Notes under the pieces: model-generated
What the model saw: the letters and a program-made list of their open reading frames with translations, nothing else
Databases searched by the model: none
What the model was told of the DNA's origin: nothing
Source: Macrostomum lignano
Taxonomy: Eukaryota
Length of the DNA stretch: 64,000 nt
Reading direction: 5' to 3'
Assembly (NCBI GenBank): GCA_002269645.1
Contig: NIVC01002218.1
Location: 46,504 to 110,503 of the forward strand
Shown: positions 1-64,000 of the stretch, in pieces
How the letters are laid out: the number at the start of each line of letters is the position of its first letter
Numbering within the stretch: position 1 is the stretch's first letter
Program-made: the position numbers and the translations under genes

Positions 1-19
1 ATTCTACAGGCAAGCTTAC

Positions 20-3000
20 ATGCTGGCATTCAGGCTCATCAGGATGCTTTCAAGAATTTGTGTCTTTTTCGCCCAATCCGCCGTGTTTTTCAGCTCGGTA
101 ATATTCACTGATTGCCTAAAAATCAAAGGTTAAATAATCGGATAAATGCTACTAATAAATTGAAACTACTAGTAGTAGGCTAAACGGCCATATTCGCACA
201 ATCTTCAGAAATAGCTTACAAAGCCTGCGGCGTGTAACGCCAGCTTGACTGCCAAGACGGCAGCCGGTAGGTGACGTCATTCTTACTCTGATTGCAGGCC
301 TGATCCGGGGGCTTTGAGAACCGGTTCACTTTGTCGTAGCGCATTCGCAGCTCCAGGTGCTGGCCAGGGCTGGCTGTCAGGGCCTTGTCTCGCCAGGGAA
401 ATTGGCCGACTGGAACAACTACCACCTGTGCATTGGATTTTGGTGGATTACAGACAGGTGCTGATATTGTCTAGCAGGTGTTTATACTGTGTCTAACAGG
501 CGCTGATACTGTGTCTAACAGGTGCTGATACTGTGTCTAACAAATGCTGATATTGTGTCTAACAGGTGCTGATATTGTCTAACACGTGCTGATATTGCCT
601 AACAGGTATTGATACTGTGTCTAACAGGTGCTGATATTGTCTAACAGGTGCTGATATTGTCTAACATGTGCTGATATTGTCTAACAGATGTCTAACAGGT
701 GTCTAACAGGTGTTTAACAGAACGTCTGTTACCTGCATTGCGCTGAAACTGTCGTCATTGGGATTTTCAACGCCTGGGAAGACCACCCGGGACATTCGAT
801 CAATTCCCGGCAGCTGCTGTCCCAGAGAGTCCGTGGCATCCGTGAAGTAGCTCACAGTCAGCGTGGAATCTGTCGCCTTCACGTCCTTGCTCTGCTGCAC
901 CCATTTCTCCTGGTTGAACCGGTGGCAGACGCCGAATTCCGGATGGAACACCGTCGTGAAGTCGTCGATAGTGCACAGATGCTCGCCAAAGGTGCAGCCC
1001 GTGAAGCCGATGCCCATGCTGCTGCTGAACCGGCTGGCCAGCAGGGCGCTGCCGATGCGGTCCCGAACCAGGCCCGGGATGCTCTTCGTCTTGCGGGCTG
1101 CGGTTTGTGTCCGAGAATGGATGTGTCCGAGAATAGGTGTGTCCGAGACTGGGTGTGTCCGAAACTGGGTGTGTCTAAAACTGGGTGTGCCTGAGACTGA
1201 GTGTGTCCAAAACTGCATGGGTGTGTCCGAGACTGGGTGTGTCCGAAACTGCACGAGTGTGTCTGAGACTTGGTGTGTCTGAGACTGGATGTGTCCGAGA
1301 CTGGGTGTGTCCGAGACTTGGTGTGCCCGAGATTGGTGTGTCCGAGACTGGGTGTCCAAGATTGAGTATCCGAGATTTGGTGGGTCCGACACTAGGTGTC
1401 CGAGACCTTACGAGTATCCGAGACTGGGAAATTGTACTGGGAAAATTGCATTGTCCAGTCTATAGAATACTATGTACAGTACTGGAGTCCTTGCATTGTC
1501 CTTGCAGGTCTCCGAGACTAGGTGGCTAGACTGGGTGTTCGAGAATATTTAATTTCTGGAAAACAGGGAGAACATTCTGGAGGACGCTTTACATATTTTT
1601 GGTTTATGTAGAGCGCGATACTACTCACAGCAGGCATCGATGCTGCATGAGCTTAGTAGTATCTCGTCATTGGTGATTGAAATCGGACAGACTGGTTTAG
1701 CGGTGTCCACTATAGTTGTCCGGCTGAAAAAGTTAGCGCAAAATTATTTGTTATTATTCTGTAACTTTATTAACTATATAAACTCAAAGATGACTTTTCT
1801 ACTGGTAGTGGTTTGGATTTGGTTTTCAAGTATTTAAGTTTTTAATTGCATTGTCCAGTTAATAAAATACTATGTACTGGGTAAATTGCATTGTCCAGTC
1901 CATAGAATACTGTGTACTGCATAGGGTCCTTGCATTGTCCAGTCCATAGAATACTGTGTACTGCATAGGGTCCTTGCATTGTCCAGTCCATAGAATACTG
2001 TGTACTGCATAGGGTCCTTGCATTGCGCAGTCTATAGAATAATATACTACGTTGACGATTACAGATGTTATATCCAAAGCTCGCTTACATGAAGTAATGT
2101 CGGCCGGTCTTCTGCTCGGTTACCGCTGCATCCAGAAGAACCCTGGCCGCTCGACAGAAATTGTTCGCCTTCCTGCCATTGGTGTACAGCTCGAAGTCCG
2201 GGGTTTCGATGTACACATCAAGGATATTGACTGGAAGGGGGGCGTATGTCAGACAGTCACGGGATGACAGCTGTGTGTCAGACAGTTATGGGATGACAGC
2301 TGTGTGTCAGACAGTTATGGGATGACAGCTGTGTGTCAGACAGTCACGGGATGACAGCTGTGTGTCAGACAGTCATGGGATGACAGCTGTGTGTCAGACA
2401 GTCACGGGATGACAGCTGTGTGTCAGACAGTCACGGGATGACAGCTGTGTGTCAGACAGTCACGGGATGACAGCTGTGTGTCAGACAGTCACGGGATGAC
2501 AGCTGTGTGTCAGACAGTCACAGTATGTATCAGTATTCCAGACTTCGGGGTGCTTCAGGATATCTGAACTAATTAAAAGATGTGTCAGGAAGTCTAACAC
2601 GGCGGTGCAGTGGAATGCATTGAAGGTCTACCAGCGCTCACCAGTCAGGATGGAGGGTTCAGCATCGAAGCGGAAGGTCCGAGAGCCGTTAAGAAGCGCC
2701 TGTCGCATCGCAGTCCAGTCTATGCAGGAGTCCTTGGTGTTGGTGAGGCTCTTGTAGCCAGTGTAGCGCAGGTACTCCCCGCTGCTCACCTGGTCCTCGC
2801 TATTTAATGCCAAACAGTCAAACCCGGGCGAGATCGCTGGTGAAAGATTAACAAAAAAAATGAAATTTAATTTTAGTCGAAATACAACGTATTCTTTGCG
2901 ATACAGTCTACTACAGTGCGATACAGTCTACTACAGTGCGATACAGTCTACTACAGTGCGATACAGTCTACTACAGTGTGATTTAGTCTACTACAGTGCG

Positions 3001-6000
3001 ATAGTCTACTACAGTGGGATACAGTCTACTACAGTGCGATACAGTCTACTACAGTGTGATACAGTCTACTACAGTGTGATACAGTCTACTACAGTGTGAT
3101 GTAGTCTACTACAGTGCGATACAGTCTATTACAGTGTGATGTAGTCTACTACAGTGTGATACAGTCTACTACAGTGCGATACAGTCTACTACAGTGCGAT
3201 ACAGTCTACTACAGTGCGATACAGTCTACTACAGTGCGATACAGTCTACTACAGTGTGATACAGTCTACTACAGTGTGATACAGTCTACTACAGTGCGAT
3301 ACAGTCTACTACAGTGCGATACAGTCTACTACAGTGCGATGTAGTCTACTACAGTGTGATACAACCTACTACAGTAGCTAGTAAAGGCTTACGACAGAAC
3401 GGTACGTTGCAGTAGGTGGCTGACAGCTGTCCGCTGTTGCCTCTATAGAAGCAGTAAGGGCCTTCGTTGAAACTGTCGATTGAAGCTCGGAAAGGAATGA
3501 ACAGCGGGTTGGAACCTGCCCGAATCGGGTTGGAGGCTTTGGTGTGCTTTTGGCTCAATAACTCACCCATGAACTCACTCATGAACTCACTCATGAACTC
3601 ACCCATGAACTCACTCATGAACTCACTCATGAACTCACCCATGAACTCACTCATGAACTCACTCATGAACTCACCCATGAACTCATTAAAGAACTCACTC
3701 ATGAACTCACCCATGAACTCATTAAAGAACTCATGAACATTCACTCTCTTCCATTCACCCAACATACTGATCAGCCCACTCGCATTAAACCGCCAAATCG
3801 CACCTGAGCTCCGAACTTGATAGACAATCGCGGCAGCGTCTCCGCCGCAGGCTTCGGCGATATTTCCCCGGCACTTCCGGTTGCAAGCGAAGTCACTAAG
3901 GGACAGCGCGGTGACATTGCTGACCTCTTCACCGCAGAGGCACTGGTCACCGTGCAGAGCCATGTAGGTGTAATTGGCCACGTAGCAGCACTCCGCGCAG
4001 CGCTCGTGATTCATCCAACCGTATGGATCTTGCAGGCACAGGTGCGGAAAGTCCGCTGCACTCGCATTTTTATCCAGACAGCCAACGTACAGGTGCATCT
4101 GGTCTGGAATATGGTGACTCATTCTCTGGTGCACAAGCTTTAATTTCTCTACCCCCAATGAGTGTACATTGGTGACTCATTCTCCAGCGCACAAGCCTCA
4201 ATTTCTCTACCCCAAAAAGTGTACATTGGTGACTCATTCTTTAGGGCACAAGCCTTAATTTCTCTACCCCCAATGAGTGTACATTGGTGACTCATTCTCC
4301 AGCGCACAAGCCTCAATTTCTCTACCCCAAAAAGTGTACATTGGTGACTCATTCTTTAGGGCACAAGCCTCAATTTCTCTACCCCCAATGAGTGTACATT
4401 GGTGACTCATTCTCCAGCGCAGAAGCCTCAATTTCTCTACCCCCAAAAAGTGTACATTGGTGACTCATTCTTTAGGGCACAGCTAGCCTTAATTTCTCTA
4501 CTCCCAATGAGTGTACATTGGTGACTCATTCTCCAGCGCACAAACCTCAATTTCTCTATCCCCAATGAGTGTACATTGATGACAAATGCTTTCCTAGCCT
4601 GCACCCTCGCAAAAACATGCAATCCTAAAACATAGGCTATTAATCGCAATCTCAGTTATTTTAACAGGCTGAAAAAGGCTCACTCACGAGTGGAATTATC
4701 TTGAAAACTCTTCAGTGGCAAACCGCGGGGCTGCCTGCACCTGCTGTCGTCCTCGGAGTAGCCAATGGCCAAGATTTGAGCTGCCAGCGGCACCCCAGCG
4801 GCCTGAAGCTCCCTGGCCGCAGAATTCCAGCCGATGCAGTTAGCGGTGGACAAGTAGGGAGCAATTTTTGGCAGATTATTCATGTCGGACACTGGTTCCC
4901 TGACCTGGGCGGTGCCGAACAGATGTACGATGGACAAGTTTCCTATGTACTCTTCTCCGCCAAGTGTTGTACGGCAGGTGCTGACAGGGGCTAAAATAAC
5001 CGCAAGTGAAAATAACTAAGTAATACTAGAATGTTGCTACTACCGCGTGTCTAAGAAGTACATAGTGGGATCCTGGGCAATATACTGTGGTTTATTTTTT
5101 GTTCCTACTTGACACAATTTAATCACATTTTATGAAATGATTGTTGCCTTATTATTTGTCTATCCTCTATCTGTCTTATATGCATGCACAAAGGGCTTTA
5201 GCACCAGGGGCGCCAGCACCAGGGGCGCCAGCACCAGGGGCGCCAGCACCAGGGGCGCCAGCACCAGGGGCGCCAGCACCAGGGGCGCCAGCACCAGGGG
5301 CGCCAGCACCAGGGGCGCCAGCACCAGGGGCGCCAGCACCATGGCCAAAAGCATCACAGAATCGCAGTTTCCTCACTGTTCTTTCCATAGTGCAAGGACT
5401 GCGAGATGTTGCTCTCAACTGCCGAGATCACGTGCAGCAGCCCCTGGGCAGCCGGTCCATACTGGGCAGCGCTAGTCGTGCCGGATTCTGGGCTCCAATG
5501 GATGTCGAATTTCAGCTGCTTCTTGCAGTCGGTGTCGCAGGTCAGGGCCCTGGTCAGCTCTTTGATGTTCACCTGGAATGTTGTAAAATATGGCGCTACG
5601 CCTGCAGCAATGGCGCCAGCCAGAAGGGGCACCAGCAAGAACTTCAGTTACTGTAAACTACGGGCGTACCGGTGCACACGTACAGTTGAAATACATCAGT
5701 GCATAAATTGTCATAGCAACCTCGATCCTCAGAGCGCCTCACCTGCGGACTTGCCCGACTCATAGTAACCAAATCGGTCGGGCAAAAGTACACGTCGGGA
5801 AACTCGAACGGCAACGAAGTGCTCAGACTAGTTCTCAGAGGCACCGCGGCGAACTGCTGGCCGAGGCTGTACATGTGGAAAGTGAAGCCGCCGTAGGTGC
5901 CCAGCAGGAAGCAGATCCACAGGCCGCGGCCGATGGCGCCAGTCTGGGCCCCGAAGCGGCCGAGCCCGTGCGCGGTAGTGTAACCGCAGAACTGCCGCAT

Positions 6001-6033
6001 CAGCGACTCGTCATCTTCTTCTTTGGTTGCCAT
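20..6033 (-). CDS. DEG/ENaC (degenerin/ASIC-like) ion channel with kringle and WSC insertions; 3' part (TM2) lies beyond the left window edge
   Basis: Phase-consistent GT-AG exons (minus strand): 6033-5743, 5572-5377, 4990-4688, 4103-3804, 3515-3393, 2836-2642, 2230-2089, 1723-1629, 1097-733, 425-220 and, tentatively, 115-20. Family motifs: pre-TM1 TTAHG, hydrophobic TM1 (LWICFLLGTYGGFTF), FPDVYFC (cf. FPAVTIC), GCTFGEHLCTIDDFTTVFHPEFGVCHRFN, SPGQHLEL and PPDQAC. Confidence 0.9.
490..5340 (+). repeat. Set of distinct intronic minisatellites in the DEG/ENaC gene
   Basis: About 20-22 bp at 490-720; 18 bp at 1120-1425; 44 bp at 1865-2040; 29 bp at 2250-2520; 20 bp at 2900-3365; 12 bp at 3565-3735; about 58 bp at 4110-4575; 15 bp at 5200-5340. 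Confidence 0.9.
3804..4103 (-). other. WSC-domain exon of the DEG/ENaC gene
   Basis: Translation YVGCLDK...ERCAECC...YMALHGDQCLCG...ACNRKCRGNIAEACGG..AIVY matches the 8-Cys WSC pattern. The exon is 300 nt, phase 1-1. Confidence 0.85.
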
Positions 6034-6039
6034 GGAAAC
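6026..6039. promoter_or_regulatory. RFX X-box-like motif overlapping the DEG/ENaC start codon
   Basis: GTTGCCATGGAAAC matches the near-palindromic X-box consensus GTTNCCATGGNAAC. Confidence 0.45.
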
Positions 6040-6429
6040 CAGATTCGATAATATATTAATTATTATTTTTTTAAACTGTTTTAATAGGGTTTTAAGAGGG
6101 TTTGACTTTTTATGGAATTAATTTAACGGCGAGGGTAGCCATTAATGATAGTTAAATCCTTGGGAATCCTTGGGATTGGGAAGGCTGCTGATTGGCCAGT
6201 GTTTGTATCTAATTAATCTGACCAGCATGAATTTTACTGACGCGCAATCAATTTTAGTAGAACTCTTTAGTCTCTTGAGTTAAATTTGCTCAATTAATTA
6301 TAATTAAAACAATATTATAGACGCCCGCTAACCTGTGAGTTAATTAAAAAAGCTTCACATATCCCATAATGCTTTGAATGGTTTGATTCCATAATAATTA
6401 TGAATAATTTATTACATGTATACCCTGCC

Positions 6430-6975
6430 CTAATGGGCACAGGTGCAACCGACAGCTCAGCCGCATCTGAAGGCTGCGTACGGCTGTTCAGTTACTCATC
6501 AATTACCCCAGCTAATGCTGGCACCCATTTTACAGCTGGGAACTGAAGCAATTCAGAGCTAAAGTCAAGGACCACTGTAGTATATAACAGGACGTAAAAC
6601 TAAAATTCCTGGGAAAAATACACTGCGGAGATAGAAAAAATATTATTTCATCCCACAATCAAAGATTGCATTTGATCTGAGGCAGTGAAGATTATTATTC
6701 TTTTAATTTATATGTAACATGCACAGCATGTCACTCTGTTATGTTCTCTATAGTTGTGATGAAAAAAAGGAATTCTTCCTTTCTCCCTGGGGCATTCTTT
6801 CTAAGAAATTGGCCTCCAAAAATACACGATCTTTGAGTTTTACGGCCTGTTATACGAAATATACGACTACTATACAGTGGTCCTTAAGGTCCTTAATCCT
6901 CAAGCTTAGTGGCTTGCTCAAAACCTGCAATTTGTTCTGTGTGGGTTAAGAATCGAACCCCCGACCTTTCTAATC
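6430..6975 (+). mobile_element. Possible L2/MIR-like SINE or LINE tail, interrupted by a TIR element at 6566-6885
   Basis: Segments GCTGGCACCCATTTTACAGCTGGG...AAAGT and AGTGGCTTGCTCAA...GAATCGAACCC resemble the L2-type 3' tail as I recall it. No database check was possible. Confidence 0.3.
6566..6885. mobile_element. Degenerate MITE of the CAAGGAC-terminus family
   Basis: Ends AAGGACCACTGTA / TACAGTGGTCCTT with inner inverted repeats AACAGGACGTAAAACT / AGTTTTACGGCCTGTT. The left part is clearly homologous to the arm of 15821-16887. No clean TSD. Confidence 0.7.
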
Positions 6976-8318
6976 GCTATCGCTGTGTATAAAATAGTGT
7001 AGGCAAATTCGGTATTCGCGGGTGGATTCTCTATTGGTGTGAATTGTGATTCAGGTGGAATTTGCGTTTTTTAGGTTGCAGCTGTGCACACGACCGGGTG
7101 CACTTTGGCGACTGGCTGACTGTATAAATTTAGACTTAAGGCCTCCCTTCCCCTTTCCTTGTCGTTTGTCTTCCCCGTACTTGTGTTTTGATTGACTGCG
7201 GCTCTCCTCGCTCTCGCACTACTCGCTGTTTTTGCGTGTGGCATTAGTTTGAATTCTATGTAAAAAGTGACTGAATTAGTCACAATCGGGTGTGCGCAAC
7301 AGAGAACGATCAAGTTTTGTGAACATGTGAAGATCGATCGCGTCAAATTTGGTCTGGCTGTCACTATAAAATTTACTGAAACAAGTAGTATGCGAAGCTT
7401 ACATTGTGCATCAACCTGCAACTAGCATGGGTACGGAACCAACCGCGGGTAATCATAGGCCGGTGGATTCTGTAATACACTGTATGTCTACAGATTATAG
7501 ATTACATGTTCATACTGTACACATGTTTTTGTTGAGCCATCATGTACATGCATGTAATGCGGGCTAGGCGGATTCTGTGTATTTGGGTGCTATTGTGGCG
7601 GATCCCGCTTCGGGCGGGTTACGCTTACGGCGGATATAAACGATATTGATCAGGGGGGACTACATACACTGCATGTTACAATTGCAGATATAGCAATCAC
7701 GGGACTCGTAGGAGACTATAAATCATGAAATTTAGAACTATTTTGGATCCAGTAGTAACTTAGTAAGTACTTTACTGGAACAGGTAGCTTTAAAACCTAA
7801 GTACACACAATTGTATGCACGAGTGTTAATTCTAAATAATTAAAATTTGAAATGAAAAAATGCATTTATGCATTTAAAATTTTAGCGAGTTATATTTAGG
7901 AATTTACGATTGATTTTAAAACAAATGATGTCAAAAAGTTTCACACGTTTTACTTAAAAAACCCTTGATTGTTTTTAGAGCATACAAATTGTAAAAGTTT
8001 TTTATGAATACAAAGAAAATTACTTTTAACTAAGAGCTGGTGTACGCTGACTGTATCTTAGGAATATTTCCAATTTAATAAGCCCACTCACAATTTGCTA
8101 AGCACAAATTTCTTAGAAAGACGTAAACACCCTTTCCTGTCCGTTTGGTAGTCAGCTGATCTTCTTCCTTGTTAGTTTAAAAAAAGTTTCCTGTTTAGAA
8201 ACCTAAAGCTGTTTTTTGCAATATTTCGTTGTTTTTCTGTATGTTTTCTAGAATTCAAGTAGCTTGCTGAGTTACTAGGTAGTTTTATTCAATTTACTTT
8301 GTGTGCTTTCACTTCAGA

Positions 8319-11300
8319 ATGGCAAGTAGTGCAAACAGCAAGGAATTTATTGTTAATCAAAAATATCGTCTTATTAAGAAAATTGGAAGTGGTTCATTTG
8401 GAGAAATCTACCTCGGTGTAAACCAAACAAATGGAGAGGTATGGATGTTTTTATTTGAATTTACTGTTTAAATATTGTTGACAATGTTGTGATAAAATTT
8501 AACTTTAATGTTTTTTATTAGTTTTCAGCTTAGTTTTGAAGTTTGTACATTATTATTAGCCTAACCTCTATTGCTTCCAAACTTAAGATCATATTAAGTA
8601 ATGGGCTTTTAACAGTCCAAATTTAACTATAGTGCATGCTAGAAGTTTAAAGAAGAATAACATCTTATTCTTATTTTGGCTCCAGGATGGAATTCTTGCT
8701 TGGGGGTAGGAAAACGCACACGCATGTTTTTGGAGCAGCACGCAAGTGTGCACACCAGCTGTAAAAAATTCATAAAGCAGATCATGGCAGGCCCATGCAC
8801 TAAAAATGAAATTTCTAGTTTTTCAATTCTTATGCCAACGTAAACTAGAAAGTTGTACTTTAAGTGTAAAGTAGCTTGATCACTATAATTTTTACAGAAA
8901 ATATTCTTTAAAAATTATAAGAGTTTCACTAAACTTTAAAGTAACTATTTTTGCTAAAAACTATTCTTCTTTGTTTTACTTTTGTTTAAAATTTTCTGGC
9001 ATAAAAACAACCTTCTAGACTAGGCCTATAAAAAGTAGGAGAACTTGAGCGCGCATATACTACATGGCATATAACCATGTTGAATGCATATAAAAGTCAA
9101 ATCCTATTTGTGATTCTGCGGCAAACAGCTTCTTTGCAAGCGCATATGATGGAGTAAGCATACACCTTTAAGAGCGCGCAAGTAGGCTCCTTTTCAGTGC
9201 GCAAGCGGGCACAAATTTGACAAGCGCGCACAAATGCGTAACAACTTTTGTGCAAGAATTCCATCCTGGTTTTGGCTCCTAGCTAGGCCTAAATATTTGA
9301 ATACATGCTAGTATATACATACATACATATATGAAAAATTCCTCATTGGCTTTTGTTTTTTGTATTTTTTCATTTTAATAAAAATAAATTAATAGCTTTA
9401 TTAGGCTTTCTAGTTTTGTAGGCAGTAGGCTTAGTCTTAGCCTTCCTATTATTTTTTTTAATTTAGAAACAACTGGAAGTTGGAAGCCTATACTCTATAT
9501 TCTCAAAGGCGCATATATAAGGTGGCCACACCAAGGTAGCTACAACCTATAGGTATAGCTCTAAATTGGCTTATACAAAGAGAGATAGCTTTTAACTTTT
9601 TTTAAATTACTATTGTAGCTCTAGGTGCAACCCATTTTGGCAAAGGAATTTTTAGCAAAAATGCTACACTCAGGAAGGTGTACATTATGGTGGAAAATTC
9701 CGGCAGACATCAACGAAAAATATGTGCAAAGTGGCGCACACGGTGAACAACAAAGGCTTAGCAGAAGTTTTTAGCGCACAGTGGTACATAGCAAAACCTA
9801 ATCAGAAAAATTTAGCTCACAATGAGTCACCTAAATGTATAATCTGCATATGCAGTGCATAAAATAAGCTTTAAGATTACGTTTTTTCCAAGCATATCAA
9901 TAAAAAATTGTTGTTTCTTGGTAAGTGAAATGAATAATAAAATTCAAAATGGGATTTTCCCGTAAAGTTAAAGCTATTTCTTTTGAGAATTTTCTACGTG
10001 AGCTAAAAAAAGCAAAAGTTTTGAGTTAAAAAAAGCCTACATAAGGTACGAAAATTTATCCGTTTTTTTAGTTTTGTTTTAATTGGATTTTTACTGAGTT
10101 TTTAGTGCTACAGCGCATTAGTTAGCTATGTATTTGTCAATAAACGAATGTACACCTCGGTGCACAAATTCATATTTTAGCTTCGCGCACAGCGCACACT
10201 CCAAAAATATGCTGAAATATTATGTTGAGTAGTCAAGAAATGTTAAGCAAGTAATCTGCACATTTTTATGCAGCATTTTTTATAGTCATACTGTCATAAT
10301 GTCATTTTATATAAAGATATATATGAATATATTGTATCATAAATAATTTATATTATTTTTAAATGTTTTTATTACTTTATTTGAAATTAAATAATAAATA
10401 ATAATCAAAATAAATGAATAATATTAAAGTAATAAAAATATACTAATAAATTTTTGCTTATATGTGTCATTCCATGAGAGTTCTATGAAACAAAGGCTGC
10501 AGCACTAAGTTGTCTAGCTAAGTTGTAATTGCCAAATATGACATCCATATTTCTAGGAGTGTCTAGCTGTAGTTGCAGCTGGTTAGCTAGCCAAATTCTT
10601 GTATAAGGATCTGAAGAAATTCTTAGATGGAATAAAAAAATAGTGATAATATTTCCAGTTAGTGTTCCATTTAGTTATTTTTTGTATAATAATACCAAGA
10701 TGTGCACAACAATACAACTGATACAATTGTTAAAAAAAGGAAAATGCCTTGTTGAAATTTCATTGCCATATTGATATTTCATATATTGAAGGGCATTTTT
10801 ACCCTATATATATTATCTATATAAACACCCATAAAAATACTCAACTTTTCAACTTGACCTGAGTAAAATTTCTTGACAGTCAAGTAGTTGAAAAAAGAGT
10901 AAATTACTCAACATGTAGAATACTCAGTTGAGTACTTGTTTGGCCTCTAGCAACAAGGTCCTAAACCTAGGTAGTCTAATACTATATGCCCATAGTCTAT
11001 AATATAAGGCAGCTTTTATGCTAAAATTTTGCCTCTTACTAAGGATCTTAATATAGCAAAAATGGCCAAGTTCAGGTTTGGCATATATGGTATAGCCTAA
11101 TTGTGATTAAAGAAAACTTTTTAAAATAAAAATTCATACATGCGCAACCTTGGGAATCACTTGGCCATTTCTTTTGGCAACACACACATGTAAGTCGCTA
11201 TTGGCTGAGAGCAGTCACGTGACTACTATTCCATCCAATAGCAACTTACATGTGTGTGTTGTCAATAGAAATGGCTGGGTGAATCCTTAGGTTATGCCCA

Positions 11301-13621
11301 AGCATGTAAAAATTGTTAGCAACTTATAGAGAGTAAAATTAAAAGGAGGATTATAAACTTCTATAAAAAACAAACACTTTAAAGTTTAATAAAACTCTCA
11401 CTTCAAAGAATATATTGATATTATAAGAAAATTAGCATGAAAGCACCTTATTCTTGGCAAATTTTTTGATTTATAGAGGCAAAGAATAAAAAAACTAGAA
11501 TTTTCATTCCAGCATATAATTACTGTCTAGTAGGATTAAGATGGAAAATTTTTAGAAAAATGCTACATATTTTGCAAGTGAGCTAAAAATGTAATTGTAT
11601 AACAAAACTTTATAACATAAAATCCACTGTGAAATTACATTAAAAAGTGCAAATGTGCAATTGGTAAGATAATGCTTGAATGTGTAAAACAAATTTCAAC
11701 CTCAAACAAACAAAAACAGACATTCAAGCCTTCAACCCCCAGTTAAAGTGATTACCTTCAATTACACCAAGCCTATTTAAAAATGCTTTTAGGAAATCGC
11801 AGTTAAGCTGGAAAGTCAGAAGGCCCGCCATCCGCAGTTGCTCTATGAAAGCAAGCTGTACAAACTGCTTCAAGGTGGCATCGGCATACCTCATGTTCGG
11901 TGAGTGCTTTTCACTCATTGGCAAGCGCTTCAGAATGGGATAGATTTAAAGAACCTTGATAGTTACTAACGGGTAATTCCATGTAACCCACTTAAACTTA
12001 GCTGGTTCGGCGTAGAAAAAGACTACAATGTGCTGGTGATGGACCTGCTCGGGCCCAGCCTTGAGGATCTGTTCAGCTTCTGCTCACGGCGATTCACGAT
12101 GAAGACTGTGCTGATGCTGGCCGATCAGATGATCAACAGAATCGAATACGTGCACAATAAGAACTTTATCCATCGCGACATCAAGCCGGACAACTTCCTC
12201 ATGGGCATTGGGCGGCACTGCAACAAGGTGAGCTAAATGCAGGTAGTTATGTTGTAAACTCTAGACTGTTAGACTCGCCACCAAAGTCAGGGCCGCTGTA
12301 CAGTACAGTATTGACGCTGTAAAATTGACGCTGACGCTGAATTGCCTCAGCGATGGTAAAAACTTTAACTAACTCTCAAGCATTTTAATATCCCGCAGGT
12401 GTTCATCATCGACTTTGGCTTAGCCAAGAAGTACCGGGACAGTCGCTCCGGCAAGCACATCCCCTACCGGTGCGTTTCCTTATTTTTAATCATCATTTTT
12501 ATGTTCAAAATGTCGGTTATGCTACTTACAGTAGAAAAATTAGCGTCCAGTCAGAAAATCAGCTCAAAGTTAACTCAAATCCGCAGCGAGGACAAGAACT
12601 TGACTGGCACGGCCAGGTACGCCTCTATCAATGCCCATTTAGGCATTGAGCAATCGCGCCGAGACGATATGGAGGCCTTGGGCTACGTGCTCATGTACTT
12701 TAATCGCGGCTCACTGCCCTGGCAGGGTTTGCAGGTCAGAATTTTTTTGTATTGTTAATATTCCAGGTTGACACCAGCATCCCAGGTTGACACCAGCATC
12801 CCAGGTTGACACCAGCATCCCAGGTTGACCCCAGCATCCCAGGTTGACACCAGCATCCCAGATTGACCCCAGCATCCCAGATTGACCCCAGCATCCCAGG
12901 TTGACACCAGCATCCTATGTTAACCCAAATACCCCAGGTTGACCCAACTACCCGAGGTGAACTCAAATACCTAAAGTTGACCCAAACACCCCAGGTTGAC
13001 CCAAACACCACAGGTTGACCCAAACACCCCAGGTTGACCCAAACACTCAAGGTTGACTCAAACACCCCAGGTTGACCCAAACACTCAAGGTTGACTCAAA
13101 CACCCCAGGTTGACCCAAACACTCAAGGTTGACCCAAACACCCCAGGTTGACCCAAACACCCCAGGTTGACCCAAACACTCAAGGTTGACTCAAACACTC
13201 AAGGTTGACCCAAACACTCAAGGTTGACCCAAACACTCAAGGTTGACTCAAACACCCCAGGTTGACCCAAACACTCAAGGTTGACCCAAACACTCAAGGT
13301 TGACCAACGAACCCCCTCTTCTGTACATTCAAACTGTTGCAGGCTGCTAACAAGAAGCAGAAGTACCAGAAGATCAGTGAAAAGAAAATGTCCACCCCAG
13401 TTGAAGGCCTGTGCAAAGGCTTCCCTGCCGAGTTCACCATGTACTTGAACTACTGCCGCGGCCTGCGGTTCGAGGAGGCGCCGGACTACATGTACCTGAG
13501 GCAGCTGTTCCGCATCCTGTTCCGCACGCTCAACCATCAGTTTGACTACACCTTCGACTGGACTCTGCTCAAACAGCGCAGCAACGCTTCAGCCGCAGCC
13601 GCCTCCGCCAGTCAGCAGTGA
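8319..13621 (+). CDS. CSNK1A1: Casein kinase I alpha (about 316 aa)
   Basis: Exons 8319-8438, 11793-11899, 12002-12227, 12399-12469, 12587-12734, 13343-13621 join in frame with GT-AG sites. Motifs: [95 protein letters not shown] is alpha-type. Confidence 0.95.
8682..9269. mobile_element. Non-autonomous hAT-like TIR element in CK1 intron 1
   Basis: Perfect 18-bp TIR CCAGGATGGAATTCTTGC and exact 8-bp TSD TTTTGGCT (8674-8681 and 9270-9277). Confidence 0.85.
11146..11293. repeat. Imperfect long hairpin/palindrome (MITE-like) in CK1 intron 1
   Basis: Arms ...CCATTTCTTTTGGCAACACACACATGTAAGTCGCTATTGG and CCAATAGCAACTTACATGTGTGTGTTGTCAATAGAAATGG... around a 30-nt loop that contains GTCACGTGAC. Confidence 0.75.
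12765..13305 (+). repeat. 19/20-bp minisatellite in CK1 intron 5
   Basis: CCAGGTTGACACCAGCATC units grade into AGGTTGACCCAAACACTCA units. Confidence 0.95.
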
Positions 13622-14714
13622 CCTCGCCTGACCTCCCGTCTGGGTCCAACCTCCCAATTTTCCCAACTCCACCGCTTCTCAATGCTCCTCGACCGGATTC
13701 GACCTATTAATTGAGATTGATAAACATTTTTGAAAGAAAAATTATGTTACGCTTCACTTTTCCGTCAGTGTTTTTATTGTTTTGTTATTAATTCTCTTCT
13801 GCTTTTGTCTTGTGCTTTTGCTCACCTGAGTTGCTAAGAAACTGAAGCCGAAGTCAGAAGAAGCAAACACGCACCCAACTCCTTTATTTGTATCTGTAAC
13901 TCCAAGCCGATTTTGTAATTGTTCATTGCTACAATTAACGCCCTACGGTAAGAACTCGTATATATATTACTCATTTTGTTGTCCTTTGTTATCACCGATT
14001 TTAGAAGATTTAACTGACTGTACGAACAGTAGTAGAATGGCATGAAAATGACAAATTACAATTGCACTGATGTACTTTGAAAACGTATATATTAATTAAA
14101 ATCTGTACAAGCACTGGCCATGCATGCTGCCTATATTTGTCTTATTATAAGTCCTGCATACGTTTTATTTCAAAATTATCAAAATTATGTTTTTTTCTGA
14201 AGATTTTTTTAGCTATTTGAATTCTATATCTTATTGTATTGTTGTATTCGTACCACCCTTGCATGTCCGTTATTTCTGTAATTTTGTGTCTCGTAAGTTT
14301 TCATATGTTTTATGCAGGAAAAAATCCTTTGTAAACTTAGATTTTTCGGGTCAAAGATAAACGATTGTCGGCTGACTCTATTTTTATGTGAATATGTTTT
14401 TATCGTTGCGGCCCTCGATAAATATAATAGCGATAAATATGTCACTTCAATTTTATTTGACTCCTAAAAATGACTCAAAACTTTATTATTAAAATATTTT
14501 AAATAAAAAAGTTTTTACGCGAATCTGTATTTATATTTAATAATGGGATGTAATAACTATTGGGAGTGGAAAAGTGATGGCGAAGAAGGTGAAGAAGTGG
14601 TGAAGTAGGAATGCAGGAAGTGAATGTACATGTATAACAGTGTATATGCAACCGAACAAAATGAATGTTTGTTAGTATGCAGTGTATAAAAATTAATGTA
14701 CAATGTACTTTGTA

Positions 14715-14998
14715 CAAGGACGCCTTAAGTAGGACTGGAAACCTCGTTTCTTGAAAAGTTTTTGAAGGCAGGCTTTTCCAAAAATACACTACGGAGATAA
14801 TAAATTTTCATTTTTCCAGCACGAAAATTGATATTGCTTTTGATAGGAGGCAGATCCAGTGTTCATCTTTTGATATGTTGTGCCTTTCTTATTGCTCTAT
14901 CGATATAAAGCTTTTCGTCGAGAAAATTGGGATTCTATGTTAATTTTTTATTCTTTCAAGAAACAAGGTTTCCCGTCCTTCTACCTAAGTCGTCCTTG
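14715..14998. mobile_element. MITE of the CAAGGAC-terminus family
   Basis: Imperfect TIRs of about 45 bp (CAAGGACGCCTTAAGTAGGACTGGAAACCTCGTTTCTTGAAA and its near reverse complement). ACTTTGTA is repeated on both flanks, with one extra A on the right. Confidence 0.75.
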
Positions 14999-15820
14999 AA
15001 CTTTGTATGCTGAAAGATACTTCAGTAGAGACATTGAAACTTTAATTATTTATTAGGCTTTAGCAGGATACTCTTTGAAAAAGTGAATGATTCTCAAGGA
15101 CGACTAGCTAGGCCTATCATCCGTATTAGTGTGCTAATGATAAGTTGAGACTTTCAACAAAAGCTAGTGAAAAATCTCATTATTAAAAAAATGTCAAACA
15201 GTAGGTTACAAAAAAAATACAACGCAAACATTTTTTAAAATTTATTTTAGGTACACACAGCAAACAAATTTAGTTTAATGTAACGTATTTTTTAAAATGA
15301 TAAACTCGGTTAACACTCAGGCCTCAGGGTGCTAAGTCGCGCGCAATTGCCTGTGTCGTATCATAGGCCCCTACGTATCATGCCATAGGACATGGTAGGC
15401 CTATTGCTTGTATCTGTAAGCCATCCGACTCCGAGGGATCTGACCTTACCTGGAACTTGAAGCAAAGCCAAAGTAGGCCTAACCCGAGATCCTTAGGGAC
15501 CAACCCCTAGATATCTTAAGCCTACCTTATGGAAAACAGAAATCTGTTTTGCATTAAATAGTTATGGAATTTTGTAATTATTCTTATGCGAACAACTATT
15601 GTGACTATTATTAATAAGGTATTTATTTAATTTTTGGTGCATGTCACACCAAAATATTAATGTATAGGCCCTAGGCCTGATACCAAACGACCAAAATCAC
15701 TTTTTGTAGGGCCTATGGCATGCTAGGCCTAACATAGGCCCTATGGCTATATGCCAAATTTCTTGAGAATGTACCTTAAAAATTTCTGGTGTATATGCCT
15801 TCTTCCTAACTATGGCCTAT

Positions 15821-16887
15821 CAAGGACTTCTAGACTAACAGGACGTAAAACTCAAAGATTGTGTAATTTTTTGGAGGCCACGATTTCCTAGAAAAAATAC
15901 ACTGCGAAGATAGGAAAAAATCAGTTTTTTGTCACAAAATCTGTGATTGTATTTGATCTGGGGCAGTGAAGACTACCATTCTTTTAATTTAACATGCACA
16001 ACATGTTACTCTATTATATTTTCATATAGCTGTGTAATGAAGTTTTCATTTTCATATTGTTTTCACTTTATTTCATAAGCCCAAAGTTGCAAACTCACAA
16101 GTGGCATTAGGCCTAGCCAAATATCAAATTCAAGAAAAGAAAAGCTATTCAAATTTGTAATATAATAATTTTTTTAGCCTTTAAAATAAAAATTATTAAA
16201 AACTAATCAATGTTTTTTCTTATAGATACCTAGTAAAAATGGTTAGGGCCTATTTTTGTGATTAGCCTAAGTCTATTCTTCTTAAATCTTAGTCCTAAAT
16301 ATAGGCTTGGCTTAAAAACTGATAATACAGCTTTCTCAAGCCTAGGTAACCAACCATATGAAAATATTTATTGGTAATCTATATATAATAAAAAAATCTA
16401 AATATACTGATCTCTAAGTCATTGTCTAAATTTAATTACTTATTAGGCTAGATAGTGTAGTGATACTGATAGGTCTAGTTCTAGTAGGCCTAGGAATTAG
16501 TATAGTTACTAAACCTACAATAATAGCTTAAGACTAAGAGTACCTACATGCAATGTTTTTATACTTTATTTTAAAAAGAACAACACAAAAAGTTTGGCTA
16601 ATGCCACTTGTGAGTTTGCAACTTTGGGCTTATGAAATAAAGTGAAAACAATATGAAAATGAAAACTTCACTACACAGCTATATGAAAATATAATAGAGT
16701 AACATGTTGTGCATGTTAAATTAAAAGAATGGTAGTCTTCACTGCCCCAGATCAAATACAATCACAGATTTTGTGACGAAAAACTGATTTTTTCCTATCT
16801 TCGCAGTGTGTTTTTTCCGGGAAATCGTGGCCTCCAAAGGATTGCACGATTTTTGAGTTTTGCGTCCTGTTAGTCTAGAAGTCCTTG
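15821..16887. mobile_element. Foldback non-autonomous DNA transposon (P-element-like termini)
   Basis: Near-perfect inverted arms of about 290 bp (15821-16110 and 16598-16887) starting CAAGGAC, with exact 8-bp TSD TGGCCTAT (15813-15820 and 16888-16895). Confidence 0.9.
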
Positions 16888-17263
16888 TGGCCTATATGTA
16901 CTTAATAGGCCTAGGTCTATGAAATTTGCTTACAAGAAGTTTGCTTGCCAAAGTTTGCTTGCCAAAGTTTGCTTGCAGGGCTTGCAGGGAAGTTGGTCAG
17001 TCAATTATTAGGCCTACTTACGGCTATCTTCTCAAATCATTCGTTTAATTCCAACCCCCATCTCCCCATCACCCTTGAATAGAAGGCGAAATAATTCTGG
17101 AAATAATTAAACAAACAATTTGAGTCGAGAAGATTGCCCCTACTTATTATAGATGCTTTGCAAATTGATTCTTACTAGCATCAAACTGATAATTAGGGTA
17201 TTAGGATATTAAGGTATCCTAATAAGTGATTATATATAGGGCCTAGCAATTCACTGATTGGTA

Positions 17264-18114
17264 CAGTGGCATAGCTAGAAATTTTTGTTGGGGGGGGACC
17301 CATTTACTATAATTTAGTACCCAGCCATAGTCAGGAAGGTGGCAGAGTGTGCGCCGGAACAAATTTTGGCCTCTCCCAAAATTGTGCGCCGTGCGCCGGC
17401 ACAAAAACCCTCGTGTGCGCCGTTGTGCGCCCGCCACTACCTGCCTTGCGACAATAAAAGACCTTTTTTTACAACATAGCAACAATTTTTGTGCGCCAAT
17501 ATACGGGACGGTTACGGGCTATCTATATTATATTATGAGAAATTGAGATCGTTAAACCTAAAATAGAAATTTGAAAAATTTTTAATTTAATTTCTAATTT
17601 TTAAAACAAAACAAACATAAAAAGTAAGCAAATGGCAAAAACAAAGGTAAAAAGGAAAAGGAAAATATTTTTTTTTATTTTTTATTTTTTGGTAGAATGC
17701 AGTGTTACATTAGATAGAACAGTAAATAGTGTACTGTAACAAGTAACGACTTACATCGTTACATGGGATTGCCACAAGGGTAACGCTGCATGTGGCGCGG
17801 CGCCCGCCGCGCCGCCATGCGCCGGTGTCCTCTGGTATGCGCCGTTGTGCGCCACTGTGCGCCAGTGCGCCACTGTGCGCTGTTGTGGCGTGCCCCTGTG
17901 CGCCGTTGTGTGCCCAAAAAGGGCTTGTGTGCGCCGGAATTTTCCGACCAAACTGCCACCTTCCTGACTATGGGTACCCAGAGGAGAAAATATAAGAAAG
18001 CAGGGTTTTTTCATTGGAATTCAAGGGAGAGGCAATTTTTTGTCCAGAATTTTGGGGAAGAGGTAAATTTCAAAGGGGCCTAGGTCCCTCTAGCCTGCCT
18101 TGGCTATGCCACTG
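17264..18114. mobile_element. Non-autonomous hAT element
   Basis: 12-bp TIR CAGTGGCATAGC, exact 8-bp TSD GATTGGTA, inner inverted repeat CATAGTCAGGAAGGTGGCAG and many GTGCGCC subterminal motifs. Confidence 0.9.
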
Positions 18115-19257
18115 GATTGGTAGGATATTCATTACAAAAAATCTTTTTTGTATACTTTGTTGCTTAAATCATTTGATATAGGGCCCTATATATTGTTCCA
18201 AATTATATATATCACTAGATATTTTACCAGAAAACTTTGGCTAACAAACCTTAGCAAGCAAAGTTTGGCAAGCAAAGTTTACCAAGCAAAACTCAGTGAT
18301 CAAACTTTGGCAATCAAAATTCCTTAAGCAAAGTTTGGCAAGCAAAATTCCTCAAGCAAAGCAAATGCAATGTAAGCAAATGTTGTATTCCTATACTTAA
18401 TAATGTGTATTTTCTATATAAAAATAGGCCTAGGCCTAAGAAATCCAACTTGATAGGGAGGTACACATCCAATGTTCCTATGCACATATGCCACTATGCT
18501 ATGTATATGCCATAGCCTAATAAAAACAAGCATTGCATCAGAAGCCCAGCTTTCTGTTGTTAGTGGTTAAGCACGTGACTATATATAGCAAGGAAGCTTT
18601 CTAACTAGTCTGTTTCATGCTTAGAGTTACACTGGAAAAATACTGATAAAATTTCATTATTTATACTAGACTTATGCTAAGCTTAGGCAATGTATACCAG
18701 ACATAATGACTAGGCTAGGAGAGGTTGGGTGAGGTAGTTTGTACAAACATTTTTCAATTCAAAAATTTGATTGTTTTCATTGGTATATTTTTAGCTAAAA
18801 CTTTATAAAAATAAAAAAAATTCATAAAAGTTATTGCATGATAGAATAACTTTTAGATTTAAAACTTTGTTTTAGTTTTTTACAAATAATAAAATATTAG
18901 TTAGATATTTAAAATCTCCATTTAATTTAACTACTAAGTAAGTTATACCAAGTCATTGTATTATATGCCACATTAAAAAAGCTAGTTGTTTTTATGCCAA
19001 GGCTATTTTTTCTTGACTTATACCAAATATTTCTGGCATAACATTATAATTAACAAAATAGACTATGGTATTATATGAGGGTTGTTTAAAAAGTCTGCGA
19101 TCAAACATGCATATCTTTTTTTGAGTCACTACTTTGTCTTGAAACTTTATACCATAGACAAATATCATACCCTGAATGTTTTAAATCAAGAGTGGTCTTG
19201 TTTGAGCCAGGAATTTTCTTCTTATAGTGTTTTTAGTCACACACTAATTCCATCACT

Positions 19258-20918
19258 ATGCTGAATAATGAAGAAGCAAAGCAAAGTGTCATTTGGTTTT
19301 TGTGGAAACAAGGAAAGTGACAGGCAGAAATTCTTCACGAGTTGCAAGCAACATATGGCAAATGTGCACCATCAAAAACAATGGTCAACAAGTGGGTGCA
19401 GCATTTTGAAGATGGCTGGGAGACAGTCGATGACCTTCCACGGAGTGGCCAGCCTGCCACCACGGTCAACAGGTCAAACATCAAGCTTGTGCGTTATGCT
19501 CTGGATATTGATCACCAAGCTACAGTGTGAGAGTTGTCAACCATTACTGGCATCTCATCAATGGCCATTCATTCAATCCTGACAGTTGAGCTTGGTATGT
19601 CACGCGTTGTTGCTTGTTGGGTCCCAAAACTTCTGATTGACCAGCAGCAGCGAGAGTGGGTCCAGGTGTGTTGGCAGCTCCTCCAGTCATATCACAGTGA
19701 TCCCAACTTTTTGGACTAGATTGTGACTGGGGATGAATCCTGATTTCACTATAGTGAGCCAGAGTCCAAGATGCAGAGCAGTGTGTGGAAGGCCAGCCAT
19801 GAGCCCACACCTGTCAAGGCCCTGACTGCACCTTCAGCTGGCAAGCAAATGGCCACCATCTTCTGGGACAAGGAGGGTATTCTGCTCATCAAATGGCTTC
19901 CTCGTGGTGCCACAATAAACAGTGAGTACTATATCCAAGTCCTGCAGAAGTTGCATGAAGCCATCAAGGCCCAGCGGCGTGGCAAGCTGAGCCATCGCAT
20001 CCTGCTTCAGCACAACAATGCTAGGCTGCACACCAGCCAGGCAACAATGGCTGCCATTTCGGACCTGGGCTTCAAGGTGCTGCCACACCCTATTGGAATA
20101 AATGTTAAAAACCCGCGGACGCGCGCTTTAGAAAAGAGTCAAACTATTTTACCGCGCTTTAGGATTATTAGAGATGTTCCAAAAGATCTGCAGTTTCGTC
20201 GAAATCAAAATTCGCTAACTTTCCAAAATCAAAATTGAAATTTCCCAAAATCATAATTCAGAAAAACAAAGTTTAGTATGATCAACACTCACTTTTTTAC
20301 TTTCAATTTACTGCTTACGCAAAAAGTAATACATGTATATGTAGTAGAAAGTAGTTTATTTTTAGCGACTTTTTAGACACTACCAAAATTTTCACTTCTA
20401 AATTTTATTTCGAAATTGAAATTCGCTCTAAAAAATTTCAAATTTTGGAAAATTGAAATTGAATTTTCGGAACATCTCTAAGCTTAATAAATTACGAGTG
20501 TATAAGCCCCTTCAACAGAGGTATTATACCCATTTCCATGTATATGTATTTGCTAGAGCAGCAGCCAGTAAGAAAGGGCAGCGCGCGCAGGCGCTGTGCC
20601 TGTGCGCGCGCTGCGCTTTAGAAAAATTTCAAAAGTGCGCCGGACACCGTCCGCGGTTTTACAACTTTTTCCTTTAGGGCTGCCACACCCACCCTACTTG
20701 CTGGACCTCGCACCCAGTGACTTCTGGCTGTTCGGAGAGATGAAAAAACCCTCCGAGGTTGCTAGTACAGCTCTCTACAGACCCTGGCATTGGCCATCAG
20801 CCAGTGGGTCAGGGGATCACCTGCCAATTTCTATGCTGCCAGCATCGAGAAGTTGCCTGAGAGGTGGCACAAGTGCATAAGCCTCAAGGGTGCCTACGTT
20901 GAGAAGCAGGAAGAGTAG
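19258..20918 (+). pseudogene. Mariner transposase pseudogene
   Basis: Motifs DDLPRSGQP, WVPKLL, IVTGDES, IFWDKEGILL, TINSEYY, LQHNNA, PHPPYLLDLAPSDFWLF and GAYVEK. Several in-frame stops, and a 592-bp insertion at 20088-20679. Confidence 0.9.
20088..20679. mobile_element. MITE inserted in the mariner transposase
   Basis: Imperfect TIR CCCTATTGGAATAAATGTTAAAAACCCGCGGACG / CGTCCGCGGTTTTACAACTTTTTCCTTTAGGG with 8-bp TSD CTGCCACA. Removing it restores KVLPHPPY. Confidence 0.85.
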
Positions 20919-23548
20919 CGTTATATTTGTTCAATCCATTAAACTGTTAGACACGTTTGATCGCAGACTTTCCAAACAACCCTCATAGTAGGACCTTTAT
21001 ATATCATGTGTGCTCTTAGGCCTATAGGCTACCAAGTCTTAGCATAGCTTAGATTTTTTTCTAAATTGTGTTAATGCTTTTATAATAGAATAAGTCAAGT
21101 CAACTAATCAAAAACTAGTCACAGAGGGTAATAGTATCCAATCCACTATCCGCTATTTGATATATATACAAGATATTGCCAAACTGATGTAAGTCTATTA
21201 TTAACCAAAAGTAAATATCAAATAATTGCAGCACCAATAGGTGATTGCTTTAACTTTAAAAAAGAACCCTTTTGGACTGAATGGTAATATTTGCAATTCT
21301 TTTATGCCCAATATTAGCCATCAATACTATCCTACTCCTACCTTTATAGCACTAGAGTAACATAGCAATATTGCTTAGTGCCTAGCCAACCATTTCAAGG
21401 CTTAGTTGGTTAATGTCAAAGCAAGGGCAACTAGTCTATGGTGATTGACAGCCAGATAACATAGAACAATATTATTATAAGTGCTAAAATAGTTTAGAGC
21501 AAGAAACCAATGGATTGCCTGAGTCTTAACTTTGAGAAAATATGCACATCAAATAAATAAGTTCTAAAAATGTATTGAATCATTTTATCTATTATAAAAG
21601 TTGATACTTTAATGTTTTCAGCAGTAGTCTAGCAATTGCAAAATACTGTATTCTTTCTAGGCCCTATTTTAACTTTTAATATAATATAGATTGTATAGGG
21701 ACTCCTGCAAGTGAGTGAGATCTTAAAAGTTATTTTGCAGTATTTTTATTAAACTTTATAAATCCCACCTGGCTAACCTCTGAAAAGGCCTAAATAGAAA
21801 ATACCTTGTCATTTTTTAAATTGTGTCAAGTAAAAAAGTTGCAAAATATTTTTACTTATTTGTAAGCATAAAATTTAAGGCCAAGCCTAAATATTCTGTC
21901 CATTATGTAGGCCTAAGTCAACTATAATCATTTTTTACTAAAATGTTATTTACAAAGAATATTTTCTTTATATATTGAAATAATCAATTTCTATATTCAA
22001 TGTATCATTTTTGTTTTGTTTCTAGTTTTCTTAGAATCATAGGAATCATAGTTAAAAATGGTATAGCATAGAACAAAAATTGGAGGATGATCTATACCAT
22101 TTATTTCTCCATGCTATTTCTATGTACTAACTTCTAAAAACTATATTTAACATTTATAGAAATTAAACATTTAACAATGTATATTAGATTGATAAGTTTT
22201 TTAATTATATATTTTATAAAAAAATTGCTAAAAATTGTGCAATATATGCATTAGCCACAATGAAGTCAGAGACCTTAGTGTGCATTAAAATTTTGTAACA
22301 AATGTATTAAGGATTCTTTTTAAATATCAAAATTGTCTATGGCAAAAGCACTTCTCTAACTATGATATGAATACAATAAATCTTACAAAATAGGGCATGG
22401 TTAAAAAAAATTCAGGCATAATTTATAAAAAGTCAAATCTAGGCCTTAGATACAATGTGCCAAATATTATTTTTCTTTTTTATGCAATAGCCAATATTTT
22501 TTCTCCTGTTGTGGGTATAGTCTAATTCTAAATCAGGGGTTAGGCCCTAGCAACATTGTTAGAACAAGGGCCAAATAGCAACATTTTTCAAGGGCTTAAA
22601 GGCCAATAACTGAAAGAATTAAAACACCACAGTTGCATCTTTTTAGTCTAAACAAATATTTTAAATTGACAGTGATCGAAATCTCATTTCATCCACACCA
22701 TAAGAGATTCCTTCACTCCAAAACCTGTCTTGTTCTTTCTCTTCTCATTCCAAACCTAATTACTGCCTCCTAGAAACATTCAGACCTGTAGCCTATCTTT
22801 CACCATAAAATGCCAACATAAAACAGTGATGCAAAGAGAGAGGTCGGATGAAAGCCCAAGAGACTAGATGAAATGCTAGATCATTGAGGACCTTGGGGCT
22901 GCATTGGAAGGTTTGGGGGGCAGATTTAAGTACATACAATATAATAGTTGGCTGAGAATTAAAAACTGCAAATAATAATAGAGATAGAATATTGGAAAAA
23001 TTAATACATTGGCTCTGAATTTTGTATTGGCCCTTTGTATCAAACTTACCCTTTTGCTCAATTTTAAAAGGACAAAATCTATTTTTTGTTAATATTGCAA
23101 TTTTAGCAAGCTTTTTCTATAAAAAAGATGAAAATTCATAGTTTTTCATCTGCCTAATCAAAACTAATAATTTAATTTAATTGTTTTGCAAAGTGTTCAT
23201 ATGCAAATAAACCTACCTTTTATTTAGATTTTTCCTTATTCATGAATAATAAATAGATTAGCAAGTCACAGGAAGCTTACTAAAGTTTTTACAATTATAT
23301 TGTTATAATTAAAAAGTATAATTAATAAAAGTATTGGCAGTGCATATTCTATGGTCAAAGTTTAACAAAAAAGCACATTGAGCTCTTCCTTGCTTGAGTC
23401 ATAGTCTTAAGTATGTGTTGTTAGTCTCTTAATTTTTTTAGGTAGCAACGTATGAGTTTTACAATGCGTCATAGTGTTACAATAATGAATAGCACAAAAG
23501 CATTGATACTTCTGCTCCAGCCTAGCAGCATCTGGTCATCTGTCAGCC

Positions 23549-26500
23549 ATGCCGTCCGACTCAGAATCCGACAAAGTTGAAGACGAAGAAGTCGAAGAGG
23601 AGGACGACGACGAGATCGACTCGGAAGAGCTCGAGGATCTCGAAGAGGACAACCAGCCGCCTTCGAAGCGGTCTCGGCAAGGTAAAAATTTGACCTCAGG
23701 TAGTTGCGATGTGGTCAGGCTTTACTGGACTTCTTCGGGAATCCCCTAATTTAGTTCGGGGTAGTCCCTGTTCTATTTTTAGCTCAGTCAATTGGCACCC
23801 TGTTTTTTTTCTAAGCTAGATGCCATTTGATTTAATTTCTGTAGTTCTGTGACTCATATTTTATTTTGGGTATCAATAATTTTATAATTTTTGCGATTTT
23901 TGGGAGTTCAAAACTATCAAATTGCCAAATTTTGGAGTCTGTAAACTTTGCAATTTCTGTAGGTCAGAGAGGCTAAACAGTGGAATTTGTAGGGTAGACC
24001 TGTTGGTGTTTGATTAATTATTGATTTTTTACTGATGCCAGCTGACATCCCGGTTTTCAATTTGGCAACCCAGTGTCTGAACCCAGGAAGACAAAGGGAA
24101 CCTGTGGAATCCTGTTCTGTTTTTAGCTATCATGTGGTGTGTTTTAATATGTCTGTACAAGTGAGAGAATTCCCTGTTCTATTTTTAGCTTTTGTGTGCT
24201 GCTTTCTAATATGCATATATAGTTAAGGGAATCCTTGTTCTATTTTTAGCTAACTGGTTGTTTTCCACCATGTATGTACAATCGAGGGAATTCCCTGATC
24301 TATTATTAGCCTAAATTTTTCCGGCATGCAATCGCAATGCAAAAACAATTATGCAGGCGCATCAGGCTCTGGCCAGAGGAAGTCCAGCTCAGACAAGGGC
24401 AAGCGCAGACGCGGCGACAGTCGCAAGCAGTTCGATCCGCGCAGCTTCGTAGTCGATGAGGCCGACGTCGACGATGATGATGACGACGACGAAGATGAAG
24501 ACGGAGACGATCTCGGCCTGTTGGACGAGTCCAAGCTGGCCGCGGAGACGGCCAAGGAGTTCGAGGAGCGCCTGCGCTACAACAACGACGAACGATGGAA
24601 CAGCGAGAAGGACCGGTTCGACCCCGAGGAGGAGGAGGAGATTGAGAACTATTATCGCAACCGGTATTCGCGCGGCGCCGCCGGGGCGGAGCGATTCGGC
24701 CAGGGCGCACACATGGCTGACGAGATTAGCCAGCAGAGCAATCTGCCCGGCGTCAAGGATCCCAACCTGTGGGTGGTCCGCTGCCAGGAGGGCGAGGAAA
24801 AGCAGGTTTGACTCTTTGTTGACTAGTTCTGATCTGGGCAGCTTATCTATGCATCTGTCTTTGTCTGTAAAGTCTTTGTCCTATGTATGCTGGGTATGTA
24901 TAGTCTATCTTGTGTATTCTAGGTATGTATAGTCTTTGTCCTATACATGCTGGGTATGTATAGTGCTTGTCCTATACATGCTTGGTATGTATAGCCTTTG
25001 TCCTATGTATGCTGATTGCTGAGTATGTATAGTCTTTGTCCTATACATGCTGGGTATGTATAGTCTTTGTCCTATACATGCTGGGTATGTATAGTCTTTG
25101 TCCTATACATGCTGGGTATGTATAGTCTGTCCTATACATGCTGGGTATGTATAGTCTTTGTCCTATACATGCTGGGTATGTATAGTCTGTCCTATACATG
25201 CTGGGTATGTATAGTCCGTCCTATACATGCTGGGTATGTATAGTCTTTGTCCTATACATGCTGGGTATGTATAGTCTGTCCTATACATGCTGGGTATGTA
25301 TAGTCTTTGTCCTGTACATGCTGGGTATGTATAGTCTGTCCTATACATGCTGGGTATGTATTGTGGCCCCAACCGGAGCAGTTGAAGCACCGACCTTGCT
25401 TGTGGGCACCTTTAGTTGGACATCTGCGCGCGATGTGACCGTCTTTGCCGCACTGGTAGCAACCGGATGTTCTCTGGGCCTGCCGACGGTCACCTGGTCC
25501 AGCGCGGCCTCCTCTAGCGGCGCCGCTTGTCACGGCAGCTGTCAGTGTCTCCAGCTGCTGCTCGAGTCGGGACAGCCGGTCGTCAACCACGGAGACCATA
25601 GACGAACTTGCGGGCGTGTTCTTGCTCATCACCTGCTCCAGTCTGGTGGCTCTCTCGACCAGCGTGCCCAGCGTGCATGTATCCGAGTCGCTCTCCTTGA
25701 GCAGGGCTTCGCGTATCCCTGCGCTTAATAGCTGGATAATTCTAAACTTGACCTCCCGATCACGGAGCGTTGATGGGTCATCCGGGCGGGCTCCCATGTA
25801 CAGCAGCCTGAGAGCGAATGAGAGCTCCCTGATTGACTCGCCATTCTTGCGTTGTCGACCTTGGAACTCCTGCATGGCGCGGTGCTGATTGGCAGAGCCG
25901 CCGTACTGCTGGAGAAGAAGTGCCTTGATTTTCTCATAACTCTTTTTATCGGCATCTGACATGTCCCAAACACAGACCTGGGCCTCCCCTCTCAGCAGGA
26001 GCTTCACTTTGGAGGCACGCTTTGCATCGTCCCAATTCTTGTCTTCGGCGAAGTCTTCAAAGATGCTCAGCCAAAAGTGCACGTTTGATTGGCCACTAAA
26101 CTTGGGCGGTAGTAAACTGGCGTCGTTGCTCTTCTCATCTCGCACTTCCATTCTGATCTGCCAACTTGAATTGGGCTTCGAAGCTGCTGATGTACTCGAA
26201 CCGGTTGGGAACGTGAAGGAGAAACTGAAGAACTGGGACGTGAACCCCGAACTGACAGAGCTAGAAAGAGACAAGCTGATGACCATCTTGAAAGCCAACG
26301 ACGACCTGTTCAGCACTCACGAGTTTGACCTCGGCTCCACAAGCGTACTAAAGCACCACATCGAGCTCGAGCCCGGAGCACGGCCATTCAGGCAGCGCCA
26401 GCGCCCGCTCCCCTGCCGCTGAGAGACCGAGTCGACGACAAGATTGGCCAGATGCTTGCGCACGACATCATTGAGCCGTCTAGCTCTCCATGGGCCAGCA

Positions 26501-29500
26501 ATTTGATCGTGGTCAAGAAAAAGAACGGAGACATCCGCATCTGCACTGACTGGCGCCAGCTGAATGCCGCTACGGTAAAGGACGCCTATCCGCTCCCACA
26601 CCTACAACAGTCCATGGACGCGCTCTCAGGCTGCTCTTGGTTCACGACAATCGATTGCAAGCAGGGTTTCAATCAAGTGGAAGTTGAGGAAGCCGACCGC
26701 TACAAGACGGCGTTTTACTCTACCAGAGGACTCATGCAGTTCAAGAAAATGGGATTTGGAATGTGCAACTCGCCGGCTACGTTCCAACGACTAATGGAGC
26801 TGATCATGTCTGGCCTCACATGGGAGGAGGTCCTGGTCTACGTGGATGATCTAATAGTGTTCAGTAAGAGCTTTGATCAGCATCTAGTCAGCCTACGACG
26901 GGTTTTTGAACGGCTTCGAAGCGCTGGTCTGAAACTGAACAAGGATAAGTCCGTGTTTGCGTACCGTAGTGTCAAGTACCTGGGCCATGTGGTCAGCAGC
27001 GAGGGAATTCAGCCAGACCCCAGTAAGGTGGAAGCTTTATCGAAGATTAAGACGCTGAGTTCAGCTGAGGAAGTGAGGCGATTCATCGGCATGCTGGGAT
27101 TTTACCGGCGATTCATCCAAGACTTCAGCAGGATAGCCGCGCCTCTGCATGCAGCAACGCAAAAGACCGGCTTCACCTGGACGGATGAGTGTGAGAGCGC
27201 TTTCACCAAACTAAGGGAAATGATCTGCCAGGCTCCCGTGCTTAGACTCCCAGATTTTAGCCGGCCCTTCATCCTGAGTTGCGATGCAAGCGCATTTGCA
27301 GTCGGCGCGGTTCTCAGTCAGGCACACGGAGATTCGGAACTGCCAGTCGCTTTTGCCTCAAGAACTCTGAATAAGGCAGAAAGGAACTACTCAGCTACCG
27401 ACAGAGAACTGCTCGCCTTAGTCTGGAGCCTAAAACATTTCAGGTCATACCTGTGTAACGTAAAGCACTTCACCGCGTTCACCGATCATCAGCCACTGAA
27501 GGGCCTGCTACAGACTAAGGAACCTGAAGGGCGTCTGGCGCGCTGGCTTGACACGATTCAGCAGTTCAACTTCACGCTCTGCTATCGGCCTGGTCGAGAG
27601 AATGTCGTCCCGGACATGTTGAGTCGAACCGCCACCACTCAGCTCGACAGCAGCAGGGATCAAGACTTCCTAGAGGAACAGCAGCGCGATGCGCTTCTGC
27701 AGAGTGTCTTCAAGGCGCTCACCGAGGGACGCGAGCACCTGTCCAACAGCGGTCAGCAGAAGGTCGAGGAGTTCTTGGGCGATGACGGAATTGAGATCGG
27801 ACCGCATGGCGCGCTGGTCAGGCAAGGAAAGCCGGTCGTTCCGAGCCATCTGCGAGCCGAGTTCCTGGCCGACGCCCACGATGCAGCCGCTAGCGGTCAC
27901 CTCGGCGCGGACAGAACACTACAGAAGTTGCGTGAGCGCTGCTGGTGGCCAAAAATGCAGCAGGATGTCCAGAACTGGGTGGCCAGCTGTGCAGCATGCC
28001 TTCGGCGCAAGAACAATAGTCACCCTCAGCGAGCTCCACTGCAGAGTACAGCACAGCCGGCGCGACCGTGGGAGACCGTGCAAATCGACATTAAGGGGCC
28101 GTTGCCAAGGACGCCTCGAGACAACAGCTACATTCTGAGCATCTGCGACTGCTTCTCCAAATGGATGGAAACCCGTGCTCTACCAAGTATCGAAGCCGAG
28201 CGAGTTGCTGATGTTCTGGTCCATCAAGTAGCCCTACGTCACGGAGTTCCGGACACGATTCACAGTGACCAGGGCCGGCAATTTGAGAGCCAGCTGTTTC
28301 AGTCTCTGTGTGAGCAGCTCGGTATGCGGAAGACTCGAACTTCCCCGTTTCATCCGAGTGGCAACGGCCTGGTGGAGCGCGGAAACCGCACTCTCGGTAA
28401 CATGTTGGCGACGGTCGTAGCGGAAAGCCAGGACGACTGGGATGTACAGCTGCCTTTTGTCACATGGGCATTCAACAGCTCTGCGCACTGTACGACTGGT
28501 CTGTCTCCGTTTCAAGTGCTACACGGTTGGCCACCAAGACTGCCGCTTGATGTCAAGCTGCCGCACACCAACAGCGGCGCTTCGGATACTCTGGAGTACG
28601 TCGAGGATGTTCAGAAACGGCTTTTGCAGAGTCGGAGGCTCGTCCACCAGAAGCTTCAGAGCGCGCAGACTGAGAGAAACGAACGATACAACAAGGACGT
28701 GCGGTTTCAGCCCTACAACCAAGGCGATCTGGTCATGCTAAGCTGCAAGACGGTGAAGCCTGGTCGCTCCAAGAGCCTCAGCAACCGCTGGACGGGGCCC
28801 TACGTCGTTCTCAAGCGGCTGGGTGAGGTCAACTATCGAGTGCGGCTGGCACCTGGCCTAGCGGTTCGGCGGCGTCGCAAGCTCGTGGTGCACCATGACC
28901 GCCTCAAGCCATTCGTGAAGCGGCGCGGCTCTCTGCAACTGACCGATGAGCAGCAGCCGGCTCCGGCTACCAGCACCAGTCCTGAGCAGCTGGGTGTGCC
29001 TGACGCCTGGGCTCAGCTGTCAGGCGGCAATGACGATGACGACGGTGACACCGAAGCAGCAATCGACCCGGTCGTCCCACCAGCGCTAAGACGTTCGGTA
29101 CGACAGCGGAGGCCTCCTGATTTTTATCGCCCTGAGTGAACCTTTTTTTGAACTTTTGCCATAGAGTTTTATTCCTCGTGCTTAAGGGGAAAGTGGTGTG
29201 AGTTTTGGTGTTCGTTGTGTTGGCTGTTTTGGGGGTTGGCCTGCGCTGGGGGGTTGGGCACGCTTTTATTCACCTGAACCTATATCGATCGGAATGTACG
29301 CGCGTACATAGTTAATGACAAATATATATATCGACTAACTTGGCCTTTGAGCCCTCGTACTGATTTTCTCGCAATTCTGGTCTTACACTATAGTCCGTCC
29401 TATACATTCTGGGTATGTATAGTCTTTGTCCTATACATGCTGGGTATGTATAGTCTTTGTCCTATACATGCTGGGTATGTATAGTCTTTGTCCTATACAT

Positions 29501-31854
29501 GCTGGGTATGTATAGTCTGTCCTATACATGCTGGGTATGTATAGTCTTTGTCCTATACATGCTGGGTATGTATAGTCTGTCCTATACATGCTGGGTATGT
29601 ATAGTCCGTCCTATACATGCTGGGTATGTATAGTCTTTGTCCCATACATGCTTGGTATGTATAGTCTTTGTCCTATACATGCTTGGTATGTATAGTCTTT
29701 GTCCTATACATGCTTGGTATGTATAGTCTGTCCCATACATGCTGGGTATGTATAGTCTTTGTCCTATACATGCTTGGTATGTATAGTCTGTCCCATACAT
29801 GCTGGGTATGTATAGTCTTTGTCCTATACATGCTTGGTATGTATAGTCCGCCTGTCTTACTATTGTAATTCAACCAGATTAACCGATCTTCAGCTATCCA
29901 TATAATTAATCTAGAATCCGTCTCACCTGTCAATCAATCCCATCGGCAGGTGGTGCTTAGCCTGATGCGCAAGATGATCGCCTACCAGAATACGGACGAG
30001 CCGCTCCAGATAAAATCAGTGATCGCCAAGGACAATCTGAAAGGCTACGTGTACATTGAATCGTTCAAGCTCACGCACGTCAAGCAGGCTATTGAAGGCA
30101 TCGGTGCGTTGAGCCGCGGCCGCTACCAGCAGCAGATGGTGCCCATCGGCGAGATGACCGACGTACTTCGCGTTGTTAAAGACACAACGGCGCTTCGGCC
30201 CGGCCAGTGGGTTCGGCTTAAAACCGGTTTGTTTAAAGACGACCTGGCCAGGGTGTACGAAGTTCGAGAATCCATGAACCAGGTGGACCTGGTGCTGCTG
30301 CCGCGGATTGACTACAGCAGGAAGCGGGGAGTGCTGCGCGGCCAAGACAAGGACGCTGGCGGCGGGGAGCAGCAGGCGATGAATAAGAGGCGGTTCAAGC
30401 GGTTTCCTCAGGTGAGAGAGCTGGTTTGGATTCCGTGCGCAAACCGTTGCGGGACGATGTCAGGAGCAAAAATGATTAAGAATGAACAACAGGCATTTTA
30501 CTCAATGTACACAAGTGTAAGAGACGGCAAAAACTCAGTCTAGGGGGCAGGCCCGATCTAGCTCAGCCAATGAGAGAGCAGTAAGGAGAGAGGTCAAAGT
30601 CAGACGGGCGAAACTCAGTCTAGGGGGCAGGTCCAATCTAGCCCAGCCAATGAGAGAGCAGTAAGGAGAGAGGTCAAAGTCAGACGGACGAAACTCAGTC
30701 TAGGGGGCAGGTCCAATCTAGCCCAGCCAATGAGAGAGCAGAAAGGAGAGAGGTCAAAGTCAGACGGGCGAAACTCAGTCTAGGGGGCAGGTCCAATCTA
30801 GCCCAGCCAATGAGAGAGCAGTAAGGAGAGAGGTCAAAGTCAGACGGACGAAACTCAGTCTAGGGGGCAGGTCCAATCTAGCCCAGCCAATGAGAGAGCA
30901 GAAAGGAGAGAGGTCAAAGTCAGACAGAGGAGACTCAGTCTAGAGGGTAGGCCCGATCTAGCTCAGCCAATGAGAGAGCAGTAAGGAAGGAGAGATAAAT
31001 TTCTCGGTTTCAAGTTTTCCTGCAGTCTGGACTCGGTAAAACAGGATGAAGATGCCAATATAATGGGTCTGCTTGTAGAAAACCAGAGGCGATTGTTGCC
31101 TCGAAAAGTTGAATAAGCTTTTAAATTTTTGTATTAGTATAAGGCAAAAACTTTAGATAAAGAGGTATTAAGCACATTTTGCGAGTTTCACTTGTTTATT
31201 CTAGCATCGTTTGTGTTTTAGACTCACTGCGAAAGCTCGCTTACCTCCATCACCCTACCTGTCAAATCCTGTTGCTATGCAGGCCCTATTCGATCGCACC
31301 CGAATCCACGAGATTGGCGGCGAGACCAATCGAGAAGGCGACTACACAATATTCGAGGGTAACTATTACGACATCAAAGGCTTCTTGCGTAAGACATTCA
31401 AAATGAACGCCATCATTAGCGAAGGAGTGAAGCCGACTCTAACCGAACTGGAGAAGTTCCAGGCTACCCCAGACACCCCGCTGGACTCGAGATGCTCAAC
31501 GTGGGCTCCGGCAGTCGATCGGACTCGTCCGCCCACGCATTCGCTCCTGGCGACGTTGTTGAAGTTTGTGAAGGCGAACTCAAGGACCTTCAGGGACGGG
31601 TTATTCGGATTGAAGGTGACGAGGTCACCATACTGCCAAATCACGACGATCTCAAAGACCCGTTGCCGTTCCCGTCTAGCGAGCTGAGGAAGCACTTCAA
31701 CCCAGGCAATCACGTCAAGGTTGGTTGGCTGCGGGCTTCGGGCTGCTTGAATTTGATCATCTGGGATGTGTTATCTGGACCCTCAGATTCACCCAGTGAC
31801 CTGCTTCTGATCCCATTTCACCCTACCTCTCTCTAACCTCCTCTCTCTCCCCCT

Positions 31855-31935
<81 letters not shown>

Positions 31936-34900
31936 CCCTGTTCCCCTGTCACCTCCCTCTCACCCCTACCAGCCTCCCTCTCACCCCTACCAGCCTCCCT
32001 CTCTCCCCTACCACCCTCCCTCTCTCCTCTATCACTCTCCCTCTCTCCCCTACCACCCTCCCTCTCACCCCTACCACCCTCCCTCTCTCCCCTACCACCC
32101 TCCCTCTCTCCCCTACCACCCTCCCTCTCTCCCCTACCACCCTCCCTCTCTCCCCTACCACCCTCCCTCTCTCCTCTACCACCCTCCCTCTCTCCCCTAC
32201 CACCCTCCCTCTCTCCCCTACCACCCTCCCTCTCCTCTACCACCCTCCCTCTCTCCCCTACCACCCTCCCTCTCTCCCCTACCATCCTCCCTCTCACCCC
32301 TACCAGCCTCCCTCTCTCCCCTACCACCCTCCCTCTCTCCTCTATCACTCTCCCTCTCTCCCCTACCACCCTCCCTCTCACCCCTACCACCCTCCCTCTC
32401 TCCCCTACCACCCTCCCTCTCTCCCCTACCACCCTCCCTCTCTCCCCTACCACCCTCCCTCTCTCCTCTATCGCCGTCTCTCCTGAAGTATCCCTCCCCC
32501 TTGCACTCACCCGGAATCCTTCCATCTGCCAACACAACGAGCAGTTCCTGTGAAAACTTGTTTGTTTTCCATCTCTACGCACCGAACCTGACTGCCTCAA
32601 TTTGACAGCCACAAATTGACTGCTAAACCCCAACCTAATTCGTCCGCAGTTGAGTAGTGCCAGTAAATAATAGCATGAAAAAAACTACTATATAATTTTA
32701 ATATATCACTCCAGGCCATCGGCGGCCGTTTCGAAGGCGACACAGGCCTGGTGATTCGCGTAGACAACAGCGTAGCCATTGTCCTGTCCGACCTGACCTT
32801 CAACGAGTTCAAAGTGGCCGTGAAAGACCTTCAACTGTGCGCTGAGACTTCCACAGGCGTTGACCAGGCCGGGCACTACCAGATTGGCGACCTGGTGCAG
32901 ATTGATCCGCAAACTGTTGGCGTGATCATCCGCCTAGAGAAGGAGCACTTCTCGCTGCTCACTATGCACGACAAGGTCATCCGGGTGAAGCAGAACGCCC
33001 TGTTGCGCAGGCGGGACAATCGGCACGCCCAGGCGTTGGACGCTGACGGGCACCCGATCCAGCCCAAGGAGGTGGTCAAGATTGCCGAGGGACCACACAG
33101 CGGCTACCAGGTTGGTTTCTTGCCGCCGATAGTGGTAAAGGGAGGGTAATAGGGGGGATGGGTGATGATAGGGTAGATATGGTTAATAGGAGAGATAGGG
33201 ATGATAGGGTGGATGGGAATGAAAGGGGAGACTGGGAGGGTGGTAGGGGAGAGGGAGGGTGGTAGGGGAGAGAGGGAGGCTGGTAGGGGAGAGAGGGAGG
33301 CTGGTAGGGGAGAGAGGGAGGCTGGTAGGGGAGAGAGGGAGGCTGGTAGGGGAGAGAGGGAGGCTGGTAGGGGAGAGAGGGAGGCTGGTAGGGGAGAGAG
33401 GGAGGCTGGTAGGGGAGAGAGGGAGGCTGGTAGGGGAGAGAGGGAGGCTGGTAGGGGAGAGAGGGAGGCTGGTAGGGGAGAGAGGGAGGCTGGTAGGGGA
33501 GAGAGGGAGGCTGGTAGGGGAGAGAGGGAGGCTGGTAGGGGAGAGAGGGAGGCTGGTAGGGGAGAGAGGGAGGCTGGTAGGGGAGAGAGGGAGGCTGGTA
33601 GGGGAGAGAGGGAGGCTGGTAGGGGAGAGAGGGAGGCTGGTAGGGGAGAGAGGGAGGCTGGTAGGGGAGAGAGGGAGGCTGGTAGGGGAGAGAGGGAGGC
33701 TGGTAGGGGAGAGAGGGAGGCTGGTAGGGGAGAGAGGGAGGCTGGTAGGGGAGAGAGGGAGGCTGGTAGGGGAGAGAGGGAGGCTGGTAGGGGAGAGAGG
33801 GAGGCTGGTAGGGGAGAGAGGGAGGCTGGTAGGGGAGAGAGGGAGGCTGGTAGGGGAGAGAGGGAGGCTGGTAGGGGAGAGAGGGAGGCTGGTAGGGGAG
33901 AGAGGGAGGCTGGTAGGGGAGAGAGGGAGGCTGGTAGGGGAGAGAGGGAGGCTGGTAGGGGAGAGAGGGAGGGTGGTAGGGGACCATAAGAGATCCGTGA
34001 GCATTAGCATAATCCAACCCATTTCTTTAATCTCCAGGGTGAGGTCCGTCACATATTCCGCTCCTGGGCATTCGTCTACTGCCGCACCCACTCTGAGAAC
34101 GGCGGCATTGTGGTGGCCCGAACTCGACACCTGCAGCGGGCTGGCGGGGGCACCTCTGCCGCCCGGGTTGGCGGAGGCGGTGGAGGGCCGCCCAAGCCTC
34201 TGTCGCAGCCGTTCGCCAGCCCCATCCACCCCATGAGCGGCGGCGGCGGAGGCGTAGGCGCCCCAGCTATGGACACCGGCGGCCGCGGCAGAGGCTTCCG
34301 TTCTGCTTCGGCAGCCGCGGCGGCTGCGGCGGCGGCGGCCGACCGCGGCCTGATCGGCCAGACAGTCCGAGTGACGCAAGGTCATTTCAAGAATCACGTG
34401 GGCATTGTGAAGGACGTGATTGACAACACGGTACGGCTGGAGCTGCACTCCCAGTACAAGATGATCAGCGTTGATCGATCACGAATCACCCCAGTGGACG
34501 GGCAGCGCCAGAACCGGCCGTCAGCCAGCACCTACGGCCGCACGCCGCTGCACGGCGCCCAGACTCCCGGCTACGGAATGGGCGGCGGCTCAGGTCGGAC
34601 CCCGATGTACGGCGCCGGCGGCCAGACCCCGATTCACGACGGCTCCAGGACCCCGCACTACGGCAATATGACGCCTAGGGCCGAGGGCGGCGCCACTCCT
34701 GGCCATCCCGGCTCCGCCTGGGACCCGACTTCGGGAGCGACGCCCAGGCACCGCTTCGGGCCCGATTCGTTTGACTATGACTACGAGATAGAGAGTCCGT
34801 CGGTGAGTCACTGCCTGCTAAGGTTGTGGGGATGCTGCTCAGTGACCAGCTGAGGGTGTGGGGATGGTGCGCAGTGACCAGCTGAGGGTGTGGGGATGGT

Positions 34901-36067
34901 GTTCAATGACCAGCTGAGGGTGTGGGGATGGTGCGCAGTGACCAGCGGAGGGTGTGGGGATGGTGTTCAATGACCAGCTGAGGGTGTGGGGATGGTGCGC
35001 AGTGACCAGCTGAGGGTGTGGGGAACGCTGCTCAATGACCAGCTGAGGGTGTGGGGAATGCTGCCTAATGACCAGCTGAGGGTGTGGGGAATGCTGCTCA
35101 ATGACCAGCTGAGGGTGTGGGGATGGTGCTCAGTGACCAGCTGAGGGTGTGGGGAACGCTGCTCAATGACCAGCTGAGGGTGTGGGGAATGCTGCTTAAT
35201 GACCAGCTGAGGGTGTGGGGAATGCTGCTCAGTGGCCAGCTGAGGGTGTGGGGAACGCTGCTCAATGACCAGCTGAGGGTGTGGGGAATGCTGCCTAATG
35301 ACCAGCTGAGGGTGTGGGGAATGCTGCTCAATGACCAGCTGAGGGTGTGGGGATGGTGCTCAGTGACCAGCTGAGGGTGTGGGGAACGCTGCTCAATGAC
35401 CAGCTGAGGGTGTGGGGAATGCTGCTTAATGACCAGCTGAGGGTGTGGGGAATGCTGCTCAGTGACCAGCTGAGGGTGTGGGAAGCTATCAAGGAGTTTA
35501 GCCTGTGCTCCAAACAGGTGCTCACTTTCACCGTTTCTATCCCAGGTGTCCGCCGGTGCCCCGCTGACTCCAACGGCTCGCGGCATCACGGAGGCCTCGC
35601 CGATGTCTGGCTCTGACTTCAGCCCGTCGCCCGGCTTCAGCCCGCTGACCCCAGGCGGCCTGCCCTACACGCCGCACACTCCGGGCGGAGCTCTGCTGCA
35701 CCAGAACTCCTCAGACGGTGTGGAATGGGTGACGCCCGACATTGTGGTGACAATCAGGGCCAGCTGCGAGGACGAATCGTTGCGCAATCTTGAGGGTCAC
35801 GTGCGCGGCGTGTCGGGCCACCAGGCGAGCGTCTACCTGCCCGCTGAGAAGCGAGTCGTGTCGGTGAACGCACAGCACCTGACGCCGAGAGTGCCCGAGT
35901 CCGGCGACCGAGTGAAGGTGATCGCCGGCGAGGACCGGCACCAGACTGGCCAGTGCCTCAGTGTGGACACCAACGAAGGCGTCGTCAAGATCACCGAGGG
36001 ACCGCTGAAGCTGCTCAACTTGAGCCTGCTGGCTAAGATGATCGACCAGGTTGACGCGGCGTCCTGA
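23549..36067 (+). CDS. SUPT5H: Transcription elongation factor SPT5 (about 1050 aa; one 1-nt frameshift in exon 4)
   Basis: Exons 23549-23681, 24357-24805, 29950-30411, 31283-31719, 32715-33110, 34038-34802, 35546-36067. Features: acidic N-terminus; NGN domain (LPGVKDPNLWVVRC, LKGYVYIE); KOW motifs (PGQWVRLKTGLFKDDL, FAPGDVVEVCEGEL, GRFEGDTG, LIGQTVRVTQGHFK); CTR repeats (GRTPMYG, GSRTPHYG); C-terminal KOW pair. Confidence 0.95.
25362..26151 (-). CDS. gag: Gypsy Gag (truncated in the second zinc knuckle)
   Basis: PPKFSG...W, QEFQGRQRKNGESIREL capsid-like region, then CYQCGKDGHIARRC and an incomplete CFNCSGWGH. Confidence 0.85.
26162..29139 (+). CDS. pol: Gypsy Pol (RT, RNase H, integrase); 1-nt frameshift at about 26410-26413
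   Basis: SSPWASNLIVVKKKNG, YVDD, CDASAFAVGAVL, TDHQPL, HLG...C..C, DIKGPLP, SDQGRQF, NGLVERGNRTL and GPYVV. The 895-aa ORF 26452-29139 is uninterrupted. Confidence 0.95.
29197..29387 (+). repeat. 3' LTR (191 bp)
   Basis: Starts TGTGAG directly after the purine run AAGGGGAAAGTGG and ends CTTACA, after which the host satellite resumes. Confidence 0.75.
30531..30990 (+). repeat. 80-bp tandem repeat (about 5.5 copies) in SPT5 intron 3
   Basis: AAACTCAGTC recurs at 30531, 30611, 30691, 30771 and 30851; each unit contains CAGCCAATGAGAG. Confidence 0.95.
31855..32470 (+). repeat. (CA)n/(CT)n followed by a 21-bp pyrimidine-rich minisatellite in SPT5 intron 4
   Basis: Unit CCCTACCA(C/G)CCTCCCTCTCTC. 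Confidence 0.95.
33235..33982 (+). repeat. 21-bp purine-rich minisatellite in SPT5 intron 5
   Basis: Unit GAGAGAGGGAGGCTGGTAGGG, the reverse complement of the intron 4 unit. Confidence 0.95.
34830..35485 (+). repeat. 32/33-bp minisatellite in SPT5 intron 6
   Basis: Unit GACCAGCTGAGGGTGTGGGGAATGCTGCTCAAT with variants. Confidence 0.95.
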
Positions 36068-36251
36068 GCATTAGACTCAACTTCTGCAACTGACCTAAAA
36101 CAGAAGACTTCAGTTTCTGGGCCTGTGCATTGCTGTTGTTCTTTGTTGGGAGTTGCACTTTTCATGTGTCTGCATTGCTGAATTTCATTTTTATGTTGCT
36201 TAAAGATAAACTATTGCTTATTTCTGGTCTGGGTTAAGAAAAATAAATCGT

Positions 36252-37640
36252 GCAGGCTAGATGAGGACAGTTCTCCCATTCATATTGGATGGGGATAATT
36301 CTCCTATGCAGGCTAGATGGGGATAATTCTCCCATACAGGCTGGGTGAGGATAATTCTCCCATTCAGGCTAGATGAGGATAATTCTCCCATACAGGCTAG
36401 ATGGGGATAATTCTCCCATACAGGCTAGATGAGGATAATTCTCCCATTCAGGCTAGATGAGGATAATTCTCCCATACAGGCTAGATGGGGATAATTCTCC
36501 CATACAGGCTAGATGAGGATAATTCTCACATGCAGGCTAGATGAGGATAATTCTCCCATTTAGACTGATTGGGGATAATTCTCCCATACAGGCTAGATGG
36601 GGATAATTCTCCTATGCAGGCTAGATGAGGATAATTCTCCCATTTAGACTGATTGGGGATAATTCTCCCATACAGGCTAGATGGGGATAATTCTCCTATG
36701 CAGGCTAGATGAGGATAATTCTCCCATACAGGCTAGATGAGGATAATTCTCACATGCAGGCTAGATGAGGATAATTCTCCCATACAGGCTAGATGAGGAT
36801 AATTCTCACATGCAGGCTAGATGAGGATAATTCTCCCATACAGGCTAGATGAGGATAATTCTCACATACAGGCTAGATGAGGATAATTCTCACATGCAGG
36901 CTAGATGAGGATAATTCTCCCATTTAGACTGATTGGGGATAATTCTCCCATACAGGCTAGATGGGGATAATTCTCCTATGCAGGCTAGATGAGGATAATT
37001 CTCCCATACAGGCTAGATGAGGATAATTCTCACATGCAGGCTAGATGAGGATAATTCTCACATACAGGTTAGATGAGGATAATTCTCACATGCAGGCTAG
37101 ATGAGGATAATTCTCACATGCAGGCTAGATGAGGATAATTCTCCCATGCAGGCTAGATGAGGATAATTCTCACATGCAGGCTAGATGAGGATAATTCTCA
37201 CATACAGGCTAGATGAGGATAATTCTCACATGCAGGCTAGATGAGGATAATTCTCCCATGCAGGCTAGATGAGGATAATTCTCACATGCAGGCTAGATGA
37301 GGATAATTCTCCCATTTAGACTGATTGGGGATAATTCTCCCATGCAGGCTAGATGGGGATAATTCTCCCATTTAGACTGATTGGGGATAATTCTCCCATA
37401 CAGGCTAGATGGGGATAATTCTCCCATGCAGGCTAGATGGGGATAATTCTCCCATGCAGGCTAGATGAGGACAATTCTCCCATACAGGCTAGATGATGAT
37501 AATTCTCCCATGCAGGCTAGATGAGGATAATTCTCCCATTTAGACTGATTGGGGATAATTCTCCCATACAGGCTAGATGGGGATAATTCTCCCGTACAGG
37601 CTGGATGAGGATTATTCTCCCATTCAGACTAGGTGGGGAT
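36252..37640 (+). repeat. 28-bp minisatellite downstream of SPT5
   Basis: Unit AGGCTAGATGAGGATAATTCTCCCATAC with variants; it begins just after an AATAAA at about 36242. Confidence 0.95.
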
Positions 37641-38077
37641 AATTAATCATTCAGAGTTCTAAACTTGGTTACGTGTGTTTTTTTTAATTTGTCGTCCCAG
37701 CAACACCCAGTGCTACATAAAATGGTAGGTTTCATCGTGCTGTTATTACATTATTCATATATTGCGAGTCAAATTAGTAAGCGTGATCGTTCGAAAACAA
37801 ATTTCAATTTCTATCATCTCACTCTACTACTGTTTGACTGAGGTCCAAGTAGTAGCATTAGTTTTAAAATATCGGAATGCTGTCTTATGAAAATTTGCTG
37901 TTTCAGAAAACAACAAATCATATTAGCTTGGTCAGCTCCTTATATAAACCTGTGTGTTCACCAATATATGCATGAATATTGACTCCGGCATTCTGTTTAG
38001 CGTATTACCATTGAAACCTCAATGGCTGTGTTATTTTCTGACTTGACTTTACTTTACCAAACATTTAGATTGGGGTG

Positions 38078-39665
38078 TTTGCCTGTCAGATGCTTGCCTG
38101 TCAGATGCTTGCCTGTCAGATGCTTGCCTGTCAGATGCTTGCCTGTCAGATGCTTGCCTGTCAGATGTTTGTCTGTCAGATATTTGCCTGTCAGATGCTT
38201 GCCTGTCAGATGCTTGCATGTCAGATGCTTGCCTGTCAGATGCTTGTCTGTCAGATATTTGTCTGTCAGATATTTGCCTGTCAGATGCTTGCATGTCAGA
38301 TGCTTGCCTGTCAGATGCTTGTCTGTCAGATGTTTGTCTGTCAGATATTTGCCTGTCAGATGCTTGCATGTCAGATGCTTGCCTGTCAGATGCTTGTCTG
38401 TCAGATGCTTGCCTGTCAGATGCTTGCCTGTCAGATGTTTGTCTGTCAGATATTTGCCTGTCAGATGCTTGTCTGTCAGATGCTTGCATGTCAGATGCTT
38501 GCGTGTCAGATGCTTGCCTGTCAGATGCTTGCCTGTCAGATGTTTGTCTGTCAGATATTTGCCTGTCAGATGCTTGCCTGTCAGATGCTTGTCTGTCAGA
38601 TGCTTGCATGTCAGATGCTTGCCTGTCAGATGCTTGCCTGTCAGATATTTGCATGTCAGATGCTTGTCTGTCAGATGCTTGCCTGTCAGATATTTGCATG
38701 TCAGTTGCTTGTCTGTCAGATGCTTGTCTGTCAGATATTTGCATGTCAGATGCTTGTCTGTCAGATGCTTGTCTGTCAGATATTTGCCCGTCAGATGCTT
38801 GTCTGTCAGATGCTTGCCTGTCAGATGCTTGCCTGTCAGATATTTGCATGTCAGATGCTTGTCTGTCAGATGCTTGCCTGTCAGATATTTGCCCGTCAGA
38901 TGCTTGTCTGTCAGATGCTTGCCTGTCAGATGCTTGCCTGTCAGATGCTTGCCTGTCAGATGCTTGCCCGTCAGATGCTTGCCTGTCAGATGCTTGCCCG
39001 TCAGATGCTTGCCCGTCAGATGCTTGCCTGTCAGATGCTTGCCCGTCAGATATTTGCTGTCAGATGCTTGCCTGTCAGATGCTTGTCTGTCAGATGCTTG
39101 CCTGTCAGATGCTTGCATGTCAGATGCTTGCCTGTCAGATGCTTGTCTGTCAGATGCTTGCCTGTCAGATGCTTGCCTGTCAGATGCTTGCCTGTCAGAT
39201 GCTTGCCTGTCAGATATTTGCATGTCAAATGCTTGTCTGTCAGATGCTTGTCTGTCAGATATTTGCATGTCAGATGCTTGTCTGTCAGATGCTTGCCTGT
39301 CAGATGCTTGCATGTCAGATGCTTGCCTGTCAGATGCTTGCCTGTCAGATGTTTGTCTGTCAGATATTTGCCTGTCAGATGCTTGTCTGTCAGATGCTTG
39401 CATGTCAGATGCTTGCATGTCAGATGCTTGCCTGTCAGATGCTTGCCTGTCAGATGTTTGTCTGTCAGATATTTGCCTGTCAGATGCTTGCCTGTCAGAT
39501 GCTTGCATGTCAGATGCTTGCCTGTCAGATGCTTGTCTGTCAGATGCTTGCCTGTCAGATGCTTGCCTGTCAGATGTTTGTCTGTCAGATATTTGCCCGT
39601 CAGATGCTTGCCTGTCAGATATTTGCTGTCAGATGCTTGCCTGTCAGATATTTGCCCGTCAAATG
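38078..39665 (+). repeat. 15-bp minisatellite
   Basis: Unit GCCTGTCAGATGCTT with variants; it accounts for the long spurious ORFs at 38-39.7 kb. Confidence 0.97.
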
Positions 39666-40127
39666 CCTGCCCACCGCACAATTCCCCGCTACAATGTATC
39701 GATCAATTTTTGCCTAGCTTATAGTCTTTACTTACTTCCTTAGCACGAGAATATTTTTTATCGTGAAAACCCACTTAAAGTACTGCTTGTGAGGCTTGGC
39801 AGTGTCCGGCGGGCAAGCGTGTGTAATGCCACAGATAGCGCTGCTAATACAGTTACAGTATATGTCATATTGGCAGGCAAAATTCGCACTCTTGTACATG
39901 TACGAGTACCCTGTCACTGTCTGCTGGTCTAATCTAATATCCATCACACTCTGCTCTCTACTTTTATCTGGGAGTAACGGCCCTGCGTCACATACTGATG
40001 AAGCCTGCATAGTGAAGTAGTGATAGAACTGAGCACCTACTTGATAGAGGTAGAGATAAAGAGATAGGAGCGGTAGAAATAGAGCTTGATTAGAGATAAA
40101 GATAAAACGATAGAGATTGTGGTCATC

Positions 40128-41502
40128 CTAGTGATCATGCATTCTAGGCTGGGGTCATAGTGCTAGTGGTCATGCATTCTAGGCTGGGGTCATAGTGCTA
40201 GTGGTCATGCATTCTAGGCTGGGGTCATAGTGCTAGTGGTCATGCATTCTAGGCTGGGGTCATAGTGCTAGTGGTCATGCATTCTAGGCTGGGGTCATAG
40301 TGCTAGTGGTCATGCATTCTAGGCTGGGGTCATAGTGCTAGTGGTCATGCATTCTAGGCTGGGGTCATAGTGCTAGTGGTCATGCATTCTAGGCTGGGGT
40401 CATAGTGCTAGTGGTCATGCATTCTAGGCTGGGGTCATAGTGCTAGTGGTCATGCATTCTAGGCTGGGGTCATAGTGCTAGTGGTCATGCATTCTAGGCT
40501 GGGGTCATAGTGCTAGTGGTCATGCATTCTAGGCTGGGGTCATAGTGCTAGTGGTCATGCATTCTAGGCTGGGGTCATAGTGCTAGTGGTCATGCATTCT
40601 AGGCTGGGGTCATAGTGCTAGTGGTCATGCATTCTAGGCTGGGGTCATAGTGCTAGTGGTCATTTATTCTAGGCTGGGGTCATAGTGCTAGTGGTCATGC
40701 ATTCTAGGCTGGGGTCATAGTGCTAGTGGTCATGCATTCTAGGCTGGGGTCAGTGCTAGTGGTCATGCATTCTAGGCTGGGGTCATAGTGCTAGTGTTCA
40801 TGCATTCTAGGCTGGGGTCATAGTGCTAGTGGTCATGCATTCTAGGCTGGGGTCATAGTGCTAGTGGTCATGCATTCTAGGCTGGGGTCAGTGCTAGTGG
40901 TCATGCATTCTAGGCTGGGGTCATAGTGCTAGTGGTCATGCATTCTAGGCTGGGGTCATAGTGCTAGTGGTCATGCATTCTAGGCTGGGGTCATAGTGCT
41001 AGTGGTCATGCATTCTAGGCTGGGGTCATAGTGCTAGTGGTCATTTATTCTAGGCTGGGGTCATAGTGCTAGTGGTCATGCATTCTAGGCTGGGGTCATA
41101 GTGCTAGTGGTCATGCATTCTAGGCTGGGGTCAGTGCTAGTGGTCATGCATTCTAGGCTGGGGTCATAGTGCTAGTGGTCATGCATTCTAGGCTGGGGTC
41201 ATAGTGCTAGTGGTCATGCATTCTAGGCTGGGGTCATAGTGCTAGTGGTCATGCATTCTAGGCTGGGGTCAGTGCTAGTGGTCATGCATTCTAGGCTGGG
41301 GTCATAGTGCTAGTGGTCATGCATTCTAGGCTGGGGTCATAGTGCTAGTGGTCATGCATTCTAGGCTGGGGTCATAGTGCTAGTGGTCATGCATTCTAGG
41401 CTGGGGTCATAGTGCTAGTGGTCATGCATTCTAGGCTGGGGTCATAGTGCTAGTGGTCATGCATTCTAGGCTGGGGTCAGTGCTAGTGGTCATGCATTCT
41501 AG
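40128..41502 (+). repeat. 35-bp minisatellite
   Basis: Highly homogeneous unit ATTCTAGGCTGGGGTCATAGTGCTAGTGGTCATGC. Confidence 0.97.
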
Positions 41503-42044
41503 GATAAGGGCCATTATATGACTCACAGTAACAGTATTATAATTCTAGCCAAGAATTACAGCGTTATATGTACGCATACAAGAGATTCCATATTTAGGTA
41601 GATAGTTATGAATGATTCCTAATAATTATTCAACTATCCAATTTTCCCGAGTCATTTCCCGACGCCTCTCTGGCGTCAGCGGTCAGCGCCTCCAGTAGGA
41701 TGCGGGTTGCCGGCTTAATCCGACTTGGCAATTAAATTTTTAATTATACTCATATTCTTATCACAAGTGCAGTACAGTAAAGCCACGCCATGACTGGGCA
41801 GGACTCGTGTGCACTGGGGTTGGCTGGCTCAAGTGAATGAATTGGAAAGCTTCAAAGAGTATTAAAAATGTCTGCTATCGAACATTATTGAGTTATCATT
41901 CACTGTGCTTTATTGCTGGCTCAGGAATAGTGACATAGCTGACAATTTTACTGAATCATATTTAAATAGGTAGATACAAATGCATTGCCTATCTTGTCTC
42001 TGTGTGTCTGTCTGTCTTAGTGTCTGTCTGTCTGCCTGTTTTAG

Positions 42045-42077
<33 letters not shown>

Positions 42078-42164
42078 TAGTGCCTTGATGTCTTAGTGTC
42101 TGTATGTCTGTCTGTCTGGCTGTCTGTCTGTCTGTCTGTCCATCTGTCAGTCCACCCAGCAGTG

Positions 42165-43807
42165 TCAGAGTCGGTCGGCCCCGGCCACATACGCCAGTCC
42201 GGCGGCCCGCCATCTCCCGGCAGCCGCGGCAGCTCTGAGCAGCTGCAGCTGGCCGCTGCCCAGCTGAATGGTGCTGGCGAAGTCGAACCTGTCAGCCAGG
42301 GCTCGGCAGGGCACCACGGGCCTGCTGCAGCTGGCGAACGGCGAGTCATCGTGCAAATAATAGACGCATTCGGCCAGGCTGCTGTTGGGAAAATATCCCA
42401 CTATCATCGACTCGATTGAGTTGGGCGTGCGGTACCACCGGCCATGGAATGGACGCCGCCTGGTGGGAAAAATATCCCCAATGGGGAAGCTGAATGGCGG
42501 CTCGCGGATCAGCAGTTGGTCCGTGGTTCGATTCAGTTGGTAGAAGAAAATGTCTATGGCCACGGGTCTGCGTGGGTAGCGATGTGAGCAATGAGTGCGA
42601 CAGCGAGATTGGTGTGTTGCTAGGGTTGCTAGGGGCAGGTACATTATCCTAGGCGCCAATTTTACTGGGAGGAGGCAGCGGGTTGCTAGGGTCAAGCAAC
42701 AGGTTGCTAGGGTCAAGCAACGGGTTGCTAGGGTCAAGTAATGGGCTGTTAGGGTCAAGCAACGGGTTGCTACGGGGAAGCAGCGGGTTGCTAGGGTCAA
42801 GCAACGGGTTGCTACGGGGAAGCAGCGGGTTGCTAGGGTCAAGCAACGGGTTGCTAGGGGGCAGTTACATTATCCTAGGCGCCAATTTTACTGGGAGGAG
42901 GCAGCGGGTTGCTAGGGTCAAGCAACGGGTTGCTAGGGTCAAGCAACAGGTTGCTAGGGTCAAGCAACGGGTTGCTAGGGTCAAGTAATGGGCTGTTAGG
43001 GTCAAGCAACGGGTTGCTACGGGGAAGCAGCGGGTTGCTAGGGTCAAGCAACGGGTTGCTAGGGGGAAGCAGCGGGTTGTTAGGGAAGGAAACGCTTTCA
43101 AGAAGTAAAACAGGCGAAACAGCTCTGCAACTGAAGCTCCATATCCCTATTACCACAGCATGATCACCTGTCCAGCACAGGGTCGAGAATGTCCCTCAGG
43201 TGCACCTTCCAGTGCTGATTGAGCCACTCGGTGTCCTGGAACAGCATACCGGGCCACTTGTACCTCAGCTTCTCCAGCACGATCTTGGCTGCCGCTTTCT
43301 GCTCCTCATCAATCCTCAAATCGATATCCTCATCGTAAGGGATCATCTCCAAGTGGCGCAGGGCGCCCAGAGCGGTGCCCATGTCCAGGTAGAAGTCCAC
43401 GCCGGCCCTCTCCAGCTCATCTGCCAGCCGGCCCAGCTGCTGCATCGCCTTGAGCCTGACCGGCCGGCTCAGCTTCTCAACAAAGCAGCGTTCGGAACTG
43501 GCCCGGCTGCGCGATGGCCTTCATCAGGTGCCAGTTCTGACTGGCAGGCGTCGGACAGTCGGTCCCAGTCCACGGCCGCCGACCTGGTCTGAAATGAATC
43601 TCTGCGGACGTCCCCGGACCAGCCGGCGAGTTTCAAAGCTTTGAAGCTGGTTGCTATGCAGACTTCTCTGTCGCTATTATTGCTGCTGTTTCCTGCGCGT
43701 CGCCACAGCAGCCAGCAAGTGACCACCAGGCCGAGGCAGACAGCCAGTCGGAGTCTGCATAGCCGCATCACTGGAACCTGGCGCAGCCCACAGTCCTTGC
43801 CAAGCAT
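42165..43807 (-). CDS. LicD/fukutin-related nucleotidyltransferase-fold protein, type II membrane (1-nt frameshift at about 43502)
   Basis: Exons 43807-43168 and 42567-42165. N-terminal signal anchor (LAVCLGLVVTCWLLW), LicD motif FYLDMGTALGALRHLEMIPYDEDIDL, then IDIFFY and DIFPTRRRPFHG. The start could be 43807 or the next ATG at about 43768. Confidence 0.8.
42625..43085 (+). repeat. 21-bp repeat arranged as two higher-order blocks in the LicD intron
   Basis: Unit GGGTTGCTAGGGTCAAGCAAC; the spacer TACATTATCCTAGGCGCCAATTTTACTGGGAGGAGGCAGC appears twice (about 42640 and 42867). Confidence 0.9.
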
Positions 43808-46800
43808 CCCCACTATATATACAGCCGGGCCAAGTGTGCATATTTAGGCTACGAGTATTTAAGCATCAAATATAGCATAGGATAGCATCGAGTGTCCTCA
43901 TCGCGCGGCATACCTGCAATAATAAACACACTTCAGCTGCTGCCGGGACTCCTCCAGACTGCCACCAAATCCTTATCTTATATTGTATATATGCAGCTAT
44001 GGCTGGTGTAATAAAATCTGTGCAACAGCCGAATTCTCCCCGCTCATCCATGTTCAGATAAAGAGCGACTGCTGGTGCAAGTGGGTGGCACAGCTATTAG
44101 ACTGGAGATTGATGGAGCTGGGGCGGGGGGGGTTCTGTTTATCTCATCTCGAATAGTTTCAGGCAAGGTCGCGCAGCTCCGCTCTCCGCTCTTCTGGTCA
44201 AGACCAGAAGTTCCTGCGTCCAATCCAAGCGTCAGCTGTGGCTAGGACCAAGGACTACTATAGAAACTAGCCAACTGGAATGGAAATGTTTTGCATCACG
44301 GGTGCAGTCCTAGGGCTCGGCTCAGAAGGTCGCTACAATTCATTTCTTAGAAATGGGCTGACTTCTGGTAGGGAACGTGCATTTGGCGTATCGGGTTTAG
44401 CCATAGACGAAATTGGTGGAGAAAATTTCGATTTCTCTTGAGCATACTAAGACACGGCCAAGATACGTCGCCTCGTCGCCTTCTGACGAAATTGAATCAA
44501 GTGTAAAGTCCTACTTCAACTGTCCATGCAGGGGCTGCATGCTCTGCACTTAAATGTAACCCATTAGGATAAAAATGGTGTGTTTGCCGTCAGTCGGAGC
44601 TCCTCTCCCAGACACGCTAGAAGTCCATGGGCAGCGACAGCAGCAGCGAAAGCCCTTAGTAATTACGAAAAACAGGATGTGATTGCTGCAACAGCGGCCG
44701 CAGCTGGAGATGGGGAAGAGGGGGATGTTGCTGCCTATGGTTGGATGAGTGGCAGTTCGACCCTCAGTTCAGGGAGCATGGGCTGATCAGTTGAACATAG
44801 CTATAGCTTATCCCAGTATCTACCTTTGGCAGCCCGCTAGCTGTGTGCTTGCAGAGAATATGGTACAGAACAATATTTTACACTTCCCGATACTAATAAG
44901 AGACAACAGGAGAAAAACACAAATTTAACTTGCAATTTTTAGTTTGGGCATAGTTTAATCACAGTGAATTTGCTTAAACGCTACTAATAGTATCTTCCAG
45001 TTGCGGAAATATCAGTAATTAGGTTAGTTAGATCTTGCGGGATACCTTACCAGTAAAGAGCAGATGGGCTTCTGTCGTCTCCCGACCCTTAATAGACGGA
45101 GTTGAAAACTTGAATACGTTAAATAATTATTTGGGAAAAATCCGCGTTGGGCATCTCCCACCGGGGTGGGTACGCTTTATTACTCTGTGATTTAATACGG
45201 ATGGACAGTATTAGTTTTTTAGTTTTATGTTCACCTTACTTACACTACATGTTCTAATCACTGTATATTATTTATTTTTATTTGTGCTTTTTTGGTCGAA
45301 CAGTCTTTAGTCTACGGAGGTTGCCCTGGGCTATTCTAGGAATATCACTAGGCTGGCCGCTTTTGCCTTAATTAGGGATCTATTTTTTGCACCTTTTAGT
45401 AGATTTAATTGGTTTTCCCCGATTGGGATTCTAGTTTATGTATGGTTAGGTTGCATTAGTTGGAATCCTTCATAATAAGGATTTTTAGACTGACTGACTC
45501 TGTTCGAACAGAAAATCAATAAATCAACCATTGAGGCTATAATTTTATCTCTTGGGAACAATTTTGCCACTGAATATACTTTGCACTTTAAGTTATATTT
45601 GTGTTAGTTTTATACATTAGCTTTATTGAAATAATGTTTTATTATATATTTCTAAATTCACCTATTTGTTTTATGTATAGTTATATCCCCAATATTTGTT
45701 TTAAATTCTTCTAATTTGTTTTAGGCCATCGTCACCTCTTATTTCTTCATTATTTGTTTTAGCCTCTTGACCTTCGATCTTTCGTCGTTTTATCTTTTAA
45801 TCTTCATCTCTTATTTGATGCGTTTCTTCTCAATCGCTCATAATTGGACTAAATTTATTATGAACACTGAGCCTAAAATATAATATTTGCGTAGGAGCCC
45901 TCCCTAGGGCTGAAGCGCAGGGTAAATATTTTTGGCCCAACTTATCAAATAAAAAAATGTCGTCTCCCGACCCTTAAAAACTTTTAACTTTTTAACTATA
46001 AGTTGAAAGTTGGAAATAGAACATAGAAAACTAGATTTCACGAGAGGAGTCATGCCCTAGTAAATTGGGAATCACGCCCAAACGGCTCCTAAAGCAGGAA
46101 ATAATAGGGAAGTTAATGTTCAAAACCTCTTATTTACTGAAAATAACTTTATCACATTCTGTTGGACCGTTCCTGTCTCAATCAGTTGCTAAGTACTAAG
46201 ATTAGGAACCTCAGGAACCTGGTGGCAGCAACTACCAATCAAACCAGTTAGTCCATTTAAGCAACTAAAGAAACAAACTAGTGGCTTAATCGCGAGGCCA
46301 CACGACCGCGTAATAAACTTGAGGATCAACTTTGGACAGACAATAAAAGAGACTGCATGCGCAGCAAGCTAGAACTTCAATCGCATGTACCACAAAGCCT
46401 TGGCCTAGCAGTTACGCAAACTATTTCTGCAAATAGTCCAATTTGTCAAATTTGAGTCGGAATTGAGCTTGCATTGGTGAAGGGTCACTTAGCAGAGGGG
46501 ATTACTGTGCCATATCGGTTCGTTAGTCCAGATTCTGTGCAGGTCATGCAGATCATGCAGCGCCCAGAACTCCCCTCTCCCCTGCGGCCCCTTCGCGATG
46601 GTCTGTCAGCGGCTGCAGTAATGCTTTAAACGGTTTGAAAAGCAATGCGCCACGATGCAGACCGGCACCCGGACAAAAGCCCATGATATTTTGCCAACAC
46701 TTCAGGCTGGCAGGGAAAGGACGCTGAACTCTTCTGCGATAGAAAAGATCGGCTGCTGAACAGCAAGAACCGCTGAAATTTCTCGAGTGCAACAACGCTT

Positions 46801-47016
46801 TTCTGCTTCAGCTTCCCATCTCTTATTCAGTTTGAGGTCCCCATTGGCTGCAGCGCTCCAGCCAGCCACATCGGAGCAAGCAGTCCGCGGGGGGCCTTCT
46901 CACAGCTTCATCAGACCTAGAATCAGCTGAAGCTCTCCTGGCAACCCAACGGCCGCAGCACACGAACGCTGAACATCCAATTTTATTTTTTGAAAATCGG
47001 TCCGTCTGTCACAACA

Positions 47017-48830
47017 ATGCACTTGGCCACCTACGAGATGGAACTGTACGCCAATACTCGCGAGTACCGGCTGTACAAGTGGATCCACTGGTTCGCCGAC
47101 CCCTTCCTATTCTTGGTTGGCACTTTTGGTAACGCTCTGCTAATCTGGCTGCTGCTACCAAAGTGCCGAACCAATGTGGCCAACAAGTACCTGGTTGTGC
47201 TGGGGCTGGCCGACCAGCTAGTGCTCACGTCTAGCCTGCTCAACCGCTGGCTGCAGCAGTTCTTTGGGTTCAGCATCGAGCTACAGTGCCTGGCCTGTTG
47301 CCTGGGGAACAAGTTCGTGTCCTACTTCTCCAGCTACTTCTCCGCGCTGCTGATCAGCGTGGTCTCCTTGGAGCGAGCCCTGGTCATCTCTTTCCCGCTG
47401 AAGGCCGCCAGCTTTCAGTCTTCAAAGCGAATGCGACTCATCCTCACAGCCATCCTAGTCTTCAGCGGCCTCATCAACTCCTACTGGTTCTTCATCTTGG
47501 AAAGGCGACCGCACTCGGGTCAGAACGATACGGTTCTGTACGACTCCTGTGACATCAAACCGGAAGCTGAACACCTGACCGGACCAATCAGCATTCTTGA
47601 CGCCGTGCTGTACTTCATTCTGCCTCTGCTTGTGATCTTCTCCTGCAACATTGTCACCATCTGCCAGCTGCGCAGAGCCCGGGTGCGCCGGCAGCAGAGG
47701 CTCAACGCCAGCCAAGGCCGCAACTGCCAGCATCAGTCTGGTGAGTCACCACGATGTTTGATTGCCATCAATTAACCCTCCATAACCCTAACCCTAACCC
47801 TAACCCTAACCCCCTAACCCTCCATAACCCTAGCTCTAACCCTAGCCCTAACCCTCCATAACCCTAGCCCTAACCCTAGCCCTAACCCTAACCCCCCTAA
47901 CCCTCCATATGGCCCAGATTTGGCCCCACCCGCATATTTTCGAGTACATAAATGTACTTTTATATTTTGCGGGCACACAACCAGCGCTGACGACAGTTGT
48001 GCTCGTTCCACTGACTCCTGAGGACACACAAGCACACCCATACTGTACGCAGGCTCATACACACGCTCACTCAGGGTGTACGGAATCGAACCAGGGGTCG
48101 CAGCGCGAGAGTCGGACGCGTTTACCGTTGAGCTGCCCTGCCGCTGTCAAGGTAGCCAAGGCTTGGGCAAAGTCTGAGAGTACCGAGCTGTCTAGAAGTG
48201 ACACGCGTGACGTTAATCCCCTATCCCCCTAAGAAAAGCTTCCCGCTGTCTCGCTAATGAATTTTGCAGCGATAGCCGGTCTGCCGCGAAATTGAAGTGC
48301 AACGCCCATCTGCTTCTTTATTTGCTCCCCTTCTCGCAGGCCTGTCATCGGCAAGTACATCCGCAGTCAGAGAGACGCCGAATCCCAACAGGAAGAACCG
48401 AAACGCCGAGGAGAGCGTCCGGCAGGTGACCATCCTGCTCCTCTCCATCTCCACGTTCTACTTTGTCGCCTCGTTTCCGGTGACCCTGCTAAAGATCCTG
48501 ACCACCCTGTCCGGGGTCATTGACCTCGCCGCTCTGAGCGAGAATATTCATTCCTACTCTCGCTACCGCCTGGTTGAGGCCATCACCCACCTGTGCATGT
48601 ACTCCAACCACTGCGTGAACTTCCTGCTGTACTGCGCATCCGGGCAGAAAATTCGCAACGAGCTTCGAGTCCGACTGCGCCAGGCCTGCTGCCGCTGCTC
48701 CGGCGAGCCCAGCTCCAGCGTCACGAACGGCCGAGCCACTGCTCTCGGAGTTGGCGAAGCCGCGACCATGGCGCAGTGTGGACAGTTCAGACAGCAGACG
48801 GTTCCTCTAACGGCCTCCAATGCTGTCTGA
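47017..48830 (+). CDS. Class A (rhodopsin-like) peptide-type GPCR, about 404 aa
   Basis: Exons 47017-47740 and 48340-48830 (phase 1). Seven hydrophobic segments; TM1 GTFGN, TM2 LGLAD, TM3 SLER, TM5 LP, TM6 FP, TM7 SNHCVNFLLY. Confidence 0.9.
47773..48140 (-). mobile_element. Putative tRNA-derived SINE with TTAGGG-like tail in the GPCR intron
   Basis: On the minus strand, 48140-48072 reads CAGGGCAGCTCAACGGTAAACGCG...CCTGGTTCGATTCCGTACACCCTG (A-box-like and B-box). The element ends in degenerate (TTAGGG)n at 47904-47773. Confidence 0.5.
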
Positions 48831-49395
48831 CAAGGACACTCCAGAACTGCGGTGGAATTTTGAGCTGATCTCGCTGCTCTTATGCATCTCTGGTGGGTCT
48901 CTCTGTGAACGAAAATTGGCTGAGGGAGTTATTGCGCCATTCACACCCCAGCATTGTGTCTCAGCGCTGGCAGTGGGAAGGTGTCACAGAAGGCCTTGCA
49001 CCAGGGTGCTCAAAATTCTGTTTTTGGGAGGATAATTTATTGAAAAGAAAGACATTTTAAGCCTGAAGTGTTATAATAAACACTTTCAATTTAAATAAAA
49101 AACGTTTTAGCCTTCTGGAAAATTTGTTTGCGTTTTTGGGTAAAGACTGGTCTGTAAATTGTGTCTGTTATCTATCGGAATTCCCGGGAGAGTTCCCTAT
49201 GTGAACTGTTCGTTGATTACTTGTAGTACTGTCAGCCTATGTTGTTCTGACACTGTTTCTAATTTGCTTGCTAATTGTGCTTGTTCAATGTGTATCTATA
49301 GTTTGCTGTTGTAGTGGCTTGTTAAGAAGATGTGAAATTGGGCACCCAAAGTTAACTATGAACTTTAAAGTTTGTGTGTTAGACGAATAATTACT

Positions 49396-50975
49396 CTGGG
49401 AATCCAGGATTGCTGCTGAAGCAGATCTGGGAATCCAGGATTGCTGCTGAAGCAGATCTGGGAATCCAGGATTGCTGCTGAAGCAGATCTGGGAATCCAG
49501 GATTGCTGCTGAAGCAGATCTGGGAATCCAGGATTGCTGCTGAAGCAGATCTGGGAATCCAGGATTGCTGCTGAAGCAGATCTGGGAATCCAGGATTACT
49601 GCTGAAGCAGATCTGGGAATCCAGGATTGCTCCTGACGCAGATCTGGGAATCCAGGATTGCTGCTGAAGCAGATCTGAGAATCCAGGAATTCTGCTGAAG
49701 CAGATCTGGGAATCCAGGATTACTGCTGAAGCAGATCTGGGAATCCAGGATTGCTGCTGAAGCAGATCTGGGAATCCAGGATTGCTGCTGAAGCAGATCT
49801 GGGAATCCAGGATTGCTGCTGAAGCAGATCTGGGAATCCAGGATTGCTGCTGAAGCAGATCTGGGAATCCAGGATTACTGCTGAAGCAGATCTGGGAATC
49901 CAGGATTGCTGCTGAAGCAGATCTGGGAATCCAGGATTGCTGCTGAAGCAGATCTGGGAATTCAGGATTGCTCCTGAAGCAGATCTGGGAATCCAGGATT
50001 GCTGCTGAAGCAGATCTGGGAATCCAGGATTGCTGCTGAAGCAGATCTGGGAATCCAGGATTGCCCCTGACGCAGATCTGGGAATCCAGGATTGCTCCTG
50101 AAGCAGATCTGGGAATCCAGGATTGCTGCTGAAGCAGATCTGGGAATACAGGATTGCTGCTGAAGCAGATCTGGGAATCCAGGATTGCTGCTGAAGCAGA
50201 TCTGGGAATCCAGGATTGCTCCTGAAGCAGATCTGGGAATCCAGGATTGCTTCTGAAGCAGATCTGGGAATCCAGGATTGCTGAAGCAGATCTGGGAATC
50301 CAGGATTGCTCCTGAAGCAGATCTGGGAATTCAGGATTGCTCCTGAAGCAGATCTGGGAATCCAGGATTGCTGCTGAAGCAGATCTGGGAATCTAGGATT
50401 GCTGCTGAAGCAGATCTGGGAATCTAGGATTGCTGCTGACGCAGATCTGGGAATCCAGGATTGCTGCTGAAGCAGATCTGGGAATCCAGGATTGCTCCTG
50501 AAGCAGATCTGGGAATCCAGGATTGCTGCTGAAGCAGATCTGGGAATCCAGGATTGCTGCTGACGCAGATCTGGGAATCCAGGATTGCTCCTGAAGCAGA
50601 TCTGGGAATTCAGGATTGCTCCTGAAGCAGATCTGGGAATCCAGGATTGCTGCTGACGCAGATCTGGGAATCCAGGATTGCTGCTGAAGCAGATCTGGGA
50701 ATCCAGGATTGCTGCTGAAGCAGATCTGGGAATCCAGGATTACTGCTGAAGCAGATCTGGGAATCCAGGATTGCTGCTGAAGCAGATCTGGGAATCCAGG
50801 ATTGCTGCTGAAGCAGATCTGGGAATTCAGGATTGCTCCTGAAGCAGATCTGGGAATCCAGGATTGCTCCTGAAGCAGATCTGGGAATCCAGGATTACTG
50901 CTGAAGCAGATCTGGGAATCCAGGATTGCTGCTGAAGCAGATCTGGGAATCCAGGATTGCTGCTGAAGCAGATCT
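49396..50975 (+). repeat. 31-bp minisatellite
   Basis: Unit GGGAATCCAGGATTGCTGCTGAAGCAGATCT. Confidence 0.97.
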
Positions 50976-51589
50976 AAGGCTTTTTCTGAGCTCTGATGAA
51001 GATTCGATGAATATTTTCCCCCGCTTCAAAACCGCGCCTTTTTGTCTATGGTTTTTTTCAATACTTTTCCAACCGATGTTCTCATCGCAACTGAAAGTCT
51101 ATCGCGAGACTTCAAAGCATTACCAATCTAATCTAATCGCTTTTTAATTGCATTCGTGCAAAGCACGCCCCAACTGCAGAAATATATACAAACACAACTG
51201 ACAGCGTTGTTTCATTAATAATTTGTTAATTCGCGTTAAAATTGCATTTTTCCGGTGTCCGCCGCGAGCAACTCGGACCCTAAGAATTTGCACCAATTAA
51301 CTTTTCACCCAGCAATCCCCTGGGATAAAAAGTTGGCATATGGGAAGAATATGGCTACTGCCAGCGAGAACAGCTTGGCGCATTTAATAACTTGAGCATT
51401 TCTGACAACTGTCAGTCCAAGGATGCTGGTCTGCTGGATTGATAGCAGAATTTCGTAGAGATAAGTCTAGTATAAATATAGAAAGGTGACCTTTTGTGTT
51501 CCCTGAGAGGGATTTCTGTCTGGTGCCTCTGTTTATCCTCATTCATAACTCCCCTCTCCTGCCTCACCGTCTCTGAAGTTTAGCGCGCT

Positions 51590-52415
51590 GTGTAATCCAG
51601 ATCTAATCATCTCTCACTCTGTGTAATACAGATCTAATCATATCTCACTCTGTATATTCCAGATCTAATCATCTCTCACTCTGTGTAATCCAGATCTAAT
51701 CATCTCTCACTCTGTATATTCCAGATCTAATCATCTCTCACTCTGTGTAATACAGATCTAATCATATCTCACTCTGTATATTCCAGATCTAATCATCTCT
51801 CACTCTGTGGAATCCAGATCTAATCATCTCTCACTCTGTGTAATCCAGATCTAATCATCTCTCACTCTGTATATTCCAGATCTAATCATCTCTCACTCTG
51901 TGTAATCCAGATCTAATCATCTCTCACTCTGTGTAATCCAGATCTAATCATCTCTCACTCTGTGTAATCCAGATCTAATCATCTCTCACTCTGTGTAATA
52001 CAGATCTAATCATATCTCACTCTGTATATTCCAGATCTAATCATCTCTCACTCTGTGTAATACAGATCTAATCATATCTCACTCTGTATATTCCAGATCT
52101 AATCATCTCTCACTCTGTGTAATACAGATCTAATCATATCTCACTCTGTATATTCCAGATCTAATCATCTCTCACTCTGTGTAATACAGATCTAATCATA
52201 TCTCACTCTGTATATTCCAGATCTAATCATCTCTCACTCTGTGTAATCCAGATCTAATCATCTCTCACTCTGTGTAATCCAGATCTAATCATCTCTCACT
52301 CTGTGTAATCCAGATCTAATCATCTCTCACTCTGTGTAATCCAGATCTAATCATCTCTCACTCTGTGTAATCCAGATCTAATCATCTCTCACTTTGTGTA
52401 ATCCAGATCTAATCA
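51590..52415 (+). repeat. 31-bp minisatellite
   Basis: Unit CCAGATCTAATCATCTCTCACTCTGTGTAAT with variants. Confidence 0.97.
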
Positions 52416-52902
52416 ACTTCAGTCTGGTTTCAAGGATTCCGTGTATATTTGATCTTCTATAGCCATCAAGCTGACAGGTAATCATCTCTTTAAGGATTCT
52501 GGTCCGTCCTTCATCTGTATGGACTTCGCCATCTTAAAGTGGGGTGTTCGCTGCGAACCTCGGGCAGTTGAGCCCATGAGCGGCTGCTGCGTTAATGAAA
52601 ATGCAAATTATTTTTTCTGGATTACCGAGTGCAGACTCAAGGAATTGAAGTTGTTTTCTTGAGTCACTCCATATCATTCTCATCTGGGCTGTCCTCAGCT
52701 TCCTTTGCTCCTCATCCGGGCAATGCCTGAGTTTAAAGTAAAAATTCCAATACATGATGTGCGCTCATTCAACAATAAAAACAAATATTTACAATCTCAT
52801 TTTTAACTGAAACTGCGGTGAAAAGTGTAAACAAGTAAAAAATGACTTGTAGAAACTTTTGTGTGCAGGGCCAGTTTAAAACTTTTAACTCTTTTCATTG
52901 GG

Positions 52903-53510
52903 TCTACCTGTCTCTTCTCTATGTCCACCTGTCTCTTCTCTATGTCCACCTGTCTCTTCTCTATGTCCACCTGTCTCTTCTCTATGTCCACCTGTCTCTT
53001 CTCTATGTCCACCTGTCTCTTCTCTATGTCCACCTGTCTCTTCTCTATGTCCACCTGTCTCTTCTCTATGTCTGCCTGTCTCTTCTCTATGTCCACCTGT
53101 CTCTTCTCTATGTCTGCCTGTCTCTTCTCTATGTCTGCCTGTCTCTTCTCTATGTCCACCTGTCTCTTCTCTATGTCTGCCTGTCTCTTCTCTATGTCTG
53201 CCTGTCTCTTCTCTATGTCCACCTGTCTCTTCCCTATTTCTGCCTGTCTCTTCTCTATGTCTACCTGTCTCTTCTCTATGTTTGCCTGTCTCTTCTCTAT
53301 GTTTGCCTGTCTCTTCTCTATGTCTACCTGTCTCTTCTCTATGTTTGCCTGTCTCTTCTCTATGTCTACCTGTCTCTTCTCTATGTTTGCCTGTCTCTTC
53401 TCTATGTTTGCCTGTCTCTTCTCTATGTCTACCTGTCTCTTCTCTATGTTTGCCTGTCTCTTCTCTATGTCTGCCTGTCTCTTCTCTATGTCTACCTGTC
53501 TCTTCTCACC
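52903..53510 (+). repeat. 21-bp minisatellite just 3' of the EF-hand gene stop codon
   Basis: Unit ACCTGTCTCTTCTCTATGTCC with variants. Confidence 0.97.
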
Positions 53511-53546
53511 CATGTGTACCTATCTCTTCCTATCTAATAAGCAACT

Positions 53547-56500
53547 TCAAGACTTTTTAGCAAACAAGTCCAACAATCGTTCAACAAGCTTGAAATAATT
53601 GATCATAGTGGTCTCGGGCTCGAATCCCAGCTCTCGCAGGGCCAGGTTCAGCTGGCGGTGGTTAGTTTGACAGCCCAGAATCTGATGCAGTGCGAGTTTG
53701 AAGCGCTGCCGGCTCACGTGGTTCCTTCTGTCTGGGTCGCTTCGCCTGCAGTACTGAATCAGCTGTCTCCAGTCCCGCGCGAGCTGCAGGATAATTCACG
53801 ATTCACTGATTGACAGGTCTCAGAGGATCGCTACGTGTAATTAAGAGAGCCTCACCTTGTCTTTGTCAACCGCTGCCTCGACAAACAGGGACGACTTGAA
53901 GTTGAAATAGGCGAGGAATTTCAGATAGTCAAATCTGCGACTCCCGCTGCAGTGGGGGCAGAAGGGGGACGAATGTGATGGGATCTAGACAGGCATCTAG
54001 ACCTCAATCTAGACAGTAAATGCGGATCTAGACAGGCATCTAGACTTCAATCTAGACAGTAAATGCGGATCTAGACAGGCATCTAGACTTCAATCTAGAC
54101 AGTAAATGCGGATCTAGACAGGCATCTAGACTTCAATCTAGACAGTAAATGTTGATCTAGACAGGCATCTAGACCTCAATCTAGACAGTAAATGCGGATC
54201 TAGACAGGCATCTAGACCTCAATCTAGACAGTAAATGCGGATCTAGACAGGCATCTAGACTTCAATCTAGACAGTAAATGTTGATCTAGACAGGCATCTA
54301 GACTTCAATCTAGACAGTAAATGTTGATCTAGACAGGCATCTAGACCTCAATCTAGACAGTAAATGTTGATCTAGACAGGCATCTAGACCTCAATCTAGA
54401 CAGTAAATGCGGATCTAGACAGGCATCTAGACCTCAATCTAGACAGTAAATGTTGATCTAGACAGGCATCTAGACCTCAATCTAGACAGTAAATGCGGAT
54501 CTAGACAGGCATCTAGACTTCAATCTAGACAGCAAATGCGGATCTAGACAGGCATCTAGACCTCAATCTAAATAGCAAATGCGGATCTAGACAGGCATCT
54601 AGACTTCAATCTAGACAGTAAATGCTAATGCTCAACTATGAGATGTGTTCAGACATTTTCCGGACCCCAATCTAGACGCACCTGTCGCCCTGGCCATGAG
54701 TCAGGAACCGGTCGCAGAGCAGTCTCAGCTCCGGTTGCGATGCTGGCAGACCGACCGACGCGGCCAGTAGCTGAAAATAAAAGTACAATAAAGTTACTGT
54801 CACTAAGACCCAGCGGATATGCGACTTTGGGGTCAAATCTTAGATGTTCACTGGAAGTACGTACTGGAGTAAGGATGTGATAAGAAAAAATATGCTTACT
54901 TGTGTACTAACCTATTCCTAACCCTAGTCACGAAAATCCCAACCCTAAAACGTCAGCTTTAAACCTGAAATATCAAATTTAAACACCAACCCCCAAAAAC
55001 CAACCCTCAAACACCAAACCCCAACCCCCAACCCCCAAACACCAACCCCAACCCCCAAACACCAACCCCCAACCCCAACCCCCAACCCCCAAACACCAAC
55101 CACAAAACACCAAGCGCCAAACATCAACCCCCAAACACCAACCACAAAACACCAAGCGCCAAACATCAACCCCCAAACACCAACCACAAAACACCAAGCG
55201 CCAAACATCAACCCCCAAACACCAACCCACATATTCTGTGCACCAACCCCCAAACACCAACCCCCAACCACCAAACCCCCAAACACCAACCCCAACCCCC
55301 AACCACCAAACACCAACCCCCAACCCCCAACCACCAAACACCAACCCCCAACCCCAACCACCAAACACCAACCCCCAACCCCCAAACACCAAGCGCCAAA
55401 CATCAACCCCAAACACCAAGCGCCAAACACCAACCACAAAACACCAAGCGCCAAACATCAACCCCAGACACCAACCCCCAAACACCAACCCCCAACCACC
55501 AAACCCCCAAACACCAAACCCCCAAACAACAACCCCCGACCCCCAGAAAGCACCGCCAAAATAAAGGACGCTCTCTACTTTTGGACGCCAAAGTATTTTT
55601 AGGTGAAATACGAGCTAATTAGCTATAGTGCCCCTTCGGCTGCTTCAGATGCTCTTTAGTCTTTCGGGCGGAGAGTGATGCGATAATTGCTTCGAAATTT
55701 TCACTCTCCGGGACGTCTCGGATGCCGGCGGTTCCACTTCGCTAATCCCATATTTATCCGTAATTATAACTGGAGACGGCCTTTATCCAGGCAGCAATTA
55801 TTGTAAAAGCTGCTGCTGCTTGTAAAAGATGAGGTGAAACACGAAATGTTAAGCAAAATTATTCCAATGATCCCAGATTAATGACTGGAAATCTAAATAA
55901 AATTAGAGAAACACTCTAAATAAATTATTCTCAAGGCCTGGTTGTTCTGGAGCGGTTTTAAACTCGACATTTATAAAGCTTCACTGATCCAACTGAAGCT
56001 TCACTGATCCAACTGAAGCTTCACTGATCCAACTGAAGCTTCACTGATCCAACTGAAGCTTCACTGATCCAACTGAAGCTTCACTGATCCAACTGAAGCT
56101 TCACTGATCCAACTGAAGCTTCACTGATCCAACTGAAGCTTCACTGATCCAACTGAAGCTTCACTGATCCAACTGAAGCTTCACTGATCCAACTGAAGCT
56201 TCACTGATCCAACTGAAGCTGAAGTCACTGATCCAACTGAAGCTGAAGTCACTGATCCAACTGAAGCTTCACTGATCCAACTGAAGCTTCACTGATCCAA
56301 CTGAAGCTGAAGTCACTGATCCAACTGAAGCTGAAGTCACTGATCCAACTGAAGCTGAAGTCACTGATCCAACTGAAGCTGAAGTCACTGATCCAACTGA
56401 AGCTGAAGTCACTGATCCAACTGAAGCTGAAGTCACTGATCCAACTGAAGCTCCATTGCCTTTCCTGACGCTCCTTCCATACCCACAAAGCAATCAATAT

Positions 56501-59500
56501 CAGCCCACACGAACCAGAAAGCAGTCCTGGTGCACACGACCAGATCCCTGCGGGTCGAAGGACGCGAACTCCTGTCTAAGTCGGTCCAGGTTCGACTGCA
56601 CTTTGTCGCGACACCGCCGAAGGACGGCCTCGACGCTTGGCCCCGGAGGCGGCTCGAAGGTCGCGGCTGCCCCGCATCCGGACTGCCTCATCGGCTGCTG
56701 GCCGCTGCGAGGTTTCAAACTCATCCGGTTTTGCTGCTTTGGGCGCTTCTGAGACTCCGAGTGGTGGAGCAGCGAGGACCTGAGGCTGAGTTCTGAGCGG
56801 TGTAGGCGATTAATAAGAAGCTACATTACCTCACCTGAAGCTACATTACCTCACCTGAAGCTACATTACCTCACCTGAAGCTACATTACCTCACCTGAAG
56901 CTACATTACCTCACCTGAAGCTACATTACCTCACCTGAAGCTACATTATCTCACCTGAAGCTACATTACCTCACCTGAAGCTACATTACCTCACCTGAAG
57001 CTACATTACCTCACCTGAAGCTACATTACCTCACCTGAAGCTACATTACCTCACCTGAAGCTACATTACCTCACCTGAAGCTACATTACCTCACCTGAAG
57101 CTACATTACCTCACCTGAAGCTACATTACCTCACCTGAAGCTACATTACCTCACCTGAAGCTACATTACCTCACCTGAAGCTACATTACCTCACCTGAAG
57201 CTACATTACCTCACCTGAAGCTACATTACCTCACCTGAAGCTACATTACCTCACCTGAAGCTACATTACCTCACCTGAAGCTACATTACCTCACCTGAAG
57301 CTACATTACCTCACCTGAAGCTACATTACCTCACCTGAAGCTACATTACACCATCTGAAGCTACATTACACCATCTAAAGCTTCATTACACCATCTGAAG
57401 CTACATTACCTCACCTGAAGCTACATTACACCACCTGAAGCTACATTACATCATGAGAAGTTACATTTTTTTCTGAAGTCACTTCATCTTACTGGAAGAT
57501 AATGCCATCACGCAAGCAGATTGTCACCAAAAAACACCCAGAAGAGATCATTTCTCACTGTCAGCTTTTCCCAGAGTCCAGAGCCGCGCGAACACCTCAC
57601 GAAAGGGGATTGCCGAGCAGCCATCGGTCAGACTCAACCAGATTCCCTCAGCCTCCTCGGGGCTGACTTTTGCATTGATTCTGTCGGGTGTTTGGCAGTG
57701 CAAATATTCTTTAGCAAAGCAGACAGATAGAAATTCACAGGCAAAAATCTCTCTCGCAGGTGCAATTCTGAGCAGGTGAGATTAGCAGTTTCCTAGCAAG
57801 ATGACACAGCAAGTGCAATGATAGGGTCATCGAGCAGGCGGGATGACTTCCTTAATGAGCCAGCGTCCCGTGGGAAAAAATCCAGAATCCTGCTTCATCG
57901 GCGCTTCAAAGCAATTCAAAAACAATGCAGATTCTCAAGCCAGGTGGAAATTTCTGAAATTCTGGAATTTACCCGAGAGAAAAGACTGCGTGGGGGAAAT
58001 TTATTGCATCCAGCTGCAAGGACTCAAACAGAGAAAGGATTGGGGAATTTTCCTCAATAAACGAAGAGCTCAAGCCATTCAGCACAGAGACATGAAACAC
58101 GAGGCCGCCCTGTTCGGTTGTGGGATTGTTCGCTTTTCTGGGTACCGCTGCTCTTGAAGCTGCCTTTGAAGTTCCACAGACACAGAAAAGCCACAGCCAC
58201 AGACAGCCACAGAACAGCCACAGCCACAGCCACAGAACAGCCACAGCCACAGCCACAGAACAGCCACAGCCACAGAACAGCCACAGAACAGCCACAGTCA
58301 CAGAACAGCCACAGAACAGTCACAGCCACAGCCACAGAACAGCCACAGCCACAGAACAGCCACAGAACAGCCACAGCCACAGACAGCCACAGAACAGCCA
58401 CATCCACAGCCACAGAACAGCCACAGCCACAGAACAGCCACAGTCACAGAACAGCCACAGCCACAGAACAGCCACAGCCACAGAACAGCCACAGACACAG
58501 AGACAGACACAGCCACAGAACAGCCACAGCCACAGAACAGCCACAGACACAGAACAGCCACGGCCACAGAACAGCCACAGACACAGAGACAGACACAGCC
58601 ACAGAACAGCCACAGCCACAGAACAGCCACAGACACAGCTACAGACACAGCCACAGACACAGCCACAGACACAGCCACAGACACAGCCACAGACACAGCC
58701 ACAGACACAGCCACAGACACAGCCACAGACAGCCACAGTCACAGAACAGCCACAGCCACAGAACAGCCACAGCCACAGAACAGCCACAGCCACAGAACAG
58801 CCACAGACACAGAGACAGACACAGCCACAGACACAGCCACAGACACAGCCACAGACACAGCCACAGACACAGCCACAGACACAGAGACAGATACAGCCAC
58901 AGAACAGCCACAGAACAGCCACAGACACAGACACAGACACAGCCACAGACACAGACACAGAAAAGCCACCGCCACAGACAGCCACAGAACAGCCACAGCC
59001 ACAGAAAAGCCACAGCCACAGACAGACACAGCCATAGCCACAGTCACAGCAACAGAACAGCCACAGACACAGCCACAGACACAGCCACAGAACAGCCACA
59101 GCCACAGCCACAGACACAGCCACAGAACAGCCACAGACTCAAACTGCCAACCTCATCAGCAGAGCCTGAAATGCCTGCCAGTCGACTCGGCCGCCCTTCC
59201 CGCCGCTGAAGGCCGCCTCGGTCTTCACCAGCTTGTCCACCTGGTGCAGGTGGCGGCTCAGCGAGTCGCAAATCGGCCGGCAAATCTCGGCCAGGTGCCG
59301 AGGCTGCACCTCGCGCCGAGCTGTCCCTTGCCTGGACCACTGCGTGCCCGCTTCCGCTGTGCTCACGTGCTCGATGGCCGCTGCGGCGTCTTCGACAGGC
59401 GCGTCAGCGATGACTTCCAAAGGAGCTGCTGACTGGCGCCTGCGGAGAGGCAGGAGGGAGAGGAAGATGAAGAAGAGGTAAAGTGAGGAGAGGGAAGACG

Positions 59501-62500
59501 GTCGCTTGTAGGAGGGAGAAAAGAGAAACAAGGGGAAGAGAGGGAAGAGGGAGAGGGGAGAGGGAGAGGGGAGAGTGAGAGGGAGAGAGAGAGAGTGAGA
59601 GGGGAGAGAGAGGAGAGTGAGAGGGGAGAGGGGAGAGTGAGAGGGGAGAGAGAGGAGAGTGAGAGGGGAAAGAGAGGAGGGAGGGAGAGGGGGGGGGAGG
59701 CACAGGGAGGAGAGGAAATGAAACCTTTTACGTTTTAATATTTCTAAGAAAAACTATTGTCTAGCACAATGAGACAACTATACTGATAAGAAAATTATTG
59801 AAATGGAGATTCAGATAAATACGTAGTAAATTTCTCGGAGCCCGTGAATGAGGACTGAGCTTCCTCCCCAACTCACAAACAAGCAGCAGAAGATTAAATG
59901 GCTTGACTTGGCCCATCAGTCTTATTCTGCTGTCATTCGGATAGCCAAAGCCAACTCTATACAGCCAAATGATGCTAAGTCGTATAAAGAATCCGCCTTA
60001 CCTGTCAGAATAAAGCCTATAAATATAACGTGACAGCCGTAATCTGCTCAGTCTGTTCAGTCTGTTCAGTCAGTACAGACTGAACTCGTGACCAAAGCAT
60101 GCGAATACAGCCTTGAAAGTCATAAATCATATTCTTAGTTTTTTGTAAAATTCAGTGGATCTTATATACTGTTCTATATGGCTTTCTTTAGTTTACTTCA
60201 GGATTTTGTTAGAAGTTCGTGACGGAATCTGTGACGGAGTCTGAGTGACGGAATCTGAGTGACGGAGTCTGAGTGACGGAATTTGAGTGATGGAGTCTGA
60301 GTGACAGAATCTCAGTGATCGAGCCTGAGTGATGAGTCTGAGTGATGGAGTCTGAGTGATGGAGTCTGAGTGACAGAATCTCAGTGATCGAGCCTGAGTG
60401 ATGAGTCTGAGTGATGGAGTCTGAGTGATGGAGTTTGAGTGACAGAATCTGAGTGACAGAATCTGAGTGACAGAATCTGAGTGATGGAGTCTGAGTGACA
60501 GAAACGGAGTGACGGAGTCTGAGTGACAGAAACTGAGTGACAAAGTCTGAGTGACAGAGTCTGAGTGATGGAGTCTGAGTGATGGAGTCTGAGTGACAAA
60601 GTCTGAGTGACAGAGTCTGAGTGACAGAGTCTGAGTGATGGAGTTTGAGTGACAAAGTCTGAGTGACAGAGTCTGAGTGATGAAGTCTGAGTGACAAAGT
60701 CTGAGTGACAGAGTCTGAGTGATGGAGTCTGAGTGATGGAGTCTGAGTGATGGAGTCTAAGTGATGGAGTCTGAGTGACAGAACCTGAGTAACAGAATCT
60801 GAGTGACAGAATCTGAGTGATGGAGTCTGAGTGACAGAAACGGAGTGACGGAGTCTGAGTGACAGAAACTGAGTGACAAAGTCTGAGTAACAGAGTCTGA
60901 GTGACAGAGTCTGAGTGACGGAGTCTGAGTGACGGAGACCAGTTTGCTCACCCCAAGCTCTTACCTGCAGTGGAAGAGCTGCAGGAACGTCTCGTAGTTC
61001 ACGCCGGCTCCCCGACTTGCCGCAAAATCCTTCGCCAGTTTCTCCAGTCGATCCGAAAATTCTGACGAACTTCTGCTGGGCAAAAACTTTGACAAAATTT
61101 GGCAATAAGTTTCTGCCGGAACGAGACCGGAACGTTGTGGATCTTCCAGCCTAGGCAGTCGGGTGGAATGCAAAGTTAGCAAGTGGCTATTCAGCAGTCA
61201 TGCCAATTGGTGAGTGATAGGGGAGACAGGGAGAGAGTGAGGGGGGACACAGGGAGAGAGTGAGGGGGGAGACAGAGAGAGAGTGAGGAGAGAGAAAGGG
61301 AGAGAGTGAGGGGAGAGACAGGAGAGAGAGTGAGGGGAGAGACTGGAGAGAGAGTGAGGGGAGAGACAGGGAGAGAGTGAGGGGAGAGACAGGAGAGAGA
61401 GTGAGGGGAGAGACTGGAGAGAGATTGAGGGGAGAGACAGGGAGAGAGTGAGGGGAGAGACTGGAGAGAGAGTGAGGGGAGAGACAGGGAGAGAGTGAGG
61501 GGAGGGACAGGGAGAGAGTGAGGAGAGACAGGGAGAGAGTGAGGGGAGAGACTGGAGAGAGAGTGAGGGGAGAGACAGGGAGAGAGGGAGGGGAGAGACA
61601 GGAGAGAGAGTGAGGGGAGAGACAGGGAGAGAGTGAGGGGAGAGACTGGAGAGAGAGTGAGGGGAGAGACAGGGAGAGAGTGAGGGGAGAGACTGGAGAG
61701 AGAGTGAGGGGAGAGACAGGGAGAGAGTGAGGGGAGGGACAGGGAGAGAGTGAGGAGAGACAGGGAGAGAGTGAGGGGAGAGACAGGGAGAGAGTGAGGA
61801 GAGACAGGGAGAGAGTGAGGGGAGAGACAGGAGAGAGAGTGAGGGGAGAGACCGGGAGAGAGTGAGGGGAGAGACTGGAGAGAGAGTGAGGGGAGACAGG
61901 AGAGAGAGTGAGGGGAGGGACAGGGAGAGAGTGAGGAGAGACTGGAGAGAGAGTGAGGGGAGAGACGGGGAGAGAGTGAGGGAAGAGACAGGGAGAGAGT
62001 GAGGGAAGAGACAGGGAGAGAGTGAGGGGAGAGACAGGGAGAGAGTGAGGGGAGAGACTGGAGAGAGAGTGAGGGGAGAGACAGGGAGAGAGTGAGGGAG
62101 GGATAGGGAGAGAGTGAGGAGAGACAGGGAGAGAGTGAGGGGAGAGACTGGAGAGAGAGTGAGGGGAAGACTGGAGAGAGAGTGAGGGAGAGACAGGGAG
62201 AGAGTGAGGGGAGAGACAGGGAGAGAGTGAGAAGAGGGACAGGGAGAGAGTGAGGGGAGAGACTGGAGAGAGAGTGAGGGAGAGACAGGGAGAGAGTGAG
62301 GGGAGGGATAGGGAGAGAGTGAGGAGAGACAGGGAGAGAGTGAGGGAGAGACTGGAGAGAGAGTGAGGGGAGAGACTGGAGAGAGAGTGAGGGGAGAGAC
62401 GGAGAGAGTGAGGGGAGAGACAGGGAGAGAGTGAGAAGAGGGACAGGGAGAGAGTGAGGAGAGACAGGGAGAGAGTGAGGGGAGAGACAGGGAGAGAGTG

Positions 62501-64000
62501 AGGAGAGACAGGGAGAGAGTGAGGGGAGAGACAGGGAGAGAGTGAGGGGAGAGACAGGGAGAGAAAGTGAGGGGAGAGACAGGGAGAGAGTGAGGGGAGA
62601 GACTGGAGAGAGTGAGGAGAGACATGGAGAGAGTGAGGGGAGAGACATGGAGAGAGTGAGGAGAGACAGGGAGAGAGTGAGGGGAGAGACAGGGAGAGAG
62701 TGAGGGGAGAGACAGGGAGAGAGTGAGGGGAGAGACAGGGAGAGAGTGAGGGGAGAGACAGGGAGAGAGTGAGGGTAGAGGAAAGACATAGGGAGAGGGA
62801 GACAGGCAGAGACAGGAGAGACAGGAAAGGAAACAGAGGGGGGAGATAGAGGAGAAATCGGGAAAGAGTGGAGGAGAGGGAGGGAGGGTCAACACGTGCT
62901 CCTAGGCCCGACATTCCATGCTTGAACTCCCAATAAATGTGAACCTCTGACGTCAAGGTTAAGGTCGCAGCTGCCAAATTAAACTTACAAAAACTGCTGC
63001 CACAGACGCAAGAACTCGCGATGAAGAAACACTAAGAGGCTGATCTCCAACTGTGAGTCTGTCAACTGCTGACACTTCTCAACGCCCGAAGGTTCAGAAC
63101 TTTCGAGTCTGTTGATATCAGGAGAATTTAAGCTCATAGTTGAGGGTTTTGAAGATTCACAAAAGTAAAGCCCTTGGACTATTGATAAGATATTGCATTA
63201 GCCTTTAGAACTCACGAATGTCTAGTCTGTCCCTGTCTACTGGGACCTCTTTCATCACTAGGTGACTGTCTCTCTTTCTCTATCTCCCTATCCTCTCCTT
63301 AATTTTCTCTAATCTCTCTCCCTCTCCTCTCCCTCTCCTCTCCCTCTCCTCTCTCTCCCTCTCCTCTCCCTCTAATCTCTCTCCCTCTCCTCTCCCTCTC
63401 CTCTCCCTCTAATCTCTCTCCCTCTTCTCTCTCTCTAATCTCTCTCCTTCTCCTCTCTCTCTAATCTCTCCTCCTCTCCTCTCCCTCTAATCTCTCTCCC
63501 TCTCCTCTTTCTCTAATCTCTCTCTCTCCTCTCTCTTTAATCTCTCTGTCCCTCTCCTCTCTCCCTACTCAATCTTTTCTCTTCCTAGTCTCTTTACCTC
63601 TCCTCTCTCTAATCTCTCTCCCTGCTCTCTCCCTAAACTCTCTCCCTCTCCTCTCTCTTTTATCTCTCTGCTCTCTCCCTAATCTCTCTCTCCTTCTCCT
63701 CTCTCCCTCTATCGGTCAATCTTCCCCATTTGTCCTATCAAACAGCCTTTAAACCTCCTACTACACTGTATATTCCTACAGATCTTTCTAAACTGTCTTT
63801 CGCATCAGCAGGCTCCAATCCAGCCACATCTGCCCCCCACCCCTTGCTCCCCGCCGCTCACAGCCAGCGGATCCTGGCCGCCAGTCCACCGCCGACGCCG
63901 CCGACGCTGCCCCCTCTGACCGACAGCAGCAGGCGGTTCAGGGGCGACCCATAGCCCCTCAGCATCAGCTTGTCCAGAAGCTGAGAGTAGCTCCAGCCTC
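53547..64000 (-). CDS. Multi-EF-hand protein (EFCAB6-like); 5' part beyond the right window edge
   Basis: Phase-consistent minus-strand exons: (>64000)-63862, 61150-60965, 59439-59152, 57680-57559, 56792-56515, 54770-54682, 53934-53856, 53783-53547 (TGA). Repeated degenerate EF-hand pairs: EDPQRSGLVPAETY...VNYETFLQLF; GRVDWQAFQALL; FDPQGSGRVHQDCF...FDYLKFLAYF; SDPDRRNHVSRQRF...INYFKLV. The EFCAB6 label is by resemblance only. Confidence 0.8.
53982..54625 (+). repeat. 43-bp minisatellite (EF-hand gene intron)
   Basis: Unit GATCTAGACAGGCATCTAGACTTCAATCTAGACAGTAAATGCG, with three TCTAGA palindromes per unit. Confidence 0.95.
54980..55550 (+). repeat. C/A-rich low-complexity repeat
   Basis: CCAAACACCAACCCC-type units. 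Confidence 0.9.
55975..56453 (+). repeat. 20/26-bp minisatellite
   Basis: CACTGATCCAACTGAAGCTT and CACTGATCCAACTGAAGCTGAAGT-type units. Confidence 0.95.
56816..57450 (+). repeat. 20-bp minisatellite
   Basis: Unit GCTACATTACCTCACCTGAA. Confidence 0.97.
58175..59137 (+). repeat. CAGCCACAGA(A/C)-based complex repeat
   Basis: Short ACAG-rich units throughout. Confidence 0.95.
60225..60935 (+). repeat. 14-bp minisatellite
   Basis: AGTCTGAGTGA(T/C)(GG/AG) units. Confidence 0.95.
61215..62885 (+). repeat. GA-rich minisatellite
   Basis: GGGAGAGAGTGAGGGGAGAGACA-type units; a CT-rich tract follows at 63270-63710. Confidence 0.95.

What the first reader, a model, noticed from the sequence alone, without database searches (positions are those of the whole stretch)
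1629..4990. DEG/ENaC channel whose finger domain carries two kringles and a WSC domain
Seen in sequence: between beta2 (FPDVYFC) and the conserved C-x-F...HPEFGVCHRFN segment, six exons add about 380 aa. Kringle 1 has all six Cys in kringle context: STCRTTLGGEEYIG, ANCIGW, SRCRQP, GPYCFY, TYCNVPFC. Kringle 2 also has six: FDCL...YTGYKS, DSCIDW, NNFCR, KPVC, SSCSIDAC. A full WSC domain is present as well. Established: this hypervariable finger region is the ligand/gating module of DEG/ENaC channels (ENaC protease-release site, FaNaC peptide site); kringles bind lysine or proteins; WSC is a putative carbohydrate-binding fold; kringle plus WSC is the Kremen ectodomain combination. Inference: this is a chimeric receptor-channel gated by a protein, glycan or matrix ligand, or tethered for mechanosensation. 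I do not know of a described channel with this architecture, but I cannot search to confirm novelty.
Basis: partly seen in the sequence, partly recalled or inferred. Interest (0 to 1): 0.9.

Follow-up and report, generated by a model that had tools for sequence, protein, structure and literature searches.

The report
Flatworm sodium channel with kringle-like/WSC insert
This is a real, transcript-supported gene of the flatworm Macrostomum lignano for a DEG/ENaC sodium-channel subunit. Its extracellular "finger" has gained a 386-residue cysteine-rich module, a WSC domain nested inside one kringle-like unit and followed by a second. No paper I could search describes this layout, and its function is untested.

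Summary
The exons are real. On the minus strand, 11 GT-AG exons (6033..20) join into an open 770-aa frame. That frame is 100% identical to the first 770 residues of GenBank PAA59863.1 (Macrostomum lignano BOX15_Mlig028168g1, 1052 aa), and that annotation was derived from RNA-seq transcripts. Exons 3-8 (4990..1629) add 386 aa with 22 Cys between the ASC N-terminal part and the conserved CxF...HPEFGVCHRFN segment. This is the finger region, where ENaC gamma carries its cleaved inhibitory tract.

- **WSC and ASC:** both pass Pfam's curated thresholds.
- **Kringles:** only partly supported. Pfam Kringle gives no hit for this protein and only sub-threshold hits in paralogs. AlphaFold plus Foldseek did not recover a kringle fold. 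However, family profiles hit almost only kringle chains in the PDB (E down to 1e-6). Profile-profile comparison gives 93-96% probability, far above shuffled controls, and aligns all six Cys of each unit.
the WSC exon sits inside kringle-like 1, between Cys3 and Cys4.

The architecture recurs in at least five divergent paralog groups, all from M. lignano, and I found no paper describing it. I rate it a new variant of a known kind. The sensing or tethering role is inference only.

The parts
5743..6033 (-). Exon 1: start codon, HG motif (YTTAHGLGRF), TM1, first palm strands up to FPDVYFCPTDL; aa 1-97
   Evidence: Open frame and CAG|gtgagg donor. Pfam ASC profile positions 1-84, 41.1 bits. Identical to PAA59863.1.
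5377..5572 (-). Exon 2: start of the finger region, aa 98-162. It ends in phase 1.
   Evidence: Acceptor ttccag|GTG and donor ACA|gtgagg. tblastn of P0001 maps residues 97-163 here.
4688..4990 (-). Exon 3 (phase 1-1): N-terminal half of kringle-like unit 1, holding Cys1-Cys3 (CRTTLGGEEYIG ... ANCIGW ... SRCRQP). It has a ~25-aa insertion and predicted helices. aa 163-263.
   Evidence: hhalign global mode aligns C1, G, Y, G, C2, W, C3-R-x-P to kringle columns. Invariant residues among paralogs.
3804..4103 (-). Exon 4 (phase 1-1): complete WSC domain with 10 Cys, aa 264-363, nested between Cys3 and Cys4 of kringle-like 1.
   Evidence: Pfam WSC 3.9e-12, 46.6 bits against a cut-off of 27.8, covering profile 1-82 of 82. 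Family profile hits Kremen1 WSC and yeast Wsc1 at about 8e-10. Foldseek hits Wsc1 at 5e-5.
3393..3515 (-). Exon 5 (phase 1-1): C-terminal part of kringle-like 1 (GPYCFY...TYCNVPFC, Cys4-Cys6), aa 364-404. A second in-phase acceptor lies at 3485.
   Evidence: The acceptor at 3515 is the one used in PAA59863.1. The 3485 acceptor was found. This part matches the C-terminal end of the Kremen1 and HGF kringles.
2642..2836 (-). Exon 6 (phase 1-1): start of kringle-like 2 (FDC ... RYTGYKSLTNTKDSCIDW), aa 405-469.
   Evidence: This is the stretch that gives sub-threshold Pfam Kringle hits in paralogs and matches tPA K2, ROR1 and HGF kringles.
2089..2230 (-). Exon 7 (phase 1-2): middle of kringle-like 2 (IETPDF ... 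NNFCRAARV), aa 470-516.
   Evidence: N, C and R of 'NFCR' are invariant in paralogs and align to the kringle NYCR.
1629..1723 (-). Exon 8 (phase 2-1): end of kringle-like 2 (KPVC ... SSCSIDAC), aa 517-548.
   Evidence: The family profile matches the C-terminal end of the ROR2 kringle.
733..1097 (-). Exon 9: channel core resumes. It starts in phase 1, so a direct E2-to-E9 join would also be in frame. Holds CTFGEHLCTIDDFTTVFHPEFGVCHRFN. aa 549-670.
   Evidence: Pfam ASC profile positions 153-287, 30.8 bits. Aligns to FaNaC 192-240 and ENaC gamma 259-289.
220..425 (-). Exon 10: ASC extracellular domain, aa 671-738.
20..115 (-). Exon 11: ASC extracellular domain, aa 739-770. The gene continues beyond the left end of the window, so the remaining 282 aa, including TM2, are not in the window.
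   Evidence: The rest of the protein is seen in PAA59863.1.

Best explanation
The region holds exons 1-11 of Macrostomum lignano gene BOX15_Mlig028168g1, a DEG/ENaC (ASC-family) channel subunit.

A cassette of six exons sits in the finger region between the first palm strands and the beta-ball segment. Four of the exons are symmetric phase 1-1, and the other two form a 1-2/2-1 pair. The cassette encodes a 386-aa, 22-Cys, N-glycosylatable module made of two parts:
- a divergent kringle-like unit with a complete WSC domain inserted in the loop between its third and fourth cysteines;
- a second, enlarged kringle-like unit.

The layout looks like exon shuffling of extracellular binding modules into a phase-1 intron. 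The gene then duplicated within the Macrostomum lineage.

The channel core keeps the HG motif, TM1, the conserved Cys pattern and a FaNaC-like TM2 with G-I-S. I therefore infer that it assembles as an ordinary trimeric Na+ channel. I further infer that the module crowns each subunit and acts as a binding or tethering site for an extracellular glycan or protein partner. Occupancy or pull would then be passed to the gate through the finger, the same region that carries the ENaC inhibitory tracts and the FaNaC peptide site.

Shown: gene structure, transcript support, ASC and WSC identity, position of the insert, conservation among paralogs.
Probable: kringle ancestry of the two flanking units.
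Inferred only: ligand or tether function and coupling to gating.
For: Gene structure and transcript support:
- GT-AG chain with compatible phases and an open 770-aa frame.
- 100% identity to PAA59863.1.
- The GenBank annotation of assembly Mlig_3_7 is built from StringTie/TACO transcripts and TransDecoder ORFs (PMC5730564).

Domain identity:
- Pfam ASC and WSC pass their curated cut-offs.
- The family profile of the insert against PDB sequences gives 44 of 46 hits to kringle or WSC proteins: Kremen1 8e-10, HGF kringle tandem 1e-6, tPA K2 2e-4, ROR1 2e-3.
- The K2 profile alone puts kringles in its top 11 hits.
- hhalign against 13 canonical kringles: K1 93% (score 41.5), K2 96% (score 51.1). 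The maximum over 200 column shuffles was 20-21, and reversed controls scored 10-11.5.
- Global mode aligns all six Cys of each unit.
- UniProt names the K2 fragment of one paralog 'Kringle domain-containing protein'.

Conservation:
- The Cys framework and the nested WSC are kept in paralogs only 30-50% identical.
- The paralog locus L002 has the same exon layout.

Channel core:
- It hits FaNaC at 5.8e-12 and ENaC gamma.
- The insert lies between FaNaC 155/192 and ENaC gamma 101/259.
- TM2 reads GLWSGISVLTVCELIE.
Against: - Pfam Kringle does not score this protein at all, and paralogs stay below the gathering score.
- The K1 profile alone finds nothing in the PDB sequence search.
- The AlphaFold model of K2 (pLDDT 73.8) is beta-rich, and Foldseek finds no kringle. 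The whole-insert model (pLDDT 58.7) recovers only the WSC domain.
- The K1 test used a construct with WSC removed.
- No functional, expression or localisation data exist for these genes.
- Three M. lignano DEG/ENaCs from a branch near FaNaCs gave no currents with the peptides tested in oocytes (bioRxiv 10.1101/2022.03.23.485451). I do not know whether they belong to this family.
- Divergence between the two near-identical copies gives only weak evidence of constraint: 6 synonymous and 6 non-synonymous differences.
Confidence: 0.6

Rival explanations
1. The module anchors or localises the channel, or helps its folding and assembly, rather than gating it. It would hold the channel in the glycocalyx, basal lamina or a ciliary or epidermal matrix, or mediate subunit and partner assembly, without passing a signal to the gate.
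For: WSC and kringle modules are generic extracellular binding modules. Nothing in the sequence shows coupling to the gate. The cassette is bounded by phase-1 introns and could be skipped in frame (E2 to E9), as expected of an accessory module. Some database paralog entries lack parts of the cassette (P0068, P0004).
Against: The insertion point is the finger, which in ENaC, ASIC and FaNaC is mechanically coupled to gating (established knowledge; position shown). The junction residues and the Cys framework are conserved among paralogs.
Confidence: 0.25
2. The module is an autoinhibitory plug, like the ENaC GRIP domain and its inhibitory tracts. The channel would be silent until proteases remove or loosen the insert.
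For: The insert occupies the stretch that aligns to ENaC gamma 101-259, which holds the cleaved tract (cleavage sites from established knowledge and the review PMC9540061). The window protein has a basic stretch, SRKTKS, right after K2.
Against: The basic stretch is not conserved. Paralogs read SRVTQS, VETSPS, YAAVPS and YTKVPT at that position. There is no RXXR site at either border. A 22-Cys disulfide-bonded module would not be released by one or two cuts.
Confidence: 0.08
3. The flanking units are not kringle homologues. They are lineage-specific cysteine-rich domains that share short motifs with kringles by convergence, and only the WSC is a recognisable shuffled domain.
For: There is no Pfam Kringle hit for this protein. 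K1 alone has no PDB sequence hit. The K2 model is beta-rich and has no kringle match in Foldseek. Both units are 55-60 aa longer than a kringle.
Against: hhalign gives 93-96% with scores about twice the best of 200 shuffles. All six Cys align, with kringle-like spacing of the last three (C-x13-C-x4-C against C-x11-C-x4-C) and of Y-x-G...C-x2-W. Nearly all non-WSC PDB hits are kringles, and each part of the query aligns to the corresponding part of the kringle. An independent automatic UniProt name exists.
Confidence: 0.2
4. The architecture is an annotation or assembly artefact. Exons 3-8 would belong to a separate nested gene, or to a pseudogenised fragment wrongly merged with the channel gene.
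For: The sister copy (L001, BOX15_Mlig007204g1) has a 6.7-kb transposon inside exon 7, yet it is annotated as if intact. So annotation in this genome can read through defects.
Against: The window copy is intact. All six exons are open only in the frame that joins E2 and E9, and the cassette has no start codon, signal peptide or stop codon of its own. The gene model is transcript-derived. The same fusion is seen in at least five divergent paralog groups and at locus L002.
Confidence: 0.03

Closest known systems
Kremen1/2 ectodomain (Kringle-WSC-CUB; PDB 5FWS and others)
   Same: It combines a kringle-type unit with a WSC domain in one extracellular module. Kremen1 is the best PDB sequence hit of the family profile (8e-10), matching both the WSC and the C-terminal end of the kringle. 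Foldseek also finds it.
   Different: The order differs. Here WSC is nested between Cys3 and Cys4 of kringle-like 1 and a second kringle-like unit follows. There is no CUB domain. The module is embedded in a channel subunit, not a single-pass receptor. The kringle-like units are far more divergent and about 55-60 aa longer.
ENaC finger/GRIP region with protease-released inhibitory tracts
   Same: Both are lineage-specific elaborations of the same stretch of the DEG/ENaC extracellular domain. The insert lies between residues aligning to ENaC gamma 101 and 259.
   Different: There is no sequence similarity to GRIP and no conserved furin or dibasic sites. The module here is built from shuffled disulfide-rich domains.
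FaNaC (FMRFamide-gated Na+ channel; PDB 7YVB, 8ON7)
   Same: It is the closest solved relative of the channel core (5.8e-12). TM2 is alike, GLWSGISVLT here against GLWMGISVLT in FaNaC.
   Different: FaNaC has a short finger at the insertion point (residues 155-192) and no extra domains. Three M. lignano DEG/ENaCs close to the FaNaC branch did not respond to the peptides tested. I do not know whether they belong to this family.
[quoted passage not shown]
   Same: They are a precedent for DEG/ENaC subunits carrying additional shuffled extracellular modules (PMC10424705).
   Different: The domain type differs (EGF). I did not check where the EGF domains sit. No currents were obtained for them in oocytes.
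Yeast Wsc1 cell-wall mechanosensor domain (PDB 7PZ2)
   Same: The WSC domain of the insert matches it by profile (8.6e-10) and by predicted fold (Foldseek 5e-5, TM-score to target 0.65). Wsc1 is described as a sensor of mechanical stress at the cell surface (PMC9024836).
   Different: It is a fungal single-pass sensor with no channel attached. A similar domain says nothing by itself about mechanosensing here.

Membership tests
DEG/ENaC (Pfam ASC, PF00858) | Profile match above the curated threshold | tested here: met
   Window exons 1-2 score 41.1 bits and exons 9-10 score 30.8 bits against a cut-off of 23.6. The full-length sister protein scores 131.2 bits.
DEG/ENaC (Pfam ASC, PF00858) | Two transmembrane helices, an N-terminal HG motif and a G/S-x-S filter in TM2 | tested here: met
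   YTTAHGLGRF and TM1 are in exon 1. TM2, GLWSGISVLTVCELIE (G-I-S), lies outside the window but is present in PAA59863.1, whose first 770 aa are identical to the window product.
DEG/ENaC (Pfam ASC, PF00858) | Trimeric amiloride-sensitive cation channel activity | not testable with these tools
   Needs heterologous expression and electrophysiology.
WSC domain (PF01822) | Full-length profile match above the curated threshold | tested here: met
   46.6 bits against 27.8, covering profile positions 1-82 of 82. PDB profile hits to Kremen1 WSC and Wsc1. Foldseek hit to Wsc1 at 5e-5.
WSC domain (PF01822) | Carbohydrate or other ligand binding | not testable with these tools
   Needs glycan arrays or pull-downs with the recombinant module.
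Kringle (PF00051) | Profile match above Pfam's gathering score (34.3 bits) | tested here: not met
   No hit for the window protein or its pieces at E<=10. Paralogs score 10.6-22.7 bits, covering only profile positions about 4-39 of kringle-like 2.
Kringle (PF00051) | Six-cysteine framework with the kringle motifs (C..G..Y.G, C..W, (N)xCRxP, PxC, C-x4-C) | tested here: met
   Six invariant Cys in each unit among paralogs. hhalign global mode aligns all six to the kringle cysteines. Both units carry large insertions.
Kringle (PF00051) | Statistically supported remote homology to kringles | tested here: met
   hhalign gives 93% (K1 without WSC) and 96% (K2), with scores of 41.5 and 51.1 against a shuffle maximum of 20-21. 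PDB profile searches return kringles at E 1e-6 to 3e-3.
Kringle (PF00051) | Kringle fold with C1-C6, C2-C4, C3-C5 disulfides | tested here: inconclusive
   AF2 models were built from only 6-9 sequences. The insert model has pLDDT 58.7 and the K2 model 73.8. Foldseek found no kringle.
Kringle (PF00051) | Lysine-binding site (the Asp pair after CRNP and the aromatic residues around PWC) | tested here: not met
   In the alignments the segment after C3 reads PPGLPL in K1 and AA.V..D in K2. The Trp of PWC is Tyr in K1 and Val, Gly or Ser in K2. The definition of the site comes from my own knowledge of plasminogen kringles.
Kremen-type ectodomain | Linear KR-WSC-CUB order | tested here: not met
   WSC is nested inside KR-like 1, a second KR-like unit follows, and Pfam finds no CUB.

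The most novel reading that the evidence does not exclude
The Macrostomum KR-WSC-KR channels are a new class of receptor-channels. A Kremen-like binding module built into the finger would directly gate a DEG/ENaC pore in response to a matrix glycan, a secreted protein, or mechanical pull through an extracellular tether. That would make it the first DEG/ENaC with an integral, genetically fused tether or ligand-recognition domain, and also an example of a WSC domain functionally nested inside a kringle.
Probability: 0.2. Interest if true: 0.85.

Novelty: new variant of a known kind. Interest (0 to 1): 0.6.

Why it matters
How DEG/ENaC channels are gated by non-proton stimuli is still only partly understood, and the nature of extracellular tethers in mechanosensitive members is a particular open question. 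A subunit with recognisable binding modules (WSC plus kringle-like units) fused into the finger would give a direct experimental handle: the sensor and the pore are in one polypeptide. M. lignano has established transgenesis (PMC5730564).

It is also a clean example of exon shuffling into a phase-1 intron of a channel gene, and of one disulfide-rich domain nested inside another.

The limits are that the family is so far seen in only one species, its function is untested, and the kringle assignment is a remote-homology call.

Tried and rejected
1. Pfam on the exon translations and on the sister protein, up to E=10, gave no Kringle hit.
2. phmmer of single kringle-like sequences against the PDB gave nothing for K1. 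For K2 it gave only a non-significant tPA kringle 2 hit (E 0.5).
3. The K1 family profile alone against the PDB gave no hit.
4. AlphaFold2 of the whole insert (9 sequences, pLDDT 58.7) followed by Foldseek returned only WSC and Kremen matches. AlphaFold2 of K2 alone (pLDDT 73.8) followed by Foldseek returned no kringle. The top hits were insignificant RNA-polymerase lobes. I treat this as negative or inconclusive, not as disproof, because the alignments were very shallow.
5. The word-indexed homologue search was insensitive here, returning 1, 2 and 4 hits, all from M. lignano. So I could not find orthologues in other flatworms or run a database-wide architecture search.
6. The exhaustive HMMER search with the insert found 519 proteins at E<=0.001. 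Among the 150 listed, only M. lignano proteins match beyond the WSC part.
7. dN/dS between the two 98%-identical copies rests on too few differences (6 synonymous, 6 non-synonymous) to be informative.
8. I considered a nested-gene or mis-annotation reading and rejected it; see the rival explanations.
9. I considered an ENaC-like protease-release mechanism and rated it low, because the flanking basic residues are not conserved.
10. Searches for the gene identifiers in the literature found nothing.

Full report
**What is in the sequence**

The window is eukaryotic DNA with short exons separated by introns full of minisatellites.

I enumerated splice sites and reading phases. They assemble into 11 exons with canonical GT-AG borders and an uninterrupted frame:

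| Exon | Coordinates | Note |
|---|---|---|
| E1 | 6033-5743 | |
| E2 | 5572-5377 | |
| E4 | 4103-3804 | |
| E5 | 3515-3393 | a second in-phase acceptor lies at 3485 |
| E6 | 2836-2642 | |
| E7 | 2230-2089 | |
| E9 | 1097-733 | |
| E10 | 425-220 | |
| E11 | 115-20 | |

The gene runs off the left end of the window.

- E3, E4, E5 and E6 are symmetric phase 1-1 exons.
- E7 and E8 form a 1-2/2-1 pair.
- E2 ends in phase 1 and E9 begins in phase 1.

The whole cassette E3-E8 therefore sits in what would otherwise be a single phase-1 intron, and it could be skipped in frame.

**Whose gene it is, and whether the exon chain is real**

A database search with the spliced product returned one hit. It was the 1052-aa Macrostomum lignano protein PAA82974.1 (BOX15_Mlig007204g1), at 98% identity and 100% coverage, with precomputed Pfam domains WSC and ASC. 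Its 90% cluster also holds PAA59863.1 (BOX15_Mlig028168g1, 1052 aa).

With the E5 acceptor at 3515, the window product is 100% identical to the first 770 residues of PAA59863.1. The window therefore carries that gene.

The GenBank annotation of assembly Mlig_3_7 (GCA_002269645.1) is transcript-derived (PMC5730564). RNA-seq and a de novo transcriptome were assembled on the genome with StringTie and TACO. ORFs were then called with TransDecoder.

I did not see reads myself.

**Domain tests**

Pfam scores:
- ASC on E1-E2: profile positions 1-84, 41.1 bits.
- ASC on E9-E10: profile positions 153-287, 30.8 bits. The cut-off is 23.6.
- WSC over its full length on E4: 46.6 bits against a cut-off of 27.8.

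Pfam Kringle does not score the window protein or any piece of it, even at E<=10.

**Relatives**

I ran an exhaustive HMMER search of 1.84 billion representative proteins with the 388-aa insert. It found 519 proteins at E<=0.001. Among the 150 listed, only eight matched outside the WSC part (P0003-P0007, P0010, P0045, P0068). All eight are M. lignano entries. They carry both GenBank PAA / UniProt A0A267 accessions and UniProt A0A1I8 accessions.

They are 30-54% identical to the window insert and keep the same order:
1. ASC N-terminus
2. CRxTxxGEEYxG ... CxxWNxAAR ... SRCRxPPGLPLxEF
3. WSC
4. GPYCF...C(N)xPxC
5. (F/Y)DC...YTG..N.T..G..C..W...TPD...NFCR...P.C...C.I..C
6. ASC continuation

The genomic locus of one paralog (L002) has the same exon layout in the insert. 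The nested arrangement is therefore old relative to the paralog divergence and is not a local accident.

**Are the flanking units kringles?**

Evidence for:
- Pfam Kringle appears as a sub-threshold hit (E 1.3e-4 to 0.76) on the YTG...C..W stretch of unit 2 in seven of eight paralogs. Apart from ASC and WSC it is the only family listed for them.
- UniProt's automatic naming calls the unit-2 fragment of one paralog 'Kringle domain-containing protein'.
- A profile of the nine insert sequences, searched against all PDB sequences, gave 46 hits, of which 44 are kringle or WSC proteins. These include Kremen1 (8e-10, WSC plus the end of its kringle), an HGF kringle tandem (1e-6, spanning the end of unit 1 and the start of unit 2), tPA kringle 2 (2e-4), the ROR1 kringle (2e-3), prothrombin (7e-3) and the ROR2 kringle (0.02, end of unit 2).
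- The unit-2 profile alone has kringles as its top 11 hits (E 1e-4 to 3e-3).
- Profile-profile comparison with 13 canonical kringles gave 93% probability (score 41.5) for unit 1 with WSC excised, and 96% (score 51.1) for unit 2.
- Controls were much lower. The best of 200 column shuffles was 20.2 and 21.1, and reversed profiles scored 11.5 and 10.1.
- In global mode all six invariant cysteines of each unit align with the six kringle cysteines. The gap in unit 1 falls exactly where the WSC exon is inserted.

Evidence against:
- Pfam's threshold is not met.
- The unit-1 profile alone finds nothing in the PDB.
- AlphaFold2 of the whole insert is poor (pLDDT 58.7), and Foldseek recovers only Wsc1 and Kremen.
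- AlphaFold2 of unit 2 alone is moderate (pLDDT 73.8) and beta-rich, and it has no kringle match in Foldseek.
- Both units are about 55-60 aa longer than a kringle.

My reading is that these are probably divergent, enlarged descendants of kringles (about 0.75). They should not be filed as bona fide Pfam kringles.

The residues after Cys3 and the Trp of PWC are not kept. In plasminogen kringles these contribute to the lysine site, as far as I know. Lysine-analogue binding is therefore not expected.

**Position in the channel**

I removed the insert and searched the channel core against the PDB. The best hits were FaNaC (5.8e-12), ENaC gamma, FaNaC1 and ASIC5.

The insertion point lies between residues aligning to FaNaC 155 and 192, and to ENaC gamma 101 and 259. 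That is the variable finger. In ENaC gamma, as far as I know, the same stretch holds the protease-released tract.

TM2 reads GLWSGISVLTVCELIE, and the N-terminus has the HG motif. The core therefore looks like a competent channel subunit.

**Mechanism**

What is shown is the architecture. From it I infer a trimeric Na+ channel whose finger is crowned by a 22-Cys, glycosylated binding module (6 + 10 + 6 Cys; six N-x-S/T sites).

| Role of the module | My estimate |
|---|---|
| Ligand sensor or tether that influences gating | about 0.35-0.4 |
| Passive anchoring or assembly | about 0.25 |
| ENaC-like protease release | below 0.1 |

I rate protease release low because the basic residues after unit 2 (SRKTKS) are not conserved in paralogs.

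Constraint evidence from the sister copy is weak:
- Exon substitutions are 0.52% against 1.84% in introns.
- Coding differences are 6 synonymous and 6 non-synonymous.

The stronger evidence is the conserved cysteine framework at 30-50% identity.

**Comparison with what is known, and novelty**

| Known system | Relation to this gene |
|---|---|
| Kremen ectodomain | Closest module combination, but the order differs and there is no CUB domain |
| ENaC finger/GRIP | Closest positional analogue |
| C. elegans EGAS channels ('EGF plus ASC', PMC10424705) | Closest precedent for extra modules on DEG/ENaC subunits |

Full-text searches found no paper on a DEG/ENaC with kringle or WSC domains, and none naming these genes. 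Two phylogenetic studies that include M. lignano DEG/ENaCs do not mention inserts.

The proteins themselves are public but uncharacterised. I therefore rate this a new variant of a known kind, with interest 0.6.

**Limits**

- I found no orthologues outside M. lignano, and the word-indexed search was insensitive.
- No architecture-wide database query was possible.
- The structure models came from very shallow alignments.
- There are no expression or functional data.

Noticed in passing
L001:6017-12882 (GCA_002269645.1 NIVC01000440.1, sister copy BOX15_Mlig007204g1): In the 98%-identical sister copy, exon 7 is split by a 6.7-kb insertion. The insertion has long terminal inverted repeats and an apparent TGTACA target-site duplication, which suggests a DNA transposon. 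The GenBank protein PAA82974.1 nevertheless reads straight through, as if the element were an intron. That copy may be disrupted or may depend on splicing out the element. The window copy is intact.
   Followed up: partly
window 454-712, 1106-1427, 1844-2041, 2247-2521, 2897-3375, 3560-3733, 4112-4583, 5200-5341: Eight of the ten complete introns of the gene in the window contain a different minisatellite, with periods of 12-115 bp and up to 24 copies at 84-100% match. Array lengths differ between the two gene copies, so intron lengths differ up to about threefold.
   Followed up: partly
window 3485 and 3515 (minus strand): There are two in-phase acceptors for exon 5, 30 nt apart. The database protein uses 3515, which adds GSNPLFIPFR. 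The site at 3485 has the stronger polypyrimidine tract. This may be an alternative 3' splice site.
   Followed up: no
window 5377 / 1097 (minus strand): Exon 2 ends in phase 1 and exon 9 starts in phase 1. Skipping the whole cassette, or any of the single 1-1 exons E3-E6, would keep the frame. Some database paralog entries (P0068, P0004) lack parts of the cassette. They could be splice variants or incomplete models.
   Followed up: no
window 26452-29139 (+), with 25252-26316 (-): An 895-aa ORF has reverse transcriptase, RNase H and integrase domains, as in a Ty3/gypsy-type LTR retrotransposon pol. A neighbouring ORF on the opposite strand has a zinc knuckle.
   Followed up: partly
window 46990-47775 (+): An ORF with a rhodopsin-family 7TM receptor domain (7tm_1, 1.8e-18), probably an exon of a GPCR gene.
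   Followed up: no
window 19771-20238 (+): A fragment of a mariner/Tc1-type transposase (Transposase_1, 1.3e-19).
   Followed up: no
window 38000-42000 and 52000-62000: These blocks have extreme strand composition skew (AT skew -0.34 to +0.56, GC skew -0.33 to +0.54). Long ORFs overlap in several frames on both strands, which suggests large simple or tandem repeat arrays. One such ORF gives only repeat-type Pfam hits.
   Followed up: no
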